This document shows, in pieces, positions 1 through 64,000 of a stretch of 64,000 nucleotides of DNA. The stretch spans positions 48,102 to 112,101 of the forward strand of contig DATBWR010000011.1 in NCBI GenBank assembly GCA_036514715.1. Reading direction: 5' to 3'. The notes below the pieces were generated by a model. That model was given only the letters and a program-made list of their open reading frames with translations, had not been told where the DNA came from and did no database searches. The translations under genes were made by a program, and so were the position numbers. The stretch is from Candidatus Nanoarchaeia archaeon. GTDB taxonomy: Bacteria; Patescibacteriota; Microgenomatia; Woykebacterales; RBG-16-39-9b. Every line of letters starts with the position of its first letter. Position 1 is the stretch's first letter.

Positions 1-16
1 AAAGGCGGGAGGTACA

Positions 17-424
17 GTGTTAGTAGTTATTTCCAAAGAAACAGCTCCACACGGTATCACCACCGCTACTCTGATGGCTGAGGAGATACTAGAAAAGCGA
101 AAGAGAGAAATCAAGTCAACCGCCAACCCCAACTGGTCACAGATAAGCCGTCTTGACAGACAGGCTCAAGAGCTCCGTTGGGCCTTGGGGCAGTTGGTAC
201 AGGGAATTCTAGAGGTAGCTAGAACCGAACACCCTGACGTAACCATTGAGTTTGACCGCAACGAGTCCGGAGTGTGGGTTCTTTCGGTCAACACTGCCAC
301 CCCTCTCGAAAACCTCTGGGAGGCAATCTGCGCTATTGGTAGTGAGGTACAGGAGAAGTTCAAAACGCTTGATCTTCTACTAGTCCCAAAAACTCCAAAC
401 CAACTAAGCTTTAGTTGGACCTAG
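17..424 (+). CDS. hypothetical protein (135 aa)
   Basis: Complete ORF with a GTG start at 17, preceded by GGCGGGAGG at 4-12. No recognisable motif. Confidence 0.4.
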   Translation: MLVVISKETAPHGITTATLMAEEILEKRKREIKSTANPNWSQISRLDRQAQELRWALGQLVQGILEVARTEHPDVTIEFDRNESGVWVLSVNTATPLENLWEAICAIGSEVQEKFKTLDLLLVPKTPNQLSFSWT

Positions 425-558
425 ACGGCCTGCCTACAGACCGTCTTTCCTTTTCCCAAACTTGTTAACTGTTTTCTAAAATGATACGATGCGCTTCGGT
501 AGCAGACTACCGAGCACCAAACACTGTCTCAAATTAAATAGTAAGGAGGGAGAGACCT

Positions 559-1581
559 GTGGACATAGTCTTCGGTTCAATCAGAATTTTGTTTTCGACG
601 TTAACAGGACCGATCACAAGAAACTTAAGTACAGGCGGTCCGTTGACTGACCACGAACCCAGCGGTTTCTACCTTGGTAACTGGTTCATCCGTCAGACCT
701 TCAAGTACCTTTTCATGTTGATCTACCGACCAAGACATACCAAGTTCCTGCACTTGATCGGTCGAGAAAACGTGGAAGAAGCCCTGAAACTACACCAACA
801 AGGCTACCAAATTGTCTTGGTCGCCAACCACAGAAGTTGTGTTGACGTCTGGATCATCCCGGCAATATTGTGGCTGCACGGTTTTCGCACACTGGCGGAG
901 TTCGGCTTCTTCTCGATAATTGGCTTGAAGTTCTTCCGACACTGGTATTTCAGGTGGCTGATAAAAATCGGTCCCCGAGTTGCCATAGCGCCGGAGAGCT
1001 TACGGCCTAAGTTGGACGGGTTGCCAAGACAAAAACTCCGAGTTCAGGTAGCGAGGTTCCGCAAAATTAACCAAGAAGCTGTCAAGGTTACTCAGGAACA
1101 GTTACGAAACGGAAAGTGGGCGTTTCTTTTTCCGGAAGGAACCAGAAGCCGTTCAGGAATTCTGCAGAAACTCAATAAGAACTTTCTGAAACTTTTTCTG
1201 GATGAACAAGGCAAACTGGATCCTAACACCAGGATAGTTCTTTTACCTGTAGCTCTAACCGGAACTTGGGAAACCTGGCCTCCAGAAAGCTCAGTTTTTC
1301 ACTGGAAACCGCGTCATCCAGTTACAATGGTGGTTGGTAAACCGCTTCTACTCTTGACCCTTAGGGAGCAAGCTGAAGTAATTGCCGGGGTCTATAATAC
1401 TGGGGTAGAAAGCGCAGCCGCTGATCTGATCACATACGAGCTCGCTTCTCTGCTTCAGGACCAGGGGCATGCAGATCTGTGCGGTGAGTTCAACCTACCT
1501 TGGAGCAAGCGTTACGGTTCTAAGGAAGTGAGGGACGGGAGAGAAAACGGGAAAGTTCCTTTCAAACCAACGGCGGTTTAG
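559..1581 (+). CDS. lysophospholipid acyltransferase (PlsC / 1-acyl-sn-glycerol-3-phosphate acyltransferase family)
   Basis: HX4D motif 'NHRSCVD' and the 'FPEGTRS' motif typical of PlsC-family acyltransferases. GTG start with RBS TAAGGAGGG 8 nt upstream. Confidence 0.6.
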   Translation: MDIVFGSIRILFSTLTGPITRNLSTGGPLTDHEPSGFYLGNWFIRQTFKYLFMLIYRPRHTKFLHLIGRENVEEALKLHQQGYQIVLVANHRSCVDVWIIPAILWLHGFRTLAEFGFFSIIGLKFFRHWYFRWLIKIGPRVAIAPESLRPKLDGLPRQKLRVQVARFRKINQEAVKVTQEQLRNGKWAFLFPEGTRSRSGILQKLNKNFLKLFLDEQGKLDPNTRIVLLPVALTGTWETWPPESSVFHWKPRHPVTMVVGKPLLLLTLREQAEVIAGVYNTGVESAAADLITYELASLLQDQGHADLCGEFNLPWSKRYGSKEVRDGRENGKVPFKPTAV

Positions 1582-1622
1582 AGACAAAATCCTAAGCCGC
1601 CTTTCTTTTTTTTAAATAAGCC

Positions 1623-1651
1623 TTGACTTGCCCTCTTCCCTAAGGTATAGT
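1623..1651 (+). promoter_or_regulatory. sigma70-like promoter (TTGACT-17-TATAGT)
   Basis: Near-consensus -35/-10 pair with 17-nt spacer, about 185 nt upstream of the RRM-protein gene. Confidence 0.4.
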
Positions 1652-1788
1652 TAGCTCACAAGTGTAAAGGTAAGCTTGTGTGCTAAGAGTTAGTCGGAAG
1701 CGAAAGTCTCTCCTCTTCTTCTTGCCGAGTTTCCCAAAGTAAACTTGTTAGAAATGAAAGTAAACCTAAATTTTATTAAACTAGAAAA

Positions 1789-1810
1789 GCGCGTTTTCGC
1801 GTGCTTTTTT
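1789..1810 (+). terminator. weak hairpin plus T-run (possible attenuator/terminator in the leader of the RRM gene)
   Basis: GCGCG-TTTT-CGCGTGC stem-loop followed by TTTTTT, immediately before RBS AAAGGAGG of the next gene. Confidence 0.3.
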
Positions 1811-1835
1811 CCGTCTAAAGGAGGCGGTAAATTAA

Positions 1836-2114
1836 ATGGCTAAAAAGCTGTTTGTAGGAAATCTTCCCTACACCACCAACGACCAAAGCCTAGGTGATCT
1901 TTTTTCACCATTTGGTCAAGTAAGTTCTGCCACTATTATCACTGATAAGTTTTCTGGTCGCTCCAGAGGCTTTGGCTTCGTTGAAATGGAAAACGATGCT
2001 GATGCTGAAAAAGCGATTGCCGAGATGAACGGTAAAGACATGGAAGGCCGTCAAATCGTCGTGAACGAAGCTCGTCCTCGCGAAGAGCGCTCCGGTGGCG
2101 ATCGAGATCGCTAA
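1836..2114 (+). CDS. RNA-binding protein, single RRM domain
   Basis: RNP-2 'LFVGNL' and RNP-1 'RGFGFVEM' motifs, with a Gly/Arg-rich tail. RBS AAAGGAGG upstream. Confidence 0.85.
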   Translation: MAKKLFVGNLPYTTNDQSLGDLFSPFGQVSSATIITDKFSGRSRGFGFVEMENDADAEKAIAEMNGKDMEGRQIVVNEARPREERSGGDRDR

Positions 2115-2258
2115 GCGTACTTACCTGCCCGCTACCTACGTTAGACTTAGGATGTAGGATATAAGTTTAGATTATTTTTGGTCATTCTCTTTGAGTTTAA
2201 CCTCATTTTGTTGTACCATCTTCACAATTCTTAATTCTGCATTCATAATTCTGAATTT

Positions 2259-2783
2259 ATGAAATGGCGTAACATTGTTGTTGCCGGTGATGTAGGGGTG
2301 GGCACCACTACCCTATCCAAAACCCTTGCCAAGAAGCTAGGGTGGAAGTACGTTGCTGCTGGTGATTTTTTCCGGCAATATGCTCTGGACCACAACCTCC
2401 CTTTGTGGAATAAGGCAGCAGTACCTGATGAAGTTGAGCGGCAAGTTGACCTGGGGCTGGTTGAGAAGATCGTTAGCGAAGACGGCTGGGTGGTTGATGG
2501 GCACTATATTGGCTGGTTTACCCGCAACTTGGATAATGTTTTCCGCATCCTCCTTACGTGTGATCGAAAAGAAGCTGCTAAGAGAATTCTTGAGCGTCAA
2601 CACACTCATAAAGAAACTCCTGAGGAAATCGAAAAAAGAAGTAAACAAATTCACACCAAATTCAAAAAACTCTATAGTAGCGAAAATTACGAAAACCCGG
2701 ACCTTTTTCACCTAGTTTTAGATACGACTAGCGCCACCCCCCAAGATACCCTCAAACAAGTTCTAAGACACCTAAAAGAATAG
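2259..2783 (+). CDS. cytidylate kinase-like P-loop protein (archaeal-type Cmk-like), atypical Walker A without Lys
   Basis: 'GDVGVGTTTLSKTLAKKLGWKYVAAGDFFRQ' resembles Cmk 'GPSGSGKST..KLG..Y..TGA..R', but the Walker A Lys is replaced (GVGTTT). Confidence 0.5.
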   Translation: MKWRNIVVAGDVGVGTTTLSKTLAKKLGWKYVAAGDFFRQYALDHNLPLWNKAAVPDEVERQVDLGLVEKIVSEDGWVVDGHYIGWFTRNLDNVFRILLTCDRKEAAKRILERQHTHKETPEEIEKRSKQIHTKFKKLYSSENYENPDLFHLVLDTTSATPQDTLKQVLRHLKE

Positions 2784-2822
2784 CTTTAACCTAAGTTACC
2801 ACACCCGATGTGATAACTTCTC

Positions 2823-3101
2823 TTAGTCATTAAAGAGAAAATATACTGCGTAGGGTAAAACTAGAAAAAACCAACTAAAAATTTTAAATGAATAGTGCTC
2901 ATCAACCCACTTACTTCTGAAAAGTATCAAGAAATAAAAAATCACCTGAAGAACAAAAACAGTACCTAAAACAAGATTTATTAAAGCAAATCCCCAACCG
3001 TAATTTGTTGGATTCTTATACGCGGATAACCAAGAACTTACTGTTATGAACAAAAGGAATAAAAAACTCAAAGTGTAGAGGACTTTAAGCAGTTTTTGCA
3101 T
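2823..3101 (-). CDS. hypothetical small membrane protein
   Basis: 92-aa ORF with three predicted TM helices. Confidence 0.35.
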
Positions 3102-3112
3102 CTGCTTTTAGT

Positions 3113-5101
3113 TTACTTCAAAAATGGCACCAACAACAAGGCGACTATATTTATCACCTTAATCATTGGGTTTATTGCCGGACCCGCAGTATCTTTATAC
3201 GGATCTCCTACTGTATCGCCGGTAACTGCAGCCTTGTGAGCTTCGCTACCTTTACCACCAAATTTACCTTCCTCAATATATTTTTTGGCGTTATCCCAAG
3301 CAGCTCCACCAGTTGTCATTGACAAGGCGACAAAAAGGCCGGTGACGATCGTGCCAACCAAAAGCCCCCCCAGAGCTTCTTTTCCGAGAATTAAACCCAC
3401 CGTAACTGGAGCAATTACTGGTATAAGAGCCGGGATAATCATCTCTTTTTGCGCTGCTGCGGTCACAATAGCAACTGCTTTAGCATAGTCCGGCTTGGCG
3501 CGCCCTTCCATAATGCCTTTAATTTCTTTAAATTGGCGACGTACCTCATTGACCACACTTCCTGCTGCTTTACCAACTGCTTCCATCGCCAGTGCCCCAA
3601 AAAAGTAAGGCAGAGCCCCACCAATAAATAAACCAATTAAAACTCTAGGATCGGAGATTAAGAAGGCTACTTCTTTCCCAGCTGCCAGTAACTCTTCCGA
3701 GTAGGCGGCAAAAAGCACTAAGGCGGCCAGGGCCGCCGAAGCAATCGCGTAACCTTTGGTAACTGCTTTGGTAGTGTTACCAACTGCGTCCAGCGGGTCA
3801 GTAACTTGCCGCACATTTTCCGACAAGTGCGCCATTTCGGCAATACCGCCAGCGTTGTCGGTAATTGGCCCAAAGGCATCAATCGCCACGATAATTCCAG
3901 TCATGGAAAGCATGGACATCGCGGCCACCGCCACACCGTAAATTCCTGACAAATCGTAGGCAAACCAAGTTGCGGCGGCAATAAGTAAGATTGGCAGGAA
4001 AGTTGCTTTCATCGAGACTGCTAAACCGGCAATTACGTTGGTACCGTGGCCAGTGGTAGAAGCGAGAGCAATTTGTTTAACTGATCCGAAATTTTTCGAA
4101 GTGTAAAATTCGGTGATTATCACCATACCTAAAGTTACTCCCAAACCAAGTAGCGAGGCGTAAAATAGGTCTCCTCCTTGAGAGGCGGGCCAAAACTCTT
4201 TGGTAACCCACCAAAAACCTAGAGCTGCCAAAACTCCTGAGACGACGAGGCCCTGATACAGAGCTCTCATAATCCCAGTTCCCGAAAGTCGAACAAAGAA
4301 CGTCCCGATAACCGAGGCAATGATCGACACTGCTCCCAGTGCTAGTGGATAAAGGACAGCTTTTTCATCACCAGGGAATACTAAAGACCCCAGTAGCATA
4401 GCGGCAATCGAAGTCACTGCGTAAGTTTCAAAAAGATCAGCCGCCATGCCTGCATCATCACCAACGTTGTCACCAACATTGTCAGCAATAACGGCTGGGT
4501 TCCGAGGATCATCTTCTGGAATACCAGCTTCGACTTTACCCACTAAATCAGCGCCAACATCAGCTCCTTTAGTAAAAATTCCGCCTCCTAACCGAGCAAA
4601 AACACTAATTAAACTCGAACCAAAACCAAGACCAATTAAGGCTTTAATATCGCTTGTGAAGTAGTAAAAACCCGCGACAGAAAGCAGAGACAGACCAACC
4701 ACCACAAGACCCGTCACCGCCCCACCTTTGAAGGCCACGTCAAGTGCGGCCGCTAGCCCATCCTTAGCGGCGTTAGCAGTCCGGACGTTAGCTCTAACGG
4801 CGACGTTCATACCAATGTAACCAGCCGCCGCTGAAGCAACCGCTCCAACGATGAAACCAACTGCGGTAACCAAATTAATCTGCAACAGGCCCAAAAAAAT
4901 AACCGCTCCAACTGCCGCAACAACTGTGTATTGACGCTTAAGGTAAGCGCTAGCACCTTCTTGGATCGCTTGGGCAATCTCCACCATTGTTGAGTCCCCT
5001 TGCGGTTGTCGTAAAATCCAAGCAATAAGAATTGCTCCGTAAACCAGGGCAACTGCGCTAGCGGCCAAAATCCAGTAAAGAGTTTGATTGAGATCGAGCA
5101 T
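3113..5101 (-). CDS. hppA: membrane-bound proton-translocating inorganic pyrophosphatase (V-PPase)
   Basis: Diagnostic '[20 protein letters not shown]', 'DNVGDNVGD' and '[17 protein letters not shown]' motifs in a polytopic membrane protein. Start trimmed to the internal Met ([10 protein letters not shown]...), typical of the HppA N-terminus. Confidence 0.9.
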
Positions 5102-5382
5102 ATTAGCTTCAAAGTGTACAACAAACCCAAGGTAAGTTGCAAGCTTACTTGAGGGTTGACAGAAAACCAAACAACCGGCAAAATATAGTTAGTAACGAAA
5201 GTTACGGTATCAAGAGACCCTGAGAGCAATCGAAGGGCGGCAACCCACAACAGGAAGGGTGCCAATTCGCTAACCGTCAGCTGACGGAGGCGGAAGATAC
5301 GCCTCGCATGAGGAACTGTGGACTTAAACACTTCTTTTGCGAGAGGTGTTTTTTGTTGTCAAATAAGAAAGGAGCAGAAAAA

Positions 5383-5646
5383 GTGAAACACTTCTCAATT
5401 AGGGTGCCTGACAGAGAGTTACTGCCGATAGTACAATTCCTAATTAGCCAAACAGGAGGTCGGCATATGAAATTTGTACCACCGTCGCTCTCGACCGACG
5501 GAAGGTACGTTCTATACTTCCAGGTCGAAGATGAAGAGGCCAGCAACACCACTCAACAGATATTACAAGGTCTCAAACCACTGGAAAGAGAGCGCAACGT
5601 AAGTTTCACTCTAATCACCAACGGAGCAGCCCCTAATACTAGTTAG
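5383..5646 (+). CDS. hypothetical protein
   Basis: ORF with a GTG start 9 nt after AAGGAG. The alternative upstream ATG at 5308 lacks an RBS. Confidence 0.3.
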   Translation: MKHFSIRVPDRELLPIVQFLISQTGGRHMKFVPPSLSTDGRYVLYFQVEDEEASNTTQQILQGLKPLERERNVSFTLITNGAAPNTS

Positions 5647-5944
5647 GGTCTGCTCCTTTCTTTTTAACAGCCTAAAGAGTTGACAAACCTCTCAATTTCT
5701 TTTAGACTGATAGTATATAAGTTATTGATATCCTAGATACGGATGAATATCCTTATCCTTAGCAAACTATTAAGATTTCTCTACCATTACAGTCTTGATA
5801 AAAAGAAGGATATTTAATGACACTACAGGGCCTATTTTCATCTACTAACCAACTCTCTAGCGTATATCCCGTCCTAAATTCTGAAACTCCATCCTTCATT
5901 CTTAATACTTTGTACTTATTTTTAAGGGAAGGGGGTGAGAACAA

Positions 5945-6622
5945 GTGCAAGAAATAACTGACGCTGTTACTAATGCTGTCTCCGAAGCACTGTCCGCTGC
6001 TGCCGACTTCCTTCCCAATCTGCTTTGGGCAATTGTTATCTTCGTGGTTGGTGTTATTATTGCGGCCATACTAAGAAACCTCTTAGTAAGAGTTCTTGAA
6101 TTGGTCAGCTTTGAGAGAAGTTTGGCCACTACTGGTATACCGGCCGCTTTAAAGAAAGCCGACCCCGCTCTTACGGTTACTAAGTTGCTCGCTGAACTTC
6201 TCCGCTGGTTTGTGATCCTAGTTTTCCTAGGACCCGCAGTCAGCCAACTTGGACTAGAAGAAGTTAATGATGTTATCAGAGACTTGATTAACTACATACC
6301 CAATATCGTTGTTGCGGTCATTATTGTTACCGTAGGGTCAGTATTTGCCAACATTGCCAGGGACTTTGTGACTGCGACCTCAAGTACCTTGGGCACTCAG
6401 ACTGCAAGAGCCGCTGGACAAATCGCCCGCTGGGCAATTACAGTTTTTGCTGTTCTAGCTGCTTTATCTCAGCTGGGTGTGGCGCAAGACCTCATTAACA
6501 TCCTCATCACCGGTTTTGTGGCAATGCTCGCTATTGCCGGAGGTTTAGCCTTTGGTTTAGGTGGTAAGGAAACTGCAGAATCAATGCTTAAGAAGATGCG
6601 TGAGGAAATGGAAGAGCGGTAA
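5945..6622 (+). CDS. membrane protein with conserved TM-helix repeats (MscS-associated 'TM_helix' type)
   Basis: Repeated amphipathic/hydrophobic segments 'LxxLLxxxxxxxVxxxxxIIxA..', Gly-rich C-terminus. GTG start after GGGAAGGGGGTGAG. Confidence 0.45.
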   Translation: MQEITDAVTNAVSEALSAAADFLPNLLWAIVIFVVGVIIAAILRNLLVRVLELVSFERSLATTGIPAALKKADPALTVTKLLAELLRWFVILVFLGPAVSQLGLEEVNDVIRDLINYIPNIVVAVIIVTVGSVFANIARDFVTATSSTLGTQTARAAGQIARWAITVFAVLAALSQLGVAQDLINILITGFVAMLAIAGGLAFGLGGKETAESMLKKMREEMEER

Positions 6623-6740
6623 CTTTCCCTCGAAAGTCTTTTTAGACAAAGAAAGTCCACCTTTTTTTGGGTGGCTTTCTTTGTTGCAACTTAAAGTTGT
6701 TCTGCAAAGGAGTTTTATTGTAGTATCTATTTGAGAACCT

Positions 6741-8855
6741 ATGCCCAAAGTCGTTCTTCCCTTAGATAAAATTAACCCTAGTGATCAAGATGAAGTTGGT
6801 GAAAATTTTGCTTACCTTGGCAATATAAACTCCCTGGGGGAGAGTTTACCACAAGGGTCAATAGTAACTTTCTTGGGTTTTGAAAAAACTCTCGAACCTC
6901 ATTGGAGACAGCTAGCAGAAATACTTAAAGATGTAAAATTTACCGCTGTAACAGGCGCTTTTCTCGAAAACTTAAAAACTCTTACTCACCAGCGCCTCTT
7001 TCTCCCTGAAGAGGTAGCGGCCGGACTGAGATCTCAAGTAGAAGATCTAAAACCCCCTTTTGAAATAAAAAGTTTAGTTAAAATCCCAAGTGGCGAAGAA
7101 TTTGTCGGAGAGCCTCTTTTGGCTGAAAGTAAAAAAGATCTGGAACCGCTCTTAAAATGGGCTTTCTTGAGCTTCCTTGATAAGGAATTTCTCAAAAAAG
7201 TTGCCGATCCCAAAGTCCTAACCAAAACACTAGTTGCAGTAGCGATTATTCAAAAACTTCAGCCAGACAGACAAGGGTCTGCTCTGATTTATCCGCCAAA
7301 AAAGAACAAAATTGAAATCATGGCTTCCCAAACTGACACAAAAGAAGGAAAACAAGACAAAATTATTGTAGAGACAAATACCCTAACCGTTAGAGATCAT
7401 CAGTCCAAGGCTAGCAAGAAAGTATTGACCGGTCAACAAATACTAAGAATTGCTAAAGTCTTAAAGTTTCTTCAGTCGCAGCTTCTTGCCAGCTTACAAG
7501 CTAGCTTTGAAATTGTCGGCGAGAAGCTTTACTTTACCAATCTTACGGCAGCTGAAGAACCCCAAAATTTTTTATCTACTCCGACTCCGATTAACTTACC
7601 CCTCATTGGTACTTTAAAACCTCTTTTCCCCGGCCTCAGTACAGGAGTAGTTAAGCACATTAACAAACTTTCTGACTTTCGCAAAATTAGAGCTGGTGAT
7701 ATTGCCCTTGTTAGTTCTTTTAGTAAGGGAAATTTTCGTTCTCTAAAAAAAGCTTCGGGAATAATCGTGCGCAAAGGGGCCCATTTCCAAAAATCTCACC
7801 GACAACTGATCGACAGTCTGGGCGTTAGTATGGCAATTGGCGATCTTAACACCTACATCGACGGGGTGGTCACTCTCGACGGAAGAACCGGGAGGCTTTA
7901 TAAAGGTTCTTTCTTCCCACTGGTGAGCAAAATCCTACAACCAAAAGCGCCACAAATCAAGCTTCCGGAAAAACCCTCTATTGCCACCAAAATTTTTGTA
8001 ACCTCTGCTGATTCCAACAATCTTTTAAAATCAGGCTTGGAAGACGTTGATGGCATCGGACCAATCCATTTAGAAATAGTTCTTACCAAAGATGGTTACC
8101 ACCCTCAAAAACTACTTGAGAAGGATAAGGAAAAAACTTTTTCTGCTCTTGTCAAACAGATGGAAGAGCTTTGCAAAAAAGCTTTGGGAAAACCGGTTAT
8201 ATACCAACTACTTGATTTCAAAACTAACGCACTTTCTCACCTTAAAGGGGGTGCGGCTCTTGAAAATAAAGAGACTAATCCAACATTGGGCTTAAGAGGA
8301 ACAAGGAGATCGCTGGAAAATCTTGATTTTCTCAAAGGGGAACTAAAAATCATTAAAGACCTACGCAACTCTCATAATTACAAAACCCTTTGGCTATCTC
8401 TCCCGTTTGTCCGTGACGTGAGTGAGGTTTTGGAAATTAAAAAACACCTTTCAACAGCCGGCTTGCACCGTTCGGCAAGTTTTAAAGTTTTAGTGAGCGT
8501 GGCCGTACCTGCCAACGTCTTTGCCTTAAAAGAATTTTTAGAGGCTGGGGTTGATGGCTTTCTGATTGATTATTGGGAACTAGCTAATCTTACTTACGGC
8601 AGTGATTTTACTTACCAAGAACTAATTAAACTCACTGACCCAAGTTTGGAGGACCTTGTCTCCCAAGTAGTGACTTTTGCTTCAAAAAATGGTCTTTTCA
8701 GCGGTATTTACAACCTCCCACCGGAGACTGAAAACAACATTCTCAAAAAAGTAGTCACTTGGGGAATAAAGTCAGTAAGTATTGGTCCTGATTTAGTTGG
8801 ACCTTTAGCTAAAAGTCTCTCCAAGGCGGAACAAGAGTTAGTTGCAGGAGACTAA
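6741..8855 (+). CDS. PEP-utilizing enzyme family protein (PEP synthase / pyruvate phosphate dikinase-like, divergent N-domain)
   Basis: Mobile phospho-His domain ('GAHFQKSHRQLIDSLGVSMAIGD') and a C-terminal PEP-utilizer TIM-barrel ('NPTLGLRGTRR'). N-terminus 'VGENFAYLGNI' resembles PpsA 'VGGKNASLGEM' but lacks the Lys. Confidence 0.6.
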   Translation: MPKVVLPLDKINPSDQDEVGENFAYLGNINSLGESLPQGSIVTFLGFEKTLEPHWRQLAEILKDVKFTAVTGAFLENLKTLTHQRLFLPEEVAAGLRSQVEDLKPPFEIKSLVKIPSGEEFVGEPLLAESKKDLEPLLKWAFLSFLDKEFLKKVADPKVLTKTLVAVAIIQKLQPDRQGSALIYPPKKNKIEIMASQTDTKEGKQDKIIVETNTLTVRDHQSKASKKVLTGQQILRIAKVLKFLQSQLLASLQASFEIVGEKLYFTNLTAAEEPQNFLSTPTPINLPLIGTLKPLFPGLSTGVVKHINKLSDFRKIRAGDIALVSSFSKGNFRSLKKASGIIVRKGAHFQKSHRQLIDSLGVSMAIGDLNTYIDGVVTLDGRTGRLYKGSFFPLVSKILQPKAPQIKLPEKPSIATKIFVTSADSNNLLKSGLEDVDGIGPIHLEIVLTKDGYHPQKLLEKDKEKTFSALVKQMEELCKKALGKPVIYQLLDFKTNALSHLKGGAALENKETNPTLGLRGTRRSLENLDFLKGELKIIKDLRNSHNYKTLWLSLPFVRDVSEVLEIKKHLSTAGLHRSASFKVLVSVAVPANVFALKEFLEAGVDGFLIDYWELANLTYGSDFTYQELIKLTDPSLEDLVSQVVTFASKNGLFSGIYNLPPETENNILKKVVTWGIKSVSIGPDLVGPLAKSLSKAEQELVAGD

Positions 8856-9338
8856 ATGAGTAATGAGGTTGAGCGCCGATTTTTAGTGGATATTAACCGT
8901 CTACCCAAGCTCTCTCAAGGTTCCTTGCAAGTCCAAGGCTATTTTAACAACGCACCAAGCGATCAACCCGAAATCCGCATCCGAGTAGAAGAGTCCAAAG
9001 CAACTCTAACCTTAAAAACCTCCATAACCGCCGTGACTCGTCAGGAATTTGAGTATGAAATCCCCCTGAAAGATGCTCTAGCTTTGCTTTCCCTAACCGA
9101 GAAGAGAATACGCAAAGTTCGCCATCACCTTAAACTTAACTCTAAGACTTGGGTAATTGATTTTTTTCAGGATGAAAATTCTCCTTTAGTTATTGCTGAA
9201 ATTGAACTAAAAAATGAGGATGAAGCTTTCGAAAAACCTCTCTGGACCACCAAAGAAGTAACCGAAGATCTGCGCTTTACAGCCATTTCCCTGGCTTTCG
9301 ATCCTTACAGCCAATGGGTTTCTAAAGAAGGTACTTAA
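8856..9338 (+). CDS. CYTH-domain protein (triphosphate tunnel metalloenzyme; inorganic triphosphatase/adenylate cyclase-like)
   Basis: N-terminal 'EVERRFLV' (ExExK-type signature), about 160 aa. Start codon overlaps the stop of the upstream gene (TAAATG). Confidence 0.7.
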   Translation: MSNEVERRFLVDINRLPKLSQGSLQVQGYFNNAPSDQPEIRIRVEESKATLTLKTSITAVTRQEFEYEIPLKDALALLSLTEKRIRKVRHHLKLNSKTWVIDFFQDENSPLVIAEIELKNEDEAFEKPLWTTKEVTEDLRFTAISLAFDPYSQWVSKEGT

Positions 9339-9350
9339 CGCTGGTAACTG

Positions 9351-9396
9351 AAAAAAGAAAGACCGTACACTAGGTGTATACGGTCTCGTAGTTTTG
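9351..9396. terminator. bidirectional rho-independent terminator
   Basis: AAAAAAGAA-AGACCGTA..TACGGTCT-cgtagTTTT between convergent genes. Confidence 0.5.
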
Positions 9397-9401
9397 CCTC
9401 T

Positions 9402-10217
9402 TTAGTCGAAGTCCAGAGTCCCTGGGTTCTTCCAGTCTTCTTCGGTGATGTAGAGAACAGCCAAAGGCTGCTTCAAACCGGGGCGGGTGAAAACCAGCAG
9501 GAAAGGTCTGTTGATGGTGTAGTCAGGCTTTGGGAACTCGAGGGCAGCTCCAATCAACATGGTCCCTCTGAATTCACTCCTGATGTGAGCCCCAACTTCG
9601 TTCATGCGCAGTTTCGTCTCCTGAGACGCTGCAACGAGACTGGTGGGACCCAGATCCGTGGGAGTCTGCATTCCCACAAGGTAGCTCACGTCGTTGTTAT
9701 GACGGAGATCAACCATTGGGAAACAGACCCCGCCATAATCGTAGATCGCCTCTTTCTGCTCAATTAGCGCAGTCGCCAACGATCTCAGCTGAAGGTGGTC
9801 AGGCGCTTCGGCCAGCATTGTCATATACAGGACGTCTTCTGTCTGGGTAGGAAATTCAACGATTGGCCGATGATGCGCGCCCGACATCCAGAAACGGACG
9901 TGTGCCCCCTTCTGAGTGAGACGAACACCTTCCCATTGCTGGTCCTCACGCTTGATCTTGGTTGTACTTCCTCTCTCGACCCACTTGACCAACAGGTCAA
10001 GAACCCCTTTGACAGACAGTTCGTCACCTTGGAGTGAATAGTCGCTTTCAAGGGACCTAATCCCCTGACCAACTTCCTCCCGAACTTCTTCGAAAACCTC
10101 GCTTAGAAAGGCTTCCTGTTCGGTGTTGCTAGGTGTCCAGCAACGCTTCGGTCCAAGTACTGCCTCAGCCCCCACCAAAGCAGCGACGATTGGGTAGGTA
10201 ACTTGTGAAGTGCTCAA
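9402..10217 (-). CDS. hypothetical protein (GC-rich island)
   Basis: 271-aa ORF, about 52% GC, distinct from flanking DNA. No secure family assignment. Confidence 0.45.
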   Translation of the reverse strand: MSTSQVTYPIVAALVGAEAVLGPKRCWTPSNTEQEAFLSEVFEEVREEVGQGIRSLESDYSLQGDELSVKGVLDLLVKWVERGSTTKIKREDQQWEGVRLTQKGAHVRFWMSGAHHRPIVEFPTQTEDVLYMTMLAEAPDHLQLRSLATALIEQKEAIYDYGGVCFPMVDLRHNNDVSYLVGMQTPTDLGPTSLVAASQETKLRMNEVGAHIRSEFRGTMLIGAALEFPKPDYTINRPFLLVFTRPGLKQPLAVLYITEEDWKNPGTLDFD

Positions 10218-10238
10218 AGTTCTCTCCTTAGTGGTGGG

Positions 10239-10607
10239 TCACTGCCCTACTTGGCTGCCTACGGAAGAAAGTTCCGTCATAACCGCCTCGGTCTCCATCT
10301 TGTCGATCACGACAACTCCCGAAGTCTCTTCCCAGTTGTACAAACCGGTAAAGACAACTACCCTGATGTCCGGGTATGCTTGTTTGACCTGGCGAGCTTT
10401 GTCAATCATTCCTCGGGTGAGGAAGATGACTTTGTCTATTCCACCCCAACCGATAAGGGTTTGGGCATCGTCAAAGGAGTTTACGGTTACAGCCTCTGCT
10501 GACTCTGAAACCTTTCGTTGAACTAAACCAGCCCAAGCGTCGTAGTCCCCTCTCTCGGAAGACAGCAACCCCCACTCACCTTCTTTTACAATTAATACCT
10601 TTGTCAC
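10239..10607 (-). CDS. hypothetical protein (GC-rich island)
   Basis: 122-aa ORF co-directional with 9402..10217. Confidence 0.4.
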   Translation of the reverse strand: MTKVLIVKEGEWGLLSSERGDYDAWAGLVQRKVSESAEAVTVNSFDDAQTLIGWGGIDKVIFLTRGMIDKARQVKQAYPDIRVVVFTGLYNWEETSGVVVIDKMETEAVMTELSSVGSQVGQ

Positions 10608-10702
10608 AGGTATCTCCCTCCATTTTCAGATGTACCAATTATAGCAAACTAGTTCAAGAAAATTTGTATTTTATATCAAAATGTTAGAGTAGCGTTTAGT
10701 AA

Positions 10703-10731
10703 TTGAAATTTTAGCCTTGATTTGGTATCAT
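10703..10731 (+). promoter_or_regulatory. promoter for tRNA-Lys (TTGAAA-17-TATCAT)
   Basis: -35/-10 pair ending about 11 nt before the tRNA 5' end. Confidence 0.4.
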
Positions 10732-10742
10732 ATCTTGGTCGT

Positions 10743-10818
10743 GGGCCTGTAGCTCAATTGGTAGAGCAGCGGCCTTTTAAGCCGCGTGTTCAGGGTTCGA
10801 GTCCCTGCAGGCTCACCA
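10743..10818 (+). tRNA. tRNA-Lys (anticodon TTT), CCA encoded
   Basis: Manual cloverleaf: acceptor GGGCCTG/CAGGCTC, D-arm GCTC-AATTGGTA-GAGC, anticodon stem GCGGC/GCCGC with loop CTTTTAA, T-arm CAGGG-TTCGAGT-CCCTG. Confidence 0.85.
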
Positions 10819-10870
10819 AAATCTTCTTTTCGTTTCAAAAATAGATCGCTTCGCGCTCTGCGTTCGGGAA

Positions 10871-10940
10871 CTTAAGCCGCGTGTTCAGGGTTCGCCTTTC
10901 GCCAGAAGGGCGAATGGGTGTGTTGTCCCTGCAGGCTCAC
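10871..10940 (+). repeat. partial duplicate of the tRNA-Lys 3' half, interrupted by a 31-nt hairpin insert
   Basis: cttaagccgcgtgttcagggttcg + [cctttcgccagaagggcgaatgggtgtgttg] + tccctgcaggctcaccaaaa. The flanks are identical to tRNA positions about 33-57 and 60-76. Confidence 0.6.
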
Positions 10941-10969
10941 CAAAAATTTGCTACCGAAGCCCTATAGTA

Positions 10970-10998
10970 TTGACTTTCTGTCCTCTTTTCTCTATAAT
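10970..10998 (+). promoter_or_regulatory. consensus sigma70 promoter (TTGACT-17-TATAAT) driving a roughly 210-nt structured leader
   Basis: Perfect -35/-10 hexamers with 17-nt spacer. The leader contains a long-range stem CTTTAGTGCT...AGCACTAAAG. Confidence 0.45.
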
Positions 10999-11213
10999 CC
11001 GTTTGTTACTGTCGGCACAATTAATAGTTCTCCAAAGAACTGCTCTTTAGTGCTGATTTGAATACACTTTCCTCGCACCTTAACAACTTAACTAAGGAGA
11101 GCACTAAAGTGAACCTTTGGAATTGGAGGCAAAGTTACGTTCCACCCAAATTCAGCAGGTAGTTCAACTCTTTCACAAAGCACATCCATCCATATCAGAA
11201 AGGAGAGGATAAG

Positions 11214-12212
11214 ATGAAGTTTGTAGCTAAAGCGGTTGCTTTAGCGCTTCTGGCTTTTTTAGTGCCGTACGTGGTCTTTGCTGACTACGTTACCGACGCG
11301 GCCCAGGCTTTAAAGAAGACGCCCGTCTACGTGGCTCCCGACACCGAAGGGACGGACAAGGACACTGCCGGCAAATTGCAGGTAAAGCTTGCCAAGGATG
11401 ATAACATCGTCTTGGTCATGCTCCCGGCTGCAGCAGAAGCCAAGCTCGGAGCAGATATCACCACAATTGCAAGCCGCCTGTCTGAAGAGCTTGAAAATAA
11501 GCGCATTATCGGCCTTGCGGTTGGCAACAACGTGGTGGGATACGCTCCCATGCTACCTGCGGGTGTTGCAGCCGACCAAATGAGGCGCGCAAGAAGCGTC
11601 TCCAACGATCCAGTAACGGCACTCGGCACCTTTGCTCAGAACATTCACATTTGGCAAAGTGAGAATCCGGAGCCGGAACCATCACCGATCGAGACACTCA
11701 AGAAAGGGGGCAGTTCACTTTTCCTAGTGTTAGGCATTGCTGTCGTCATTGTCCTCGGGGTCGCCATCATGGCTGTCCTATTATGGGACACAACGGCACA
11801 ACAACCTAGCACGGAAAAGATGCACTTCAAAGCTCCCGATCACGTCAAAGACTTGTTAGCAACAATCGCAAGAGAACGTGAGCAGGTCAACGACGGGGAA
11901 CTCAAACAAGTGTTGTATCAAATGTGCGTGGATATCGAGAAATACTTCGTGAAAAGCAGTAGCGACAAGAAGAGGGATGCCCTTTTCTTTAGAGACCGCT
12001 TGACTGAAGTCACTCAAGTCCTGACTAAATACGTCGATGTCCAGGACAATCCGCGCTACTACCGCACCCCCGCTGACGAATTGGCTCTGGCCAAGAAGTC
12101 GATCACCGACTTCTCCGACTACGTCCTTGAGTCTATCAGGCGCGGCACTGCCGAAGACCTGTTTGACTTCAGGGTCAACACCAACATTCTACAGGCTCAG
12201 CGATTTCGCTAG
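11214..12212 (+). CDS. membrane protein with signal peptide, central TM helix and cytoplasmic C-domain (TPM/XpaC-like partner of TelA?)
   Basis: Signal peptide, TM segment 'LFLVLGIAVVIVLGVAIMAVLLW', immediately upstream of a telA-like gene. Family assignment uncertain. Confidence 0.45.
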   Translation: MKFVAKAVALALLAFLVPYVVFADYVTDAAQALKKTPVYVAPDTEGTDKDTAGKLQVKLAKDDNIVLVMLPAAAEAKLGADITTIASRLSEELENKRIIGLAVGNNVVGYAPMLPAGVAADQMRRARSVSNDPVTALGTFAQNIHIWQSENPEPEPSPIETLKKGGSSLFLVLGIAVVIVLGVAIMAVLLWDTTAQQPSTEKMHFKAPDHVKDLLATIAREREQVNDGELKQVLYQMCVDIEKYFVKSSSDKKRDALFFRDRLTEVTQVLTKYVDVQDNPRYYRTPADELALAKKSITDFSDYVLESIRRGTAEDLFDFRVNTNILQAQRFR

Positions 12213-12235
12213 CCACAAGTGAAAGGAGTACGGAA

Positions 12236-13537
12236 ATGACACATCAACCAACCCAGCCCGAAATCCAGGTGTCCCCGCACTTTGCTGCCACCATTCCGGC
12301 GGAACCCAAGCCTACCGCTCAGGTAGCGGAGCTCTCTGCTTTGTCGGTCAGCCCCGAGAAACGAGAGATGCTCGTCTGCCGGCAATTGCTTAAAGGTGAC
12401 ACCCTCGTTAGGGCACAGACAGAAGCAGCAGACGTACTGCCGAAGATGCTGTCCAACACCCAGGTGCTGGCGGTTTTCGGAAACGATGCGCTCGAATCTG
12501 TCAACCGGTTAACCGACCGGATGCTAGACGAGCGCCCTCCGGTAGACGTTCCAGAGCTGCGTGAGGTCATGAGGGATCTTTCCCGCCGCATGCGTGGTAT
12601 CGGCCGGAAGTACGACCCCAGCGACGAAAAAGCACTGGAGAAGTACAAGAAGGCTAAGGGGCGTTTCCTCGGCTTGTTCCGTCTCGGCAGGACCTTCCTC
12701 GAGGAGTTCCTGGACGACATCCGCTCGCTTCAAGGGCAGTGCGACTGGGTCATCGAAAGACTCGATGGTAAACAGAACCAACTGCTCAGAAACGTCACCT
12801 TCTACGACGAGTACTACAAGCTCAATGAGACGGAGATCGACAAGCTAATCTACAAGATCGGCGTCATGGAGATCATCCGCGACATGGCTGCCGAGCAGGC
12901 CAACCGCATCGTTGTCGGCGACTCCAACTTGGGAGACCGCAGCGGCGAAGAGCAGGCTCGGATTTCGGAACTCGTCACCCTCCTTGAAAACAAGATCATC
13001 GCGTTCAAAGGACGGCTTTGGGTTGCATGGGCAATGGCCCCGCAGACACGCAACATGCGTGTTATCCAGGTAGGTCTGTCAGCCCGCATAGACCAGACTG
13101 TCGACATCACTATCCCGACCATGAAGGGAACTATCCTCATTTGGCTCACGTTGGGCGACGCCGAACAGGCGCAACAGTTCAACGCGGCTGTGGAGGACAC
13201 GTACAACCAGGTGCTGACGCTATTCGCGAATGCTGCAAAGGCCACCGTGCCTGCGATAGCAAACGCGCTGGTGACACCGGCTCTGGACCCTCGGACCGTG
13301 GTGGCATGGACCGAGTCTCTAGTGGCCCAGGCCGACGGATTCATTCAGGCGATCGAACTCGGCCAGCAAAAGCGGGCAGAGCTCGAACAGGCGATGATCA
13401 ACGGCAAGCAGGTTATCGATGAGGCTACCCAAAGGGTAAACCAGGCTCAGATCGAGCACGTTCTCGAACTCGCCCGGCAAGCCGCTCAGGAGACACCTCT
13501 TCAGATCGCCCGATCCGTTCCCGCCGCGCAAAGCTAA
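12236..13537 (+). CDS. TelA/KlaA-like toxic anion resistance family protein
   Basis: About 430-aa coiled-coil-rich protein with the overall TelA architecture, paired with an upstream membrane protein as in xpaC-telA loci. GC-rich codon usage. Confidence 0.55.
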   Translation: MTHQPTQPEIQVSPHFAATIPAEPKPTAQVAELSALSVSPEKREMLVCRQLLKGDTLVRAQTEAADVLPKMLSNTQVLAVFGNDALESVNRLTDRMLDERPPVDVPELREVMRDLSRRMRGIGRKYDPSDEKALEKYKKAKGRFLGLFRLGRTFLEEFLDDIRSLQGQCDWVIERLDGKQNQLLRNVTFYDEYYKLNETEIDKLIYKIGVMEIIRDMAAEQANRIVVGDSNLGDRSGEEQARISELVTLLENKIIAFKGRLWVAWAMAPQTRNMRVIQVGLSARIDQTVDITIPTMKGTILIWLTLGDAEQAQQFNAAVEDTYNQVLTLFANAAKATVPAIANALVTPALDPRTVVAWTESLVAQADGFIQAIELGQQKRAELEQAMINGKQVIDEATQRVNQAQIEHVLELARQAAQETPLQIARSVPAAQS

Positions 13538-13606
13538 GCGCGAACTGTCATAGCTCACGAACTAGGTTGTTTTTAAGCAGCCTAGTTCCCAAATCCCAGG
13601 AGGAAT

Positions 13607-14578
13607 ATGATGTTTAGATCATCGATAGTGGTGGTGGCTGTACTTGCAGTCGCTACCCTTCTCCTCGCCTGCACGGACACCGGAGTATCAACAGCCAGTT
13701 GCGCTTTCGTAGTTGGTGATGGTCAGGGTGGCCGGGATGCCAAGCTGCACAAGATTGTCTATCCCGGTCAGAAAGTTAACAAGGGTGAAAATGAAAACGT
13801 CTCTTACGTTCCTTGTAACTCGCGGAACTACATCGTCAGCGACGGGACAGTCAAAGATGCCAACGGAAACGTTGTAGGCGACCGCACTCAGCTGATCACG
13901 GCAACCACCAAAAAAGGCGTGCAGATCGAGTTGGCAGTGACGGCTTATTGGACTCTCAACCAGTCCGAAAGAGCTATGCGCAACTTCTACAACGTCTGCT
14001 TCAAGTACCAGTGTGCGAGTAAAGACGACCAGGCTGGTACCGCCAACAACTCCACCCCTGGCTGGAACGACGTACTGGGTGAGAACTTCGGTCCTGCTTT
14101 GGAGAGAGCAGTCAAGTTGTCTGTCATCAAAGCGAATGACACCATCTGGAGTCAGCGCGACCCGGGGGAGTTCAAGGCTCTTGCGGACAACATCTCTGCC
14201 GCTTTCGCCGACGAGATACGGGCAACCCTTGGATACCCCGAGGATTTGTTCTGCGGTTCGGGAAACTCCACTTGGAGCGACCCGGACAAGCCCGGCGAAG
14301 GAACGTTCACCTGCACTCCGGTGCGCATTGTCGTTGACGACGTGCAACGTGGACTGGTCAGGGCGGATGAGAGCACGCAGGGTGCTGCGGAAATAAATAC
14401 GCAGCGTCTCAAGAACGCGGAGGCACTCTACGGACCTGGTGCGGGATATTGGCTTGCGCTTCAAGACCTGATCGATAAGTGCAAGGCTGCCGGCACAACG
14501 TGCATCATCAATCTTGGTGGTGCAACGACCGGCCCGGCAGTACCCGTCCCCGTAACCACCCCAACTGCTCCACGGTAG
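13607..14578 (+). CDS. lipoprotein (signal peptide with LLLAC lipobox)
   Basis: Strong RBS AGGAGG before ATGATG, lipobox 'LLAC', Cys-containing secreted domain. The fully overlapping antisense ORF was rejected. Confidence 0.55.
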   Translation: MMFRSSIVVVAVLAVATLLLACTDTGVSTASCAFVVGDGQGGRDAKLHKIVYPGQKVNKGENENVSYVPCNSRNYIVSDGTVKDANGNVVGDRTQLITATTKKGVQIELAVTAYWTLNQSERAMRNFYNVCFKYQCASKDDQAGTANNSTPGWNDVLGENFGPALERAVKLSVIKANDTIWSQRDPGEFKALADNISAAFADEIRATLGYPEDLFCGSGNSTWSDPDKPGEGTFTCTPVRIVVDDVQRGLVRADESTQGAAEINTQRLKNAEALYGPGAGYWLALQDLIDKCKAAGTTCIINLGGATTGPAVPVPVTTPTAPR

Positions 14579-14596
14579 CAAGTCAGTTTTAGTTAA

Positions 14597-14668
14597 ACAC
14601 CCTCGCCGAGTCAAACTCGGGTTCCGCCAAAAACGGAATTTCTTTTTAGAACGAGGGTGTCTTTTTTT
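14597..14668 (+). terminator. compound rho-independent terminator
   Basis: Nested hairpins (ACACCCTCG...CGAGGGTGT enclosing CCGAGT-caaa-CTCGG and TTCCG-ccaaaaa-CGGAA) followed by TTTTTTT. Confidence 0.55.
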
Positions 14669-14701
14669 GCTTTAATCTCAATTTAATTCTAAAATAGGAT
14701 T

Positions 14702-15388
14702 GTGGAAAAACTGCAGCGCAAATACATGCTATCTCGTGAGACTCCTAAGATGGGTCTTGCCGAGAAAACCAAAATTCTCTCCTCCTTCCCTATGTTCGAA
14801 GAGACCTCGACCGCAGAACTTAAGGAAGTAGCCACTAAAACCCAACCTGAAGCTATCCTCCCTATGGAAGTTTTTGTGGAGGAAGACCGTGACGAGCACC
14901 AGGCCTATTTCCTTTACCAAGGCGCTGTCTCGGTTTTTCGAACCACCAGCGAGGGGGAGATTATTAACTTAGATCTTCTAGGCGCTCCTAACCTAGTTGG
15001 TGAGGTGGGGTTAATTGAAGATAAGTCAAGCCCTGCCAGTATTATCGCCATCGAAGAAACCCGAGCACTTGTACTTTCTCAAAAAGATTTTCAGGCCCTT
15101 GTGAATAAAAATCCTAAACTGGCCCTAAACTTACTCAAAGTGTTTGCCGACAAAATGCGCGATTTTGATCTTTTTATTGAAGAGCTCCTCTCTAAAAATC
15201 TGTACGAGCGCACCTGGAACATGCTCCAGTTTGTCTCTCAGTATTTTCCCAAAAGGGAAATTACTCTATCGCAGGAACAGTTGACCGATCTTCTCTGGGG
15301 TACAAGATCAAGAGTGACTGAAGTTCTCAACAAACTTGAGACAGAGGGAAAAATAAAAATTGGTCACCGGAAAGTAAAGGTTCTTTAA
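14702..15388 (+). CDS. Crp/Fnr-family transcriptional regulator
   Basis: cNMP-binding-like beta-roll region followed by a C-terminal HTH ('LTDLLWGTRSRVTEVLNKL'). Confidence 0.7.
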   Translation: MEKLQRKYMLSRETPKMGLAEKTKILSSFPMFEETSTAELKEVATKTQPEAILPMEVFVEEDRDEHQAYFLYQGAVSVFRTTSEGEIINLDLLGAPNLVGEVGLIEDKSSPASIIAIEETRALVLSQKDFQALVNKNPKLALNLLKVFADKMRDFDLFIEELLSKNLYERTWNMLQFVSQYFPKREITLSQEQLTDLLWGTRSRVTEVLNKLETEGKIKIGHRKVKVL

Positions 15389-15401
15389 AAAAGCTACCTC
15401 T

Positions 15402-15758
15402 CTAGCCAGTCACGTTTTTGATGAGTTCGATACTCTCTTTACCCAACGGATCGACTTCAATGGCCACCACGTCAATACGGTCACCGGGTGGTAAATTTTT
15501 CCTAACCAAACGGTAAAAGTTCGCGCAGTTAATGATGTGAGAGAGTTTTCTTTTGACTACTGCTTCGGCCGGTGTACCAAACTCTCGGGAGCTGCGGGTT
15601 TTAACTTCGATAAAGGCAAGAGTATCGGCTTCTTGGGCGATAATATCCACTTCACCAAACTTACACTTAAAATTAGTTTCCAAAATTTTGTAACCGCTTT
15701 TTTTGAGAAAATCGACTGCAGCAGCCTCTCCTCTCTTACCAGTTTCAATTTTACTCAT
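15402..15758 (-). CDS. yraN: YraN-family endonuclease (UPF0102)
   Basis: 'GEAAAVDFLKKSGYKILETN..FGEVDIIA..LAFIEVKTR' signature. Confidence 0.8.
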   Translation of the reverse strand: MSKIETGKRGEAAAVDFLKKSGYKILETNFKCKFGEVDIIAQEADTLAFIEVKTRSSREFGTPAEAVVKRKLSHIINCANFYRLVRKNLPPGDRIDVVAIEVDPLGKESIELIKNVTG

Positions 15759-16371
15759 AAAGAAATTTTAGATGATAGTTAGTTCGATGTAAGCCTGACA
15801 AGCCAAACTGGCGAATTGCTTTTTTGTGAAAGGCTGTTCCGTAGCCTTTGTTTTTGGAAAGTCCGTAGGAGGGGAGAAGTCTGCCGAGAGCCCCCAGCAG
15901 GCGGTCTCGATAGACTTTGGCAACAATTGAAGCAGCCGCAATGCTGGCACATAAACTGTCGCCGTGGATAATGGGTGTCTGATTTTTCTTAGCCAGAGAT
16001 TTAATATAAAAAGCGTCAATTAAATAGTGGTCCGGCTGACAATTTAGGCCTTTAAGGGCTCTCCTGTAGGCAAGCTGGGTCGCCTTCCCCAAACCAAGAC
16101 GAACAATTTCCTCAACGCCTGCGATCCCCAAACCAAAACAAACTGCTTCCTTTTTAATAATTTTAGCCAATTGCTTTCTTTTGGAGTCGGTTAGCAATTT
16201 AGAGTCAAAAAAGTCAACCTTAGTTTTGTAGTCTTTTGGAAAGATAACTGCAGCAGCTACCAACGGTCCGGCCCAGGCACCTCGGCCGACTTCATCAATA
16301 CCGACTATAAAATCGTAACCAGCCCTCCAGAGGGAGTTTTCAAAATCGAAGGTTGCGGCAACCTTCCTCAT
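15751..16371 (-). CDS. rnhB: ribonuclease HII
   Basis: 'GIDEVGRGAWAGPLVAAAV' catalytic motif and full-length homology. Confidence 0.9.
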   Translation of the reverse strand: MRKVAATFDFENSLWRAGYDFIVGIDEVGRGAWAGPLVAAAVIFPKDYKTKVDFFDSKLLTDSKRKQLAKIIKKEAVCFGLGIAGVEEIVRLGLGKATQLAYRRALKGLNCQPDHYLIDAFYIKSLAKKNQTPIIHGDSLCASIAAASIVAKVYRDRLLGALGRLLPSYGLSKNKGYGTAFHKKAIRQFGLSGLHRTNYHLKFLYE

Positions 16372-16377
16372 AGCTAA

Positions 16378-16671
16378 TTAGGCTTCAACTGCAGCTCTGC
16401 CGCGTAGATTTCTCAAGTAGTAAAGTTTGGCTCTGCTTACGTTTTTTGCTTTTTTAACCGTGATCTTATTGATAGCTGGGCTGTAAAGGGGCCAAATACG
16501 CTCAACACCAATATTGCCAGAGGCGATCTTACGTACAGTAAAGGTACGGCTAGCCCCTGTTCCGCCCTCAGCGATAACTGTGCCCTCAAAGGATTGGAGT
16601 CTTTCTTTATTGCCTTCTTTAACTTTAACTTCAACGCTAATTAAATCGCCAACTGAAAATTCTGTTTGCAT
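16378..16671 (-). CDS. rplS: 50S ribosomal protein L19
   Basis: Typical L19 sequence (..[24 protein letters not shown]..). Confidence 0.9.
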
Positions 16672-16713
16672 AGCTAAAGCATTTTAAGGAAATCGAGGCC
16701 AAATGTCAAACTG

Positions 16714-16965
16714 TTATTGGTAAAGCGCCTGCAGAATTAAGAAGATAAAGAAACCAATGGCCAAATGCTCAAGGACTTGGGTAAGTTTAAGATTTTTCTC
16801 TTCCCAGTGGTGAAAAACACCAACCGCGACGTAGAAAACGCTTAGCAAAGAAATGATGATTAGTCGTGTTGAAGACTCGTGAAAAACTTCCAACAAGCCA
16901 ATTGCGGCAATTATCACCGCGAAAACTAAGATAAATTCAAAGCTGTGGCGCAAAAAGCTTTTCAT
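16714..16965 (-). CDS. hypothetical small membrane protein
   Basis: 83 aa, two or three TM helices. Confidence 0.35.
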   Translation of the reverse strand: MKSFLRHSFEFILVFAVIIAAIGLLEVFHESSTRLIIISLLSVFYVAVGVFHHWEEKNLKLTQVLEHLAIGFFIFLILQALYQ

Positions 16966-17034
16966 AATCGAATCTGCGAGATCATATCGCGCGCATACAA
17001 TAATTTAAAGTTTTTCAAAACTACCATTAGCGCG

Positions 17035-18012
17035 TTAAAGAACACCCCCGGTCGCGCTTCTTATCAAGACCACTGCCAGAATGACCAAAACACCAGCGTG
17101 AAGTAGAGAGTGGCTGTTTTCCCGAGAATGGCCTTTTCTAAAGAGAACGATAGAGTCAACCACGAACAAGGTGACTAAAATGGTTAGCAGAGCCAGAGTA
17201 GATTTCTGGCCAAAACCCAACCCTTTCCAAAAAGCCCCTAAATTGAAAGCTGGTATCGCAGTTCCGGAAATCTTTTCGTGCACTTCTTCAACGTTAGCCG
17301 AAGCGCTTGCAACCGAAGGTTTGGTTTCTGTTGTCGCCAAGGAGTCTTCTACTTTAGCCGGTTGGCTCCCACCACTGGCACCGCCTGCTGAAGAGCTTCC
17401 CGCACTGGTAGCACTTCCCAAAACTTTCCCAAGGTGTTGGACGACCAAAGTGGTCTCCTCTCCCTGCAAAATTCCATCTTTAACTCCAATTCCAATTTCA
17501 GTGAAATTGGGGTTCAATAAGTTGTCCTTGTGGCTAGTGCTACCCATCCAACCGGCAACTACACCCTCAGAAGTGGAAAAATCCCGGGCCAAATTTTCTC
17601 CGGCCCAAGAGTAGTTGTAACCAACCAGCTTGAAAAAGTACCAGGGACTGGTGCCATCGGGAGCGTAATGGGCCCAGTAATCTTTAGCAAACATGTCGCC
17701 TGCTTTCATCGTGGCCGCAGAATCTAGTTTGGAACTTTCTGCCAGAGGTTGCATGCCTGCTTTAACACGCTCCTGGTTAGTTAGATTAATAACCGCTGCT
17801 TGGGTAATGTTGGTTGCGTAACCTAAAACGCGGGCTCCGGCTACACCCCCAAAGGAAAAAAATTGGATCGCCAAAAGCAAAAAGGTGATGACAAACAAAC
17901 CTTCGTGGCGAATTAAGTAAGCGTGGTGGTTATTGGCTTGGTGAGGAACGAGAAATCGCGCCGCCTTTTTGATCAAAGGGGTTGACGCAACTTTCTCGAA
18001 GAGAGCAGACAT
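17035..18012 (-). CDS. CAP/SCP (PR-1-like, YkwD-type) domain protein, membrane-anchored
   Basis: 'LTNQERVKAG..PL..S.L..AA..KA.DM....YWAHY..DGTS.W...GENLA......GWM.S..H..NLL' CAP-domain pattern, with N- and C-terminal TM segments. Confidence 0.7.
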   Translation of the reverse strand: MSALFEKVASTPLIKKAARFLVPHQANNHHAYLIRHEGLFVITFLLLAIQFFSFGGVAGARVLGYATNITQAAVINLTNQERVKAGMQPLAESSKLDSAATMKAGDMFAKDYWAHYAPDGTSPWYFFKLVGYNYSWAGENLARDFSTSEGVVAGWMGSTSHKDNLLNPNFTEIGIGVKDGILQGEETTLVVQHLGKVLGSATSAGSSSAGGASGGSQPAKVEDSLATTETKPSVASASANVEEVHEKISGTAIPAFNLGAFWKGLGFGQKSTLALLTILVTLFVVDSIVLFRKGHSRENSHSLLHAGVLVILAVVLIRSATGGVL

Positions 18013-18097
18013 GACTTAATTTTACTATTTTTACCTAGCCTCAAGCAAGTCTTTTAGCCCACGTAAAAGTGGTCGCAGGATCCTAACGCAGTGGGTC

Positions 18098-18925
18098 CTA
18101 GATACTTGAGCGGATTCGGTTGATACGTTCCGCCAACAGGGCTAGAGCTTCTTCCACTTCAACACCGTTGCGGCGCAGGATCAGACCAGCACCAATCAAA
18201 GCCAAAGAGACTACTACCAACAAACGAAACGGGTAGTCAAAACCAGTTATGGGTAGAGTTTTAGCAGCTGCCAAAACTGAACCAGGGGTCGGCAGAGGTC
18301 CTGGACCCTCACCCGGAGCTGGTGGTTTTAAGGCACCAATAATAATCTCGTTGAAATTGCCGGCGTTGTCAATATTAACGTTGATCCAAGCGTTTCCAGT
18401 TTTTATCCAACCGTTACCGCCGGTATTACCGCTAAGTGAGTTACCGCCGGTGTTAGCTCCCAACCAGAAGTTGTTGTCAATATCAAGCCATTTCGCATCG
18501 TATATGTTCAGGTTGTTATTAAAGTTTAAGGTAACTTTGTTGTCAGAGTCAGCTCCGTTACCCGAAACGCTCACGGCCGCGTCAATCGGATCGCAACAAC
18601 CAAGTTTAATTTTGTTAGCGTTAAGAGAGTTGTTAACCGTCAAATTAGTGGTTGCGTCTCCGGTAGTGATACCAACATCACCACCAGTGTTGTCCTCAGC
18701 CTCGTTATTACCGGTGTTGGAATTGGCCTTAACCGAGTTGTCAACGTCAGCATTGTTAGTCTGAACAATCTCAGTTTCTCGGCTCACATTAAAGTTTGCC
18801 TCATTATCTGAGTCGGCGCCGTTTCCGGAAACTTCAATAGTGAAGGCTCGGGCGCTAGATGCTGAACTTAATAATAGGGCAAGGGTGAGCAGGAGGACAG
18901 GCAAGAGAAATTTCGCCTTTTTCAT
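18098..18925 (-). CDS. secreted repeat protein with LPxTG-like sorting signal (surface protein family A)
   Basis: Signal peptide, two copies of the 'SGNGADSDN...NTG.NEAEDNTGGDV.ITTGDA' repeat, and C-terminal 'LPITG' plus hydrophobic stretch plus RR. Confidence 0.65.
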   Translation of the reverse strand: MKKAKFLLPVLLLTLALLLSSASSARAFTIEVSGNGADSDNEANFNVSRETEIVQTNNADVDNSVKANSNTGNNEAEDNTGGDVGITTGDATTNLTVNNSLNANKIKLGCCDPIDAAVSVSGNGADSDNKVTLNFNNNLNIYDAKWLDIDNNFWLGANTGGNSLSGNTGGNGWIKTGNAWINVNIDNAGNFNEIIIGALKPPAPGEGPGPLPTPGSVLAAAKTLPITGFDYPFRLLVVVSLALIGAGLILRRNGVEVEEALALLAERINRIRSSI

Positions 18926-18950
18926 AAATTACGGGCCTCCTTTCAAGGAC

Positions 18951-21155
18951 CTAGGCAGTTCTACGTCTTATTACCAGTAAGGCGTAAGCAGCTAGTACTA
19001 ATAAAGCTCCTCCTAACAAGAGTAAATTGAAAGAGAATTTTCCATTGGCACCGCCGTTAATCACTTTTGTGACCGGATTTTCGTTTTGAGTGGAAAGAGC
19101 ATTTTCCAAAATCTTACCGCCTTCTTCCAAAGCAGCCCCTAAGCTGGCTCCAGACAGCGCAGAAGTTTTGGATTTACCGCTAGTTATGCTGGTTCCGGCA
19201 GGTAAGTTAACACCACTGGCAACTCCATTTCCACCAACTGGACCACCGACCCCTGCCGGAATTTCTTGATCCGGTGGTACGATATTGCCGGTAAAGCTCC
19301 CAAAGACGTTCACGAAAACCAGCATTAGTTTTTTGCCGATAAAGTTGTTGTTGACAAAGTTAACGATGTTGCTGGCGACGTTAACATCACCAGTGTTAAT
19401 AGTGGCACCGCCCATATTACCATTAGCGTCGTTGTTACCAGTGTTGGCAGTAATATTAACGTTGTTGTTAATAAGGGCGTTGTTAGTCTGGTTAATCGTG
19501 GTTGAGTTACTGTTGTTAACTGATGCACCGTTAGTGGAGTCAGACCCATTACCGCTGTTGAGAGCGTAAATCGAACCATCTGGATTGAAACCAAATTCTA
19601 AAGTCCCCCCATCAATTAAGGCTCCGTCAGCGGCGCCGATAATTTGGCCGGTGTAGGTGCCTTGATTATTAACAATTACCAGCCACCAAGTGTCCCCGGC
19701 ACCAACCGTGTTGGTGTTGGCTACAGTTACCAAATTAGAGTTAACGTCCACGCCTCCGGTGGTCACTGAACTGTCGCCCATGTTCTTGTTGGCATCGTTA
19801 CCACCAGTGTTAGCGTTAATGTTTAGATTATTGTTAATCAGGGCGTTATTAATTAGGTTTATGTCAGTGGTATTGGTGTTTGTAACCGAGGCATCGTTCT
19901 CGCTCCCTGAGCCGTTACCGGTGTTTGTAGCAGTGATATCGGCCGCACAGCCGCAACTAGAAAGATCGGCTTCTCTTGGAAGAATAATATCACCGGACAT
20001 ATTGCCAAAAATGTTGACTGTGCCGATCAAAAGTTCAGCTCCAGCCATAAAAGTATTGTTGAGAAAGTTAATAATGTTGGAAACAATGTTGGCGTCTCCG
20101 GTTTCAATAACACCCGCACCCATGTTTTTGTCGGCTTGATTGCCTCCTGTACCAGCGTAAAGGTCAACGTTGTTATCCAAAATGAGGTTGTTTTCGCTGA
20201 CAAGGTTAGTGGTTGAACTATTATTAACGCCTGCAGTGTTGGTCGAGTCCGCTCCGTTGCCCGTGTTACCCGCACCCAACACTCCACCATTTCCGCTTCC
20301 TGTACCAGAGGGCCAAGTGATGTAAAGGTCTTCGCTTTGGTTATCAACGATATTGAAGTTAACAACGTTGGGATTAACAAGCGTGTTGCTACCCATATTG
20401 ACCGTGGTAAAGACTACGTCAGCATCCCCACTAACAATTACTCCGTCACCCATGTTTTTGTTGGCTTCGTTGCCTCCTGTGCTGGCGCCAACGTCTTCGT
20501 TATTAACTAAGTAGAGATCGTTAACATTACTAACATTAGTTGTTGAGTTGTTATCGATGTCAGCGTTGTTGGACGATCCGGAGCCATTACCAATGTTATT
20601 GGCTTCAAGACCACCAGTACAACCGCCACAACCATCGTTCAAGTTAATAATTGTAGTGTTTAGGTTGTTAGTTAAGTTACCATCAACGCTAGCATCGCCG
20701 GTGTGGATTACCCCAGAGCCCATGTTTTTGTTGGCATCATTTTCACCAGTCTCAACATCAACAATAATGTCATTGGTAACATCAGCATTATTTGAAGCTT
20801 CTACATCCGTTTCGTCAGTGACATCAACTTCACTATTATTATCAGAATCAGCTCCGTTACCGCTGTTGGTTGCTTCTGCTTGTGGTTGGTTCGTTCCCCA
20901 AGTGCTTCCTCCACTCCCACCGCTATCAGTTCCTGTAGTTGCTTGAGAGCTCGCTCCAGCATCTGGAGGCGGGCTCATCCAGGAAGGTAGGGCCGGAGAA
21001 TCCGGAGTTGCCGGTGTGCCCGTCGGTGTACTTGGAGCAGTTGGAATAGCCGGCGAACTTGGAGTGGCGATCGCCAAGGTAGCAGCCGGATAAACCATGT
21101 TTGCAGCAATCAGAGCTGCACTTACCAAAGATTTTACTTTTAGATATTTATTCAT
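18951..21155 (-). CDS. large secreted Asn/Gly/Asp-rich repeat protein (family A paralogue), C-terminal TM anchor with basic tail
   Basis: Signal peptide, about 8 repeats containing 'GNGADS.N' and 'TGGN.A.KNMG.GVI.TGDA.V', C-terminus 'LLLLGGALLVLAAYALLVIRRRTA'. Confidence 0.65.
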   Translation of the reverse strand: MNKYLKVKSLVSAALIAANMVYPAATLAIATPSSPAIPTAPSTPTGTPATPDSPALPSWMSPPPDAGASSQATTGTDSGGSGGSTWGTNQPQAEATNSGNGADSDNNSEVDVTDETDVEASNNADVTNDIIVDVETGENDANKNMGSGVIHTGDASVDGNLTNNLNTTIINLNDGCGGCTGGLEANNIGNGSGSSNNADIDNNSTTNVSNVNDLYLVNNEDVGASTGGNEANKNMGDGVIVSGDADVVFTTVNMGSNTLVNPNVVNFNIVDNQSEDLYITWPSGTGSGNGGVLGAGNTGNGADSTNTAGVNNSSTTNLVSENNLILDNNVDLYAGTGGNQADKNMGAGVIETGDANIVSNIINFLNNTFMAGAELLIGTVNIFGNMSGDIILPREADLSSCGCAADITATNTGNGSGSENDASVTNTNTTDINLINNALINNNLNINANTGGNDANKNMGDSSVTTGGVDVNSNLVTVANTNTVGAGDTWWLVIVNNQGTYTGQIIGAADGALIDGGTLEFGFNPDGSIYALNSGNGSDSTNGASVNNSNSTTINQTNNALINNNVNITANTGNNDANGNMGGATINTGDVNVASNIVNFVNNNFIGKKLMLVFVNVFGSFTGNIVPPDQEIPAGVGGPVGGNGVASGVNLPAGTSITSGKSKTSALSGASLGAALEEGGKILENALSTQNENPVTKVINGGANGKFSFNLLLLGGALLVLAAYALLVIRRRTA

Positions 21156-21296
21156 TCGTGTTCTTAAACTTTCAAATTCTAATTAGAACAGCCTCTTAAA
21201 CCACTCTAACTAAACTTCGAACTTCGTCCTTACCCTTTGGCTTCCCCTGGGCCCGCCCTCAAAGGGCGGGCCCAGAGAAAAGACCAACCTAACTAC

Positions 21297-22574
21297 CTAG
21301 GTGCCCCAGTGTCCTAAAAGGAGTAAGATCCACCCGTTCAAATCGTCCAGGTCAGGAAGATCCGGAAGGTCCGGAAAATCCACATCTCCTAGAACGTTTG
21401 AGTTAGCTTCAGTGCTGACTTCAACATCAGCTCCAGCATCACCGGTTTCAATAGTTGGATCCTCACCACCTTGGGTGTTATCCTTAGCGTCATTGTCACC
21501 AGTGTTGGAGTCAACGTCAACGTCGTTGCAGTCACTGCCCCTACCGTGTCCTCCCCCAAAGGAGGAGAGGAAACCTTGAGGGCCACCGTCGCAGTCATAG
21601 TCATTGGTTTGTTGAGCTGCCAAAAGTGCTTCTAGTTCAACGTTAACCTCATTCTCAGAATCAGCTCCGTTGCCAGCGATTTTAATTTCGCCAACAAGTT
21701 CGCAGCACTCATCGAGATTAAGACCGTTGAAGTTAGCTTCGTTACTGACACCAACTTCGACATCGGCATCACCAGTGTCGATTGCAACATCACCACCAGT
21801 GTTGTCTTCGGCTTCGTTGTTGCCAGAATTGGCGTCAACGTCAATGTCGTTCTCAATATCAGCGTTGTTTTCTTGAAGAACTCCAACTAAGCTAGCTACT
21901 CCCACGTTAGCGGTGTTCTTGGAGTCAGATCCGTTACCGGAAATTTCCACATCAATAGAACCACCGTCGCCGCCTCCAATGGAAGCAACGTTAGAGTTGA
22001 CCATATTCTTGACGTCAACCACTACGTCAGCATCACCAGTTTCGATCTCAACATCACCGCCGGTGTTGTCTTTAGCATCGTTGTCACCAGTGTTGGCATC
22101 AACGTCAATGTCGTTATCGACTTTGGCTTCATTGGTCTGCTCCACACCAACTTCTGAAATAAGTTCAACGTTGGCTTCGTTTTCGGAGTCTGAACCATTA
22201 CCGGAGATTTTGACGTCCAGATCACCAGGACAACCGCCACAAGACAAAGAAGCAACGTTGGAGTTAGCGCTGTTGGACACAGAGCTACTCACGTTAGCAT
22301 CCCCAGTGTCGATGGAAACATCACCACCAGTGTTGTCTTCAGCTTCGTTGTTGCCAGAATTGGCGTTAATCTTAACGCTATTATCAATGTCGGCGTTATT
22401 GGTTTGGACGAGTGTCGTGCTAGTGCTCACAGATACGTTAGCGGTGTTAGTCGAATCGGATCCATTACCACTAACGGTAACGGAAGTAGTTCCGAATGCA
22501 ACAGATGCTACGCTCCCTGTTAGCAAGGCTGCAGTAGAAACTGCAGTTGTTAGCTTGTATACTAGTTTGTTCAT
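21297..22574 (-). CDS. secreted repeat protein (family A paralogue)
   Basis: Signal peptide, 4-5 repeats of about 75 aa ('ISGNGSDS.N.ANV...NTG.N.A.DNTGGDV.I.TGDADV'), acidic DLPDLPDL tail. Confidence 0.65.
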   Translation of the reverse strand: MNKLVYKLTTAVSTAALLTGSVASVAFGTTSVTVSGNGSDSTNTANVSVSTSTTLVQTNNADIDNSVKINANSGNNEAEDNTGGDVSIDTGDANVSSSVSNSANSNVASLSCGGCPGDLDVKISGNGSDSENEANVELISEVGVEQTNEAKVDNDIDVDANTGDNDAKDNTGGDVEIETGDADVVVDVKNMVNSNVASIGGGDGGSIDVEISGNGSDSKNTANVGVASLVGVLQENNADIENDIDVDANSGNNEAEDNTGGDVAIDTGDADVEVGVSNEANFNGLNLDECCELVGEIKIAGNGADSENEVNVELEALLAAQQTNDYDCDGGPQGFLSSFGGGHGRGSDCNDVDVDSNTGDNDAKDNTQGGEDPTIETGDAGADVEVSTEANSNVLGDVDFPDLPDLPDLDDLNGWILLLLGHWGT

Positions 22575-22932
22575 TTACTATTCACCTCCTTTCGCAAAGA
22601 TATATTCAATTCTTTTTTGGAATTTCTTTTAATTTGTCTGGACACTTTCATGTAGATAGTAATTCTTCTTTGCTTAAACGAAAACGGAGGCAAACCTTCA
22701 CGCTTTTCATTAGCGTAAAAGCTTACCTCCGTTTGCGGTCGGTAAATTACTTAAACTAACAGTATTTAATTTCTAGGGCAGAAATAGGTAGGTGTGGTGT
22801 TACCGAAAAGAATTTTAGCCTACCAATAAATATTATGTGTGCTTTTTCCCAACCTGTCAAGTCCTGTAATTTTATTCAAAAAGGCCTTAATCTTACTAAC
22901 GAACCGGTCTTCTTTTTGTTACCTACGACCCT

Positions 22933-23136
22933 TTACCGCACCCGCCTTATGGCGCTGTTGTAACCTTCGGCCTTGACACTGGCAGTCTTTTTGATCGTCC
23001 TCTCGGTGATCTGAACCACTCTCCCTGACTCAATGTAAATTTCTACACTACCATACTCTTTGCTAACAATAGCTTCTTTAATTTCGTTTAAAATGCTTTC
23101 CGGCAGACTGTTGGCAGACATAGTTTCGTTCATCAA
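22933..23136 (-). CDS. small protein, DUF2292/YezD-like
   Basis: '..EYGSVEIYIESGRVVQITERT..' resembles the YezD family core 'GSV.I.vqdG.VvQIe'. Confidence 0.4.
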   Translation of the reverse strand: MMNETMSANSLPESILNEIKEAIVSKEYGSVEIYIESGRVVQITERTIKKTASVKAEGYNSAIRRVR

Positions 23137-23137
23137 T

Positions 23138-23755
23138 TTATAGAGAAAACTCTAAAACTACTTTTTCTGAATTGAGCTCGCCGATTTCAACTTTAAACTT
23201 GCTTTCCCCTTTGGGGATCACAAAACCAACGTTCGATGTTTTGGTTGACTGCGGGCGGATTTCCACATTACCCTGATGAGCAGTTGGTGCATACTTTTTA
23301 TCGTCATCGCCGATCAAACGGAAACTGTCAACCGGTTGTAAGTAAAGGGGCACGTTGTAAGGGTTGGAAAGTTCCATGTTAATAATTAAGAACTCCTTGC
23401 CGTTTCTGGCAATGACCCTTTGCCCTTGTACGAGCAAAGAGCCTGCTTTATAAGTGCCGGTAACATCAACGCTAATATCACCGTTAGTGTTCCTGCCGTC
23501 TTTAGTTTTGGCGGTTACTTCAAATTGCTGTGAAAGCCCCAAAACGTTGGGAGCCTCATTTGAAGAGTTGCCGCTAAAGAAAATAGTGTAGAGACCAAAG
23601 GCAGCCAGCAAGGTAAGGACTGTAAAGAAGATGCGGCGCGGTTTTGAGAAAAGGTAGACAAGCAAATTTTTGGATCCGGAAAAAATTCCAGAAAGAAAGG
23701 GTATTGAAAAGCGTCGGCGGACAACTTGCGCAGGAACAAAAGTTGTTACATTCAT
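23138..23755 (-). CDS. hypothetical membrane-anchored exported protein
   Basis: Start set at 23755 (ATG, AAAGGAAAA upstream). N-terminal TM, beta-rich extracellular domain. Confidence 0.4.
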   Translation of the reverse strand: MNVTTFVPAQVVRRRFSIPFLSGIFSGSKNLLVYLFSKPRRIFFTVLTLLAAFGLYTIFFSGNSSNEAPNVLGLSQQFEVTAKTKDGRNTNGDISVDVTGTYKAGSLLVQGQRVIARNGKEFLIINMELSNPYNVPLYLQPVDSFRLIGDDDKKYAPTAHQGNVEIRPQSTKTSNVGFVIPKGESKFKVEIGELNSEKVVLEFSL

Positions 23756-24108
23756 TAACAAATTTTCCTTTCTCTTCAAAATGCAAAAGCCAGCTTTAGG
23801 ACAGACTAAGTCTTTGGGCCGGCAGTGACTTTTAAGATCAAATCGACAATAAAAGTACCACAACAATATAGTATAGTCAAGAGGTTGTCAAGAGTTTTGT
23901 TTGGCTAATTTTTGCCTCATGGTTTCACGAGGAAAATTACTTACTAATCTAAGGAAATTCAGGTGTAAACAAATAAGCGCCCGCTCCATACCTAACCCTT
24001 ACATTATATATATGGGACTCGAAGACGAATCCAGTTTTCTCATTACTTCGAAAATAAGTTCCTACTTGAAACAAGTGGGTCGTTAAGGGGTCTGGTTTCG
24101 CTGACGGA

Positions 24109-24196
24109 AAGTAAGCCTCTAAGATAGAGGACTTCATTGCTTCGCAAAGTAAGCTTCTGAGATAAGAAAGCTTCATTGCTTCGCAAAGTAAGCCCG
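24109..24196. repeat. about 38-bp tandem direct repeat (2.3 copies) in a 600-bp intergenic region
   Basis: aagtaagcctctaagatagaggacttcattgcttcgca / aagtaagcttctgagataagaaagcttcattgcttcgca / aagtaagccc. Confidence 0.5.
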
Positions 24197-24300
24197 TTTT
24201 TCTGTAAGGGAGTCTAATCCTCCTAATAATACTAATATAATAGATATATTAGTATTAGCTGAATGGCTTTCCTTCTAGGCGTACAAGACATCTTTGGGAA

Positions 24301-24336
24301 AACAAAAAGCTCTGAAAGGGAATTCAGAGCTTTTTG
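24301..24336. terminator. bidirectional rho-independent terminator
   Basis: AAAAAGCTCTGAA-aggg-aaTTCAGAGCTTTTT, directly after the stop of 24363..24713 (minus strand). Confidence 0.55.
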
Positions 24337-24362
24337 CGTTAGGTTGATCTTTTCTCTTTTTC

Positions 24363-24713
24363 TTACGGACCAGGCGGCGGAGCCGCGTTGGAGTTAACGT
24401 TGTTGGTGATAGTTACCGTCACCGTGGAGTCACCAGTGTCAATACTCACATCTCCATCACCAGTGTTGAAACTAGCCTTATTACCACCAGTGTTGGAAAC
24501 CGTTATCACCCTGTTTTTGACACGAGCTACATTAATTTGAACAGTAGCCGACTTGTTCACTACTTTAATACGGCAGCGGTTGTGCGAGAAAGCGCCGTTA
24601 TCGGTAATGGTACAAGTGTTACCATCATCAGCTAGAGCAGCTGGAGCCAGTAACATACCAGCAGTAAGGGCTGCACCAGCAGTTGCTCCGACACGAGCAA
24701 TCAATTTATTCAT
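24363..24713 (-). CDS. small secreted protein carrying one family-A repeat unit
   Basis: Signal peptide 'AAALTAGMLLAPAALA', then '..NTGGNKASFNTGDGDVSIDTGDSTV..'. RBS GAGGAGGTG upstream. Confidence 0.6.
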   Translation of the reverse strand: MNKLIARVGATAGAALTAGMLLAPAALADDGNTCTITDNGAFSHNRCRIKVVNKSATVQINVARVKNRVITVSNTGGNKASFNTGDGDVSIDTGDSTVTVTITNNVNSNAAPPPGP

Positions 24714-24760
24714 TCATAATCACCTCCTCTCTAAGAAGTGTACTTTTGTTACGACCTTCA

Positions 24761-24795
24761 CTACTATAGGTGTCCACCTCGGGGGTGTACATTAC
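24761..24795 (-). promoter_or_regulatory. conserved palindromic upstream motif, copy 1
   Basis: cactactataggtgtccacctcgggggtgtacatt, about 50 nt upstream of the 24713 start. Near-identical copy at 28240-28273. Confidence 0.45.
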
Positions 24796-24838
24796 AAAAA
24801 TGCCAACAACAAGGTTGTCGTTGGCTTTTTGATTTTTC
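24796..24838. terminator. rho-independent terminator downstream of the RTX-repeat gene
   Basis: GCCAACAACAA-gg-TTGTCGTTGGC hairpin flanked by A/T runs. Confidence 0.5.
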
Positions 24839-24909
24839 AGAGCAGTTAGAGCAGTCATGGCAGTTTTAGTTTTAACTTCTTACTTCATACTTCACACTTC
24901 TTACTTAAT

Positions 24910-26046
24910 CTAAGGTAGTTCGCATTTAATCAGCGTTTCTCCAGTGGTACAAGTGTCGATTCCGGAATTCCCGTTCAGATTGTCGGTTCCCGGACCACCG
25001 TCAAGTGAGTCATTGCCCGAACCCCCTTTGATATTGTCATTGCCGTTTTCCCCAAAAAGTTGGTCGATACCACTGCCACCGTCAATGTTATCGTTTTGGT
25101 CTCCGCCAAAGATTTGGTCGTTATCGCTGCCGCCTTTAATATTGTCTTCTCCCACTCCGCCGGTGATCTGGTCATCGCCGCTGCCCCCGTCAATGGTGTC
25201 GTTGCCAATCCCACCGTCAATCAAGTCGTTGCCAGACCCGCCTTTCAAATTATCGTTGCCTTCTCCGCCGACCACCAAGTCGTTACCGCTGCCACTGTCA
25301 ATAGTATCGTTGCCACCCTCACCCAAAATCACGTCGTTACCGCTGCTGTCGTTAACTCGATCGTTACCTTCACCGCCGACAATACAGTCATTACCACTAC
25401 CACCGTCAACCCGATCATTGCCCTCCAGAGCAAAAATCAGGTCGTTATTAGGTGTACCACGGATACGGTCGTTGCCGCTGGTTCCGAAAATTGGGTCACC
25501 GGTAAAATCAATGTCGTCGCAATCTTCGGGCGGGGCAATAACTATGCCAATAGAAAGGTCAAAAACAACAGTCGCCGTCTGAAATTCATTACCGGCACTT
25601 TGGGGAAAACAAACTGTGAAATCGTAATCAAAATTTTGACCAGAGTTGAGGTTACCCAAACTCAGGGCGTTAGGACCAGCGCTATCAGTGAAAAATTGGT
25701 CCAGAGTCTGTGGACCGTAAAGGCTGGTGGTTGTCGTAGAGTTTTCGATTTCGATTTCCAGAACCGACCCCAACGCAAGGTCTTCGTCGGTTTTTACACC
25801 GCGTACGCCAACTTCGCGGGTGACGGCTCCGGTATTAAGCACGTTGACTGTGCGGGTTTCACAATCCCCCGGTTTCATGTCATTGACCACAAAAATTGGA
25901 TCGCCACTGGGAACTCCCCAATCAATATCCAAATCCCCGACTGCCCGCACTGTGCTGGGGAACAAAGCATTAGCCACTGCCACGCTGATAAGTGCCAGTG
26001 TCAAAACCCCTATTCTAATAACCTGAAACTTTCTGTTTTTCTTCAT
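24910..26046 (-). CDS. secreted protein with RTX-type calcium-binding nonapeptide repeats
   Basis: More than 15 tandem 'GG.GND.I.' units (GGSGNDLIDGGIGNDTIDGGSGDDQI...). Signal peptide. Start overlaps the stop of the upstream gene by 4 nt. Confidence 0.75.
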   Translation of the reverse strand: MKKNRKFQVIRIGVLTLALISVAVANALFPSTVRAVGDLDIDWGVPSGDPIFVVNDMKPGDCETRTVNVLNTGAVTREVGVRGVKTDEDLALGSVLEIEIENSTTTTSLYGPQTLDQFFTDSAGPNALSLGNLNSGQNFDYDFTVCFPQSAGNEFQTATVVFDLSIGIVIAPPEDCDDIDFTGDPIFGTSGNDRIRGTPNNDLIFALEGNDRVDGGSGNDCIVGGEGNDRVNDSSGNDVILGEGGNDTIDSGSGNDLVVGGEGNDNLKGGSGNDLIDGGIGNDTIDGGSGDDQITGGVGEDNIKGGSDNDQIFGGDQNDNIDGGSGIDQLFGENGNDNIKGGSGNDSLDGGPGTDNLNGNSGIDTCTTGETLIKCELP

Positions 26047-27230
26047 TGGTCACAATTTCCAAACTCAGCTGTAATGGCGTCAATATCGAAACCATCTGCG
26101 TCTGATGTATGTGAATTGGGAAATGGTGTACTCTCCGTTAACCTTACGAACTTAATTGACGAAAGTCCTGTCCCAGAAAAACCCAACTCACTAATACCAT
26201 CGCCACCAACACCTGGTTCGCTAGTAACGTTACCTATGTTGTAATAAGTTATCCCATCCTGACTGACCTCAACTGTGGCTTGTTCTAACGGATATGTTGC
26301 TCGTCCGTTAGTTGCTTCATAAAAAGTAAGTATCGCAGGACCAACATCGAGAATTTGGTATGGAAAAACATAGGTGGCTACACCAGTATAAAACCCAAGA
26401 CTATAAAATCCTGTACTTCCACCAATAACCCAATCTTTTATTAATGCGGCATTGGGATCAGTTCTAGCCGGATTAGTTATTGGCGACCCATTTTTCAAAG
26501 TTCCTTGAGTTGTTTCCTCATCGATGTAACTAGCTAGTAGAGTTGGGTTCTCGTCGCAAAAGGCTTCGGCAGCAGAAAATACATTATTAGTACTCGTTTC
26601 AACATCACTGAAAAACGCGTGGGAGCTTCCCAAAAATATTGCGGCCATGAAAAACATCGCAAAAGGTTTAGCAAAGTCTAAATTGCTACTTTTCTGTGGT
26701 TTTTTCTTTAATTCTTCCCAAATGGAAATTAATTCGGAAATAATTATTAATAAGGTGGGAATGATTATCAGCAGGAAAAAGCCTAAGGGTTGTTTAACAA
26801 AATCCACAAACCTTCCAACATAAGGAACAGAAAGGTTAACTCTGCCAACCACGTCTTTCTCAGCAGTCAAAGAGCTGTCAGGGTCTTCGTTAGCATCTCC
26901 CTTTGTTTCAAACATTTTCTCGCCAGTGGCGCGATCCACTCTTACTACCCGGTGACTGACTAGCTCACTACCGGATTTAAAAGTGACAATATCACCTTCA
27001 ACGTAATTTACTCCCGCACCATCAAGGGGCTTTTTAGTTACAAGCACTAGGGAACCAGCCGGAACAGCGGGCTCCATACTGCCTGTCTTTACCACTAAAG
27101 GTTTTAGCGGTAAAGGCAAATTTAAGTACGCACCGATTGTCAGCAGCATAATGCTGCCAAACACGAGCAGTGTAGTTAATTTAAGTGTCGTTAGTAATAC
27201 TTTCAAACCTATACTCCAAATCCTTGACAA
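26043..27230 (-). CDS. SipW-type (S26B) signal peptidase I fused to a SipW-cognate signal peptide plus TasA-like substrate domain
   Basis: N-terminal half: TM, 'KTGSMEP' (Ser), 'VSHRVV' (His), 'KGDANEDPD' box, second TM. C-terminal half: 'KKKPQKSS..FAMFFMAAIFLGSSHAFFSDVETSTNNVFSAAEAF', which matches the SipW-cognate signal class, then about 190 aa. Confidence 0.7.
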   Translation of the reverse strand: MSRIWSIGLKVLLTTLKLTTLLVFGSIMLLTIGAYLNLPLPLKPLVVKTGSMEPAVPAGSLVLVTKKPLDGAGVNYVEGDIVTFKSGSELVSHRVVRVDRATGEKMFETKGDANEDPDSSLTAEKDVVGRVNLSVPYVGRFVDFVKQPLGFFLLIIIPTLLIIISELISIWEELKKKPQKSSNLDFAKPFAMFFMAAIFLGSSHAFFSDVETSTNNVFSAAEAFCDENPTLLASYIDEETTQGTLKNGSPITNPARTDPNAALIKDWVIGGSTGFYSLGFYTGVATYVFPYQILDVGPAILTFYEATNGRATYPLEQATVEVSQDGITYYNIGNVTSEPGVGGDGISELGFSGTGLSSIKFVRLTESTPFPNSHTSDADGFDIDAITAEFGNCDQ

Positions 27231-27343
27231 GGCCGGGCCTTGTCACCACTTGTCACCAACAATGCAGCTTTCCTCTTCGAGGTCCGAGGCCCCCAAGGTC
27301 CTCTTTGCTGTCCAAGGGGGCCTTAACTTTCAAACCTCGGACT

Positions 27344-28207
27344 CTAGAACCCTAGTTTCGAAGGGTTATTCCTGTGCTGAACCACTTGGAAGGACATGTT
27401 CGCTACCAAACTGTCTGTCTCGATTACATTACCAACACCTTCCGGAAGTTCCCAATCAATACCGAAGTAATAAGTTGTACTTCCAACCATACGTCCGTCT
27501 GATACAATCCCTGGGCTAGCTCCTTGGAGAGCGAAAACGGCAGCTAATCCTTGCCAAATGTTATGCGTTTCACTACCTGCATCAAGTGTACCTTGGGAAA
27601 CTAGCTCTGGTTCTTCTGCCTGTTTAATGTTGTCACCTTCTTGTGGGTCAGCACCACATTCAGCACCTAACCCTGAACACTGGAACCCATTGTTAGTTCC
27701 TTCATCTAACCAAATGCTGAACAGAAGATTTTCACGTAATTCCCCACTTGCTACTCCGTCAGGATCGCCTGCTTCCAATTCCTCTTGAAGGTAGGTGTTC
27801 TCTAGATCTTGAACACTGTTAATCACTAATCTTCCCCAAGCGTCGTTGTTAATAACGTGGAGACTGATTGTATTCTCACCACTATCACCAGGCTTGAGGT
27901 CGGAAAGATTGAAGAATTTGTGTGTTGGACCCAAGTCTGTTTGTGCCCAAGTACCGTCACAAGGATCACCCACCAAATCTGGTCGACTTGAACTTGTAGC
28001 TTCAAACTGCCATTGACTACTGGAATTACAGACTAATCCTGCGTAGTGGGCCTCGCTGTCAACCTTTAAGTCAAGACCTCCGGCCGAAAACGTGTTGCCA
28101 GTTGAAGTTTCACTATCGGTGAAGAAGGCGAAGGTGGCACCGATTAAGAGGGCTGCGGCGGCCGCGATCGTCAGACCGCTTGTTACCAATCTTTTGTTGA
28201 TTGTCAT
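27344..28207 (-). CDS. TasA/camelysin-like secreted protein with SipW-cognate class signal peptide
   Basis: 'KRLVTSGLTIAAAAALLIGATFAFFTDSETSTGNTFSAGGLDLKV' matches the SipW-cognate signal consensus (..GTFAyFSDtE.StgNtFtAGtLDL). Confidence 0.75.
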   Translation of the reverse strand: MTINKRLVTSGLTIAAAAALLIGATFAFFTDSETSTGNTFSAGGLDLKVDSEAHYAGLVCNSSSQWQFEATSSSRPDLVGDPCDGTWAQTDLGPTHKFFNLSDLKPGDSGENTISLHVINNDAWGRLVINSVQDLENTYLQEELEAGDPDGVASGELRENLLFSIWLDEGTNNGFQCSGLGAECGADPQEGDNIKQAEEPELVSQGTLDAGSETHNIWQGLAAVFALQGASPGIVSDGRMVGSTTYYFGIDWELPEGVGNVIETDSLVANMSFQVVQHRNNPSKLGF

Positions 28208-28239
28208 TTATTTATTCACCTCCTCTCATATGATCTATA

Positions 28240-28273
28240 ATCACTATAGGTGTACACCTCGGAGGTGTACATT
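28240..28273 (-). promoter_or_regulatory. conserved palindromic upstream motif, copy 2 (GGTGTACACCTC-G-GAGGTGTACA)
   Basis: atcactataggtgtacacctcggaggtgtacatt, about 35-65 nt upstream of the 28207 start. Perfect 10-bp inverted repeat TGTACACCTC/GAGGTGTACA. Confidence 0.45.
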
Positions 28274-28591
28274 CTATTGTAAGGGTTAATAATAGATCGC
28301 TAAAGCGTTCTGCGCTTGAAGACAAGCTTAAGTATGAAGTCATAAGTTAAAACGATTAGAACCCTGTTTTGTTATCTTTTTGGCAACAAAAAAGCCACGC
28401 GTGAGGCGTAGCCAACAGAAAAAAGCTTAGAATGTTTCGGGGCGAGGAACCTGAACAAAACAACTCCAATTCTCGGGCAAGAATTTATATTGTTTTATAT
28501 GGGGCAGAACCGTATGCAGTATACCTTAACCCCAAGCTTGGGTGTCAATTAGATCTAACTAGATCAAATTACTTGCCATATCAATCAGCAA

Positions 28592-28620
28592 CCAAGCGGG
28601 TCTGAGTTTAATTATTTTGG
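28592..28620. repeat. 29-bp direct repeat, copy A (flanks the TA cassette)
   Basis: aagcgggtctgagtttaattattttggaa, identical to 29151-29179. Further partial similarity (attaattagg.ttatg.gg) about 20 nt downstream in both copies. Confidence 0.6.
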
Positions 28621-28664
28621 AAGGTTAAGCCGTGGAAACTATTAATTAGGTTATGAGGTTGCGA

Positions 28665-28871
28665 TTAGCTAGTTTGAGTTTCGAAGAAATGTAGGGTTTT
28701 GGAGGGAACTCGATCTTTAACACCGATAATTTCAATTCCAAGCGGACGCCCGTCTTTGTCATAATCAACAAAAACTTCGTCTGAAAGTTCTTTAGTTTCA
28801 GCTACAGACGTCTTTTTATCAGTTAAATAGATGTAGGCTGCGTCAGCTTTTGGGTCGTAACGAACGTTCAT
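28665..28871 (-). CDS. DUF2283-family protein (putative antitoxin)
   Basis: 'MNVRYDPKADAAYIYLTD..VDYDKDGRPLGIEII' matches the DUF2283 core 'YD.eaDalYI.l....DyD.dGrlvGIEil'. Confidence 0.7.
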   Translation of the reverse strand: MNVRYDPKADAAYIYLTDKKTSVAETKELSDEVFVDYDKDGRPLGIEIIGVKDRVPSKTLHFFETQTS

Positions 28872-28873
28872 AG

Positions 28874-29137
28874 TTATTGAGTCCTTTTCAACTTACTAAT
28901 CCAGTGAGCAGTGATAACGATTATACCACTTTCTTTTTTGGTAAACACTATTTTTAAAAATCTACCGTCAAACTTCCTTATCGCAATTTGACGACCGCCT
29001 CTTGCTGGCAGAATAAGGTCTGGGCTTTCTACAGTTTCTGCAACCTGATCCCTAGTAATATTTCTTTCCTTAAGTCTAAGTTCTGCGTGTTCGGTAAGCT
29101 TAACCACAGGAAAATTGTAACATAAAAGAAAACCCAC
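28874..29137 (-). CDS. DUF4258-family protein (putative toxin)
   Basis: 'LTEHAELRLKERNITRDQV..VE..........R.......LKIVF.....IIVITAHW' matches the DUF4258 pattern. Sits 3 nt upstream of the DUF2283 gene. Confidence 0.7.
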   Translation of the reverse strand: MGFLLCYNFPVVKLTEHAELRLKERNITRDQVAETVESPDLILPARGGRQIAIRKFDGRFLKIVFTKKESGIIVITAHWISKLKRTQ

Positions 29138-29150
29138 ACTTTTAAAAGAA

Positions 29151-29179
29151 GCGGGTCTGAGTTTAATTATTTTGGAAAA
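29151..29179. repeat. 29-bp direct repeat, copy B
   Basis: Identical to 28592-28620. Confidence 0.6.
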
Positions 29180-29265
29180 ATAAACCTTAGCAGAGATTAA
29201 TTAGGCTTATGGGGGTTAATCTGCTCATCTCGTTTGTCAAAAACTTTAACAAACGAGTGAAAAGA

Positions 29266-30297
29266 TTAGTAAACCCTTTCTTTTCTATTACGGAAAACCC
29301 ACATCAGAATTCCCAGTCCAATCAAGAGCAAAATAGGCAACCAAATAAGATTGTCCATGAAGTTAGTGACTGCACCAAGAACTTGGCCACTGGCAGCTCC
29401 TTGCGCACCAGTTAAGCCGATTGGGCCTTGTTCACCGATTGCACCAGTTTCTCCAGTTTCACCTAGAGAACCCTGTTCACCGGCAAGTCCTTGCGGACCG
29501 GTCAGTCCGATTGAACCCTGCGGTCCAGTCAAACCAGTCAGACCTTGCAAGCCTTGCTCACCAGTGTCTCCAATTTCACCTTGGATACCTTGGATCCCCT
29601 GAATACCCTGTATTCCGGGGTTTCCTTGCGCACCTTCAGGACCGGTTAAGCCGATTGGCCCTTGTGGCCCAGTCAACCCAATCACTCCTTGCAGACCTTG
29701 AGGACCAATTTCACCCTGAGGGCCAGTCAATCCGACCGGTCCTTGCAGACCAGTTAGACCCTGAGGTCCTTGGTCACCTTGAATACCCTGTACTCCAGGG
29801 TTTCCCTGTGCACCATCAGCTCCAGTCAACCCAATCGGTCCCTGTGGACCGGTTAAGCCAATTGGGCCTTGTGGACCAGCAGGTCCCTGTGGACCGGTAG
29901 CACCAACCTGGCAAGCACTAACTGTGAAAGCCCAGCTGTTAGTAGCTCCCAGATCACTGTGACCCGTACTGTGTCCATCCAGCTGCTGACTTCCACCTTC
30001 AGGATCATCATAGATAGTAGCAACTACTGTGTGGTTTCCCACAGAAACAGCTACGGGAGCAGGAGTTGACCAGAAAGTAGGTTCATCGTGGCGGTGAACA
30101 ATTGTCACACCGTCCAAAGTAACCACTAAATGGTCTGAAGTTTCATCATAATCAGCTGCACCGTAGAAAGTTAAGTTTTGAGGACCGCAACCAACACCAA
30201 TTCCAAAGACGCTGGCGCTTTCGGCCAAAACAGCGGAAGGACTAGCCAAAAAGGCTAAAGAAAGAATAATTCCAAGAAATTTTTTCAATTTGTTCAC
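29266..30297 (-). CDS. collagen-like triple-helix repeat protein with signal peptide and C-terminal TM anchor
   Basis: About 65 consecutive G-X-Y triplets ([19 protein letters not shown]...), N-terminal signal peptide, C-terminal '[23 protein letters not shown]'. Confidence 0.8.
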
Positions 30298-30476
30298 CCC
30301 CTTCGCTTAAGACTAAAAATAATAATATCTTGGTAACCTATAACTTTATGTTATATCTACTACTTTTTACTACAAATCAAGAAGATTGTCAAGTACAACT
30401 AAAATTAATTATGAACTTATAGTTCTACAATTTAGGTGAAATTTAACTAGTTATGGAAGATAAAAGCCAGAGGCGT

Positions 30477-31703
30477 TTAAAGACTACTAGTGTTGAGGAC
30501 TGGTTCGGGATGGCGGCCGGAAGGGTCGGTGTGGCCGGCTCCCAGTGGCTCGGCAACAGAGATAAGAGCGTTGCGCACTTGGATCCAAGTTGCCCCGGGG
30601 TTAGTTTTTAAGTAAAGTGCAGCCGCTCCAGCCACGTGGGGTGTGGCCATGCTTGTACCACTGATCGTTGCGTAAGAACTTCCTCGCCAAGTTGAATAAA
30701 TGTTAACTCCTGGAGCAGCGATATCAACCGCACTTCCATAGTTGGAAAACGAAGCAAAGGTATCATCGGCTCCGTAACTAGTTGGGATACCAACTCCACT
30801 GCTAGCACCATCAGAATCCGCCAGTGCCGAAACAGTAATGACGCTGTCATCGTAGGCAGCTGGTACGAAATTGGCAGCGTTAGCACTGCTGTTGCCAGTG
30901 GCAACCACCACAGTGATACCAGCGTCCCTCACCCGACAAATTGCTAGGTGCAACGCGTCAAAGTTGCTATTTCCACAATTATTATCACTTGTTCCTCCAC
31001 CGGCTAAACTCATGTTCATTACCTTAATGTTATAAGTAGCCGCATTAGCAACAACCCAATCAAGTCCACAAATTACCCCGGACCAAGTACCATTACCGCG
31101 GCGATCCAAAACTTTGACGGCGATCAATTTAGCCTGAGACGCTACCCCAACCACACCAGCTGTGTTGTCCAAAGCGGCAATTGTGCCAGCAACATGAGTG
31201 CCATGGCCATTATCGTCATTGGCATTGGAAGTTCTTTTCACGCAAGTCTTGTTGGCGATAATATTGGCCGCCAAATCCGGATGCGATAACTGAATACCAG
31301 TATCCACCACCGCCACTCCCACACCATTTGCCTCATTGGTGTTTATATCAGCTTCAACACGGTTAATTCCAGTTGGCAGGGTTTGTACTGCTGTACCGCT
31401 TAAATGGTTGGCAACACTAACTTCGCGATCTTCGGAAACAAATTTAACTCTTTTGTCCCTCCTCACCCTCTCCAGTTGGTTGGAATTAAACTTGGCTTTA
31501 TAACCTCTAACGCTTTGGTGATACCTTTCTTCGGCGGAAAACTGTCCTTCAGAGGACATTTGGTCCGTAGCCAACTCAACCTCGACATTATCTTTCAAGA
31601 CTACAATATAATCACGCGGTGGGCCTTCTTTGCGAGCTTGGGCGACAGTAAAGGAGACAATCAGTAGTAGCAGAGGTAGCACGATGAGGATTAGCTTTCT
31701 CAT
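30477..31703 (-). CDS. subtilisin-like serine protease (S8) with signal peptide and I9 propeptide
   Basis: Catalytic triad motifs 'VAVVDTGI' (Asp), 'HGTHVAGTIAA' (His) and 'GTSMATPHVAGAAAL' (Ser). Confidence 0.9.
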   Translation of the reverse strand: MRKLILIVLPLLLLIVSFTVAQARKEGPPRDYIVVLKDNVEVELATDQMSSEGQFSAEERYHQSVRGYKAKFNSNQLERVRRDKRVKFVSEDREVSVANHLSGTAVQTLPTGINRVEADINTNEANGVGVAVVDTGIQLSHPDLAANIIANKTCVKRTSNANDDNGHGTHVAGTIAALDNTAGVVGVASQAKLIAVKVLDRRGNGTWSGVICGLDWVVANAATYNIKVMNMSLAGGGTSDNNCGNSNFDALHLAICRVRDAGITVVVATGNSSANAANFVPAAYDDSVITVSALADSDGASSGVGIPTSYGADDTFASFSNYGSAVDIAAPGVNIYSTWRGSSYATISGTSMATPHVAGAAALYLKTNPGATWIQVRNALISVAEPLGAGHTDPSGRHPEPVLNTSSL

Positions 31704-31832
31704 ACTGAAGTAAAGTTTAGCACTAAATTAATACTAGGTCAAGAAAATCCCTCTTATTAAGAGGTTTAATCAGTGAGAAAAAGTTTTGAAGCTAAAAAAG
31801 ATTAGAAAATTACTGGAGGATTTAAAAGCGAT

Positions 31833-31866
31833 TAAAAAAGGCCTAACAAAAACCGGCCTTTTTGTT
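31833..31866. terminator. bidirectional hairpin terminator inside a 630-bp non-coding gap
   Basis: AAAAAAGGCC-taacaaaaacc-GGCCTTTTTGTTT. Confidence 0.45.
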
Positions 31867-32334
31867 TAGCACTTATGCTTGACAAAGCGCTAAATTTTAG
31901 ATGCGTAAAAAGGTTAACTTTTGTGTATTTTTGGGGAAAAGTAAGGGATTTATGCCACTAAAAATCGTCTCGATAAATTATTGAAAAATTGTCAATAATT
32001 TATTGTCCATTTAAAATGGTCAACGACTTTATATAATCTAACTTCTTTCTTTAAAGAAGCAGGGTTATGACCAAAATATACGCTTTGAACTTGAAATCTG
32101 TCAAGTACCTTTTTTGGGAGAGTTAAAAAGCACAACTTCCTCTTGTGGAGGAAGTTAGTGTTCTGAAAGGCTTTTTAGTTGGATTATGTCAGCTTTTCCC
32201 CCTTGCGGAGAGAAAAGCGATCTGCTGTCCAGATAGTTACACATTAAAGAAAGAAAGGGTGTTTGTCAACTCTAACAAAAGGGGTATAAAGGGCTCAAAG
32301 TAGTTAATTTGAAGCTAAAAAAGTTATAATTTTA

Positions 32335-34146
32335 TCACTTTTCCCAGCAATCGGAAATGTGGATGTCAACTTTAACCGGTACTAACCTCAGGAGCTTTTT
32401 GCCAGCTAGCACCATTTTCTCTTCGACAATTTTGGCAACTGACTCAGCCAGGTCGTCTCTGGCCTCAACCACAATTTCATCGTGAACAGTGTGGATTAAA
32501 TGCGCAGCCAGTTTGTCTTTCTTAATCGCATCGTGAATAAACACCAGAGCGTACTTGGTAATATCCGCACTTGTCCCCTGAATTGGCGTGTTTTTGCCTT
32601 GCCTCTCCACAGCACCGATGAGTTTCTGATAATCTGGATCAGCTTTATCCGGCATGATAAAACTGCGTTTACGACCACCAAGAGTACGCACGTAACCGTA
32701 ACGAAGGGCGTCCCGACCCATGTTGTCGAGCCAACGTTTAACTTTTTTGTAAGCGGAAAAATAAACGTCCAAAAGTTTTTTTGATTCTTCCACTGACAAA
32801 CCGATTTGCAAACCCAAAGAAGTGGCTCCCCGACCGTACATCAAACCAAAGTTAATGGATTTAGCTTGAAAACGCTTGTCTTTATCAACTTTCTCAATAG
32901 GGATGCGAAACATTTGACTGGCAGTCAGGGTGTGCAAGTCCACGTCATCCTTAAAAGCTTTCAAGAAGGCCGGGTCCTGGCTAACTTCAGCCATAATTCT
33001 CAGTTCAATTTGGGAGTAATCAGCGGTGATCAACTTATAGCCGGGGCTGGCAATAAAACAGCTACGGAAACCACTTTCAGCCGGTATCTGCTGCAAATTA
33101 GGGTTGTTGCAGGCAAAACGGCCTGTGTCAGCTCCCAACTGCAAGAAATCTGGGTGAAGCCGGTTATCCAAGGGGTGGATTTTTTCTAAAATGGTGTCCC
33201 CAAAAGCAGTGATCATTTTTTCAAAACCACGGTATTCGAGCATTTTTTTAGCCAGAGGGTGGTCAATTTTAGAGAGAGTGGCCTCCGAAGTATTAGGCAG
33301 TTCCAACCCAAGTTTTTTGAAAGCTTCCAGGAGCTGGAGAGGGCTGTCCAAATTGATATTGTCAGCTTCGTTACCGAACAAATCAACTTGATTAAACTCG
33401 ATTAAATGAGAGAGTTCCTTCTGAATCTCGTGGTTAATAAGGTTGCGTTTTTCCTGTAGCTCTGCTATGTGAGCTTTCCATTTCTCCCGATCAATCAGCG
33501 AGCCTCTTAGCTCCATTTCCGCCACTACTTCCACCACCGCAAATTCAAGACGGGCTGTTTCAATGAGCTCATCTTCCTTGAGGATCTCAAACTGCTTACG
33601 GAAAATCTCATGCAGAACAATTGCATCGCGTGCAGCGTAATCCAGCTGTTCTTTGGTGAAAATTCCCCTTAGTGCCGGGCTGGCCGGATCTGTAAAGGTG
33701 TCGCGGATAGTTTTATCAATTTTCAGCCCCAAGTATTTATCCGCCAAGCTTCTTAAGGAAATATCCCTCGAAATACCGCAAGTGATCACTCTTTCGGCAA
33801 GCATAGTGTCGTAAAGGTTACCAAGCCGTATCCCAGCCTGAGCTTTGAGAAGGGAGTAGTCAAATTTGGCGTTTTGGGCGATTTTTAAGGGCCGGTCAGC
33901 TTCCAGTAGGATTTTCAGAGGTGAAAGATCTACTTTTTGGCACTCAATTACCCAAGCTCGATCTTTGGTAGCGATTTGCAGCAAAAAAAGCTTGGCAGTC
34001 AGAGGATCAAGTTTATTACCTTCAGTATCCAAGCTAATAGTCTGCTGCCTTTCCAGTTCGGGGATGATTTTGGAGAGATCTTCGTCAGAACTGATCAGTT
34101 GGTAGTCAAGCTCTTGAGTTGTTTGGGTTTGGGTTTCAGGGTTCAT
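32335..34146 (-). CDS. polA: DNA polymerase I (family A), lacking the 5'-nuclease domain
   Basis: Motif B 'RFQAKSINFGLMYG', motif C 'LIHTVHDEIVVEA', and an N-terminal 3'-5' exo-like region. 603 aa. Confidence 0.9.
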   Translation of the reverse strand: MNPETQTQTTQELDYQLISSDEDLSKIIPELERQQTISLDTEGNKLDPLTAKLFLLQIATKDRAWVIECQKVDLSPLKILLEADRPLKIAQNAKFDYSLLKAQAGIRLGNLYDTMLAERVITCGISRDISLRSLADKYLGLKIDKTIRDTFTDPASPALRGIFTKEQLDYAARDAIVLHEIFRKQFEILKEDELIETARLEFAVVEVVAEMELRGSLIDREKWKAHIAELQEKRNLINHEIQKELSHLIEFNQVDLFGNEADNINLDSPLQLLEAFKKLGLELPNTSEATLSKIDHPLAKKMLEYRGFEKMITAFGDTILEKIHPLDNRLHPDFLQLGADTGRFACNNPNLQQIPAESGFRSCFIASPGYKLITADYSQIELRIMAEVSQDPAFLKAFKDDVDLHTLTASQMFRIPIEKVDKDKRFQAKSINFGLMYGRGATSLGLQIGLSVEESKKLLDVYFSAYKKVKRWLDNMGRDALRYGYVRTLGGRKRSFIMPDKADPDYQKLIGAVERQGKNTPIQGTSADITKYALVFIHDAIKKDKLAAHLIHTVHDEIVVEARDDLAESVAKIVEEKMVLAGKKLLRLVPVKVDIHISDCWEK

Positions 34147-35618
34147 TAAACTGTTTTCAATTTCTTTTTTAAAACTTCTCTGACAGTAGTCGGATTAGCA
34201 GTACCGGCTGCTTTGCGCATCACTTGCCCCAGCAAAAAATCAAAAGAAATTTCTTTGCCTGAGCGGTAATCAGCTACTGCTTTGGTATTTTCAGTTAGGG
34301 CTGCCTCTACCAAAGTTTCGATTTTACTTTCATCAGAAACCTGACGCAAGCCTAAAGTCTCAATTACCTTAGTGGGCATTTCGCCGCTTTCTAAAACTTT
34401 AGCGAAAACTTTTTTTGCCGCTTGACTAGAAAGCTCGCCTCGGTCTAGGAGTAAAAGCAGCTCGGCTAAGTGGGCTGGTTCGGCCTTCACGGCAGACACC
34501 ACAACTAGTTTCTCGTTTAAGTAGCGGCTAAGTTCATTAGTAACCCAATTAGCCACTTTTTTAGCTTTTGACGAGCGGCTTTGGTCGGCGGCAGCACTTT
34601 CGGTTTTAGTATACACTTTCAAGGCCTCTTCAAACCAGTCGGCAACCTCTTTTTCTTCAGCTAAAATTTTTGCTTCTGTCAAACTTATCTCATAATTTTC
34701 CTGAAAGCGTTTTATTTTGGCATCTGGAAGCTCTGTAAGCGCCTCTCTGAGTTTTTTTACCTCCTCTCCACTTATCTCCAAGGGCGGCAGATCTGGATCG
34801 GGAAAATAACGGTAGTCCGGAGAAGTTTCTTTGGTCCTCTGCGCCACTGTCTCACCTCTGCTTTCTACCCAACCGCGAGTTTCTTGGACGATTTTGCCAC
34901 CTTCCCCAAGCACTTTAGCTTGGCGGCTAATCTCAAAAACAAGAGCTTTTTCCAAAAAATTAAAGGAGTTGATATTCTTAATCTCAACCTTAGTTCCCAG
35001 TTGTCTTTCGCCTTTTGGTTTCAGAGAGACATTGGCATCAAAGCGCATACCGGCTTTTTCCATGTCCGCATCAGCTACTTCCAGGTAGCGGGCAATTTGG
35101 TGAATTTTCTTGGCATAGGCTCGCGCTTCCTGGGGCGAATTTATATCCGGCTCAGAAACAATCTCCAGAAGCGGCACACCGGAGCGGTTAAAGTCAATTA
35201 AACTCACCCTCTGTCCGTCAATTTCTGCGTGTACTAATTTACCGGTATCCTCTTCCATATGGGCTCTGGTTATGTGGATTTTCTTCTCCCCAACCGTCAC
35301 AAAGCCGTTTTTGGCAATGGGGTTATCAAACTGGGAAATTTGGTAGCCTTTGGGAAGATCCGGATAAAAATAGCTTTTACGGTCAAATTTATTTTGCAAA
35401 CTTATTTGGCAGTTTAAGGCTAAACCAACTTTGAGAGCGTTTTCAATTGCTTTTTTATTGACTTTCGGCAGGGCTCCGGGCAAGCCCAAACACACTGGAC
35501 AAACGTGGCCATTAGGTTCGGACCCAAAATAAACGCTGCTACTAGGGCAAAACATTTTGCTTTTAGTTTTGAGCTGCAGGTGAATTTCTAAACCAATAAC
35601 AATGTCGTATTCTTTCAT
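34146..35618 (-). CDS. gatB: Asp-tRNA(Asn)/Glu-tRNA(Gln) amidotransferase subunit B
   Basis: Full-length GatB homology, including the N-terminal 'YDIVIGLEIHLQL' and the C-terminal YqeY-like tail. Confidence 0.9.
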   Translation of the reverse strand: MKEYDIVIGLEIHLQLKTKSKMFCPSSSVYFGSEPNGHVCPVCLGLPGALPKVNKKAIENALKVGLALNCQISLQNKFDRKSYFYPDLPKGYQISQFDNPIAKNGFVTVGEKKIHITRAHMEEDTGKLVHAEIDGQRVSLIDFNRSGVPLLEIVSEPDINSPQEARAYAKKIHQIARYLEVADADMEKAGMRFDANVSLKPKGERQLGTKVEIKNINSFNFLEKALVFEISRQAKVLGEGGKIVQETRGWVESRGETVAQRTKETSPDYRYFPDPDLPPLEISGEEVKKLREALTELPDAKIKRFQENYEISLTEAKILAEEKEVADWFEEALKVYTKTESAAADQSRSSKAKKVANWVTNELSRYLNEKLVVVSAVKAEPAHLAELLLLLDRGELSSQAAKKVFAKVLESGEMPTKVIETLGLRQVSDESKIETLVEAALTENTKAVADYRSGKEISFDFLLGQVMRKAAGTANPTTVREVLKKKLKTV

Positions 35619-35630
35619 AGTTATAATTAA

Positions 35631-35730
35631 GTCCCTTGTAGCGGGTCCTGTCGGGCTTTACCCCGCTCCGACGTCCTCAAGGTAAACTCTGCGGGCGCTC
35701 GAGCGGGGACCCCACGCCCGCCACCCGCTT
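35631..35730. other. GC-rich structured intergenic element (nested GCGGG/CCCGC stem-loops) in an AT-rich context
   Basis: agcgggtcctgtcgggctttaccccgct and gcgggcgctcgagcggggaccccacgcccgc hairpins, between gatB and the inserted small gene. Confidence 0.35.
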
Positions 35731-36129
35731 TCATAAACCTCCCAATTCAATTAAACCCGCCTTAAATTTCTCCAAGATATCGCGCACTTGCGAGCTAGGT
35801 AGTTCAAAATTAACGTTGTGCACTATCTCATTGCGAACTTTGTGGGCAAACCACAACCCGTCATAAATTTCCCACTTACCGACAAATTTAACTTTGGCCG
35901 CTTTCAAACGCTCACCAGTAGCTTCCAAAGATGGGTACATTTTGCGCAAAACAAAGTCCATTAACTTGTCGGCATCAATGACCGCGGACTTTAAGTTCGA
36001 AGGCTTACCAAGAGAGGCTTGTTCCTCAACTTTTTGCCAACCAGTTTTCACTTCTTGGCTGTCCTGCAAAGTTAACTTTCCCTCAGGCACATAGTTTGTC
36101 TTACCGAACAAAAATGAAAAAATCCCCAT
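35731..36129 (-). CDS. small HEPN-like protein (Rx4H motif; DUF4145-like) inserted between gatA and gatB
   Basis: C-terminal 'WFAHKVRNEIVHNVN' carries an R-x4-H HEPN-type motif. No other family signal. Confidence 0.4.
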   Translation of the reverse strand: MGIFSFLFGKTNYVPEGKLTLQDSQEVKTGWQKVEEQASLGKPSNLKSAVIDADKLMDFVLRKMYPSLEATGERLKAAKVKFVGKWEIYDGLWFAHKVRNEIVHNVNFELPSSQVRDILEKFKAGLIELGGL

Positions 36130-37542
36130 TTACTCTGGTTTCCTTTTATGCCACTCCGTTGCTTGTTCAAAATTATAAGCAGCTTGCAACATTTTCTCTT
36201 CTTCCCAGTGGTTAGCTGTGATTTGCAAACCGACTGGTAAATCGCCCACAAAGCCGGCTGGAAGCGAAATTGCCGGTACACCAGCCAAATTCTGTGGCAC
36301 AGTTAAGATATCTCCCAAATACATCTGGAGAGGATTATCAATTTTCTCACCGAACTTAAAAGGCAGAACCGGCGAAGTTGGGCCAAGTACGAAATCTACT
36401 TTCTTGAAAACCTCTTGAAAGTCGTTGTAAATTAAGCGGCGCACTTTAGTTGATTTCAAGTAATAGGCGTCGTAGTAGCCGGAAGACAGAGAGTAAGTTC
36501 CCAGCATTATCCGCCGTTTAGCTTCCGGTCCAAACTGGTCTCGAGTTCCACCGTAGCGAACGCCGTCGTAGCGGGCCAGGTTAGTACTTACTTCTGAAGC
36601 CATAACCAGATAATAAACCGGAATAGCCTGCTCGCTGTGGGGCAGAGAAACTTCAACTAACTGCCCACCCAAATCCTCAATTTTTTTCGTAGCAGCAAGA
36701 AAAATTTCCTTAACTTGTGGGTCGATACCTTCACCAAGATACTCTTTGGGAATTCCAAACTTCTTGCCTTTAATGCTTCTTCCAAGGTTTTTTGAATAGT
36801 CCGGCAGAGGTTTGTTGACGCTAGTTGCATCTTGCCTGTCGTAGCCAGCAATGATGTTTAACACCCAGGCAGCATCTTCCACCGTTTGGGTAAGCGGTCC
36901 AGCTTGATCCAGTGAATTTCCCATTGGGATCAAACCCCAGCGGCTCACCCGTCCGTAAGTTGGTTTTAAACCCACAACAGAGCAAAAGGAAGCTGGTTGG
37001 CGGATACTACCGCCAGTGTCCGTCCCCAGAGCATAAGGCAGGAGGCCAGCAGCGACTGCGGCTGCCGAACCACCGCTGCTGCCACCGGGAACGCGGGTTC
37101 TATCCCAGGGATTTTTAGTTTTTTGGTAAGCGGAGTTTTCCGTGGAAGCTCCCATCGCAAACTCGTCGCAGTTGAGCTTACCGATCATGACTGCCTTAAC
37201 TTTGAGCAGGTTTTCGTAAACAGTGGCGCTGTAAGGCGGTAGAAAATCTTCCAGAATTTTGGAGGCTGCTGTAGTGGCGACTCCCTGGGTGACAATCACG
37301 TCTTTGATACCCATGGGCACACCGGTTAACCAGCAAATTTCTTTGGAGTTAGCGATAAGTCGGTCAGCTTCTTGGGCTTGTTTTAAAGCAAGTTCGCCGG
37401 TTATGGTGAGAAAAGAACCAAGGTCTTTGTCAGCTTTTTCAGCTTGCTGCAAAGCTTGTTTAGTAACCTCTACCGAAGAAAAGTCCTTTTTCTTTAAACC
37501 CTCGTGAATTTGCTTAATAGTTAAAAAGCTTGTATGCATCAA
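36130..37542 (-). CDS. gatA: Glu-tRNA(Gln) amidotransferase subunit A (amidase family)
   Basis: Amidase signature 'GGSSGGSAAAVAAG', full-length GatA. Confidence 0.9.
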   Translation of the reverse strand: MMHTSFLTIKQIHEGLKKKDFSSVEVTKQALQQAEKADKDLGSFLTITGELALKQAQEADRLIANSKEICWLTGVPMGIKDVIVTQGVATTAASKILEDFLPPYSATVYENLLKVKAVMIGKLNCDEFAMGASTENSAYQKTKNPWDRTRVPGGSSGGSAAAVAAGLLPYALGTDTGGSIRQPASFCSVVGLKPTYGRVSRWGLIPMGNSLDQAGPLTQTVEDAAWVLNIIAGYDRQDATSVNKPLPDYSKNLGRSIKGKKFGIPKEYLGEGIDPQVKEIFLAATKKIEDLGGQLVEVSLPHSEQAIPVYYLVMASEVSTNLARYDGVRYGGTRDQFGPEAKRRIMLGTYSLSSGYYDAYYLKSTKVRRLIYNDFQEVFKKVDFVLGPTSPVLPFKFGEKIDNPLQMYLGDILTVPQNLAGVPAISLPAGFVGDLPVGLQITANHWEEEKMLQAAYNFEQATEWHKRKPE

Positions 37543-37829
37543 TCGAGAATAGCTTTGACTTTAAAAAAGCCGTTGTGTTTGTTTTTCGCATTTTGTAGCA
37601 CCGATTTTTGTGGCAAGCCTGGCTGAGGCTCATCTCCACGTAGTGCGTTGGTCAAGCCGGAAACATTAAGCAGAGGCTCAACCTTATCAGTGTTAACCTG
37701 AGAAAGTTTTTCCGCGTTATAGTCAATCACCTCTTCAAGCTGAGAACGAAACTTTTCAACCTCAGTTTCAGTGAGCTCTAAGTTAGCCAGTTTTGCCACC
37801 ATTCTTACTTGTTCGCTTGTTAACGCCAT
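37539..37829 (-). CDS. gatC: Glu-tRNA(Gln) amidotransferase subunit C
   Basis: About 96-aa GatC-like ('LTSEQVRMVAKLANLELTETEVEKF..'). Start trimmed to the internal ATG at 37829. The long upstream extension overlaps htpX and is unlikely to be real. Confidence 0.7.
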   Translation of the reverse strand: MALTSEQVRMVAKLANLELTETEVEKFRSQLEEVIDYNAEKLSQVNTDKVEPLLNVSGLTNALRGDEPQPGLPQKSVLQNAKNKHNGFFKVKAILD

Positions 37830-37946
37830 ATTAAAATCCAAATAAATCGCCCTTGCGGGTGGCACAGGAAGAAGGGGTCCCGACAGCGCGTAAGTTACTG
37901 CTGAGCACTGGCGGGAGGGAATCCTGTGACAGAACCCGCTCAAGAC

Positions 37947-38876
37947 TCATTGCATCGCGCGCAGGGCGGCAACGCGTTCCTCCACACTTGGGTGGGTGTT
38001 GAAAAGGCCTGCAAACCAACCAACCCCGCCTTTTTGTTTATCTTTGAAGGGGTTTTCAAAATAAAGATGAGCAGTGCCTTTGTTGGCTACTTCCAAAGGT
38101 TCCTTGTCTTGGGAGATTTTGACCAGAGCAGTTGCCAAACTGTCCGGATTTCTTGTTAATAAGGCTCCGGAAGCATCGGCCAAAAACTCACGGCGACGAC
38201 TAACTGCCAAGCGAATCAACTGGGCAATCAAAGGTGAAAGCAAGGCTAGGATAACGGCAATTAAAATTAAAATTCCTCCACCACCGCCACGATCATCTCG
38301 ACGCCTGCCGCCTCCCCACCACATCATCCGGAAAAACATATCCGCTACCAGTGCGATTAAGCCAACCAAAACAGTCACTACTGCCATCACTCTGATATCG
38401 TAATTTTTAATATGGGAAAGCTCGTGCGCTACTACTCCTTCCAACTCTAAACGCGAGAGTTTTTGGAGAATTCCAGTAGTGAAAGCAACCGCCGCGTGTT
38501 TTGGATCCCTGCCAGTTGCAAAGGCATTAGGCGCAGTATCGTCAATGATGTAAATTCTGGGCATTGGTTGGCCTTGCGCAATGCACAAGTTTTCCACCAA
38601 ACGAAACAGTTCTGGATTGTCGCTTTTTTGGATTTGACGAGCCGCCGAAATAGCCAAAATGATCGAATCGGAAAAATAAAATGAGGCAAAATTCATTATC
38701 AGGGCAATAACCAGAAAAATAGTGGTAAAACCAACCGCCTCACTTTCCGTGTAACCTAAAGCACTGGTTAAAACGTAGGTAATACCTAAGACAAAAACGG
38801 TAAAGGCGACCATCAAAACAATGGTTTTCACCTTATTGGCAGAAACTTGATTATATGCAGTTTGAATTGTCGTCAT
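37947..38876 (-). CDS. htpX: HtpX-like M48 zinc metalloprotease
   Basis: 'HELSHIKN' HExxH motif, four TM segments. Confidence 0.85.
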   Translation of the reverse strand: MTTIQTAYNQVSANKVKTIVLMVAFTVFVLGITYVLTSALGYTESEAVGFTTIFLVIALIMNFASFYFSDSIILAISAARQIQKSDNPELFRLVENLCIAQGQPMPRIYIIDDTAPNAFATGRDPKHAAVAFTTGILQKLSRLELEGVVAHELSHIKNYDIRVMAVVTVLVGLIALVADMFFRMMWWGGGRRRDDRGGGGGILILIAVILALLSPLIAQLIRLAVSRRREFLADASGALLTRNPDSLATALVKISQDKEPLEVANKGTAHLYFENPFKDKQKGGVGWFAGLFNTHPSVEERVAALRAMQ

Positions 38877-39082
38877 AATGTTTGGTGCAGAAAAAATTTT
38901 TTGTTAGCCGCCATATGAGCACAGCGTCTTTGAACTTGCAAAAAGGTGAAGAGGAAACTGGAACTGACTACCACGACAGTGGAGGAATTCCAGAGGACGT
39001 CCCGATCCTTTTTGCATTAGTTCAACAGCCAGCGCAAACTGGTGGCAGTTTGGAGCCACCTTTGCTGTCAAAGGTGGCAAAA

Positions 39083-39628
39083 CTAAAACTTAACTGCGAC
39101 AGTTTTCTTTTCCTCTTCAGTTGCTTCGAAAAAGTCTTCGGCTTTAAAGCCAAACATCCCAGCAATAATCATCGAGGGAAAGGTTTGAATTTTGGTGTTG
39201 TAATCAAGAACATTAGCGTTGTAAAACTGCCGAGCTGAAGCTACTTTCGTCTCAGTATCCGAGACCTCTTGTTGCAGTTCCTTGAAGTTTTCCGATGCTT
39301 TTAGTTCCGGATAAGCTTCCGCCACTGCAAAAAGGGATTTCAGAGCTCCAGTCAACATGTTGTCAGCTGCTTCGGCTTCTTTGGCAGAAGAGGCTCCCAG
39401 TATGGCGCTGCGCGCCTTAGTAACGTTCTCAAAAACTTCTTTTTCGTGCTTAGCGTAACCTTTGACAGTTTCTACCAAATTGGGAATTAAATCCGCTCGC
39501 CTTTTGAGTTGGACATCAATCCCACTCCAACCCTCTTTCACTCGATTGCGGGCGGTCACTAACCCGTTGTAGATACCAAAGACAACTACAACGATTAAAA
39601 CTACTACTCCGACAATGGCCCACTCCAT
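39083..39628 (-). CDS. lemA: LemA family protein
   Basis: N-terminal TM followed by '[38 protein letters not shown]'. Confidence 0.85.
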
Positions 39629-39668
39629 CTAAAAATCACCTCCCTTAGGTTCAAATTAGCTTTAAATT

Positions 39669-41372
39669 TTAATGCAGACCAATTATACCTTTGAGTTTAC
39701 GGTAAGACAAGGTGTTGATCACCTCATCTTTTTCCACCCAACCGCGCCTTGCCCCAGCAATCCCGTACTCCATCAACTCCAGATGAGAGGTATGGTGGGA
39801 ATCAGTGTCAATTGCGAAACTAATTTTAAAACGTTTAGCCTCTCGAATGAGTAGGTCGGGTAAGTCGGAGCGGTTAGGAAAAGCGTTTATTTCCATGATT
39901 TTGTTATTAACAGAAGCAAATTTAAAGATTTTCTCCCAGTCAGCTTCAATACCCTCTCTTTCGAGTAACATTCGTCCAGTTGGGTGGGCAAAAGCATCTA
40001 CATGAGGGTTTCCCAAGGCTTTTAAAATCCTTTTTGTCATAACTTCGGAGGGTTGCTTGAAACTGGTATGAATTGCGACCAAAACAAAGTCGTGTTTAGC
40101 AAGAATTTCATCAGGTATTTGCAGCGTTGCATCAACATTAATATTTACTTCGAGTCCTTTTATTACTCTAATCTTACTTTGTGAGTAATTTATTTGTTCT
40201 ATTTGCTTCAAGCGTTTGTCGTAATCCAGTAACCGTGGGTAGGAATGGTCGGTTAGAGCAATATACTCTCTCCCTAAGTTTACAGCCGCTTCGACCATTT
40301 CACCGATAGTACTGCGACCGTCGCTCCAGGTTGAGTGAGTGTGCAAATCGCCACAGATATCATTTAGCTGGATTAACTGGGGTAGTTTGTGTTCTAAAGC
40401 TGCTTCAATCTCACCAGTATCTTCCCGCAACTCAGGAGGCGGAAAACTCATACCTAAAAGTCGGTAAACCTCTTCTTCGGTCTGGAATTTATGCACTTTA
40501 TTGGTCTTGGTTTCTTTGATACCGTATTCGGAAACCGAATAACCTTTTTCTTGAGCAAGGCGGCGAAGTTTAATATTATGGCTTTTAGAACCCGTCAAAT
40601 GCTGTAGGAGGTTACCGTAAGTCTCAAGTGGCTGAACCATCAAGTCCACTCGCACACCGGTTTTTAAGGCAATGGTGGCGGTTCTTTCCCCAGCTTCGAC
40701 TACGCGATCGATACCAGGAGTTTTGGAGAAATGCTTTATCACTGAGTCTGGATCATTTGAAGCTGCCGAAATATCAATATCGCCAACAGTGGGCATCATG
40801 CGGCGCAAACTCCCCAAGGTGTCAGCTCGTTTTACTTTGGGGTGTTTGGCTAAATAAGCCATGACTTCTCTGGCAACAGTCTGCGCCACCGGCAGAAGAA
40901 TGCGGTCGCTTTTACGCTTATAATCCTCAACGCCTTCTAAGATCTTGTCTAAAGTCTTTTCCCTAAAATCTTTTTTTGCTAAAAACCCGGATTTTATCTT
41001 CTCTTCCAGGTCAGTAATACTTTCAACTCCAACTTCAGTAAGCTTGTAGGCAGTTTTGGGCCCAACTCCGGGCACTTTAAGAAGTTGGAACATACTCTTA
41101 TTTATGCCGTGAGTAACCTCTTCAAAATGGCCAACTTTGCCAGTGCGGAAAAGCTCGTCTAGATGGGCTCGTAAACTTTCTCCCAAGCCTGGAACTTCAT
41201 CCAAACGCTCTTCTTCCCACAAACTTTTGATGTCGGAAGAGGAGTTTTCAACCACATCGGCAGCAGTTTCGTAAGCGCGGATCTGAAATTGATTCATATT
41301 CTTGATCTGATAAACTGCCGCAATGCCGCGCAAAAGTTCTGCTATCTCCTTGTTAGTAAACGAAAAAGCCAT
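39669..41372 (-). CDS. polX: DNA polymerase X family protein with C-terminal PHP domain
   Basis: HhH motifs, PolX palm motifs, and PHP 'HTHSTWSDG'. Start trimmed to the Met of 'MAFSFTNKEIAELL' (ATG 41372), which removes the overlap with pyrE. Confidence 0.8.
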   Translation of the reverse strand: MAFSFTNKEIAELLRGIAAVYQIKNMNQFQIRAYETAADVVENSSSDIKSLWEEERLDEVPGLGESLRAHLDELFRTGKVGHFEEVTHGINKSMFQLLKVPGVGPKTAYKLTEVGVESITDLEEKIKSGFLAKKDFREKTLDKILEGVEDYKRKSDRILLPVAQTVAREVMAYLAKHPKVKRADTLGSLRRMMPTVGDIDISAASNDPDSVIKHFSKTPGIDRVVEAGERTATIALKTGVRVDLMVQPLETYGNLLQHLTGSKSHNIKLRRLAQEKGYSVSEYGIKETKTNKVHKFQTEEEVYRLLGMSFPPPELREDTGEIEAALEHKLPQLIQLNDICGDLHTHSTWSDGRSTIGEMVEAAVNLGREYIALTDHSYPRLLDYDKRLKQIEQINYSQSKIRVIKGLEVNINVDATLQIPDEILAKHDFVLVAIHTSFKQPSEVMTKRILKALGNPHVDAFAHPTGRMLLEREGIEADWEKIFKFASVNNKIMEINAFPNRSDLPDLLIREAKRFKISFAIDTDSHHTSHLELMEYGIAGARRGWVEKDEVINTLSYRKLKGIIGLH

Positions 41373-41532
41373 CGTAAACCCGTTTACCTCGGATGGTGGC
41401 AGGCTGAAACGAGGTGTAAGCCATGACTCCTCCGAGGTGGAAACAGTAAAGTCATGATAATCTTGATTATAGTGCAAACTTTTTCCAAAAGAAAAACCCC
41501 GCTCTGTCGTTAAACAAAACGGGGCCATGTGC

Positions 41533-42195
41533 TCATTTCCTTCGATTAGCTGGCCAGTTAGCAGGATTTTCTCCAAACTCTTGAAGAAATTCCCGGCCGT
41601 GACCAACTTCAATGCTAATTGGAATTCCGTTTCGACAAGGCAGGCACTCTTGGGCCGACCAGCTGGGAAACTGCTTAGTCACCAAGGCCTCGAGAGGAAC
41701 GGTAAAGGTGTTTTCTCCCCTCAGCCAAATACAGCTGATGCCGACAACTTCACCACCCAGTTCTTCTACTGCCTTTTTGACTGCTTCGACTGTTCCACCA
41801 GTAGTGATGATATCCTCGGCAACGAGAACTTTTTTACCTCTCACCACCTGATCGAAACCACGGTAGAACGCAAAGACTGGCCCCAAACCTTCCGATAGCT
41901 CACCCTTAAAAGGTTCGGCATAGGCAAATAGAACCACGCAACGCCTTGCAAGCAGCACGGCGAAAGGAATAGCTCCAACCGCAGCGCAAGCAACCACCTG
42001 GATTTGGCCTTGATCAACCAGGTCTTTTATTTGCTCGTAAGATTCCTCTGCCAAGTCAGCTAGCAAAGGCGGTTCGGTCGAAATCAGGTCCTTGTTGACG
42101 TAAGCGTTGCCGTGTCTTCCAGAGGTGAAAACGAAGTGTCCTTCAAGAAGAGCGTCTAAGTTCTTGATGTCTTCAATGATATCTTCCTCGTCCAT
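41533..42195 (-). CDS. pyrE: orotate phosphoribosyltransferase
   Basis: PRPP-binding motif 'VLVAEDIITTGGT'. Confidence 0.8.
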   Translation of the reverse strand: MDEEDIIEDIKNLDALLEGHFVFTSGRHGNAYVNKDLISTEPPLLADLAEESYEQIKDLVDQGQIQVVACAAVGAIPFAVLLARRCVVLFAYAEPFKGELSEGLGPVFAFYRGFDQVVRGKKVLVAEDIITTGGTVEAVKKAVEELGGEVVGISCIWLRGENTFTVPLEALVTKQFPSWSAQECLPCRNGIPISIEVGHGREFLQEFGENPANWPANRRK

Positions 42196-42203
42196 TTCCC
42201 CTC

Positions 42204-42924
42204 CTAGAGATTGCGGATTTCGGCGGTCAAGACTTCAGCGACTGCTTTGGGATCCTCAGCGTTAGTGAACTGACGACCGAAAATTGCGTTGAACTTCGGC
42301 CCGGCGACTTTTCCAGCTTCGCTAACCTTCCCACCCTGGTCAATGAAGCCTGGTGCTGACAGGGTGAACCTACCTACACCAATTTCTCGGTCGAATTGTT
42401 CTCGGTAGAGCTCAACAAACTCCGACTTGTTACCTGGGACGATGAAGTCTGTTACTCCCAGCTGTGCAGCGGTTCCGTAAATCCGCTCTGGTGCTTCGTC
42501 AGCGACGTAACCTTCCTCGCTAACCAAGAAACCCTTCTGAGTCATGTGGCCACCAACGATTGGCGTCACGCCGACCTCCTGAAGAGCCTTGACCCACCTT
42601 GCCAGGGTTTCGCAGCCGCCGAAGGGGAAAAGTATGGCGGCATCCACACCGCACTCGGCCATCAACTGGGCGTATTCTTGATCCAGATCCGGAATGTCAG
42701 TACCACCCTTCTGGTGGTCGGATCACTGGCAGTGAGTCGTGAGAGGGCTTCAGACAGGCAACTGTTGGACCTAGACCGTAGCGCAAAGCCAACATCCACC
42801 CTATTTTGTAGCCGGCGATACCTGGTACCTGACGGGTTTCCCTGACGATCTCTTCCGCTCTTTTTAGATCGCGGATGTCGAGGGCTGGGATGACACCTTT
42901 GTCAACACTAAACAGGCTAGACAT
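42204..42924 (-). pseudogene. pyrF: orotidine-5'-phosphate decarboxylase interrupted by a frameshift (pseudogene or sequencing error)
   Basis: N-terminal fragment (..IPALDIRD...YKIGWML..., 42697-42924) and C-terminal fragment (from 42665) lie in different frames. Reading through gives ..SLPV|SDHQKGGTDIPDLD.., so the shift is near 42715-42725. Confidence 0.55.
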
Positions 42925-43214
42925 GATCTTTTCCTTTCTTAGTTATGAAATTGTTTAGGTTCGAAAAGGATTTTACTCTAACTATAAGTCCTCGTCAACC
43001 AAATTTGTTATGTGAACATAATACTAAAGGTAATTTAGAGAAAATTATGGAATTACTAGGCACGTATATTTACCAATACCAAATTAGCATTTTGTCTTAC
43101 TACTAGTACTCCTAAGCCCAAAAATACTATTATAATAGGTATATTAGTTTTATCACTTAGTCTTAACTAAAATTGACTATTGAGCCTTGTTTTGCTAAAC
43201 TAGTCAGGCTTTGT

Positions 43215-43290
43215 GGACCCGTGGTGTAGCGGTTAACATGCCTCTCTGTCGAAGAGGAGATCGCCGGTTCGATTCCGGTCGGGTCCGCCA
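43215..43290 (+). tRNA. tRNA-Asp (anticodon GTC), CCA encoded
   Basis: Manual cloverleaf: acceptor GGACCCG/CGGGTCC, anticodon stem CCTCT/AGAGG with loop CTGTCGA, T-loop TTCGATT. Confidence 0.85.
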
Positions 43291-43435
43291 CTTGAGCCTC
43301 AAAATTCCCTCTTGCAACAACAATTATTGTTTGCTAGTGTGTTATTAACACCTCTAAAATTAGAGGTTCCCCTAACTGCCTCTTTTGAGAAAATAACCTA
43401 CTGCCCTTTCGAAAATTGTTAAAGAAGGGATCTTC

Positions 43436-44032
43436 ATGGCGAGAAACAAACTGCAGACTTCTGATCTTATGGAACAAAACCGCTCTTGGCTCTCCACCGG
43501 AATTGTTATTTTAATAGTGGTTGCTCTGGGGTTTTTGGCTTTTGATACTATTTCCCGCGATAGCGGTGACCAAGGTAAACAAGAAGAAGAGCAAGAAGAT
43601 GGTGCTAAAGATGAGCAAAAAGAGGACAGAGGTACCCAAGACCAACAAGGTGAGGGAACAACTCTACCCTCTACCCATACCGTTGCCAAAGGCGACAGTC
43701 TTTGGAAACTGGCGATAGCGTATTACAACGATGGTTATAAATGGACGGTAATTGCCTCAGAAAATAAACTGGCTAACCCGGATGTCATCCACGCCGGTAA
43801 CAATTTAACAATTCCCAAGATTGAAACTGCGGCCCCTGCACCCAGCGCCCAGCTCCCGACAACCTACACGGTAGTTCGCGGTGACACTTTGTGGGAACTC
43901 TCTCAGAAATACTATAACGACCCTTACCAGTGGTTTAGAATTCGTGATGCGAACGCTGGAAAGGTGGGTAAATTACCAAACGGCCGACCGTTGATCGAGA
44001 TCGGGAGTGTCCTGACCATACCCAAACTCTAA
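43436..44032 (+). CDS. LysM-domain peptidoglycan-binding protein (2 LysM repeats), membrane-anchored
   Basis: Two 'Y.V..GD.LW.L...YY.D...W..I..aN......i..G..L.IP' LysM units, N-terminal TM, acidic linker. Confidence 0.8.
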   Translation: MARNKLQTSDLMEQNRSWLSTGIVILIVVALGFLAFDTISRDSGDQGKQEEEQEDGAKDEQKEDRGTQDQQGEGTTLPSTHTVAKGDSLWKLAIAYYNDGYKWTVIASENKLANPDVIHAGNNLTIPKIETAAPAPSAQLPTTYTVVRGDTLWELSQKYYNDPYQWFRIRDANAGKVGKLPNGRPLIEIGSVLTIPKL

Positions 44033-44098
44033 AGGTTTGAAATTCAAACCTGCTTAGTGTAAACTGACCTCTGAAACTAGAGGTCAGTTTCATTTAAT

Positions 44099-44172
44099 GC
44101 GGGTAGAGTCAGCTGGTACGATGCCACCTTCCCAAGGTGGAGGAACGGGTTCGATTCCCGTTACCCGCTCCA
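44099..44172 (+). tRNA. tRNA-Gly (anticodon CCC), CCA encoded
   Basis: Acceptor GCGGGTA/TACCCGC, anticodon stem CCACC/GGTGG with loop TTCCCAA, T-arm CGGG-TTCGATT-CCCG. Confidence 0.85.
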
Positions 44173-44173
44173 T

Positions 44174-44249
44174 GCCGATGTAGCTCAGCTGGTAGAGCGC
44201 CGCTTTCGTAAAGCGTGGGTCGTCAGTTCGAATCTGACCATCGGCTCCA
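44174..44249 (+). tRNA. tRNA-Thr (anticodon CGT), CCA encoded
   Basis: Acceptor GCCGATG/CATCGGC, anticodon loop TTCGTAA, T-arm GTCAG-TTCGAAT-CTGAC. Sits 1 nt after tRNA-Gly. Confidence 0.85.
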
Positions 44250-44265
44250 AATTCAAAAACAAAAA

Positions 44266-44300
44266 GTAGGCCGTGGGTTCGACTCCCACTCTCGGCTCCA
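44266..44300 (+). other. orphan tRNA 3'-half fragment (T-arm + acceptor 3' strand + CCA) with no matching 5' half
   Basis: gtaggccGTGGG-TTCGACT-CCCAC-TCTCGGC-T-CCA. The complementary 5' acceptor GCCGAGA is absent upstream. Confidence 0.5.
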
Positions 44301-44338
44301 GTTGCAAACTCTAAACTCTTGCGCAATAATGCAGATAC

Positions 44339-45085
44339 TTGTCCATGAAAAAACGAAGTTCTTCCAGTCTTCCCGAATATAGTTACCGTCAAAGTTTGAA
44401 AAAAGAAGAAGTCAAGGTTTATCGGCGGATCGCTTTAATTTTAACCGCTGTTTTTGTAATTCTGGCGATCATCTGGTTCATGGGCACCACTTTCTTGAGC
44501 GCTCTAGGTACACTTTCCAACGGCAATGATCAAGAAACACCCTCTTCCAGCAACGAGGCTCTCCCCCTTTTAACACCGGAAATTGACAAACTCCCCACTG
44601 CTACAAAAGAGAGTGAGATTTCCGTTACCGGAGAAACAACTGCGGAAATAGAAGTGGTGCTCTTTGTTAACGACCAAGAAGTAGGTAAAACCAAGGCAGA
44701 TACTACCGGAACTTTCAAATTTGAGAAAGTTGCTTTGAAAGATGGGTTGAATTTAATTAAAGTTGTGGCAACTGATGAGTACGGAAAAACAGAGGAAGCA
44801 ACTGCAACCATAACCCAGGATAAAACTAAGCCTTCTCTGGCACTAGAGAGCCCAGTAGACGGTGCCAATTACCCCTCAACTACTAAAACTGTTAATGTCT
44901 CCGGAACGACTGATCCTGAGGCAGTTGTTTACGTCAATGGCTCGCAGGCAGTCGTTGCTAGTAGTGGGAAGTTTAGCTTTAACTTACCAGTTGGCACTGG
45001 CAGTAACGAAATTGAGGCCAGCGCTACTGATGCGGCAGGCAATTCAACTAACCTCAGAATTACTATCACGGTTGAGGCTAGTTAA
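44339..45085 (+). CDS. membrane-anchored protein with Ig-like (Big-type) extracellular domains
   Basis: N-terminal TM, two beta-rich modules of about 80 aa ('..VSGTTDPEAVVYVNG....FSF.L..G.N.I...ATD.AGN'). Confidence 0.45.
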   Translation: MSMKKRSSSSLPEYSYRQSLKKEEVKVYRRIALILTAVFVILAIIWFMGTTFLSALGTLSNGNDQETPSSSNEALPLLTPEIDKLPTATKESEISVTGETTAEIEVVLFVNDQEVGKTKADTTGTFKFEKVALKDGLNLIKVVATDEYGKTEEATATITQDKTKPSLALESPVDGANYPSTTKTVNVSGTTDPEAVVYVNGSQAVVASSGKFSFNLPVGTGSNEIEASATDAAGNSTNLRITITVEAS

Positions 45086-46327
45086 AAAGACACCCAAGGC
45101 AACAATCACCCAAAATTCCATACTTAAGTCGTTCTTAAAATAAGGTACATCCACTAAACCGTGGACCAAAATTGCCACTAAAGAAGCAGCTAGTCCGAAA
45201 GTCAAGAAATTAGCTTTCGGCGGTCTAATCAAGTCAAAAAACAGCCAAAGCACAAGGCTAACAAACGAAAGTAACCCGAACAATCCCGTCTCAATCCAAA
45301 AATTTAAGACTAGGTTGTGGGGGTACTGCAAGTCCTCAGAGCTGCAGGTTCGATACTCATTATCCAAAAGGTGGTAACCGTTTAAGCCGGCCCCAAAAAT
45401 AGGCCTATCCTCAATCAATTTAACTGCTCCCTCCCACAAACACAGGCGTTGGTGAATAGTTTTTTCTTGAAAATTAAATCTAAAAAATTCCCCAATATTA
45501 GCAAGTAAAATAATGTTTAAAACGACGGCCAAACCTAAAAAAATGAGCAAAATTTTAGAAAAAAGCGGGAATAAATCACTTTTTAATTTTTTAATAATTA
45601 ATAAGCAGCCTAAAAAACTTGCTGCAGCTAAAACTCCAAGCCAAGCGCCTCGGGAACCACTCACCCACAAACCAGCCAGTAGAAGTAAGAAGTACGAAGC
45701 AAGAAGTAAAAAGTTTTTTGGGTTTCTTTTTTTGTCCGACCAAAAATTCAACATGTAACCTGCTGTTAAGAAAACAAGCGGCCCAAGAAATAAGCCAACT
45801 GCGTTGGAGGTAGTGTAAAAAGCACTGACTCTCCCCCGCTCAAGAAACTCTAGCGGGTTGCCAGGGTTAAAACTAGTTAGCTTCTCAAAAATAGCAAAAG
45901 CTGCCACAATAACACCTGAGGTCAACAAGGGTAAAACAACTCCCCAAACGTTCTTAGTCGCTCTTAAATAATCTAAAACAACAATAAAAATTAAAACCGG
46001 CTCAATAAAATAGGCTTTGTAAATACCTAAAGCGCCAATTTTATCCGGTGAGACTAAAACGCTGATACCTGAAAAAAATATCAATGAGCCAGTTACTATT
46101 TGGTATTTTTTTGGTATTAGCACCTTCAGGTCTGCAATTAACTTTTCGAACGAACCTGTCTGCCTCAATTTCACAAACAGCCAAGCAAAAAAAGTTGTCA
46201 GTATCAAAACTTCCAGCAGAGTGAAAGGAACAGGCGAAACACACCACTCAAAGCTCTTACAACGGATTAAATACGCTGGCAATGCTGCTAAAGTGAGGAA
46301 AATTAACCAAGAGACAAGCTTATTCAT
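45044..46327 (-). CDS. O-antigen ligase/polymerase-like polytopic membrane protein
   Basis: About 12 TM helices with a large loop. Overlaps the downstream flippase gene in an operon. Confidence 0.45.
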   Translation of the reverse strand: MNKLVSWLIFLTLAALPAYLIRCKSFEWCVSPVPFTLLEVLILTTFFAWLFVKLRQTGSFEKLIADLKVLIPKKYQIVTGSLIFFSGISVLVSPDKIGALGIYKAYFIEPVLIFIVVLDYLRATKNVWGVVLPLLTSGVIVAAFAIFEKLTSFNPGNPLEFLERGRVSAFYTTSNAVGLFLGPLVFLTAGYMLNFWSDKKRNPKNFLLLASYFLLLLAGLWVSGSRGAWLGVLAAASFLGCLLIIKKLKSDLFPLFSKILLIFLGLAVVLNIILLANIGEFFRFNFQEKTIHQRLCLWEGAVKLIEDRPIFGAGLNGYHLLDNEYRTCSSEDLQYPHNLVLNFWIETGLFGLLSFVSLVLWLFFDLIRPPKANFLTFGLAASLVAILVHGLVDVPYFKNDLSMEFWVIVALGVFLTSLNRDSNSEVS

Positions 46328-47594
46328 CAGAAGCTTTACGGCCTAGTAGATCTAAATCGATTTCTGTAAGCAACAATAAAGCAAGGAAAATAACTAGTTC
46401 AGTTACCACTGTGATCGCCGCAGCGGCATTAAAACCAAACTTAGGAATTAAAATTAGGTTCAAAACTAGATTGAGGAGAACCGCAAAACCGTAAACAAAG
46501 GGCAAAAAGATTTCTTTATTCAAAGTTACTACGGTCCAGACAAGAAGCGAGGTGACAAAAAAAATCGGCAAACCAAGAAGGAGGATGCGCAGCGTCAATA
46601 TAGCTTCAGAATAATCTCCGAAGAAGCTAACCGTGTAGGGTGCCAAAAACCAGCCCACCAAGGTTCCTACCACTCCAAAAGCAAAGAGTTTTTGCCCTAC
46701 ACTGCGCACGTCCTCAGAAAACTTTATTTTGTTGTCTTTATGAGAGCTCAACATTGCTGGGTAAGCAGCGTTGACCAGATAAGTAGGCAGAGCAATGGCA
46801 AAGTCGAAAATTCGGTAGGCTAAACCGTAAATACCTACGGCAACAGCTGCACTCATACCTCCAATTTCTTGATAATTACTGAGAGCAATAATCTGTTTAT
46901 CGACGTTCGCGTTAATTTGACTAAAAACTATCATTAAACCCAAAGGAAAGCTTGCTAAGAGCAGAGACTTCCAAAGGCTAAAATCAAACCCGAAACCTCT
47001 AATTTTAAATAATCTTTGAGCTAAATAAAGACCAAGAGCTGCCTTGGCAAGGTTGCCTAATAAGAAAACGGTCACTATCCACAAAATTCCCCCTCCCAAA
47101 AACACCGCCAGGAAGACAAGCAGTAAAGTGGTTATACTTCCAACTATCTCGCTGAGAGCGTATTGGTCCCACCGGAGTTTGGTTTGGAAGATAGCGGTAG
47201 CAGTGTTAAATAGAGCCTGAAGGAGAATTAAAAAGACCCCAACAATTATTCCGAGCTTCACAGTTTGGGAATGTGGGAGAAAAGAAAGTACAGCCAGAGC
47301 TAAGAAAATACTTATTAAACTTAGAACTAACCTCAAGCCAAATAACTCTTTAAAGTAATCGCTAGCTTTTTCTTCGTCAGCAACTGCCTTTTTAACCACA
47401 ATACCGTTTAAGCCAAAATCAGCAAGGAGGGAAAATAGAGCAAGATAGGCAGTTATAGTCACAAAATCACCCCAAACTTCCTTGGAAAGGTTTTGGGTAA
47501 TGAGAAAAGTGACGATTAAAACTGAAACTGTGGAAACTAAACGACTAAAAAGTTGGGCTCCGCTATTGAAAATAAGTTTAAAATCAAAATTCAT
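46320..47594 (-). CDS. polysaccharide biosynthesis flippase (Wzx/MOP superfamily)
   Basis: 12-14 TM helices, N-terminal pattern typical of Wzx-type oligosaccharide flippases. Confidence 0.6.
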   Translation of the reverse strand: MNFDFKLIFNSGAQLFSRLVSTVSVLIVTFLITQNLSKEVWGDFVTITAYLALFSLLADFGLNGIVVKKAVADEEKASDYFKELFGLRLVLSLISIFLALAVLSFLPHSQTVKLGIIVGVFLILLQALFNTATAIFQTKLRWDQYALSEIVGSITTLLLVFLAVFLGGGILWIVTVFLLGNLAKAALGLYLAQRLFKIRGFGFDFSLWKSLLLASFPLGLMIVFSQINANVDKQIIALSNYQEIGGMSAAVAVGIYGLAYRIFDFAIALPTYLVNAAYPAMLSSHKDNKIKFSEDVRSVGQKLFAFGVVGTLVGWFLAPYTVSFFGDYSEAILTLRILLLGLPIFFVTSLLVWTVVTLNKEIFLPFVYGFAVLLNLVLNLILIPKFGFNAAAAITVVTELVIFLALLLLTEIDLDLLGRKASDE

Positions 47595-48619
47595 TTAAAA
47601 ACTACCTTCTCGGAAAGTCTGCCCTTAACGATTTCGCCAATAACGTAAACCCTCTCTCCTCGCCCTGATAGGAAATTTATAATTTTATCAATTATTTTAT
47701 TGCTTGCGATGCCGATCATTCCTAACCCCATATTAAAAGTGTTTCTCATCTCCCGATCGCTAACCCCACCTCTTGTTTGCATTTCTTGAAAAATGTCAAG
47801 AGGCGGCCAACTATCCTTTTTCACTTGCGCTGCTAGACCATCTGGAATGATCTTACCAAGCTTTCCCACAATTCCACCACCCGTAATATGAGCCCATCCA
47901 TGGATATCAAAAACTTGATTGGCTTCCAAAACCGGCTTCACGTAGATCTTAGTTGGCTCAATAATTTGGGAACGGAGCTTGTAGTTTCTTTTAACGGTTT
48001 GGGGAGACAAAACTTTTCTTATTAAGGAAAAACCGTTGCTGTGAACTCCAGAAGAAGCTAAGCCAAAGATAACATCCCCTTCTTGAATTTTTTCTCCGGT
48101 TATCAACCTATTTCTCTCAAAAACACCAACCGCAAAACCAGCTAAATCGTACTCACCTTGTTCATAAAAATCCGGCATTTCAGCAGTTTCTCCTGTAGTG
48201 TAAACACAACCTGCTTGTAAACAACCAGCCACTACTCCTTCAACTACTTCGGCCATAACTTTCGGATTGATCTTACCGGTTGCACGATAGAGGGCAAAAC
48301 CTAATGGGGTAATATTGTTACGAGCCAAGTCGTTGACACACATGGCTACTACATCCACACCAACAGCTCGGTTTTCCTTCAAAGAGGAAGCGTATTTGAG
48401 TTTAGTACCAACTCCGTCGGCTGCTAAAGCCAGCATTGGCTCACGCAAACCCTTAAAATCAGCTTTTAGTCCCACAACGTGATCCACAAGGACCGCGTTT
48501 TTGTTAAAGGTCTTTGAAAGCTGTCTAAAAGCCTCAGAGCTCGCCTTATCACCGGCTTGAACGTCAACTCCAGCTGATTTGTAAGTTAGCCTCTTCATAG
48601 ATAAACCAATATATTTCAT
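47591..48619 (-). CDS. purM: phosphoribosylformylglycinamidine cyclo-ligase (AIR synthetase)
   Basis: 'YKSAGVDVQAGD', 'GVDVVAMCVNDL' and full-length PurM homology. Confidence 0.9.
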   Translation of the reverse strand: MKYIGLSMKRLTYKSAGVDVQAGDKASSEAFRQLSKTFNKNAVLVDHVVGLKADFKGLREPMLALAADGVGTKLKYASSLKENRAVGVDVVAMCVNDLARNNITPLGFALYRATGKINPKVMAEVVEGVVAGCLQAGCVYTTGETAEMPDFYEQGEYDLAGFAVGVFERNRLITGEKIQEGDVIFGLASSGVHSNGFSLIRKVLSPQTVKRNYKLRSQIIEPTKIYVKPVLEANQVFDIHGWAHITGGGIVGKLGKIIPDGLAAQVKKDSWPPLDIFQEMQTRGGVSDREMRNTFNMGLGMIGIASNKIIDKIINFLSGRGERVYVIGEIVKGRLSEKVVFK

Positions 48620-48659
48620 TCGGCGGCAAAAGAAAAGACGCTTGAAGGGTTTTCAAGCG

Positions 48660-49346
48660 TCAACGGACTGGGTATCTGTCTCTGGCTTCCTTTTTTAGGG
48701 TTTCCAGAAGCTCCCTTTCTTCTTGGGTGCGGGCTAGCTGCGACACCAGGTAGGTCTTGAGATTACCACGAGCAATCCGATGCAGGGCTTCAATCTGCAC
48801 CTCATGTTCAATGGGTAAAAGAGCCCTCGCAACCTCTTCCGGGGTCTCCCCAAGTTTCCACCAAGCTTCGTAGCGCACAAAGAGAACGTCTCCCTTATCA
48901 TACTCCTGATGGACCTTTTGGCAAAAAATAGGTATTGGCCACTTTTTACCCGTCGCCTCACAAAAACGCATGTGGGTGTAAACCCTGCGGATCCCGTACA
49001 TCCAGCGACCGCCATGACCTAGGTGCTGGTTCAGGCCATTGTAGCGAAGTATGACCTCTTTTGGAGTCTGGGGCATCCAACCCAGCTGGTGAAAGTAGTC
49101 AAGCTCGTAACGGCCAAAAATCCTCAATAGCTGGCTGGTTAAGTCTCCCTCAGGGTCAGCAACGTATGTATCTTCTTTGGGAAAACCCCTCTCAACGATC
49201 AGGTCCAAACCACCTTTTTCCGGAGCGCTAGTCACGACTGCCACAGTTTTGACAAGCCCGTGAAGTAGTTGACCAGGCTGCTGGGCTTCCCAAACTGCAG
49301 CGCTGGTTGATCCTCCACCAGAAATGAGGTGGATAGTTTCTATCAT
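48660..49346 (-). CDS. formyltransferase-family protein (PurN-like GAR transformylase, divergent)
   Basis: N-terminal 'IHLISGGGS' and conserved N..H / H..D.G positions, but the canonical 'NIHPSLLP' is degenerate. Confidence 0.55.
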   Translation of the reverse strand: MIETIHLISGGGSTSAAVWEAQQPGQLLHGLVKTVAVVTSAPEKGGLDLIVERGFPKEDTYVADPEGDLTSQLLRIFGRYELDYFHQLGWMPQTPKEVILRYNGLNQHLGHGGRWMYGIRRVYTHMRFCEATGKKWPIPIFCQKVHQEYDKGDVLFVRYEAWWKLGETPEEVARALLPIEHEVQIEALHRIARGNLKTYLVSQLARTQEERELLETLKKEARDRYPVR

Positions 49347-49438
49347 GATCTGTCTCCTTAAATTACTTGATCTAGCTTAACAAACTACCCAACAAAAGAA
49401 AAGACACCTTACACTATGTTAGAATGTTGCTCCAAAGT

Positions 49439-49515
49439 GGGCATTTAGCTCAGTTGGTTAGAGCGTTGCATTCACATTGCAAAGGTCGCTGGTTCGAATC
49501 CAGCAATGCCCACCA
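49439..49515 (+). tRNA. tRNA-Val (anticodon CAC), CCA encoded
   Basis: Acceptor GGGCATT/AATGCCC, anticodon stem TTGCA/TGCAA with loop TTCACAT, T-arm GCTGG-TTCGAAT-CCAGC. Confidence 0.85.
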
Positions 49516-49580
49516 TTTACACTCCTTGCGCGCAACGAAGCTGGTCAGTATAATTAAACTTGTCTTTTTTTACGCTTACT

Positions 49581-50159
49581 ATGCTAGAAGAAAAAACTTC
49601 GTTTTGGGCACTGGTTATTGATGTTGTCGAAACCGTCGTCGTCGCGGCGGCGATTTTTGTGGTGGTTTATCTTTTCCTTTTGCAACCCCACCAAGTAAAA
49701 GGTGCTTCAATGAAACCAAATTTCCACGATGGGGAATACATTTTAACTGATAAGGTTTCTTACCGTTTTTCCGAACCCCAAAGGGGTGACGTGATTATTT
49801 TTAAATCGCCAACTGACCCGGATGTAGATTTTATCAAAAGAATAATTGCCTTACCAGGAGAGAGGGTTAAAATTGCCGGCGGTAAAGTAACTATCTTTAA
49901 CGACCAAAACCCAAACGGCCTAACTTTAAACGAACCTTACCAGACTAACGGTTCCACTTCCGCTGGAAAAGAAGCTCCTGACAACACTGAAGTAACTATT
50001 GATAAAGATGAGTATTTTGTTCTGGGAGACAATCGGGTGGAAAGTTTTGACTCTCGAAGCTGGGGGGCCCTACCTAAGAAAAACATTATCGGTAAAGCTT
50101 GGCTGCGTTACTGGCCCTTTTCTAAACTGGGCTTTGTTAAGCACTATCAGTATAAGTGA
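49581..50159 (+). CDS. lepB: signal peptidase I
   Basis: 'GASMKPNF' (Ser box), 'RVIGLPGE', 'GDNRVESFDSRSWG'. ATG at 49581; a possible TTG start at 49560 was also considered. Confidence 0.85.
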   Translation: MLEEKTSFWALVIDVVETVVVAAAIFVVVYLFLLQPHQVKGASMKPNFHDGEYILTDKVSYRFSEPQRGDVIIFKSPTDPDVDFIKRIIALPGERVKIAGGKVTIFNDQNPNGLTLNEPYQTNGSTSAGKEAPDNTEVTIDKDEYFVLGDNRVESFDSRSWGALPKKNIIGKAWLRYWPFSKLGFVKHYQYK

Positions 50160-50161
50160 GT

Positions 50162-50959
50162 CTAGACAGTTAACCTTCTGTAGATATTTGCAAGCTCCTC
50201 GTCGGTTTTGAAAATTAAAAGTAGCCTACCACCACGAGAGGATTTAAGAAGCTTAGTCTTACAACCAGTCGAAGAGGCGATTTCTTCCTCAACTCTAGCC
50301 ACATCTGGAGTGTGTTCGTACTCCCGAGCAGTTCTGGGTTTGATATCGCTTGCCGATTTAAGTCTTCTAACTAACTCCTCGGTTGAACGCACGCCTAAGT
50401 TTTCGCTTAGAATTTGCTTATAAGCTTGGAGCATGAGGTTGATATCCTCCAAACCGAGCAAGGCTTTGGCATGACCTTCGGTGATAGAGCTCGACAACAA
50501 CCCATCCTTCAAAGCATCCGGTAGTTCTAACAATCGCAAGGTGTTGGAAACGTAAGGTCCGCTTTTACCAACTCGTTGACCCACTTCAGTGGCGGTCAAC
50601 CCAAATTCATCAATGAGCCTCTTGTAGGCTTGGGAACGCTCTAGGGGGTTTAAATCCACTCTCTGCACGTTTTCTACAATCGCCATTTCCAGCATTCCTT
50701 GGGGAGTAGTCTCCCGAATGATTACCGACAGTCTGGTTAAGCCGGCAAGCTTTGCAGCTCTCCAGCGTCGCTCGCCAGCAATAATCTGATAACCAGCCGG
50801 AGTTTTGGCGACAATTAGCGGTTCGAGAACTCCGTGTTCACGGATTGATTCAGCTAGCTCTACCAAAGTATCTGGCAAAATTTGCCCACGGGGTTGGAGG
50901 GGGTTAGGCTGAAGGGCATCAATATCTAGTTCTGTAGCTTCCGTGTTCTCAACTTCCAT
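50162..50959 (-). CDS. parB: ParB/Spo0J-family chromosome partitioning protein
   Basis: 'GVLEPLIVAK..GYQIIAGERRWRAAKLAGL' ParB box plus HTH. Confidence 0.85.
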   Translation of the reverse strand: MEVENTEATELDIDALQPNPLQPRGQILPDTLVELAESIREHGVLEPLIVAKTPAGYQIIAGERRWRAAKLAGLTRLSVIIRETTPQGMLEMAIVENVQRVDLNPLERSQAYKRLIDEFGLTATEVGQRVGKSGPYVSNTLRLLELPDALKDGLLSSSITEGHAKALLGLEDINLMLQAYKQILSENLGVRSTEELVRRLKSASDIKPRTAREYEHTPDVARVEEEIASSTGCKTKLLKSSRGGRLLLIFKTDEELANIYRRLTV

Positions 50960-51222
50960 TAGGAACTTTCTGTTGGGCTCACCTCAACAAATTTCTTTCC
51001 AAGTTTGGTCTTAACGTTCAAAGTCCCGCTTACTTTAGCAAATAAGGTGTGGTCCCTACCGCGAGCAACTCCATCTCCTTCGTGAAAGTTAGTCCCTTTT
51101 TGCCGCAAAATTACCTCCCCGGCGGAAACTGACTGACCTCCAAAAATTTTGAAGCCCAGTCTCTTGCCGGCAACATTGCCACCTTGTCTTGCTTTAGAAC
51201 CACCTGCTTTTTTATGAGCCAT
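50959..51222 (-). CDS. rpmA: 50S ribosomal protein L27
   Basis: '[23 protein letters not shown]' L27 signature. Confidence 0.9.
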
Positions 51223-51240
51223 TTAATTAAACAATTATTA

Positions 51241-51552
51241 TTAACTGCCGATTTTGTCTATCCGTACCACAGTTAGCTTTTGACGATGACCGGTTTTTTT
51301 GTGGTAACCGGTTTTAGCCTTGTATTTAAAAACAGAAATCTTTTTACCCTTGGCTTGATCAACTACAGTCGCCTTAACCTTGATTGGAAGTTTGTCTTTG
51401 CCAATCTCAACTTTATCACCATCTACGGCAAGTAATACCTCGTCAAACTCTACGGGTTTACCTTTTTCGACAGGTAGTTTCTCAATTTTTATTTGCTGAC
51501 CAACGGAAACTTTATACTGCTTACCGCCGGTTCTAATGACCGCGTAGTTCAC
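51241..51552 (-). CDS. rplU: 50S ribosomal protein L21
   Basis: 'YAVIRTGGKQYKVSVGQ' L21 N-terminal signature. Start set to the GTG just before it; the longer ORF to 51627 was judged unlikely. Confidence 0.75.
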   Translation of the reverse strand: MNYAVIRTGGKQYKVSVGQQIKIEKLPVEKGKPVEFDEVLLAVDGDKVEIGKDKLPIKVKATVVDQAKGKKISVFKYKAKTGYHKKTGHRQKLTVVRIDKIGS

Positions 51553-51638
51553 GAACGTAATGATATAGGCTAAACTCTTCCCTGTCAACTGGCTCTCTTT
51601 ACAAGCAGACAGTATCACACCAGCCACTAAAAACAGGC

Positions 51639-52733
51639 TTAGTTTTGATCAAAACCTCCAAACTTTTTGTGTAAATGCACTGACTCTGCTAGTGCGATCA
51701 AAATCATCATTGACACAAGAGAGCTGCCACCGAAAGAAACAAAAGGCAGGGTAATGCCGGTAATCGGCAAAAGCCCCATGTTCATACCAGCGTTAACAAA
51801 AACTTGGGAGGCAATGATAAGGCTAGCTCCGTAGCAGATAAAAGAGCCAGCCCTACTTTGAGCACTGGCCCCAATTGAAAGCAACCGCCAAATTAAAACT
51901 CCAAACAAAACTAGAATTAGTAAAACTCCTACGAACCCCAGTTCCTCTGCAGTCGTCGCAAAAATAAAATCGGTTTTTTGTTCAGGCAGAAAGTTTAGAT
52001 GGCTTTGAGTACCACGCCCAAAACCTCTGCCCAAAAACTGACCGCTGCCAACGGCAATTATTGACTGGACCAGGTTGTAACCTGATCCCAATGGATCTAC
52101 CGAAGGGTTTAAGAAACTCAGCAGTCTTTCTTTTTGATAATCCTTAAGGAGGTTAAAGATAAGAGGCAGGCTGACCAAACCAAAAGTAAGAAGAGCTAAA
52201 AAATGCCTAAATTTAATGCCTGTCACATAAATGAGACCAAGCCAAAACAAGGCCAAAATTAGCGAACTTCCCAAATCCGGTTGGACGAAAATAAATAAGG
52301 TTGGTAATAACACTAGCGCAAGCGACAAAAGTACATTACGAATTTTAGAAGGTGAAAACCTAAGAAAAAAAGCGGTCAAGGTCAAAGTTAAAACAGGCTT
52401 TGCTAGTTCAGAAGGCTGCAGAGTAAAAAACCCAAAGTCAATCCAACGAGTTGACCCGCGGGTTTCAATACCCAAAATAAAGGTAACTAAGAGTAGTAAA
52501 ACTAATAAGCTGTACAAAAACCAAGCTGAGTTTAAAAGAAAACGGTAGTTAAGAAAGATGACCAAAAATCCAAAGAATAGTCCAACCAAAATATAAACTA
52601 GCTCCCGTACGACAAAACTAAATTGATCTACTTCCCCAACTGAAGTGCTGAAAACCATAAAGACACCGATAACGGTTAGCAGAAAAGTTGAGAGCAAAAG
52701 TAACCAATCTAGGCTGAAAATAATTTTCCGCAT
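51639..52733 (-). CDS. SEDS-family peptidoglycan glycosyltransferase (RodA/FtsW)
   Basis: 10-TM SEDS topology with conserved 'GSGQFLGRGFG...Q..FLPE..TDFIFA' region. Confidence 0.85.
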   Translation of the reverse strand: MRKIIFSLDWLLLLSTFLLTVIGVFMVFSTSVGEVDQFSFVVRELVYILVGLFFGFLVIFLNYRFLLNSAWFLYSLLVLLLLVTFILGIETRGSTRWIDFGFFTLQPSELAKPVLTLTLTAFFLRFSPSKIRNVLLSLALVLLPTLFIFVQPDLGSSLILALFWLGLIYVTGIKFRHFLALLTFGLVSLPLIFNLLKDYQKERLLSFLNPSVDPLGSGYNLVQSIIAVGSGQFLGRGFGRGTQSHLNFLPEQKTDFIFATTAEELGFVGVLLILVLFGVLIWRLLSIGASAQSRAGSFICYGASLIIASQVFVNAGMNMGLLPITGITLPFVSFGGSSLVSMMILIALAESVHLHKKFGGFDQN

Positions 52734-52740
52734 GGGAGTT

Positions 52741-55602
52741 CTAGAGGCGAGTAATTTTTATTGATCCACCCTGTTTTAATTCTTTGGCTAAAGTTTCCTT
52801 TTTGATAAGTTCAGTAAAGGTAGCTGGCCATGAAGGTAGAGTAACGGAAACCGTCTCATCAAGGCGGCAGTTGGCGATCTTTCTCTCTTCCTGAACAGAA
52901 CGGATAAGTTCACGAGCCTCTCCCTCAAGTCGAAGCTGTTCGTTTAAAGTGGTATCGAGCAAGATTTTCTCCTTTAGTTTAGCATCGAAAATTATTTCTT
53001 TGACGTTAACTTCTTCGGCAAGCAAAAACTCGACTTCCTTGGAGAGCTCCTGGCCTCCATAGCTAGCCGACTGCAACGGCTGACGAACTTTGATATTCTC
53101 TAGTTTTCTTGCTGAATGCATTTTACTAGCTATTCCCATTGCCAGAGTCATCTCTTCCTCCAAATCGTTATCAATTAGGTAAGGACTTTGGGGCCAATCT
53201 TCAAGATGGACAGAAAGCCTGTCAGTTAAGTTGCGATAAATACTTTCAGTGGTGAAGGGTATAAAGGGAGCCAAAATTTTTGAAACAGTGGTGACAACTA
53301 CCCAAAGAGTTTGATAGGCATCAGACTTGTCTTTACCTTCTTTCACTGTTGGGCCAATTCGGTTGCGTATTCTGCGCACGTACCAGTTGGAAAGATCATC
53401 AACCACAAAACTTTCCGCGAGCGAGGCAGCGCGAGAGGCATCGTATTCTTCCAAAGCGGTCTTAATATTTTCAGCACAAGAAGTGAGCCGCGATAAAATC
53501 CATTTATCCAAAGTGTACTTTGGAAAAAAGCCCACTTCCTCGGGTTTCCAGCCTTCTATGCGTGCATAATTTACTAAAAAGACGTAAACGTTCCAAAGAC
53601 GCAGGTGGAAAAAACGTCGTACTTCATCAGCTACATGATACCCAAAATTAACATTATTCTCCGGGTTTGTGCGCAGATAAAGCCAACGCATCACGTCCAC
53701 GCCCATTTTTTCAGCGGCGCTGTCAAACCAAATGGCGTTGCCTTTGGATTTGTGCATTTCCTCTCCTTTTTCGTCGCGTACTTGTCCATGACCCAAGAGA
53801 GTTTTAAACGGCGCAACCTCTTCCAGAGCCACTGACATGGCAATTAAAGAGTAAAACCAGTTTTTAAATTGACCAGGAAAGGATTCGGTAATAAAATCAG
53901 CCGGAAACCACTCCTGCCAATAGGTTTTATCGTCAAAGTATTTTAAAGTCGAGAAAGGAACAATACCGGCGTCTAACCAAGGATTACCCACGTCGGCAAT
54001 TCGACTGGAAACTGCAGAGCACTTGGAACATTTGATTTTAACCTGGTCCACCCAAGGACGGTGAGGAGACTTACCTCTGAAGGTGTCGAAACCACTGACT
54101 GCCTTTTTTTCCAGTTCATCCCTAGAGCCAATAACTTCAAAATTACCACAATGCAAACACTCCCAAATCGGCAATGCCAAGCCCCAGTAACGTTTCTTGG
54201 AAATTAACCAATCATGCATATTCTCGAGCCAATCCAGCTCCCTCTCGTAACCCCATTTTGGTAGCCAATTAACTTTTTTAATCGCCTCTTTCATCAACTG
54301 CCGGTAAGTTTTACCTACTTCTGGGTCTTTTCGATCCATGGCTATGTACCACTCATCCACTAACCGCCAAACAAGCTCGGTCTTGCAACGCCAACAGGTT
54401 GGATAGCGGTGTTTGTAATTTTCGTCCCTAAAGAAAAACTTTCCGTTTTCTTGTTCTTGCAAATAGTCCAAAATAAGCTCTGGGTGTTTTTTAGCGTTCT
54501 GGCCACTAAATTCTCCAAACCCGAGAAGGTAATTTGCTTCTTCGTCGATTAATTCAATAACTGGCAAATTAAATTCTTTAGAGAGTTTAAAGTCCTCTTC
54601 ACCTGCACTAGGAGCAATATGGACGATCCCAGTACCTTCTTCCTGGGTAACTAAATCAGCCCCGTCGATAACGGTGTGTTTCTCTGCCCCTAAGGCTTTT
54701 TTAACTGCTGCCAGATGGTCAAACGGTCCTTGATAAGTAGCTTTAAGCAAATCTCTACCCTTAAAGGATTTAGTTGCCTTTAAACCTAAAGCTTTCAGCC
54801 TCTTTTTCATTACAACCAATTTTTCTTTGGTAAGCGCGTAATCTTCTTTGGGGTTAACGGCAACTGCTACGTTGCCGAGAACTGTCCAAGGGGTAGTCGT
54901 CCAAACAAGCAGAGAGTTACCTTTGAATTTGCCGCCCCTTAGGAGCAGTTTAAAAAAGACTGCTTTGTGAACTACTTCTTGATACTCTTCAGTTAAAATC
55001 TCGTGTTGGGAAATGGCAGTTCCGCAACGCGGGCACCAGGCAACTGTGTCGCGGCCTTTGTAAAGCCAACCTTTATCGTTAACAGTTTTTAAATAGTGCC
55101 AAATTGCATAATTGTTTTCATCAGAAGAAGTGTGGTAGGAATTAGCCCAATCCATAAAATAGCCTAAGCGCCTGCTCTGCTGGGTCTGGACTTGGGAATA
55201 TTTTTTAACCCTTTCTTTGCAGAGGTTGACGAACTCGGCAATTGAGGCAAAAACATCTCCGGCAACTAAGTTCTCAATATCTTTTTTAGTTTTAAGTGCC
55301 AGTTCCTTTTCGACCTCAACTTCTACCCATAACCCTTGCTCATCAAAGCCGTTTTGGAAACGCTGTCTTTTTCCCAACATGTTATTGAAGCGTTGCCAAA
55401 GATCTTTGTAAGTTCTTCCCCAAGCGTGGTGAACCCCCATTGGGTTATTGGCAGTAATTGGACCATCAATAAAAGAAAACTTCTCTTTAGAGTTTTTATT
55501 TTTAGCTAGATATTTTTTGAGAATCTGGTTTTTGTTCCAGTAGTCGAGGATTTCTCTTTCCAGTGCCGGAAAGTCGGTTTTTGGCGAAACTTCTTTAAAC
55601 AT
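52741..55602 (-). CDS. ileS: isoleucyl-tRNA synthetase, type 2 (archaeal/eukaryote-like)
   Basis: 'HHAWG' (HIGH variant), 'KSKGN' (KMSKS) and the C-terminal Zn ribbon 'CWRCKTE...CLHCGN'. Start trimmed to the Met of 'MFKEVSPKTDF'. Confidence 0.9.
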   Translation of the reverse strand: MFKEVSPKTDFPALEREILDYWNKNQILKKYLAKNKNSKEKFSFIDGPITANNPMGVHHAWGRTYKDLWQRFNNMLGKRQRFQNGFDEQGLWVEVEVEKELALKTKKDIENLVAGDVFASIAEFVNLCKERVKKYSQVQTQQSRRLGYFMDWANSYHTSSDENNYAIWHYLKTVNDKGWLYKGRDTVAWCPRCGTAISQHEILTEEYQEVVHKAVFFKLLLRGGKFKGNSLLVWTTTPWTVLGNVAVAVNPKEDYALTKEKLVVMKKRLKALGLKATKSFKGRDLLKATYQGPFDHLAAVKKALGAEKHTVIDGADLVTQEEGTGIVHIAPSAGEEDFKLSKEFNLPVIELIDEEANYLLGFGEFSGQNAKKHPELILDYLQEQENGKFFFRDENYKHRYPTCWRCKTELVWRLVDEWYIAMDRKDPEVGKTYRQLMKEAIKKVNWLPKWGYERELDWLENMHDWLISKKRYWGLALPIWECLHCGNFEVIGSRDELEKKAVSGFDTFRGKSPHRPWVDQVKIKCSKCSAVSSRIADVGNPWLDAGIVPFSTLKYFDDKTYWQEWFPADFITESFPGQFKNWFYSLIAMSVALEEVAPFKTLLGHGQVRDEKGEEMHKSKGNAIWFDSAAEKMGVDVMRWLYLRTNPENNVNFGYHVADEVRRFFHLRLWNVYVFLVNYARIEGWKPEEVGFFPKYTLDKWILSRLTSCAENIKTALEEYDASRAASLAESFVVDDLSNWYVRRIRNRIGPTVKEGKDKSDAYQTLWVVVTTVSKILAPFIPFTTESIYRNLTDRLSVHLEDWPQSPYLIDNDLEEEMTLAMGIASKMHSARKLENIKVRQPLQSASYGGQELSKEVEFLLAEEVNVKEIIFDAKLKEKILLDTTLNEQLRLEGEARELIRSVQEERKIANCRLDETVSVTLPSWPATFTELIKKETLAKELKQGGSIKITRL

Positions 55603-55680
55603 GATCAACATTCTCGCAAAAACCAAGCAAATTAACAAGACTAGGGGTTAGAGGAGGACCAAGACTATTTCTTCTCTGAA

Positions 55681-55938
55681 TCAGAAATCAAAAGTTTGTT
55701 GCTTGTCAGCCCGTGAGCGGCCTCCTTTACGCCCAATCTCTGAATAGAAAGCCTGACCGTGGCGACGGCGAACCTCTTCGCCACCTTTCTCTCCAATTCG
55801 CGAGTAGAAATCTGGACCGTAGTTTTGGCTAGTAGTCTTACCACCCTTTCGTCCGATTTCGGAGAAAAAGGAAGGCCCGTACTTCTTCTTTACCGCTAAT
55901 CCTCCTCTTCTACCTGCTTCTTTAGTGGTAATTGTCAT
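55681..55938 (-). CDS. KGG-repeat stress-induced protein
   Basis: Four repeats of 'G..FYSEIGRKGG'. Start at ATG 55938, 6 nt after GGGAGGTGAAG. Confidence 0.65.
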   Translation of the reverse strand: MTITTKEAGRRGGLAVKKKYGPSFFSEIGRKGGKTTSQNYGPDFYSRIGEKGGEEVRRRHGQAFYSEIGRKGGRSRADKQQTFDF

Positions 55939-56083
55939 CAGCTTCACCTCCCTTCGGATCAAGTTATACTAAAGATGTTGGCAAATGTTACAACATTAAT
56001 ATAACTTTTGCCAATATTCTTGTCAAGCCCCTCTTGCTCTCTATTGCAACTACAGAAATCTTGTTGTACCATTTTGTTAGTAC

Positions 56084-56404
56084 TTGGCTACTATGGAAAA
56101 TAACGAAAACAAGCCATTGTTTACTTTATCAGTAACTGCAGAAATTATTGGAGTTCATCCCAGAACTTTGATGATTTACGAGAATGAAGACTTAGTTATC
56201 CCGCACCGGACTAAAACCAACCGCCGACGTTATTCCCAGAAAGACATCGCTAGGCTTCAGTTTATCCGTTATCTCACCAATAGAAAGGGTATAAATTTAG
56301 CTGGTGTCAGCACTATTCTCGCACTTTTGGAGATAGCGGGTAAAAAAGATTTAGATTTGAAAAAGATTTCCTTTTCAGATTTCCCTGAACAAAAAATGTT
56401 CTAG
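56084..56404 (+). CDS. MerR-family transcriptional regulator (HspR-like)
   Basis: MerR HTH 'FTLSVTAEIIGVHPRTLMIYENEDLVIPHRT..RRRYSQKDIARLQFIRYL'. Divergent from the KGG stress gene. Confidence 0.75.
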   Translation: MATMENNENKPLFTLSVTAEIIGVHPRTLMIYENEDLVIPHRTKTNRRRYSQKDIARLQFIRYLTNRKGINLAGVSTILALLEIAGKKDLDLKKISFSDFPEQKMF

Positions 56405-56507
56405 CACCATAAGCTTGCTTGTTTGTTGTAGTTTAGCTCTTGTTTTGATAACCTTGGTATCAGTTTTAGTGATAGTTGGATTATCAACTCTTCCTCGAAC
56501 TCCTTGT

Positions 56508-58187
56508 CTACCCTCGCAAGGAGTTCTTTCTTTTTTGGGTAGTTTCAGCAAGCTCGGGACTACTAATTGCCGCTCTAACAAAACCTAAATACAGTGGATG
56601 GGGGAAAAGCGGATGGGACATAAATTCGGGGTGAGCCTGAGTGCCTACAAAGAAAGGGTGGTTAGGTAGCTCAACCATTTCAACCAACTTTCCGTTTGGT
56701 GAGGTGCCGGTCACCCTGAAACCTGCTTTTTCAAAATCCATCCGGTAACGGTTGTTAAATTCGTAACGGTGGCGGTGGCGCTCGGAAATTTCCTCTTGAC
56801 CGTAAAGTTTTCTCACCAAGGACCCTGCCTTCAGCTTACAACGAAACGATCCTAAACGCATCGTACCTCCGTATTCACGCCCAATTAAAAGCTTCTCTTG
56901 CTGGGGCATAATATGAATTACCGGGCAGGAACTGCCCTTTTCAATTTCCTCAGTTTGGGCAGTTTTCCATCCCAAAACGTTTCTGGCAAATTCCACAGTA
57001 GAGAGTTGCATACCGTAGCATAAGCCCAAATAAGGTATCTTATTAATGCGGGCAAACTCAATGGCGCTAATAATCCCTTCTACCCCTCTATTGCCAAAAC
57101 CACCCGGAACTACAATACCATCCACCTCTCTTAATTTCTCAAGTGATGAGGGATCCTTCTCAAATTTTTCACTATCAACCCAAAGAAGCTTAGGTTTAAC
57201 ATTCAAAGCCCAAGCTGCGTGTTTTAGCGACTCGATTACTGAAACATAGACATCTTCAAGTTGATAATCACCAGTACCAAAATACTTGCCAACAACCGCA
57301 ATTCTTACCTCTCGGCTAGCCCCATCAATTTTAGAAAGCAACTTTCTCCAGGGGCTTAGATCACGGCCTCCAACTTTTAAGCCTAACTTTTGCAAAACTC
57401 TGTCTCCCAAACCTTGCTCTTCTAAAATTATTGGCACTCGGTAAATTGTATCCACATCAGGATTGGAAATGACGTCGAGGGCATCAACGTTACAAAAAAG
57501 AGCCAGCCTCTCCTTACGACGTTGGTCTAAACGGTGTTCGCTCCTACCCACGATAATATCCGGCTGGATACCCATTGAGTTTAGGGTCCGCACTGACATC
57601 TGAACTGGCTTAGACTTCATTTCTCCTAAATAACCCGGGATGGGTAAGTAGGCAACATGAATTTGCAAAACATCATTTGGGTTTTTAAGCCTCATAATGC
57701 GGCTAGCTTCGAAGAAAATTGCGTTTTGATACTCACCAACTGTCCCCCCAAGTTCGATCAAGACAATCTCCGCTTCTCGAGCCTCTCCTGCCTCCTTAAT
57801 ACGACGGATAATCTCGTCAGTAATATGAGGGATCGCTTCCACATCTTCGCCGTCATATTCGAAGCTTCTTTCTTTGCGGATTACTTCTTGGTAAATTTGG
57901 CCAGTGGTAATATAGTTGACGCTAGTTAAGTTCTCGTTTAAAAAGCGCTCATAGTGGCCTAAATCTTGATCGGTTTCTACTCCGTCTTCAGTAACAAAAA
58001 CCTCACCGTGTTCTTGCGGGCGGATAGTTCCGGCATCAACGTTCAAGTACATATCAATCTTAACTGGAGAAACTCGGTAACCTTTACTTTTGAGAATGGC
58101 GCTAAGTGAAGCAGTGGTAATACCCTTACCAATTCCAGAAATCACACCGCCAGACACAAAGATGTACTTGGTGTTTACTTTTGGCAT
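56508..58187 (-). CDS. pyrG: CTP synthase
   Basis: 'KYIFVSGGVISGIGKG' N-terminus, GATase 'GLCYGMQ' with Cys, full length. Confidence 0.9.
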   Translation of the reverse strand: MPKVNTKYIFVSGGVISGIGKGITTASLSAILKSKGYRVSPVKIDMYLNVDAGTIRPQEHGEVFVTEDGVETDQDLGHYERFLNENLTSVNYITTGQIYQEVIRKERSFEYDGEDVEAIPHITDEIIRRIKEAGEAREAEIVLIELGGTVGEYQNAIFFEASRIMRLKNPNDVLQIHVAYLPIPGYLGEMKSKPVQMSVRTLNSMGIQPDIIVGRSEHRLDQRRKERLALFCNVDALDVISNPDVDTIYRVPIILEEQGLGDRVLQKLGLKVGGRDLSPWRKLLSKIDGASREVRIAVVGKYFGTGDYQLEDVYVSVIESLKHAAWALNVKPKLLWVDSEKFEKDPSSLEKLREVDGIVVPGGFGNRGVEGIISAIEFARINKIPYLGLCYGMQLSTVEFARNVLGWKTAQTEEIEKGSSCPVIHIMPQQEKLLIGREYGGTMRLGSFRCKLKAGSLVRKLYGQEEISERHRHRYEFNNRYRMDFEKAGFRVTGTSPNGKLVEMVELPNHPFFVGTQAHPEFMSHPLFPHPLYLGFVRAAISSPELAETTQKRKNSLRG

Positions 58188-58270
58188 CGAAAAAAGCCCC
58201 TTTGGGAGAGTAAGATTTGGGGCCCACCATTAGTATAGCAAGGAAGTAAGCAGACCTGTCAAGAGGAAAT

Positions 58271-58612
58271 TTAGTGAGCTGAAGGAGTGGCTGAAGAAGT
58301 AACCGGGGTCTTGGCCGCCGAAGAAGTTACAGTTTTACTGGTAACTACTTTCAGGTTTTCTTCCAAACCTTCGACACGGCTTTCCAAAGTTTGGATCCAA
58401 ATCCACATTCCAGCTACTACAATAATTGTTCCGGTCAATATCAAACCAACAGCTGCCAAAACCTTAGTTAGGTCAAAAGTAATTTTGAGCTCTTTTTTGG
58501 GCTCGAAAACAACTGTTTTGAGGGTTTCTTCTGGGTCTTGAGTTAGTGGTGGTGGTTCTTGGACAGTTTCGGGCATTGCCAAAAGTATAATTAATAGAAC
58601 GATACCAGTCAA
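58271..58612 (-). CDS. hypothetical membrane protein
   Basis: Two TM helices, Ser/Thr-rich tail. Confidence 0.35.
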   Translation of the reverse strand: MTGIVLLIILLAMPETVQEPPPLTQDPEETLKTVVFEPKKELKITFDLTKVLAAVGLILTGTIIVVAGMWIWIQTLESRVEGLEENLKVVTSKTVTSSAAKTPVTSSATPSAH

Positions 58613-58965
58613 CTAATTTTCTTGGATAATTTTGATCTCATTGCTCTAAATGCTTTCCAAGCCAGTAAGGAAAGAGTATAGGCAACTCCAATTCCCACGA
58701 CCAAGATAACAACCCAACTTACCAATGCATCTATAGCAAAAATTCTTGTGTTTGGGAGAAGTGAGGAAAAATAATCTACCGCTAAACCTGGTAACCCAAG
58801 TGTAAGGTAGGCTATCTTTTCAAAAACTGACAGAGATTTGAAAATCCCAACAAAAGAATCGTATCCTTGGTCTAAACCAACAACAAACCCAGTGCTAAAC
58901 ACATAAACGTAACTTAAAATGAACCATGTTATGGAGAAGAGTACCAGAGGCTTGGATAATTTCAT
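58609..58965 (-). CDS. hypothetical membrane protein
   Basis: Four TM helices. 4-nt overlap with the downstream ORF. Confidence 0.35.
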   Translation of the reverse strand: MKLSKPLVLFSITWFILSYVYVFSTGFVVGLDQGYDSFVGIFKSLSVFEKIAYLTLGLPGLAVDYFSSLLPNTRIFAIDALVSWVVILVVGIGVAYTLSLLAWKAFRAMRSKLSKKIS

Positions 58966-58973
58966 TTAAGTGC

Positions 58974-60044
58974 TTAGCGCTGCCGCATAAAGGCCGGGAC
59001 GTCGAATTCGTCTTGTTCTTCTTCGGTCGGAGGCTCCATAATCTCCGGCAAACTCTCAGCTGCTTCTCGTGCTTCAGTTGAACGCAATTTTTCCTCGGAA
59101 AAACCAGTAGCAATTACGGTAATTTTCACCTGGTCCATCATACCTTCGTCAATGGCTGCTCCAAAAATAATGTTGGCATCGGTATCAGCTGCCTGGGAAA
59201 TAATCTTGGCAGCTTCATCCACCTCATACATCGAAAGGTCCGGACCACCGGTAACATTAAAAAGTACCCCTTTAGCCCCCTCAATTGAAAGCTCTAGTAA
59301 CGGTGAAGAAATAGCGCTTCGGGCCGCGCTGGCTGATCGTCCCTCACCAGTACCAAAACCAATTCCCATCAGGGCGCTGCCTGCGTTGGTCATAATGGCG
59401 CGGACATCGGCAAAGTCAACGTTGATCAACCCCGGCATGACAATGATATCGGAAATTCCTTGTACTCCTTGACCTAAAACACTGTCAGCCACTTTGAAAG
59501 CTTCCAAAAGACTCATTTTCTTATCCACTACATCAAGAAGTCTTTGGTTGGGAATAACGATCATGGTGTCAACTTTGTCTTTGAGAGCTTCAACTCCTTC
59601 TTCGCCAACAATACGACGGTGAGCACCTTCAAAAGCAAAGGGTTTGGTAACCACTGCTACAGTTAATGCGCCACTTTTTCTTGATAAATCAGCAATTAGT
59701 GGGCAAGCACCAGTTCCTGTACCACCACCCATACCGCCGGTGACAAAAACCATGTCGGCATCAGTTACTATTACCTGCAATTTTTCCATTGATTCTTCGG
59801 CTGCCTTGCGACCAATTTCCGGATCTCCACCAGAACCTAGTCCGCGAGTGAGTTGCTCACCAATCTGAACTTTAGTAGGGGCTTGGCAAGTAAGAAGGGC
59901 TTGAGCATCGGTATTGACACCGATAAAATCGACCCCTTGGATCTGCTGTAAATTGATCATTGAGTTGAGGGCATTACAACCAGCTCCACCAACTCCGATC
60001 ACTTTGATCTTTGCAAAACGATTAACTTCAGGCTTAATTAACAT
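58974..60044 (-). CDS. ftsZ: cell division protein FtsZ
   Basis: Tubulin signature 'GGGTGTG' and '[11 protein letters not shown]'. Confidence 0.9.
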
Positions 60045-60108
60045 AGGAAAATCCTTTGTAGCAGGCAGAATACAACACTGGGAAGGTATGTGTCAAATTT
60101 TTATGTTT

Positions 60109-61389
60109 TTAGGGAAGAAAGGAACGGATCCAAGCAACGATTTTTTTGCCGAAATCGACAATTGTCCCGCCGCTCATTAAAGGTAAGCTCACGCCAGAGG
60201 AAACGGTGCTAAATTTGGAGCCATAGAGAATTACTCCAACTAAAGAAGCGTAGGCCGGTGAAGAAATTTCCTCAATTAAACCGGTAACCCCACTTGGGTA
60301 AGCAATTCTAACCGGCATGCGCAAAACTTCCTTACCAACTTGGGCAATACCAACAGTTTCGGCTGCCCCTCCAGTAACCACTAAACCGGATGGCAAGAGA
60401 CCAGCATAACCAGAACGCTTAATCTCCATACCCACCAAGGTAAAAATTTCCGTTAAACGCGGCTTGATAATACCGTCAATTAAGGTTTTCTTGGACAAAG
60501 TACCCAAGTCTTCGCCTAGAGATAAGTGGCCAGTTTCCAGAACATCTTTCTTACGAGTCTCGTGCTCTTCTTCACTTTCTGCCTCTTCCTTTTTCTTATT
60601 GACAAGAGAGAGCTCAAGTTTGATTTTCTCAGCATCTTCCAAGGAGCTGCGCAGACCAATGGCCAGGTCATTGGTAATGTTTCTACCACCGATGGGAATG
60701 ACTACTGAGTGAGCAATTGAACCGTCAACAAAGAGACTAACATCAGTTGTGCCCCCACCAATATCAACCAAGGCTACGCCAAGTTCTTTTTCAGTATCAG
60801 TAAGAGTACTTTCAGCTGAAGCCAACCCGGAAAAAACCAACCCCTCGACGTCAATGCCAACTTGTTGAATGCACTTGGCCAGGTTACGCATTGAAGTGGT
60901 TGCTCCGGAAATGATGTGGGTTTCCACCTCCAAGCGGATACCAGTCATACCAATTGGGTCTTTAATTCCTTCCTGGGAGTCCACAATGAAATCACGCGGT
61001 ACAACATGAATTATCTCCCGGGAGCTAGGTATGGAAATAGCACGGGCGGCTTCAGTTACCCTGCGGACATCTTCCTCGGCAATCTCGTTTTCCCCACCAG
61101 CCACTGCCACCACACCACGTGAGTTAACACTACTAATATGGGAGCCACCAACTACCACAAAGGCTGAGGAGATAGAAACACCAGCCATACGCTCGGCTGC
61201 TTCCACGCCTTCGCCGATTGCTTTTACTGCTTCGTCAATATCAACAACCTGCCCTTTTCGCAAACCCCGGGAAGGTACGTTGGAAACTCCAATAACAGTA
61301 AGCGCTCCTTCTTTGGAAAAACTAGCAATAAGGGTAGCAATTTTTACTGAACCAACGTCAATTCCAACGATAATTTTCTCTTTTGTCAC
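60109..61389 (-). CDS. ftsA: cell division protein FtsA
   Basis: Actin-like ATPase motifs 'IVGIDVGSVKI', 'DIGGGTTDV'. Confidence 0.9.
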   Translation of the reverse strand: MTKEKIIVGIDVGSVKIATLIASFSKEGALTVIGVSNVPSRGLRKGQVVDIDEAVKAIGEGVEAAERMAGVSISSAFVVVGGSHISSVNSRGVVAVAGGENEIAEEDVRRVTEAARAISIPSSREIIHVVPRDFIVDSQEGIKDPIGMTGIRLEVETHIISGATTSMRNLAKCIQQVGIDVEGLVFSGLASAESTLTDTEKELGVALVDIGGGTTDVSLFVDGSIAHSVVIPIGGRNITNDLAIGLRSSLEDAEKIKLELSLVNKKKEEAESEEEHETRKKDVLETGHLSLGEDLGTLSKKTLIDGIIKPRLTEIFTLVGMEIKRSGYAGLLPSGLVVTGGAAETVGIAQVGKEVLRMPVRIAYPSGVTGLIEEISSPAYASLVGVILYGSKFSTVSSGVSLPLMSGGTIVDFGKKIVAWIRSFLP

Positions 61390-61433
61390 TTATTCCTTTT
61401 TTGGGCAAAATTAGCTGTCTTTACCCTCAATTT

Positions 61434-61910
61434 TTAGTATTCAACAATAATCTTTTCGAAACGGAAATCAACTTTTTTTAGGTTCCTGTTTTCTATTTTA
61501 GCCTTCGTAGAAACAGTTTGTAAAGTCCTGACCTGTCCAGATAAATCTTTTTTTAAAGAAAAAATTACTAAAATATTGTTTTTAGAGGTGACTTCTAAGG
61601 AGTCATTACCAGACTCTCTAACCGAGCCAACTTCGAAAATTTTGTACTCGTCGATTAGATTTTTTACAAGAGTGCCACTGTCTTCAAAACTCTTGTTTTG
61701 CTCTAAAGTTACTGCTGGTTTTAATTTACCTAAAAAGTCAGAAAAAAGTTTTTCAAACGAGAAACCAGAGGCTAACAACAACCAAAAGGCAGTTCCACCA
61801 ATAACAACGACGATCAAGACAACCTCGAGTAACCTAAGTAGTTTTTCTTTCCAGGAAAACTTCTTCTTGATCTCAAAAACTGGAACACCCGGTCTAGGGT
61901 TTTTTAACAT
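61434..61910 (-). CDS. short FtsQ/DivIB-like membrane protein (by position)
   Basis: N-terminal TM plus a small periplasmic domain, located between murG and ftsA as ftsQ usually is. Sequence support is weak. Confidence 0.35.
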   Translation of the reverse strand: MLKNPRPGVPVFEIKKKFSWKEKLLRLLEVVLIVVVIGGTAFWLLLASGFSFEKLFSDFLGKLKPAVTLEQNKSFEDSGTLVKNLIDEYKIFEVGSVRESGNDSLEVTSKNNILVIFSLKKDLSGQVRTLQTVSTKAKIENRNLKKVDFRFEKIIVEY

Positions 61911-61913
61911 AGT

Positions 61914-63017
61914 TTAAGAGGTGGTTAAAGCTACAACCTCTTTAGCCAAAGTTACCGCCGCGTTAAGCCGAAGGGCTTTTTTAGCCTTTTTGGCGCTCTC
62001 TCGGTAGGTCTTGTGATGCTCAATTACTAATCTTATGGCTGCAAGAAGTCGTTTCGGTGTGAGACGGTCTTGTGGCAAGATTACTGCCGCTCCTAGACCC
62101 TCGACTACTTCAGCGTTTTTCATTTGCTCATCACCTCCTGAGATCACCAAAGGGATAAAAACTGCTGGGATGCCTAACGCCATAGTTTCCACCACCGTGT
62201 TAGCCCCGGAACGACCCACTACTACGCTAGCACGAGATAAGATTTCGCTGGTCTCAGCAGTATCAAACCACTTAGAAACCTTGTAACGGTTTTGCAGTCT
62301 CTGTGGTAGCTGCCCTGCCAAAGCGTTGAGAGTCTCAAAATCTTTGTAAACTTCAGACCCTCCAGTCTGGTGACAAACTTCAAACTCGGAAAGTAAGTCT
62401 TTGAGAATTTCCAAAACCATCTCGTTGATGACGTGAGCTCCTTGGTTTCCCCCAGTAATGTAAACCACTGGTCGGGTAACCCTTTTCTTCTTCAAGTTAA
62501 GTAGCTCTTTACGGATCGGATTACCAACCAAAATTGCTTTTTCTTTTGGAAAAGCCTCAAGTGAGTGTTCCCAGGCCACGGCAATTTTCTTGGCAAAACG
62601 GGCGATTAAGCGGTTGGCCAGGCCCCCTTTGACAGTCTGCTCGTGGGTAATCACTGGAATACCTAAAACCCAAGCTGCCAAGACAACCGGAGCGGCAACG
62701 TAGCTACCAAAGGACAATACCGCGTTTGGCCTCTCTTGAGACAAAATACCTAATGCCTGCAAAAACCCAATTGGAACCTTGGCCAGCGCCCAAAGGGTAT
62801 AACGGGTAAAGGTTCGTTGCAGCCTACCAGCGTTGATGGCATAAAATTTAATTCCCAGGTTAGGAATTACCACTGATTCGGCCGAAGGAGTCTTATCACC
62901 TTCCATAGCCCTCGCCCTTCCAATAAAAATAATTTCTATTTCAGGGTATTTTTTTAACTCATCGATAGTCGCAATTGCCGGAGTAAGGTGGCCTCCGGTA
63001 ACAACAATTTTTCTCAT
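61914..63017 (-). CDS. murG: undecaprenyldiphospho-muramoylpentapeptide beta-N-acetylglucosaminyltransferase
   Basis: 'IVVTGGHLTPAIA' N-terminus and the GT28 C-terminal domain 'HQTG', 'GANTVVE'. Confidence 0.85.
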   Translation of the reverse strand: MRKIVVTGGHLTPAIATIDELKKYPEIEIIFIGRARAMEGDKTPSAESVVIPNLGIKFYAINAGRLQRTFTRYTLWALAKVPIGFLQALGILSQERPNAVLSFGSYVAAPVVLAAWVLGIPVITHEQTVKGGLANRLIARFAKKIAVAWEHSLEAFPKEKAILVGNPIRKELLNLKKKRVTRPVVYITGGNQGAHVINEMVLEILKDLLSEFEVCHQTGGSEVYKDFETLNALAGQLPQRLQNRYKVSKWFDTAETSEILSRASVVVGRSGANTVVETMALGIPAVFIPLVISGGDEQMKNAEVVEGLGAAVILPQDRLTPKRLLAAIRLVIEHHKTYRESAKKAKKALRLNAAVTLAKEVVALTTS

Positions 63018-63073
63018 TTTAGTCCAATGGTTCTACTAGTTTAACTTTGAGCTCCCTCAAACGCAAGAAATGC

Positions 63074-64000
63074 TTAGACGCTTGCTTCTTTACTGGTATT
63101 TTTGGAAAGGTTAAGAAGGATAGCAACTGCAAAAAAGACTGCCAAGAGCGAGCTACCTCCATAAGAAATCAGCGGCAAGGGTATTCCGGTCAGAGGCAAA
63201 AGAGAGACCATACCAGCTAAATTGATGAAAACCTGCAGCCCAATCCAAATTCCAATACCACAAGCGAGTAACTGTCCAAAACGGTCAGGGGTTCTTGAAG
63301 CGATCTTAAAGGCACGGAAAACAATAAAGAAAAGTAGGCTGATAAAAATTAAGGAACCGATAAAACCAAGTTCGTTGCCAATGACCGCAAAAATTGAGTC
63401 AGTGGTAACTTCGGGAATATAACCGTACTTCTGCCGTGATTGACCCAAACCAACTCCAAACCAACCTCCAGAACCTAGCGCGATTAAAATTTGGTTGATG
63501 TGGTAGGCAGCTCCAGTCGGGTCTGCATTAGGATTTATAAAACTCAAGAGTCTTTCTCGACGGTAATCTGAACTGAAAATAAAGGCTAAACCGGCAATTA
63601 AGCCTGCAGGGACCAGTAGTAAAAAATGCAAAATAGGTGCTCCAGATAAAAAATAGACAAGCAAACCGGTTAAACTAACCACCGCAGCAGTTCCCAAATC
63701 CCTTTGGAAGATTAAAACAGTAATAAGAAGAGCGGTAAGAGTTACGAACGGCCAAAATCTTACTTTTTTGGTCAGGAAAGCGGCTAAATAAATGATGTAG
63801 GCTAGTTTTACAAACTCAGCCGGTTGGATCGAGAAAAGATCGCCAACTCCAATCCACCGTTGCGCTCCATAAATTTTTAAGCCAATGCCAGGAATAAAGA
63901 CTGCCAAAAGCAGACCGATCGCAAAGACCATGATTAACGGACCGAGTTTCTCCCAAAATTTATAGCTAAATTTGTAAACAATAAAGGCTAGAACCGCCCC
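63074..64000 (-). CDS. ftsW: SEDS-family protein FtsW (partial; 5' end beyond the window)
   Basis: SEDS C-terminal motifs. The reading frame stays open to position 64000, so the gene is truncated by the window. Confidence 0.8.
   Translation of the reverse strand, partial: GAVLAFIVYKFSYKFWEKLGPLIMVFAIGLLLAVFIPGIGLKIYGAQRWIGVGDLFSIQPAEFVKLAYIIYLAAFLTKKVRFWPFVTLTALLITVLIFQRDLGTAAVVSLTGLLVYFLSGAPILHFLLLVPAGLIAGLAFIFSSDYRRERLLSFINPNADPTGAAYHINQILIALGSGGWFGVGLGQSRQKYGYIPEVTTDSIFAVIGNELGFIGSLIFISLLFFIVFRAFKIASRTPDRFGQLLACGIGIWIGLQVFINLAGMVSLLPLTGIPLPLISYGGSSLLAVFFAVAILLNLSKNTSKEASV

Follow-up and report, generated by a model that had tools for sequence, protein, structure and literature searches.

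The GC-rich DNA around a tRNA-Lys gene in the 64,000-nt stretch analysed here (the window) is real and not an assembly artefact, and the region is probably a variable accessory hot spot, of which one cassette circulates among CPR bacteria and would serve as an envelope-stress module. The host is a groundwater bacterium with a Levybacteria-like CPR genome, and the region lies between the conserved CYTH gene and the YraN and RNase HII genes. Two unrelated GC-rich modules occupy the region, one on each side of the tRNA-Lys: to the left there is what seems to be a separate accessory pair, consisting of a short serpin-like gene and a 122-aa gene, and to the right the cassette, which seems to be self-contained in that its three genes come with a promoter, a leader and a terminator of their own.

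A compositionally distinct island with less GC-rich flanks had been proposed in an earlier note on this DNA, and GC, GC3 and tetranucleotide analysis agrees with that proposal. The GC content of the window is 0.45; in 300-nt windows it reaches 0.50–0.61 over 9350–10550 and 11150–14600 and drops to 0.40–0.46 around the tRNA and leader and outside the GC-rich stretches. The five island ORFs (9402–14578) have GC3 values of 0.54–0.71 (z = 2.1–5.4 against the rest of the window), i.e., 0.59 for 9402–10217(−), 0.54 for 10239–10607(−), 0.61 for 11214–12212(+), 0.71 for 12236–13537(+) and 0.63 for 13607–14578(+), as compared with a mean of 0.427 (sd 0.052) for the 52 other window ORFs. Among tetranucleotide profiles of 2.5-kb windows, those of 11251–13750 and 12501–15000 are the two most deviant in the whole 64 kb (L1 distance 0.46 and 0.44, respectively, vs. 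0.226 ± 0.06). Most of the shift is at synonymous sites, whereas Arg/Lys and GARP/FYMINK ratios are only slightly different. The long antisense ORFs, which had been regarded as spurious, do exist. They differ in length between relatives, from 296 codons in the window to 166 in L004 and 94 in L006, and are by-products of high GC.

The abrupt change of composition at intergenic regions with hairpins is the only observation in favour of the idea, raised in the earlier note, that chimeric assembly or contamination fused DNA from two organisms. We consider this extremely improbable, since the left and the tRNA/cassette junctions recur at 98–100% identity across many separate assemblies. The left and central junctions are each bridged by contigs of this identity, drawn from eight or more other assemblies, so that both the CYTH/serpin-like junction and the 122-aa gene/tRNA/cassette junction are reproduced. 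L082 is 100% identical to the window over 3402–13319, L083, L084 and L087–L094 are 98.3–100% identical over parts of 5339–12269, and L002 spans 12031–14485; together, such contigs from many other assemblies cover 3402–13319 and 12031–14485. The right junction (14580–14700) is covered by a single contig only in the data analysed, and the homologous terminator and downstream Crp order are found in L003–5 and L095. Moreover, the same GC-rich cassette is embedded in AT-rich DNA of independent CPR genomes, in at least 24 contigs of Levybacteria 40_18 and also in other CPR, which likewise speaks against a chimera.

The island is accessory and is absent from the syntenic relative L096, where CYTH (67% aa) is followed by a 201-aa ORF, tRNA-Lys, a glyoxalase-family gene, YraN (72%) and RNase HII (67%). 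GC3 is 0.31–0.44 for all genes at the L096 site, and every GC-rich gene, the Crp regulator and the tRNA duplicate described below are missing from it. In the window, the tRNA-Lys gene (10743–10818, + strand; anticodon UUU, CCA encoded; ARAGORN, and Rfam RF00005 at 72.4 bits) is preceded by a promoter-like site, TTGAAA-17-TATCAT with TG (10703–10731, +), and its 3′ half is identical in L096. The adjacent partial duplicate of its 3′ end that had been noticed earlier (10872–10945, +) is an exact copy from the anticodon loop to CCA plus AAA, split into two blocks (10872–10894 equals 10777–10799; 10925–10945 equals 10801–10821) by a unique 30-nt hairpin-forming insert (10895–10924), which stands for one T-loop base. 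It is shared with the variant strain L089 (98.3% identical). As in tRNA-associated genomic islands, foreign composition, tRNA location, 3′-half duplication and absence in a relative occur together; unlike in typical ones, the tRNA has accessory DNA both to its left and to its right, the two repeat copies are adjacent (their starts 95 nt apart) instead of flanking the island, and the cassette has its own promoter and terminator and no recognisable mobility functions, as no integrase, transposase or flanking repeats delimiting it were found. The duplicate may be a scar of integrase-type, site-specific recombination at tRNA-Lys, and would most simply mark a since-deleted element that had inserted between the tRNA and an already resident cassette.

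The left edge of the GC-rich DNA is formed by a 12-bp hairpin with a T-run (and an A-run on the other side; 9359–9387, from a terminator scan and the sequence) between the convergent CYTH and 271-aa genes. The 271-aa protein (9402–10217, −) is cytoplasmic, with neither TM segment nor signal peptide found; most of its 113 homologues carry a precomputed PF00079 match, and the family profile matched PAI-1 and other serpins in the PDB (E = 4e-7), the matched part being the reactive-loop/C-terminal region. The gene is an accessory one and patchily distributed; in L085 and L086 its homologues occur as lone GC-rich genes within AT-rich contigs. The co-oriented 122-aa gene, 21 nt upstream (10239–10607, −), is present on 11 contigs of the same population, and its product has no match in Pfam, NCBIfam, PADLOC or PDB. 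Hence one of the two proteins previously called hypothetical is a short serpin-like protein, and the other keeps that description.

Promoter and terminator delimit the cassette as a single transcription unit, which encodes an XpaC-like protein, TelA and an SPFH-fold lipoprotein. The expectation of a signal-peptide/TM protein ahead of a TelA/KlaA-like product, as in xpaC-telA loci, proved correct. The first protein (332 aa; 11214–12212, +) is predicted from hydropathy and an AF2 model (pLDDT 89.4) to be bitopic, with a signal peptide, an α/β ectodomain (~24–150), a TM helix (~170–191) and a cytoplasmic XpaC-like helical domain (~205–331). The TPM-like label given earlier would concern the ectodomain and is here no more than a possibility. 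Its family aligned with actinobacterial XpaC proteins in hhalign (99.5% probability, E = 6e-23). PF10112 is matched by nine of ten of these actinobacterial proteins and by 7/13 and 5/45 members in two sets of the 332-aa family, the window protein itself staying below threshold (E = 0.8). The second protein (433 aa; 12236–13537, +) matches PF05816 with E = 9.6e-24 and 84.5 bits (cut-off 30), and hydropathy revealed no TM segment, in line with a cytoplasmic TelA. These two assignments support the earlier comparison with xpaC-telA loci and a probable envelope-stress operon of the xpaC/telA type as the core of the island. The third protein (323 aa; 13607–14578, +) has the LLAC lipobox reported before (Cys22), and its description as a lipoprotein is now refined to that of a predicted extracytoplasmic SPFH/Band-7 fold with long helices: the AF2 model (pLDDT 88.8, pTM 0.79) matched erlin, prohibitin, HflK/C, stomatin and flotillin in a Foldseek search of the PDB (E = 7e-8 to 1e-5, probability 1.0, ~275–330 aligned columns). 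PF01145 is matched weakly by five of ten family members, not significantly (best E = 0.015). Eight Cys residues beyond the lipobox Cys are conserved in the family. Of its 111 homologues, none carries a Pfam domain, and all of those with a source name are from Levybacteria.

The signals of the cassette bear on its autonomy. A σ70-type promoter, TTGACT-17-TATAAT (10970–10998, +; 11/12 consensus match), lies ahead of a leader of ~210 nt that ends at the ATG at 11214, as had been noted, and a homologous promoter exists in L003 and L004. The early leader holds a perfect palindrome, AGTTCT-N4-AGAACT (11026–11041), which is the sole exact match within the window, occurs at the same promoter offset in L003, and is a candidate operator or RNA hairpin. 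A compound intrinsic terminator (14597–14668, +), in which a hairpin at 14619–14641 sits inside a larger stem, closes the unit, so that hairpins bound the island on both sides, as stated earlier; the outer stem is kept in L004 with a compensatory change (CTCG/CGAG vs. CTTG/CAAG). Homologues of the promoter, early leader and terminator stem occur in Levybacteria 40_18, whose cassette has another gene, NusA, upstream, and therefore the promoter belongs to the cassette and travels with it. The earlier reading of a horizontally acquired resistance island under a host promoter thus holds with respect to foreign-looking composition and absence from L096, and fails with respect to the promoter. Downstream lies a Crp/Fnr-family regulator gene with a cNMP-binding domain and HTH (14702–15388, +; Pfam), host-like in composition (GC3 0.45) and by synteny part of the variable segment. 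Its product shares 64% aa identity with the L003 neighbour, synonymous sites being saturated, and might control the cassette via the conserved leader palindrome. The cassette lies beside an orthologous Crp gene in both Levybacteria.

Elsewhere the cassette is found in different surroundings in Levy-, Collier- and Saccharibacteria. It sits between NusA and Crp in L003–5, L007 and L095, L006 has it downstream of Crp and DUF1684, and in Collierbacteria and Saccharimonadales it has other neighbours. It is usually GC-richer than its flanks, with GC3 of 0.60–0.73 vs. 0.30–0.46 in L003, 0.52–0.69 vs. ~0.3 in L065 and 0.43–0.59 vs. 0.28–0.37 in L009, and is nearly ameliorated in L010 and L011. A contig labelled Saccharimonadales (L019; 63% GC) carries a complete cassette with GC3 of 0.77–0.91, which makes a GC-rich CPR reservoir plausible. 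Over 11197–14582 the window is 82% identical to Levybacteria 40_18 at the nucleotide level, with aa identities of 0.76, 0.87 and 0.875, dS of 0.5–0.7 and four-fold-site identity of 0.61–0.63. Outside the cassette, five reciprocal-best-hit genes, which as neighbouring genes form, with Crp, the whole baseline for genome-wide divergence, have aa identities of 0.30–0.64 and saturated four-fold sites (0.27–0.41). A cassette dS this low beside saturated neighbouring orthologues indicates that the cassette was probably exchanged laterally within CPR, and its copies here and in Levybacteria 40_18 would share a much more recent common ancestry than the two genomes. The GC-rich synonymous sites may stem from a GC-richer gene pool, in which the cassette resided or with which it was exchanged, and from incomplete amelioration.

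It could be argued instead that the cassette, with Crp, is old in Levybacteria and was inherited vertically, its high GC3 and low synonymous divergence being due to selection on synonymous sites (codon usage or mRNA structure) or to GC-biased gene conversion where recombination is frequent. We regard this as unlikely. The Crp adjacency in two Levybacteria and the lack of detected mobility genes at the cassette speak for it, as does the GC3-rich TelA (0.54–0.91) of almost all sampled CPR, even across deep divergences and including the syntenic Ter islands of three Saccharibacteria species, which recent import followed by amelioration would account for only in part. However, non-coding parts are conserved as well (promoter and early leader, the C–D spacer at 83%, and the terminator stem), contexts differ and the L096 site lacks the cassette, and the GC3 excess over flanks ranges from ~0.1 to 0.55 by host, as expected for stages of amelioration. 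Translational selection for GC-ending codons is unlikely, because L19 of the window genome (GC3 0.37) and S15, IF-2, NusA and PNPase of L003 (0.33–0.38), i.e., highly expressed genes, are GC3-poor, and the gene-conversion variant itself needs inter-lineage exchange and so merges with circulation among CPR. Two independent insertions would explain the Crp adjacency less well than old residence with overwriting at a later time, and a strictly vertical history under unusual constraint is compatible with it.

An actinobacterial origin of the present copy, suggested earlier by its lipobox, would imply direct recent import from a high-GC actinobacterium, e.g., a host or neighbour. The nearest non-CPR TelA relatives are indeed all Actinomycetota (Micromonosporaceae, Propionibacteriaceae and others) with an XpaC gene upstream, a homologue of the 332-aa protein over its full length is present in Micropruina, and Saccharibacteria TelA lies in GC-rich islands with TerC/DUF475, vWA-TerF-like and TerD genes, a TerC/TerD/vWA-TerF set being typical of actinobacteria. 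Yet each of the three cassette proteins has its closest relatives in CPR: TelA identity is 28–41% to actinobacterial and 44–87% to CPR sequences, the CPR form one clade in an NJ tree of TelA with the actinobacteria as sister clade, the lipoprotein family was found in CPR only and in none of the actinobacterial loci examined, and promoter and leader are AT-rich and CPR-conserved. Recent import thus appears very improbable, and an ancient actinobacterial link for TelA/XpaC is possible.

The cassette can be compared with several known systems. The xpaC-telA (yaaN) operons of Firmicutes (B. subtilis xpaC-yaaN, L. monocytogenes lmo1966-lmo1967, E. faecium xpaC-telA) also place a PF10112-type XpaC membrane-protein gene immediately upstream of a PF05816 TelA gene, and the co-transcribed pair is linked to tolerance of membrane- and cell-wall-active agents (PMC6811118; PMC12791056). 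In E. faecium, xpaC-telA mediates tolerance of daptomycin and the organisation of phospholipids (PMC6811118), and in Listeria, lmo1966-lmo1967 affects susceptibility to nisin and to tellurite (PMC12791056, which cites Collins 2010). Here, unlike there, the XpaC-like domain follows a signal peptide, a secreted α/β domain of ~125 residues and a single TM helix, where the actinobacterial XpaC proteins compared (A4) have hydrophobic N-terminal segments, and the operon has a third gene. The product of the latter resembles SPFH/Band-7 scaffolds (HflK/C, QmcA, stomatin, prohibitin, flotillin, erlin) over nearly its full length and, like HflK/C, is predicted to face the extracytoplasmic side; it differs in a lipid anchor replacing the N-terminal TM helix, in its extra Cys residues, presumably forming four disulfides, and in having no FtsH or NfeD partner gene nearby. 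Band-7 and TPM proteins are recurrent partners in membrane-stress systems (PMC11237479), and as in PspA-associated operons of the B. subtilis ydjFGHI type (PMC11237479), a Band-7-fold protein is paired with an α/β-ectodomain membrane protein, although no PspA is present and the soluble helical partner is TelA, which is not mentioned in that survey of PSP systems (PMC11237479). A TelA family member is also shared with tellurite-resistance clusters, whose partners differ from the XpaC-like and SPFH proteins found here, and no Ter-family Pfam match exists among the island proteins or any gene called in window 2236–23537. Such Ter stress clusters, as Anantharaman, Iyer and Aravind reportedly described them in 2012, combine TelA with TerC, TerD and vWA-TerF.

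The island is an ordinary genomic-island phenomenon, and the xpaC-telA module in it is of a variant not described before. Judged from Firmicutes homologues and predicted folds, the cassette would act as a membrane/envelope-stress module, in which the SPFH lipoprotein may form an oligomeric scaffold on the outward side of the membrane and the bitopic XpaC-like protein may couple this scaffold across the membrane to TelA.

The GC-rich island that lies on both sides of the tRNA-Lys gene has as its core a CPR operon that is complete in itself, has probably been exchanged laterally, and represents an undescribed variant of the xpaC-telA module. The mean GC content of the 64-kb window is 45%, and in 300-nt windows it reaches 0.50–0.61 over about 9350–10550 and 11150–14600, dropping at the tRNA/leader and outside. 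The island holds five ORFs: two on the reverse strand, encoding proteins of 271 aa (9402–10217, GC3 0.59) and 122 aa (10239–10607, GC3 0.54), and three on the forward strand, encoding 332 aa (11214–12212, GC3 0.61), 433 aa (12236–13537, GC3 0.71) and 323 aa (13607–14578, GC3 0.63), the latter three constituting what is termed here the cassette. Set against the 52 other ORFs of the window with at least 100 codons (GC3 0.427 ± 0.052) these five have z scores of 2.1–5.4, and in tetranucleotide usage 11251–13750 and 12501–15000 are the two windows that deviate most within the 64 kb. These measurements agree with the earlier note, which had described a GC-rich island among AT-rich flanks, and the bounding terminator hairpins, both of them, as well as the long antisense ORFs it mentioned are present. 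Since the lengths of the antisense ORFs vary among relatives, they are by-products of GC richness, and as the amino-acid composition is just slightly GC-biased, the shift is mostly synonymous. Rfam search (E ≤ 1) of 9000–15000 returned nothing beyond the tRNA, and neither the 227-nt leader (z = −0.54) nor the tRNA-duplicate region (z = −0.33) folds more stably than shuffled sequence; there is no evidence of a riboswitch or structured RNA. The sole compositional outlier outside the island, a 153-aa ORF on the reverse strand (42204–42665, GC3 0.59) without a Pfam match, could be a further small gene of foreign origin, or else a spurious ORF.

It was also considered that the island might be a chimeric assembly joining DNA from two organisms. 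The window comes from the 208.7-kb ENA contig k141_2535758. L082, a contig of 24.6 kb from a separate assembly, is 100% identical across window positions 3402–13319, ten more short contigs from other runs are 98.3–100% identical to parts of 5339–12269, and a JGI contig spans 12031–14485. Because separate contigs run across the junction of the CYTH gene with the 271-aa gene and across that of the 122-aa gene, tRNA, duplicate and cassette, both junctions are reproduced and the chimera is refuted. The right junction is spanned by the window contig alone among the contigs compared, and here the homologous arrangement of terminator followed by a Crp/Fnr-family regulator gene (14702–15388, + strand, in the window), found in other Levybacteria, speaks for it. 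The case shows that a sudden rise of GC within a CPR metagenome contig can be genuine biology instead of misassembly.

When metagenomes were scanned with the 3′ half of the tRNA as query, L096 was found, a relative with flanking core proteins 67–72% identical to those of the window. Its gene order is CYTH, a 201-aa ORF, tRNA-Lys (without the duplicate), a glyoxalase-family gene, YraN and RNase HII, and every gene of this segment has a GC3 of 0.31–0.44. This synteny implies that the frame from CYTH through tRNA-Lys to YraN-RNase HII is conserved, while all GC-rich genes and the Crp-type regulator, on both tRNA sides, are lineage-specific. The island proposed earlier is thus a real accessory one, situated at a tRNA hot spot; it deviates in composition and is missing at the syntenic site of L096. 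No direct repeats of the tRNA 3′ end flank it, the only two copies being 95 nt apart and both tRNA-proximal, no recombinase Pfam family occurs among the called genes of the annotated 21 kb (2236–23537), none is matched by any island protein, and a search for repeats, direct or inverted, that would delimit the cassette came up empty. The island phenomenon is in itself conventional.

The tRNA-Lys(UUU) gene (10743–10818) is indeed adjoined by a partial duplicate of its 3′ half, as noticed before. The duplicate is an exact repeat of the part from anticodon loop to CCA plus AAA, located at 10872–10894 and 10925–10945 and split in the T-loop by a 30-nt insert (10895–10924) that is unique to the window's strain group and has its own 6-bp hairpin TTCGCC/GGCGAA. 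Such a repeat has the form expected of integrase attachment at the anticodon loop. The best fit to the canonical geometry would be that an element had inserted itself between the tRNA and an already resident cassette, so that the distal copy, which abuts the cassette promoter, would be the original tRNA 3′ half, and that the element was later deleted down to 53 nt. The sequence after tRNA-Lys tied to this putative scar-leaving element is AAAATCTTCTTTTCGTTTCAAAAATAGATCGC. The tRNA-Lys 3′ half is missing from IMG/VR viral contigs, and no attP candidate was found among them.

Left of the tRNA, one of the two proteins previously listed as hypothetical turned out to be serpin-like, and the other, of 122 aa, remains without a match in PDB, PADLOC or NCBIfam. 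Short cytoplasmic serpin-like proteins (about 270–295 aa) make up the family of the 271-aa protein, and the family profile matches PAI-1 and other serpins of the PDB at E = 4e-7, residues 204–276 falling on serpin 307–376, the reactive-centre-loop region. Most homologues carry PF00079 (the window protein alone has no Pfam match), and the matched PDB serpin chains (370–430 aa) exceed the protein in length by about 100 residues. The family is patchily distributed in Ktedonobacteraceae, Acidobacteria, Patescibacteria (CPR) and Lokiarchaeota, and its closer members (L085 2262–3092 and L086 5432–6256) are lone GC-rich genes on AT-rich CPR-like contigs in unrelated contexts (GC3 0.54–0.58 vs. about 0.3). 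The serpin-like gene is an accessory acquisition separate from the cassette.

Within the cassette, the identification of TelA holds: the 433-aa protein, which is soluble, matches PF05816 with E = 9.6e-24 (84.5 bits vs. a cut-off of 30), residues 73–390 covering profile positions 11–322 of 332. The XpaC-like gene precedes telA as in xpaC-telA loci, on the same strand and directly upstream, with a 23-nt spacer containing the RBS. Compared with PF10112 directly, the 332-aa protein scores below the gathering threshold (E = 0.8, 10.1 bits vs. 29.8), yet the match is collinear (residues 203–322 on profile 69–187), and its C-terminal domain is homologous to XpaC according to hhalign of its family alignment with one of actinobacterial XpaC proteins (probability 99.5%, E = 6e-23, 142 columns). 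Nine of the ten members of the latter match PF10112 (best E = 5.5e-9), as do some members of the former directly (best E = 1.4e-7). As modelled (pLDDT 89.4), the 332-aa protein has a signal peptide and an alpha/beta ectodomain, a single TM helix and, on the cytoplasmic side, a helical domain. PF04536 (TPM) gave no match at E ≤ 10 for the 332-aa protein, nor at 0.05–0.1 among 13 and 45 family members. Foldseek of the ectodomain against the PDB gave no match at E ≤ 0.001; the ninth, sub-threshold hit (probability 0.93, TM(target) 0.60, E = 0.66) was 2kpt, the cg2496 N-terminal domain, a TPM structure. The third protein is a predicted lipoprotein, in line with the earlier description, with hydrophobic residues 1–28 and the lipobox LLAC22, whose Cys22 is invariant in 40 homologues; eight more cysteines are conserved. 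Against PF01145 it stays below the gathering score (E = 0.015, 15.8 bits vs. 23.6), with weak matches in five of ten family members. Its model (pLDDT 88.8) shows an SPFH fold followed by long helices, aligning nearly full length with erlin, prohibitin, HflK/C, stomatin and flotillin (43 PDB matches at E ≤ 0.001, top E = 7e-8, probability 1.0). None of its 111 homologues has a Pfam domain, and those with a source name are all from Levybacteria. The five island proteins had no match in PADLOC and NCBIfam, and no significant PDB match came from sequence searches with the 271-aa, 323-aa and 122-aa proteins or with the family profiles of TelA and the XpaC-like protein. On the strength of the model, the lipoproteins form a predicted disulfide-rich, lipid-anchored SPFH-fold family that was previously unannotated and was detected in CPR loci only.

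The three cassette genes occur in the same order in several CPR lineages: between NusA and the Crp gene in Levybacteria RIFCSPHIGHO2_02_FULL_40_18 (40_18; more than 24 contigs), after Crp and DUF1684 on one Logan contig, in Collierbacteria and Saccharimonadales, and on mislabelled 'Gammaproteobacteria' and 'Chloroflexota' MAG contigs. In most contexts its GC3 exceeds that of the flanks, by about 0.1 (L010, L011) to more than 0.3 (L003, L065). As to names, the MAG with the identical TelA is called 'Candidatus Nanoarchaeia archaeon' in its NCBI record, a label that is evidently wrong, CPR-type cassettes are found on records named 'uncultured Gammaproteobacteria' (including the 915-kb chromosome OZ246414.1) and 'Chloroflexota bin_27', and the labels of such public records (L008, L010, L012) look wrong. 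Between the window and 40_18 there is 82% nucleotide homology from 11197 to 14582; homology starts about 11 nt past the tRNA duplicate and also takes in the promoter, early leader, spacer between the 332-aa and TelA genes, and terminator stem. The promoter TTGACT-17-TATAAT was located at 10970–10998 as described, but since it is homologous in the 40_18 cassette, it is the cassette's own and not a host promoter under which the genes were placed. At the same offset 3′ of the promoter in both Levybacteria, about 20–40 nt past the inferred transcription start, lies the perfect palindrome AGTTCT-N4-AGAACT (11026–11041; about 8620–8635 in L003), with a single exact match in the 64-kb window; GTTCT-N4-AGAAC was not found 5′ of more distant cassettes. 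It could act as an operator, possibly one bound by the adjacent regulator of the Crp family, whose candidate target reads AGTTCTCCAAAGAACT. The outer stem of the terminator (14597–14668; about 12370–12440 in the 40_18-type locus L004) is kept in both, with a compensatory pair change, ACACCCTCG...CGAGGGTGT vs. ACACCCTTG...CAAGGGTGT, and the inner part differs.

The cassette proteins, whose taxonomic affinity the earlier note had singled out for checking, best match Candidatus Levybacteria, and other window genes have reciprocal best hits in 40_18 at 30–64% aa identity. The two genomes are related but rearranged, as the counterparts of a peptidase S8, M73-like, LTD and HemolysinCabind cluster that adjoins the cassette in 40_18 (L003/L004 13924–21302) lie about 10–17 kb away in the window (24910–31703), in inverted order (reciprocal best hits, 30–53% aa identity). 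For the cassette genes aa identity to 40_18 is 0.76, 0.87 and 0.875, dS 0.5–0.7 and four-fold-site identity 0.61–0.63, whereas for Crp and four other reciprocal best hits aa identity is 0.30–0.64 and four-fold-site identity 0.27–0.41, that is, saturated. The simplest reading of these sequence comparisons is that the cassette ancestor would be much younger than that of the genomes. Compositional convergence was rejected, chance four-fold-site identity being about 0.29 at GC3 0.7 by our own calculation; an overlapping antisense gene as the cause of low dS was ruled out, the antisense ORFs being unconserved. Translational selection is unlikely because L19, S15, IF-2, NusA and PNPase are GC3-poor. 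Both genome types are found together in the same samples. As an orthologous Crp gene stands beside the cassette in both, it is no less probable that an incoming homologue overwrote a resident cassette than that two separate new insertions took place. One reservation about exchange is that TelA is GC3-rich (0.54–0.91) across the CPR clade; this could result from recurrent exchange with a pool of high GC, and a persistent GC-favouring process may also be at work in TelA cassettes. L019, labelled Saccharimonadales, combines 63% GC with a complete cassette.

In a pattern-based scan of GTDB representatives, TelA relatives were found only in CPR (44–87% identity) and Actinomycetota (28–41%), and in an NJ tree CPR form one clade, sister to the actinobacterial sequences. 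Actinobacteria have an XpaC gene of about 198 aa (PF10112) 5′ of telA, and for the 332-aa protein there is a homologue of full length in Micropruina; the lipoprotein is absent from every actinobacterial locus examined. An early link between CPR and actinobacteria is plausible; it is not plausible that the window's cassette came recently and directly from an actinobacterium. Of the horizontally acquired resistance island first proposed, the island thus stands, with a probably laterally exchanged operon as its core. The captured host promoter does not, nor does a direct actinobacterial import, at which the remark on the lipobox hinted. In Saccharibacteria (L014, L022, L035, L047; about 4200–10300 or 5400–11300) TelA resides in GC-rich islands with TerC/DUF475, vWA-TerF-like and TerD genes, with GC3 up to 0.9 vs. 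0.25–0.40 in the flanks and gene order kept in three species.

In Firmicutes, xpaC-telA influences the binding of daptomycin and the organisation of phospholipid domains (PMC6811118), as well as susceptibility to nisin and tellurite (PMC12791056, citing Collins 2010). Membrane-stress operons repeatedly include SPFH and TPM-type proteins (PMC11237479). By analogy, we propose that the cassette may encode a trans-membrane envelope-stress module, in which the lipoprotein would build an SPFH scaffold on the outer face of the membrane and the bitopic 332-aa protein would link it to cytoplasmic TelA. A far bolder reading, which we hold to be rather improbable, is that of a CPR-specific promoter-to-terminator cassette spreading and overwriting itself among the distantly related Levy-, Collier- and Saccharibacteria without mobility genes of its own, kept GC-rich by frequent exchange (possibly with GC-biased gene conversion), whose external SPFH cage, bitopic XpaC-like protein and TelA would form a trans-membrane machine protecting the membrane of ultra-small episymbionts. 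The empty-site relative together with the divergence contrast supplies a worked example for judging such GC jumps, and the GC-rich islets of AT-rich CPR genomes (TelA cassettes, Ter islands, short serpin-like genes) are material on gene flow and amelioration. The xpaC-telA envelope-stress module, itself poorly understood, is now defined in a variant with three genes, and a membrane-protection module laterally shared among CPR lineages could be of relevance to a life spent attached to host cells.

Follow-up and report, generated by a model that had tools for sequence, protein, structure and literature searches.

A cluster of four secreted repeat proteins

Four open reading frames on the minus strand of the window (the whole 64,000-nt stretch of DNA that was analysed) encode paralogous proteins, which share a single new repeat of about 80 aa as their building block (Table 1). 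The initial annotation had proposed four secreted or anchored paralogues with 1 to about 8 repeats each; the genes were found where it placed them, while the repeats number 2, 5, 4 and 1 in the A-, B-, C- and D-type proteins, respectively. By inspection, each N-terminus runs from a basic n-region through a hydrophobic core to an AxA-like cleavage site, with putative sites at ARA↓F, TLA↓I, VAFG↓T and ALA↓D.

Table 1 Genes, predicted promoter and hairpins of the repeat-protein cluster in the window
Feature	Position	Strand	Details
A-type gene, 2 repeats	18098..18925	-	275 aa
B-type gene, 5 repeats	18951..21155	-	734 aa
Second hairpin after C, following 21242..21280	about 21172-21221
GC-rich hairpin past C	21242..21280	-	18-bp stem, 17 nt past C stop codon; z -5.3
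C-type gene, 4 repeats, secreted	21297..22574	-	425 aa
Leader hairpin with U-run	22685..22731	-	about 110 nt ahead of C start codon
Consensus sigma-70-type promoter of C	22832..22860	-	TTGACA-17-CATAAT
Small cytoplasmic DUF2292 (YezD-like) protein	22933..23136	-	67 aa; PF10055, 26.5 bits vs cut-off 22
Membrane protein with extracellular DUF4352 domain	23138..23755	-	205 aa; PF11611, E=2e-8, above curated cut-off
D-type gene, small secreted protein, one diverged repeat	24363..24713	-	116 aa

In the A-type protein (A275), the Sec signal peptide, assigned by inspection only, is MKKAKFLLPVLLLTLALLLSSASSARA↓F. Its repeats (aa 29-110 and 117-198) are followed by a Pro/Gly linker and then by the ending that had been annotated, namely LPITG (aa 224-228, nt 18242-18256), the hydrophobic segment FDYPFRLLVVVSLALIGAGLIL and RR, although an extra 22-aa tail beyond RR is atypical for a sorting signal. 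The TIGR01167 model (LPXTG_anchor) did not match A275 at E<=1 and gave 10.6 bits for the B-type protein (B734), below its cut-off of 15.9. B734 has a Pro/Thr-rich N-terminus, repeats at aa 94-175, 184-265, 294-375, 408-489 and 530-611 with 20-35-aa insertions behind repeats 3-5, and a Gly/Ser linker; its C-terminal anchor consists of FSFN, a TM helix and RRRTA (aa 707-734), in agreement with the annotated TM and RRRTA ending.

The C-type protein (C425) carries repeats at aa 31-112, 120-201, 208-289 and 296-403, contains 83 Asp and Glu versus 9 Lys and Arg residues, and ends in an acidic, Leu-rich tail with no anchor. Its cysteines (positions 112, 115, 290, 291, 328 and 349) lie mostly in linkers and in the insertion of repeat 4. 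The D-type protein (D116), with its repeat at aa 33-110, has a pI of about 8 and is not acidic; its Cys34 and Cys47 occupy repeat positions 2 and 15, the strongest covarying pair. We found 22 homologues of D116, none with a name. Alignment with the other repeats ruled out that D116 is a half copy, as its copy is complete though diverged. The mature A, C and D proteins open directly at repeat 1.

The repeat defines an unnamed family

The conserved core of the repeat spans about 78-80 aa and is rich in Asn, Gly and Asp. The repeat of about 75 aa described initially is real, but its core is longer than stated and its period is 88 aa in C425 and 90-122 aa in B734. Across the 11 window copies, which are 28-63% identical to the first copy, ten positions are invariant (N7, G8, S11, N13, N35, G44, N46, N51, G53 and G61); the motif that had been called invariant is not, since KNMG in B734 replaces the DNTGG of the others.

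At E<=1e-3, a profile built from the 11 window copies matched 3,529 protein clusters, the best of them with E=2.7e-112, which places the repeat far above chance expectation; relatives elsewhere have up to about 10 repeats. The matches include two stable size classes of about 400-440 aa and about 720-800 aa, and the more than 1,390 C-type homologues of about 400-440 aa include none with a name. Domain searches of the four proteins against Pfam and NCBIfam gave no match for the repeat, which was also unmatched by Pfam in 69 orthologues; PDB sequence and profile searches returned no match to it, and no paper on the repeat was found in the literature. The earlier statement that the repeat has no named domain thus stands despite its 3,529 profile clusters, and the repeat, judged by its sequence, is a new, unnamed family. 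At the DNA level, no tandem repeat of period 264 was found, which indicates that the repeat copies are old.

The locus is conserved across Microgenomates

The four window genes belong to a cluster that is conserved across uncultivated Microgenomates. We recovered 79 related genome loci, nearly all from Microgenomates (Patescibacteria); of these, 29 come from named lineages of the Microgenomates group and 16 from records labelled only Patescibacteria or 'bacterium'. The gene order is fixed: a TM-DUF4352 protein, a DUF2292 protein, C, B, A, usually a sortase and often D, with 4 repeats in C, 4-5 in B, 2-3 in A and 1-2 in D. The B-type gene comes next after C in 60/64 loci and the A-type gene next after B in 43/57. 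The C-terminal tail is acidic, Leu-rich and devoid of basic residues in 68/70 C-type proteins, and in 46/60 B-type proteins it bears [IVLF]NLA[WY] where the TM helix begins.

The genes and signals upstream of C (DUF4352, DUF2292, promoter and leader hairpin) had been overlooked in the initial annotation. A DUF4352 homologue lies directly upstream of C on the same strand in all 67 loci with enough upstream sequence, and a DUF2292 gene lies upstream of C in 58 of these 67. For the window's DUF4352 gene we used the ATG at 23755; an alternative upstream TTG gives 23138-23866. In 34/40 loci, a promoter match of at least 10/12 precedes the leader hairpin by 58-190 nt, versus 6.7% of control windows, and TTGACA is perfect in 36/40. 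The leader hairpin, with the layout CCGCAAAC-GGAGG-[variable stem]-CCTCC-GTTTTCGTTT, was detected in 41-43 of about 68 loci and takes the form of 41 distinct sequences (mean length 19 bp and mean dG -27.8 kcal/mol, with z -7.7). Outside this site, 1.3 Mb of loci contain the pattern about 5 times, and it is unmatched in Rfam. A hairpin comparable to that past the C stop codon was found in 58/60 loci (mean dG -33.7 kcal/mol, z -6.1). The promoter and flanking hairpins fit production of C in excess over B and A, and we propose that C is the major subunit.

Sortases accompany the A-type sorting signals

Neither the TLxTC motif nor a jackhmmer profile of 55 sortases detected a sortase in the 64-kb window, a point that the initial annotation had also overlooked. 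Among relatives, the gene immediately after A encodes a sortase above the Pfam cut-off in 36/41 loci, which, together with the ending of the A-type protein, agrees with the sortase-type signal proposed at the outset. The A-type sorting motif co-varies with the sortase subgroup: sortases of subgroup 1 (27 loci) almost always neighbour a signal of the form LP[AVIT][TSA]G, or VLAAAG, and those of subgroup 2 (17 loci) almost always one of the LGLSxTS type. The 2-3 exceptions include L017, L021 and L070.

Predicted fold of the repeat

The AlphaFold (AF2) model of four repeats, made with 69 orthologues, is all-beta (pLDDT 74.9, pTM 0.65), and each repeat has an identical strand pattern that includes an unbroken 33-residue strand. 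AF2 tends to over-predict solenoids in repetitive sequences. The single-repeat D116 gave a pLDDT of 52 and no secondary structure, from a shallow alignment (32 rows) that may by itself explain the poor model. In Foldseek searches of the PDB, the top 50 matches are all parallel beta-helix, beta-roll or cross-beta amyloid folds, including SufD, pectate lyases, Ag43 and tailspikes, with FapC (9u4u) and CsgA (8c50) among the best; none is significant (best E=0.025, TM<=0.14). The viral library likewise returned parallel-beta-type matches and none that was significant.

DCA on 1,545 repeats (effective 1,360 sequences) revealed that only the buried (odd) positions of strand 2 couple with buried positions of strand 3, and that each coupled position contacts two partners (position sums 104 and 106), a pattern reproduced separately in C-type and B-type repeats. 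The buried face is conserved and hydrophobic and includes the polar pairs Q27-N76, N29-N74 and N35-N71. The outward face varies fast, with an entropy of about 3.2 bits per position, and yet no coupling is seen there. Asn/Gln ladders occur inside known solenoids such as pectate lyase and curli.

From DSSP, the types of Foldseek matches and covariation, we infer that the repeats build a parallel beta-solenoid of two sheets, flattened and very wide, to which each 88-aa repeat contributes one rung. In each rung, the long strand at positions 12-48 would lie face to face with the long strand that comes after it (56-80), and also with the linker and the first short strand; GNGxDS and DNTGG would form the two tight turns, and small hydrophobic residues with the invariant Asn/Gln would fill the core. 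The beta-solenoid suggested by the initial annotation is plausible on the AF2 model, match types and covariation, with no significant Foldseek match.

Several observations count against this model. GNGxDS and DNTGG are reproducibly coupled, which a flat 88-aa rung does not explain because the two turns sit at its opposite ends. Equal-position couplings between neighbouring repeats are strong, and yet they are unusable as stacking contacts because repeats are more alike within one protein (similarity 0.47-0.585) than between orthologues (0.44-0.51) and non-adjacent repeats are as similar as adjacent ones. A test for salt-bridge ladders was negative, with same-charge pairs enriched and opposite-charge pairs depleted at equal positions; in-register stacking would therefore superpose Asp/Glu unless cations bind.

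These like-charge columns pose no difficulty if each repeat is instead a self-contained beta domain, such as a long hairpin or small sandwich. On that reading, the predicted solenoid would be an artefact, and the proteins would serve as rods that span the wall or as spacers built like beads on a string. The antidiagonal covariation would also be expected from an H-bonded hairpin, the structural searches are without a significant match, and a one-repeat protein exists in D116, whose cysteines would suit a local hairpin disulfide. We nevertheless consider separate domains unlikely, as AF2 gives a single repeat neither a confident fold nor secondary structure but reaches pTM 0.65 with four, and every Foldseek neighbour has a parallel beta fold. 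Furthermore, only one face of each long strand is conserved, hydrophobic and covarying, exposed cross-strand pairs staying silent at this depth of effective sequences, and several invariant Asn/Gln are buried, as in solenoid ladders.

Comparison with known surface systems

The organisation of the cluster resembles that of the Streptomyces chaplins, in which long ChpA-C with a sortase signal and short, secreted ChpD-H jointly form a surface polymer. By analogy, both would combine a small beta-forming domain, paralogues of differing copy number, and sortase-anchored with free secreted members. However, there is no sequence relation (PF03777 is unmatched in the four proteins and 69 orthologues), the chaplin domain, hydrophobic and about 40 aa long, differs from the polar, acidic repeat of about 80 aa seen here, and the present cluster adds the membrane-anchored class B, the DUF4352/DUF2292 partners and a Patescibacteria host.

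Curli CsgA/CsgB and Pseudomonas FapC likewise have Asn/Gln/Gly/Ser-rich tandem repeats with a predicted strand-turn-strand rung and Asn/Gln inside, and curli would offer a parallel in having a major paralogue that is secreted and another that nucleates or anchors it. Their rungs are much shorter (about 22 aa in CsgA and about 40 in FapC, versus 88 aa here). Curlin_rpt (PF07012) had no match in the four proteins (E<=1) or the 69 orthologues (E<=0.1), hhalign against E. coli CsgA gave a probability of 0.2%, and no csgG/E/F was noticed among the neighbouring genes scanned. Export differs as well: curli and Fap use the CsgG/FapF outer-membrane pores, whereas the proteins here have Sec signal peptides and sortase or TM anchoring in a monoderm-type envelope, as is assumed for CPR bacteria (PMC8871954).

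The A-type protein shares its signal peptide, LPxTG, hydrophobic segment and basic residues with Gram-positive LPXTG substrates, and a sortase encoded beside its substrate, as in the relatives, is also a feature of pilus loci. Unlike in sortase pili, only one of the three or four paralogues bears a sorting signal, so sortase cannot join C or B into a chain of covalently linked pilins; the four proteins and 69 orthologues also lack the CnaA/CnaB-type and Ig-type Pfam domains of pilins. The second motif class, LGLSxTS, with its own sortase subgroup is a further departure from classical LPXTG systems. Of the wall-binding modules known from S-layer proteins, neither SLH nor any other had a Pfam match in the four proteins or the 69 orthologues.

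With RTX beta-rolls and MpAFP (3p4g), weak Foldseek matches, the repeat shares Gly/Asp/Asn-rich parallel beta repeats with acidic turns, but the nonapeptide GGxGxDxUx is absent, the present repeat is ten times longer, and signals are N-terminal and Sec-type rather than C-terminal and T1SS-type. PF00353 (HemolysinCabind) has no match in the four proteins and a strong one (E=5e-44) in the neighbouring gene at 24910-26046. TasA/camelysin is likewise a surface or biofilm fibre system of monoderm bacteria, and a SipW-type peptidase (26043-27230) and a TasA/camelysin-like protein (27344-28207) adjoin the cluster in the window. The latter matches both Peptidase_M73 and TIGR04088 (SipW-type signal), neither of which was found in the four proteins, whose signal peptides are ordinary. 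Of the 82 loci compared (L001-L003 in addition to the 79 genome loci), only 12-15 have SipW/TasA-like genes beside the cluster, so these genes constitute a separate module.

A possible surface assembly

We propose, at slightly less than even likelihood, that secreted C piles up on the anchored A and B proteins and so gives rise to a fibre or layer at the cell surface. Sortase would fix A to peptidoglycan, B would be held in the membrane, and free C subunits would stack edge to edge on both, since the classes share one rung and mature A, C and D have no N-terminal cap. C-type proteins have a net charge of about -15 per 100 aa in 71/71 cases, or about -59 per protein, and so negative a charge points to a need for Ca2+ or other cations in the stack. 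The D-type protein, with a net charge of about zero, may cap, nucleate or neutralise it.

The same charge, and turn motifs rich in Asp, Asn and Gly, could instead mean that flat acidic beta surfaces chiefly bind Ca2+, metals or ice as a coat that interacts with cations, minerals or ice, with assembly secondary; the metal roles named for such a coat are buffering, wall cross-linking and mineral nucleation. Two of the weak Foldseek matches, a beta-helical antifreeze protein that depends on Ca2+ (3p4g) and an RTX block (7usl), point the same way, as does the RTX-repeat protein encoded next door. We regard this as very improbable, given that neither HemolysinCabind nor any other Ca-binding family matches the four proteins and that three anchoring modes and a dedicated sortase would be left unexplained.

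The proteins might also be independent adhesins, each paralogue alone binding the host or substrate of an episymbiotic cell, with the repeats as a stalk and no co-assembly. They are secreted or anchored, their outward positions are highly variable around a conserved core, cultivated Patescibacteria are described in abstracts as episymbionts, and the weak Foldseek matches include the beta-solenoid adhesins SRRP, Ag43, TibA and PfbA. This seems improbable to us, as C, the most conserved and most numerous member, is without an anchor, and its uniformly polyanionic character suggests bulk material more than a specific ligand binder. In addition, three classes keep their repeat numbers and gene order over very divergent lineages without recent copy-number change.

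Overall, the cluster most likely builds a core cell-surface structure and not fast-evolving adhesins. The initial annotation had taken copy-number variation as a sign of rapid evolution; instead, architectures and order are conserved in the 79 loci, size classes are stable, and no recent duplicates are seen at the DNA level. Rapid evolution of the host-interaction type through copy number is thus not supported; the part that varies fast is the outward-facing side of the strands.

Repeat content and charge of the four proteins

An ORF listing placed the four genes exactly where the initial annotation had them, on the minus strand, and inspection agreed with it that a plausible Sec signal peptide opens all four proteins, here called A275, B734, C425 and D116 after their lengths in residues. 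By motif searches and alignment of the units, they contain 2, 5, 4 and 1 repeat copies, respectively, rather than the "up to 8" first counted, and the motif that had been described as invariant reads KNMG in B734 in place of DNTGG. The conserved core of the repeat spans ~78-80 residues, with a period of 88 residues in C425 and 90-122 in B734, where insertions of 20-35 residues follow repeats 3-5. Residues N7, G8, S11, N13, N35, G44, N46, N51, G53 and G61 are unchanged in 11/11 aligned copies. Repeat 1 opens the mature A, C and D proteins directly, and Cys pairs (CGGC, CC) are located in the inter-repeat linkers. At the DNA level the repeat-protein genes lack any tandem repeat of period 264; the copies are therefore old.

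Coordinates of the genes and sequence elements in and around the cluster
Feature	Position	Strand	Remarks
CAP/YkwD protein gene	17035-18012		
A275	18098-18925	-	LPITG at aa 224-228, then hydrophobic stretch, RR and a further 22-residue tail
B734	18951-21155	-	C-terminal end: FSFN, TM helix, RRRTA
FSFNLLLL motif region	18954-19037	-	window counterpart of the B-type C-terminal motif
C-B intergenic hairpins	21172-21280	-	
Second strong hairpin	21242-21280	-	after the C stop codon
C425	21297-22574	-	acidic Leu-rich C-terminal tail, without anchor
Promoter plus leader hairpin	22685-22860		
Leader hairpin	22731-22685	-	within the 5' leader of C; 20 bp, then U-run
Promoter of C gene	22860-22832	-	near-consensus; upstream of C425
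DUF2292 (YezD-like) small protein gene	22933-23136	-	above Pfam cut-off
TM + DUF4352 gene	23138-23755	-	above Pfam cut-off
39-nt tandem repeat	24108-24194		2.3 copies, 85% matches; between D116 and DUF4352 gene
D116	24363-24713	-	one full, diverged repeat copy
Adjoining module	24910-28207	-	RTX-repeat protein (PF00353, E=5e-44), SipW-type signal peptidase, TasA/camelysin-like protein
SipW-like signal peptidase	26043-27230	-	395 aa; long C-terminal extension
Collagen-repeat protein and subtilase	29266-31703	-	collagen-triple-helix repeats (PF01391, E=3e-28); subtilase with I9 propeptide

Across related loci the proteins are of four types: A (2-3 repeats and a sortase signal), B (4-5 repeats and a membrane anchor), C (4 repeats, acidic and secreted) and D (small and non-acidic, with 1-2 repeats). 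C425 has 83 D+E versus 9 K+R, and C-type proteins are polyanionic in 71/71 cases (mean net charge -59, or -15 per 100 aa), with acidic, Leu-rich tails that are free of basic residues in 68/70. Net charge per 100 aa is -7 in B-type and -5 in A-type proteins, while D-type proteins are approximately neutral and half of them net positive. In 46/60 B-type tails the motif [IVLF]NLA[WY] opens the C-terminal TM helix, and basic residues follow. This three-part C-terminus resembles a sorting signal for some processing enzyme.

Status of the family

Pfam and NCBIfam gave no match for the repeat in the four proteins, Pfam gave nothing consistent for 69 orthologues, and PDB sequences searched with phmmer and the repeat profile gave no match. 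The repeat profile did not match E. coli CsgA in hhalign either. Wherever sources name these proteins the label is "hypothetical protein", and a description of the family was not found in full-text literature on Patescibacteria/Microgenomates with sortase, amyloid, LPXTG or S-layer. The profile matches 3,529 clusters (50% identity, E<=1e-3), with two main size classes of ~400-440 aa with 4 repeats and ~720-800 aa with 5. The domain family and its locus appear to be undescribed so far, although sortase-linked surface assemblies of beta repeats are already known as a kind of system.

A conserved locus in Microgenomates

The genomic context was taken from two context look-ups and from a scan of species-representative genomes with a 13-sequence alignment; the scan yielded 79 loci, and ORFs called in all loci were searched with the repeat HMM and a jackhmmer profile of the sortase. 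Microgenomates-group labels (Curtiss-, Davies-, Levy-, Woese-, Gottesman-, Roizman-, Chisholm-, Shapiro- and Woykebacteria) are attached to 29/79 loci, generic "Patescibacteria group" or "bacterium" labels to 16/79 and other labels to 3/79. The remaining 31/79, from bulk MAG submissions, are labelled "uncultured Gammaproteobacteria/Pseudomonadales", which we infer to be placeholders because these loci are syntenic with the rest.

The gene arrangement seen in the window exemplifies a conserved cluster. The C-type gene is directly followed by a B-type gene in 60/64 loci, B-type by A-type in 43/57 and A-type by a sortase gene in 36/41; upstream of C lie the TM + DUF4352 gene (directly adjacent in 67/67 loci) and the small DUF2292 gene (58/67), and a D-type gene is often near the cluster. 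Since protein architectures and gene order are fixed across relatives, the earlier suggestion of rapid copy-number evolution is contradicted. A reading in which the repeat proteins are independent adhesins has to be set beside this fixed order, and we consider it unlikely. The only characterised DUF4352 protein found in the literature, mycobacterial Mpr (phage resistance), offers no clear lead for the cluster.

Proteins HEY4694908.1-HEY4694913.1 and QBM01946.1-QBM01951.1 are labelled 'Candidatus Nanoarchaeia archaeon' or 'uncultured archaeon'. The window carries bacterial genes, including GatA/GatB, a family-A DNA polymerase, a bL19 homologue (in synteny with the related locus L002) and the sortase signal. 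As its genes are bacterial and its relatives all Microgenomates, the archaeal label is probably wrong.

Sortase subgroups and sorting motifs

No sortase gene was found within the 64-kb window, and in its closest relatives (loci L002-L006) the place of the sortase is taken by a CAP-domain protein gene. The sortases of the other loci form two subgroups that track the sorting motif of the adjoining A-type protein almost without exception: subgroup 1 (27 loci) occurs with (V/I)LP[AVIT][TSA]G or VLAAAG, and subgroup 2 (17 loci) with (I/V)LGLSxTS-type motifs, with 2-3 exceptions (loci L017, L021 and L070 among them). This co-variation of subgroup and motif is good evidence that the A-type protein is the substrate of the adjoining sortase.

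Promoter and RNA hairpins of the C gene

In 34/40 loci the leader hairpin is preceded by a promoter match of at least 10/12, versus 6.7% of control windows. The base and flanks of the hairpin are almost invariant (CCGCAAAC-GGAGG...CCTCC-GTTTTYKTTT) and the stem between them is variable, the 41 distinct sequences having a mean of 19 bp, a dG of -27.8 kcal/mol and a z of -7.7. The pattern was found 43 times just upstream of C genes versus ~5 times elsewhere in 1.3 Mb, and Rfam gave no match for it. Promoter and hairpin together recur in ~40 related loci (e.g. L002 9830-9877), and the stem arms hold SD-like and anti-SD-like sequences. Terminator-like in form, the element could act in attenuation, be cut by RNase III or stabilise the mRNA.

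A hairpin comparable to that after the C stop codon is present in 58/60 loci. The hairpins of the C-B intergenic regions mostly do not have a U-run, and by eye a GCACUUC motif recurs in the loop region of the post-stop hairpins of many relatives. These observations suggest that the C and B/A parts of the mRNA differ in stability or that transcription partly terminates between them. Because the C gene has its own promoter, a leader hairpin and a post-stop hairpin, we infer that its transcript is separate, strong, structured and probably stabilised, so that C would be the abundant subunit.

Predicted fold and covariation

The AF2 model of the C-type protein, built with the 69 orthologues, is all-beta (pLDDT 74.9, pTM 0.65) and has the same strand pattern in each repeat: a 6-residue strand, the GNGxDS loop, an unbroken 33-residue strand, short strands around DNTGGD and TGD, an 18-residue strand and an 8-residue linker. 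Foldseek against PDB and BFVD (viral) returned no significant match (best E=0.025, TM at most 0.14). The top 50 PDB matches, none of them significant, are all parallel beta-helices, beta-rolls or cross-beta amyloids, among them FapC, CsgA, SufD, pectate lyases, Ag43, TibA, SRRP and tailspikes; the BFVD matches, likewise non-significant, are of parallel-beta kinds too. Because these are all of parallel beta kinds, the model may be read as a parallel solenoid, whose rung would be the whole 88-residue repeat because the 33-residue strand is unbroken. Sub-repeats of 22 or 44 aa were rejected on the same unbroken strand and on finding no constant-offset couplings.

Direct-coupling analysis of 1,545 repeat units from 508 proteins gave robust couplings between positions 25-48 and 56-79, running antidiagonally with position sums of 104-106. 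The coupled positions are 15, 17, 19, 25, Q27, N29, 31, 33, N35, 37, 39 and 41 in strand 2 and 56, 58, 63, 65, 67, 69, N71, 73, N74, N76 and 78 in strand 3, each strand-2 residue having two strand-3 partners. The couplings are confined to the conserved face, and cross-strand signal is absent from the exposed face (~3.2 bits entropy per position). Two sheets packed face to face would give this one-faced pattern, which is atypical of an H-bonded hairpin. The buried invariant pairs Q27-N76, N29-N74 and N35-N71 recall the Asn/Gln ladders that are a feature of solenoids. The strongest coupled pair (2,15) corresponds to the positions of the two cysteines of D116, and for this one-repeat protein AF2 gave no fold (pLDDT 52).

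AF2 may over-predict solenoids for repetitive sequences, and it is improbable, in our estimate, that the repeats are separate small domains and the solenoid an artefact. An identity test led us to drop the strong equal-position couplings between adjacent repeats as evidence of stacking: two repeats of one protein resemble each other more than orthologous repeats do, whether or not they are adjacent. A test for ladders of opposite charge (salt bridges) was negative, like charges being enriched at equal positions, so in-register stacking would need bound cations. The same acidic proteins could instead form a cation-, mineral- or ice-binding coat, a reading that we regard as very unlikely.

Covariation is also seen between the GNGxDS turn (repeat positions 7-10; e.g. 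C425 aa 37-40) and the DNTGG turn (positions 50-54; e.g. C425 aa 80-84), reproducibly in both C-type and B-type repeats. A flat rung does not explain this coupling, since it puts the turns at opposite ends; a lateral contact between molecules, a cation site common to both turns or a lineage "sector" may lie behind it.

Surrounding genes

Together with the collagen-repeat, subtilase and CAP/YkwD genes, the region forms an island of genes for secreted and envelope proteins. In the adjoining module, the TasA/camelysin-like protein bears a SipW-type signal peptide. The extension of the SipW-like peptidase contains a motif like the SipW-cognate signal (TIGR04088, aa 194-221, 19.4 bits versus a cut-off of 19), and its syntenic homologue in L002 has an LTD domain; the protein possibly joins a peptidase to a substrate-like domain. 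SipW/TasA was rejected as part of the system, being linked in only 12-15/82 fetched loci; the adjoining module lies beside the repeat cluster in only 12-17/82.

A candidate surface assembly

The likeliest reading, to which we give a little less than an even chance, is that the locus builds a surface polymer or layer in which C is stacked on anchored A and B. Sortase would link A to peptidoglycan, B would be held in the membrane and abundant secreted C would stack on both through the shared rung, with accessory roles for D and for the DUF4352 and DUF2292 proteins. Chaplins and curli likewise combine an anchored or nucleating paralogue with a secreted major one; the cluster is a member of neither family. 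Rather doubtful is the more specific proposal of an unrecognised functional cross-beta polymer, an ultra-wide solenoid (~88 residues per rung, ~10 nm across) that would be seeded by wall- and membrane-anchored paralogues, stabilised by cations and form a Microgenomates surface layer or fibres; a structured leader RNA particular to the lineage would set its expression.

Within the Patescibacteria, the Microgenomates form a large uncultivated branch, and essentially nothing of their cell envelope has been described in molecular terms (PMC8871954). As a single, strongly conserved locus that has a strong promoter and codes for free, membrane-held and wall-linked forms of one new repeat, the cluster is a tangible candidate for the main structure on their surface. 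Antibodies, cryo-ET assignment, metaproteomics and studies of host attachment could all be directed at it. With 3,529 clusters the family merits a Pfam entry, and the two sortase/motif pairs (LPxTG and LGLSxTS) lend themselves naturally to testing how specific the sortases of CPR bacteria are. Should the predicted fold prove correct, the known range of beta-solenoids and functional amyloids would reach rungs ~4x wider than those of curli.

Follow-up and report, generated by a model that had tools for sequence, protein, structure and literature searches.

A 21-nt palindrome before two secreted-protein genes of a Patescibacteria bacterium is more likely a leader-RNA stem-loop than part of a promoter

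A 21-nt palindrome, TGTACACCTC-N-GAGGTGTACA, was found upstream of the SD sites of two genes in the window, a 64-kb stretch of DNA from an uncultivated Patescibacteria (CPR) bacterium. The palindrome is invariant between this species and a relative at two loci; its flanks are not conserved. It is a real but modest regulatory element, more probably a stem-loop formed by the leader RNA than a part of the promoter. The functional unit is this palindrome, not the 34-nt block that contains it.

The preliminary description had reported two nearly identical sequences of about 34 nt, one of them with a perfect inverted repeat and a self-complementary core, and both were found where it had placed them. 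A blastn comparison against the whole window (E 6.7e-8) defined a shared block of about 31 nt (24763-24793 and 28243-28273) with 29 of 31 positions identical. A pattern search for the 34-nt sequence with up to three mismatches has a chance expectation of 0 matches, and no third copy of the block was found across the 64-kb window. Copy 2 forms the 10-1-10 palindrome without a mismatch, reads TGTACACCTC-G-GAGGTGTACA on the forward strand and embeds the self-complementary GGTGTACACC at 28249-28258. Copy 1 keeps 8 of 10 arm pairs; the other two, altered without compensation, read as A.G and C.A mismatches in the gene-strand sense. Seven perfect palindromes with 10-nt arms occur in the window, compared with 0.6 expected from Markov simulations; by inspection, the remaining ones look like terminators or other intergenic hairpins. 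The strain variants L001-L004 have both motifs identical and hence carry no polymorphism information. As read from the sequence, a pair of inverted 24-nt segments shows that the two intergenic regions have exchanged sequence. The features are listed in Table 1.

Table 1. Positions of the palindrome copies and of the neighbouring signals in the window
Feature	Position	Strand	Remark
Copy 1, imperfect palindrome TGTACACCCC-C-GAGGTGGACA (gene strand)	24771..24791	-	
Copy 1, extension CCTATAGT	24763..24770	-	
Copy 2, perfect 10-1-10 palindrome TGTACACCTC-C-GAGGTGTACA (gene strand)	28251..28271	-	
Copy 2, extension CCTATAGT	28243..28250	-	-10-like TATAGT 17 nt from TGTACA
SD GAGGAGGTG + ATG, 116-aa secreted-protein gene	24711..24729	-	gene 24363..24713
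SD GAGGAGGTG + ATG, TasA-like gene	28205..28225	-	gene 27344..28207
Third half-site-like segment GTACACTTC	24735..24743	-	directly 5' of the SD of the 116-aa gene
Intrinsic terminator after the RTX-repeat gene	24802..24825	-	
Intrinsic terminator ending the conserved TasA leader	28393..28413	-	about 120 nt upstream of copy 2
24-nt segment AAGTATGAAGTAAGAAGTTAAAAC	24869..24892	-	22/24 inverted copy at 28330-28353
Inverted copy of the 24-nt segment	28330..28353	+	between leader terminator and copy 2

Both copies precede the SD sequence GAGGAGGTG and the ATG of minus-strand genes, in agreement with the strong ribosome-binding sites and starts described before. The assignment of one product as TasA-like holds as well (Pfam PF12389, E 1.2e-8; TasA-family names among the homologues), as does that of both products as secreted proteins, with N-terminal signal sequences judged by eye in the TasA-like and the 116-aa protein. 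A feature absent from the earlier description is the intrinsic terminator upstream of each block copy. The T-tract of the RTX-gene terminator ends 4 nt before the copy-1 palindrome and 2 nt before the shared block. The GC-rich hairpin found just 5' of the SipW-like SD in most species compared (27225-27245 in the window, none in L134) is a different one, and a hairpin 3' of the TasA stop codon is conserved; the TasA operon is thus punctuated by RNA hairpins.

The syntenic locus of a relative (L132/L133), whose alignable DNA is about 69% identical to the window, carries perfect palindromes of the same sequence at the same two places, and these are the two copies of the 16-kb L132 locus. Over the 20 arm positions, three of the four copies in the two species are identical and copy 1 keeps 18. 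Upstream of the 112-aa gene of L132, the pairing is lengthened to 15-nt arms. Because the palindrome is invariant at the same two loci despite the divergence of the surrounding DNA, one of the two functions initially suggested for it, an operator for a dimeric regulator or an RNA hairpin in both 5' leaders, is very probably right.

Three parts of that interpretation found no support. The motif had been placed at promoters, but the -10-like TATAGT is limited to the window species, and the relative has TGCGAT and TTCCAT 17 nt from TGTACA. No usable sigma-70 promoter overlaps either L132/L133 palindrome. The two genes had been regarded as heads of separate transcription units. In five relatives (L134-L138), the SD of the small gene directly follows the terminator with no space for a promoter, and the small gene therefore depends on read-through; likewise, the TasA region of L010, with its SD 22 nt after the terminator, must be transcribed by read-through. 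As to a surface-protein regulon, only two sites were found, and the other secreted-protein genes of the cluster (425, 734 and 275 aa, DUF4352 and S8 protease) lack the motif. Within the window and the related loci compared, the palindrome was neither a dispersed repeat nor coding sequence, the two observations named beforehand as speaking against a regulatory role.

The distribution of the palindrome among relatives is patchy. L135, which is 87% identical to L132, lacks the palindrome before the small gene and has a decayed version of it at TasA; it carries CACUCC/GGAGUG, whose homology to the palindrome is uncertain. In L132, the palindrome sits in a cleanly inserted block of about 37-40 nt whose ends may carry a GAAA duplication. 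No palindrome was found in about 100 kb of other related loci or in the upstream regions of the closer TasA homologues L005 (74% protein identity), L009 (62%) and L010 (58%). Within each genome, the small-gene copy was probably derived from the one in the TasA leader.

Viral, phage and plasmid collections gave no relevant palindrome match. Genome contigs scanned with TGTACACCNCCGAGGTGNACACC gave two chance hits in coding sequence of high-GC genomes; this pattern requires a trailing CC absent from the relative's copies and is therefore blind to copies of the L132 type. Among the matches listed for ACACCNCCGAGGTGNACACC in metagenome contigs, none fitted the flanks: they were coding ('..YT.EV.T..', translated by eye), all at loci of 52-73% GC, and the organism's own contigs were not among them. 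Rfam returned only tRNAs at or above the gathering threshold over the window, and a permissive search of 22500-28800 returned only chance hits far below it. A search of the literature on TasA and Patescibacteria yielded nothing on this motif.

The reading we favour, tentatively and at slightly less than an even chance, is that the palindrome acts as a leader-RNA stem-loop on mRNA stability or translation. The element would lie in the transcribed leader, past a leaky or regulated intrinsic terminator; for the window species, we infer this transcription. It precedes the GGAGG core of the SD by 19-43 nt, the distance being 27 nt for copy 2 and the TasA-like gene. As RNA, it is predicted to fold into a stem-loop of 9-10 bp; the 5' arm and the centre make up the anti-SD heptamer CACCUCC, and the 3' arm mimics an SD (GAGGUG or GGAGGUG). 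On read-through or processed mRNA, such a hairpin before the SD could block 5'-to-3' decay, making the fibre-subunit message more abundant; alternatively or additionally, it may set SD accessibility. Copy 1 has a further anti-SD segment, GUACACUUC, whose predicted partner is the real SD; were it to pair with the 3' arm of the palindrome instead, a four-segment switch would result.

Several observations favour the stem-loop. Three of the four copies fold stably (-11.7 kcal/mol for copy 2, -11.9 and -21.1 kcal/mol), the relatives' palindromes are free of overlapping promoters, and the small-gene regions of L134-L138 and the TasA region of L010 are read-through regions in an operon rich in RNA hairpins. 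The arms hold CACCTCC and GAGGTG. In minus-strand (gene) sense, CACCTCC occurs in the 64-kb window only inside the palindrome; GGAGGTG occurs seven times, at least four of these being SD sites of minus-strand genes. The chance of an SD match of at least 6 nt in a random 10-nt arm is about 1% by our estimate, which was not computed. Unrelated hairpins with SD/anti-SD-like arms are present at the same spot in relatives, as in L137 (UGGGAGA-CAAA-UCUCCCA) and L135, in which the predicted partner of CCACCCCC is the real SD GGGGGUG (P(unpaired) 0.0). The real SD is also predicted to be paired in copy 1, where the GTACACTTC segment pairs with the SD of the 116-aa gene (P(unpaired) 0.01), and at the 112-aa gene of L132; the pairing is weaker in L137 (P(unpaired) 0.18), and around the SD at a different locus, L139 (0.51).

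Against the stem-loop, there are no compensatory base changes: the only varying pairs are those of copy 1, both broken, and they lower its stability to -6.1 kcal/mol. The exact conservation of the outer TGTA/TACA is unexplained by SD mimicry and resembles sequence-specific protein recognition. The local hairpin is far more stable than the pairing of the 5' arm with the real SD, so the hairpins of copy 2 and L132 should not switch unaided. TGTACA-17-TATAGT of the window species could be a promoter, leaving most of the palindrome untranscribed, and the sample comprises four copies in two species.

The stem-loop might also be one module of a multi-layer leader system controlling TasA-type fibre genes in Patescibacteria, an arrangement we consider unlikely as a whole. 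A TTGACA-N19-TATAMT promoter would be followed by a conserved leader containing a hairpin with a GCCC loop, then by a regulated terminator and by the anti-SD/SD decoy hairpin, itself conserved in sequence. The decoy would be recognised by a specific protein or by the 30S subunit, which would couple terminator read-through to translation or mRNA stability.

A DNA operator is the nearest competing explanation, somewhat less probable than the stem-loop, in which a dimeric helix-turn-helix regulator would co-regulate the TasA-like operon and the 116-aa gene. The site is a 21-bp, perfectly dyad-symmetric 10-1-10 palindrome conserved across species, of a size (about 14-22 bp) typical of such operators, and its sequence, not only its structure, is 100% conserved at two loci each despite about 69% DNA identity. 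The 18 of 20 arm positions kept in copy 1, with non-compensatory changes, are like natural operator variants, and GTACACTTC offers a third half-site-like segment nearby. A regulator gained in some lineages and lost in others would fit the patchy distribution, and Crp-like and MerR-like regulators are encoded in the window. In the window species, where the palindrome overlaps a weak promoter-like site, the regulator would occlude the promoter, the dyad spanning -35 to -15 of TGTACA-17-TATAGT. In L132, however, there is a single recognisable promoter, which lies about 170 nt upstream and beyond a terminator; this makes repression of initiation impossible there, and the regulator would have to act as a roadblock. 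Moreover, over the 16-64 kb compared per genome, the two species share no regulator gene in synteny with the motif, and an operator would leave the anti-SD/SD content of the arms to a coincidence of about 1% on our estimate. Crp/Fnr sites are of the form 5-N6-5 or 5-N4-5 and NtcA sites are GTA-N8-TAC; the spacing of the palindrome is unlike either. The MerR-like gene, judged from its sequence, presumably encodes an HspR-type heat-shock regulator.

It is quite improbable that the 31-nt block is a sigma-70 promoter (-35 TGTACA, 17-nt spacer, -10 TATAGT) duplicated before two genes, with the dyad incidental or secondary; this reading is weak and holds only in the window species. Both window copies have the same hexamers at the same distance, and the shared block extends only just past each hexamer. 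Copy 1 comes immediately after a terminator, a sensible place for a new promoter, and the gap between TasA terminator and SD is about 150 nt in the window species compared with 20-60 nt in relatives. Both copies match at 9 of 12 positions, lacking the TTG of the -35, but this is no better than many chance hits (27 such sites found, 17.7 +/- 4.6 expected by chance), and three credible promoters of the cluster have a perfect TTGACA. The CCTATAGT extension is common to the window copies and absent from the relative's, in which the palindrome is conserved whereas the -10 is not. The inverted 24-nt segment marks a recent exchange, which accounts for the shared flanks without selection.

Least probable of the readings weighed here, and itself improbable, is a selfish or mutational palindrome: a REP/MITE-like insertion, or an SD region duplicated in inverted orientation, that has no regulatory role and spread by gene conversion between similar terminator-SD gaps. 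The patchy distribution, including the state of L135, the clean insertion in L132 and the resemblance of the arms to an inverted SD copy are consistent with it. Many copies per genome were nevertheless not seen within the 64-kb window, the 16-kb L132 locus or the other related loci: there are two per 64 kb and two per 16 kb, always at the same two loci. The absence of matches in mobile-element collections (viral, phage, plasmid) also speaks against it, and the 100% core identity at about 69% DNA identity argues for purifying selection.

Four further candidates were rejected. A T7/SP6-like plus-strand promoter (ATCACTATAGG) would have its conserved part downstream of +1, with upstream -17..-8 not shared and no plus-strand gene there to transcribe. 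For uORF leader peptides starting from the pseudo-SD, there are short frames that begin with GUG/UUG 5-13 nt after GAGGUG and read across the real SD, with an ATGA overlap in L132 TasA; the pattern has roughly chance frequency by our estimate, the stem encloses the pseudo-SD, and no canonical start codon is present in the L132 112-aa copy. The two copies flank the 3.4-kb TasA-SipW-RTX operon; as to a recombination site flanking this cassette, relatives without the palindrome keep identical gene order, and the inverted 24-nt segment is not where inversion between the palindromes would put it. An opposite-strand terminator lacks a T-tract on either side.

To our knowledge, almost nothing is known of gene regulation in CPR/Patescibacteria, which do not grow on their own and have few regulator genes. 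Their attachment to hosts or surfaces probably depends centrally on TasA-like fibres, and a cis-element unchanged between distant species offers a handle, as bait for a binding protein and as a marker of co-regulated genes. The palindrome is also a test case for RNA-level control (terminator read-through with leader hairpins) as opposed to classical operators in CPR. Should it do no more than stabilise mRNA, the finding is an ordinary one, though still useful for annotation; the multi-layer system, if true, would represent a translational and stability switch of a new class, in organisms for which very few regulators are known.

Among known systems, the tapA-sipW-tasA operon of B. subtilis, controlled by SinR/AbrB, is likewise a TasA/SipW fibre operon with dedicated cis-regulatory control, but the SinR sites (GTTCTYT) are unrelated in sequence and no SinR-like gene was found near the locus. 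REP/BIME elements are also short, perfect intergenic palindromes beside terminators with patchy presence among relatives; they differ in having tens to hundreds of copies, mostly 3' of genes, whereas the two copies here are both 5' of an SD at conserved loci. The CIRCE/HrcA inverted repeat (TTAGCACTC-N9-GAGTGCTAA) works as a DNA operator and as an mRNA element, and it shares with the palindrome both this ambiguity and perfect conservation in a leader between transcription signals and SD. The palindrome does not fit the CIRCE consensus, being 10-N1-10 instead of 9-N9-9 and of another sequence; the downstream genes encode a TasA-like and a 116-aa secreted protein, not chaperones, no HrcA link was found, and only two sites were seen. 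A similar predicted arrangement, with anti-SD or SD-like sequences of the 5' leader in hairpins before the real SD, links the palindrome to SD-sequestering leaders, to RNA thermometers (fourU, ROSE) and to the STAB-SD element of B. thuringiensis cry3A. STAB-SD, however, is single-stranded, and in the palindrome the anti-SD pairs with a decoy and not with the real SD. Stabiliser stem-loops in 5'-UTRs or between cistrons include the E. coli ompA leader hairpin, papBA processing and the aprE and ermC leaders of B. subtilis. These are not sequence-conserved across distant species and have no anti-SD/SD pair. They share with the palindrome a stable hairpin that shortly precedes the SD of a structural or secreted-protein gene with high expression, in an operon with internal terminators and hairpins where differential mRNA stability would be expected for the major fibre subunit.

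The two motif sequences named in the preliminary description were found where described in the window. The block they have in common is identical at 29 of 31 positions (24763-24793 vs 28243-28273; blastn against the whole window, E 6.7e-8), and pattern searches with mismatches revealed no third copy in the window, with 0 expected by chance. Copy 2 does contain a perfect inverted repeat, a 21-nt palindrome; both differences of copy 1 from copy 2 disrupt the dyad. Both copies are followed by GAGGAGGTG and the ATG of a minus-strand gene, in line with the placement reported earlier upstream of a strong RBS and start. The hexamer TGTACA occurs six times in the 64-kb window, three of these inside the two motif copies, vs about 18 expected by our estimate from base composition. 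Hence, it is avoided elsewhere in the window, possibly as a result of restriction-site avoidance.

The gene downstream of copy 2 is TasA-like, as proposed (Pfam PF12389, E 1.2e-8), and the product of the gene downstream of copy 1 is 116 aa long and has a signal peptide as well as a repeat module that recurs in the neighbouring 275-, 425- and 734-aa proteins. This secreted family is built from a module of ~88 aa with the pattern GNG(A/S)DS.N...N.A...N....ANTG.N.A..N.GG.V.I.TGDA.V., the 116-aa protein being one single module of this type; none of the four proteins has a Pfam match. The minus-strand order is leader RNA and terminator, copy 2, TasA-like gene, SipW-like gene, RTX-repeat gene, terminator, copy 1, 116-aa gene, DUF4352 and DUF2292 genes, 425-, 734- and 275-aa genes and CAP. 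A tandem repeat between the 116-aa and DUF4352 genes varies in copy number or sequence between samples and is the sole difference among the window and its strain variants L002 and L003 over 5-6 kb. Direct repeats exactly flank a DUF2283/DUF4258 (BrnT-like toxin) gene pair, absent from the relatives' syntenic loci, which looks like an inserted toxin-antitoxin cassette. The features are listed in the table.

Features of the surface-protein cluster (window positions unless a locus is named)
Feature	Position	Strand	Description
Copy 2 palindrome	28251-28271	minus	perfect 10-1-10, TGTACACCTC-C-GAGGTGTACA on gene strand
Copy 1 palindrome	24771-24791	minus	TGTACACCCC-C-GAGGTGGACA on gene strand
Terminator before copy 2	28413..28393	minus	
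Terminator before copy 1	24825..24802	minus	
Conserved TasA leader	28393-28548; L132 4631-4790; L134 4772-4975	minus (window)	also in L135, L137, L139
TasA leader hairpin	28483-28470		UUCU(C)-..GCCC..-(G)AGAA
Leader of 425-aa repeat-protein gene	22685-22860	minus	same design as TasA leader
Hairpin of 425-aa gene leader	22784-22770		UUUCU-GCCC-UAGAAA
Terminator of 425-aa gene leader	22731..22685		strong; ~100 nt to SD
Hairpin directly after TasA stop codon	27282-27342	minus	long; GUCCGAGG..GGCCCC-loop-GGGGCC..CCUCGGAC
Second perfect palindrome	27225-27245		10-1-10, TGACAAGGCC-C-GGCCTTGTCA
Second shared segment	24869-24892; 28330-28353		24 nt, inverted, 22/24 identity
Secreted repeat-protein family	18098-24713		275, 734, 425, 116 aa
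Tandem repeat	24105-24193		unit ~38-44 nt, gcttactttgcgaagcaatgaag...
Direct repeats	28594-28650; 29149-29205		57-63 nt, 82% identity
DUF2283/DUF4258 pair	28665-29137		

Syntenic loci of six related species were gathered via homologues of the 116-aa protein, and the comparative alignment of upstream regions suggested in the preliminary description was run. In L132/L133, the locus of a relative whose alignable DNA is ~69% identical to the window, the same perfect palindrome occupies the same two positions, ahead of the TasA-like gene and of the 112-aa counterpart of the 116-aa gene (hereafter the small gene). A terminator T-tract precedes it by 7-13 nt, and the GGAGG core of the Shine-Dalgarno (SD) site follows 19 nt later. 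The invariant columns of the four-copy alignment (window and L132) are exactly the 21-nt palindrome; neither the AA nor the CCTATAGT that flanks the window copies is kept in L132. Judged from this conservation in four copies of two species, the palindrome is a real cis-element under selective maintenance.

The distribution of the element is patchy. It is absent upstream of the small gene in the further syntenic relatives L134, L135, L136, L137 and L138 and upstream of the TasA orthologues of L005, L009 and L010 (74%, 62% and 58% protein identity). Although 87% identical to L132, L135 lacks the small-gene copy and has a decayed version, AAACTGTACACTCC...GGAGTG, at the TasA site. Each genome probably gained its small-gene copy by copying of the element from its own TasA leader. 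The two L132 sites have homologous flanks (the terminator tail GTTCTC and AAAGAAnGGAGGTGA), and the window has a second, inverted segment shared between the two regions. Sequence exchange between them accounts for CCTATAGT being common to both copies without invoking selection. A pattern scan of genome contigs gave chance coding matches only, the pattern's trailing CC being such that L132-type copies would be missed, and a scan of metagenome contigs was overwhelmed by matches within coding sequence of high-GC genomes.

The preliminary description left the choice between a common operator and an RNA hairpin; the conserved cis-element stands, and of the two readings the RNA hairpin is favoured. 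In L134-L138, the small-gene terminator is immediately followed by the SD, without space for a promoter, and in L010 the TasA SD lies 22 nt past the leader terminator. Such an arrangement implies expression by terminator read-through; on these sequences, the terminator-SD gap in the relatives must be a transcribed leader, and the palindrome would sit in its equivalent. We consider it quite possible, though tentatively, that the palindrome acts as a leader RNA stem-loop. Its 5′ arm and centre form the anti-SD heptamer CACCUCC and its 3′ arm an SD mimic, a match of at least 6 nt having about 1% chance in a random arm by our own estimate. In minus-strand sense, CACCTCC occurs in the 64-kb window only within the palindrome, and at least four of the seven GGAGGTG are SD sites of minus-strand genes. 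Predicted stabilities are −11.7 kcal/mol for copy 2 and −11.9 and −21.1 kcal/mol for the L132 copies, the arms lengthening to 15 nt ahead of the 112-aa gene. At the same position, L137 has the hairpin UGGGAGA-CAAA-UCUCCCA, and in L135 CCACCCCC pairs with the real SD GGGGGUG; in L139, a homologue of the 116-aa protein in a different genomic context, a hairpin adjoins the SD, for which weaker pairing is predicted (P(unpaired) 0.51). In copy 1, the real SD is predicted to be masked (P(unpaired) 0.01) by GUACACUUC (24743-24735), a segment that could pair instead with the palindrome 3′ arm, which would give a four-segment switch topology.

A DNA operator bound by a helix-turn-helix dimer is a less likely reading. 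Size and symmetry are typical of such sites, the sequence is invariant beyond what structure requires, the outer TGTA/TACA is unexplained by SD mimicry, and no compensatory changes occur among the four copies; the two changes of copy 1 lower its hairpin to −6.1 kcal/mol yet keep 18 of 20 positions, as operator variants do. However, a promoter is lacking within ~170 nt in L132, the search for a syntenic regulator gene found none, and the geometry misfits the known Crp/Fnr, NtcA and MerR site patterns; the window does encode a Crp-like protein (14702-15388). The promoter framing of the preliminary description is unsupported, and the reading of the 31-nt block as a promoter cassette, TGTACA-17-TATAGT, is weak: improbable overall, if conceivable in the window species. 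The hexamers match the consensus at 9 of 12 positions, but 27 such sites occur in 14 kb vs 17.7 expected by chance, three credible promoters of the cluster begin with perfect TTGACA, and the −10 is not conserved: the L132 hexamers 17 nt from TGTACA, TGCGAT and TTCCAT, are unusable as −10 boxes. Least probable is a palindrome without function.

The TasA leader, which has no Rfam match, starts from a TTGACA-N19-TATA(A/C)T promoter. L139 and five of seven TasA leaders share its unusual 19-nt spacer, which often contains a small dyad. Downstream of the promoter, the leader hairpin is followed by a conserved box, UGCCCUA(A/G)CAAAYUCUGAAAA, and an intrinsic terminator, which abuts the SD in some species; the whole looks like a protein-dependent attenuator. 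A covariance model from five leaders gave weak matches (E 0.03-0.5) to mini-leaders ahead of the 112-aa genes, and the L139 gene has the same leader design. Since the 425-aa gene also has a TasA-type leader, with a TTGACA promoter and GCCC-loop hairpin, what the surface-protein cluster truly has in common may be the leader type rather than the palindrome, and the leader-terminator architecture may be the more rewarding lead.

Further hairpins lie within the TasA operon and count in favour of the RNA reading of the motif. The sequence of the post-TasA hairpin is kept in seven species (including L132, L134, L135, L137, L010 and L005), down to 58% TasA protein identity; it probably sets TasA apart from the SipW-like gene as a 3′ stabiliser or attenuator. 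Five nucleotides separate the second perfect palindrome from the SD and TTG start (27206) of the SipW-like gene, which it precedes. In most of the species compared, another GC-rich hairpin occupies this place immediately 5′ of the SD, the structure being kept and the sequence not; L134 has none there.

The exact window sequence is also present on a metagenome contig of 301 kb (k141_2229922), and contigs from JGI and Logan are identical to it across both motifs; the source samples are groundwater (ENA ERZ27254864, JGI 3300025146 and 3300025164). The TasA-like homologues carry names of Woykebacteria, Levybacteria, Woesebacteria and other Patescibacteria. NCBI assigns the identical 116-aa protein to a 'Candidatus Nanoarchaeia archaeon' MAG. 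Gene content (GatCAB, PolA, RNase HII, L19, SipW/TasA) and best matches speak for bacterial Patescibacteria/Microgenomates, and hence this name is likely a taxonomic mislabel.

No Rfam family matches the motif, and it is absent from viral, phage and plasmid collections. In mode of working, it would come closest to stabiliser hairpins of 5′-UTRs or intercistronic regions and to leader structures of the SD/anti-SD type, and the nearest precedent is CIRCE, a conserved leader palindrome read as both DNA and RNA. By sequence, the motif is a member of none of these; by analogy with CIRCE, a dual role in DNA and RNA is possible.
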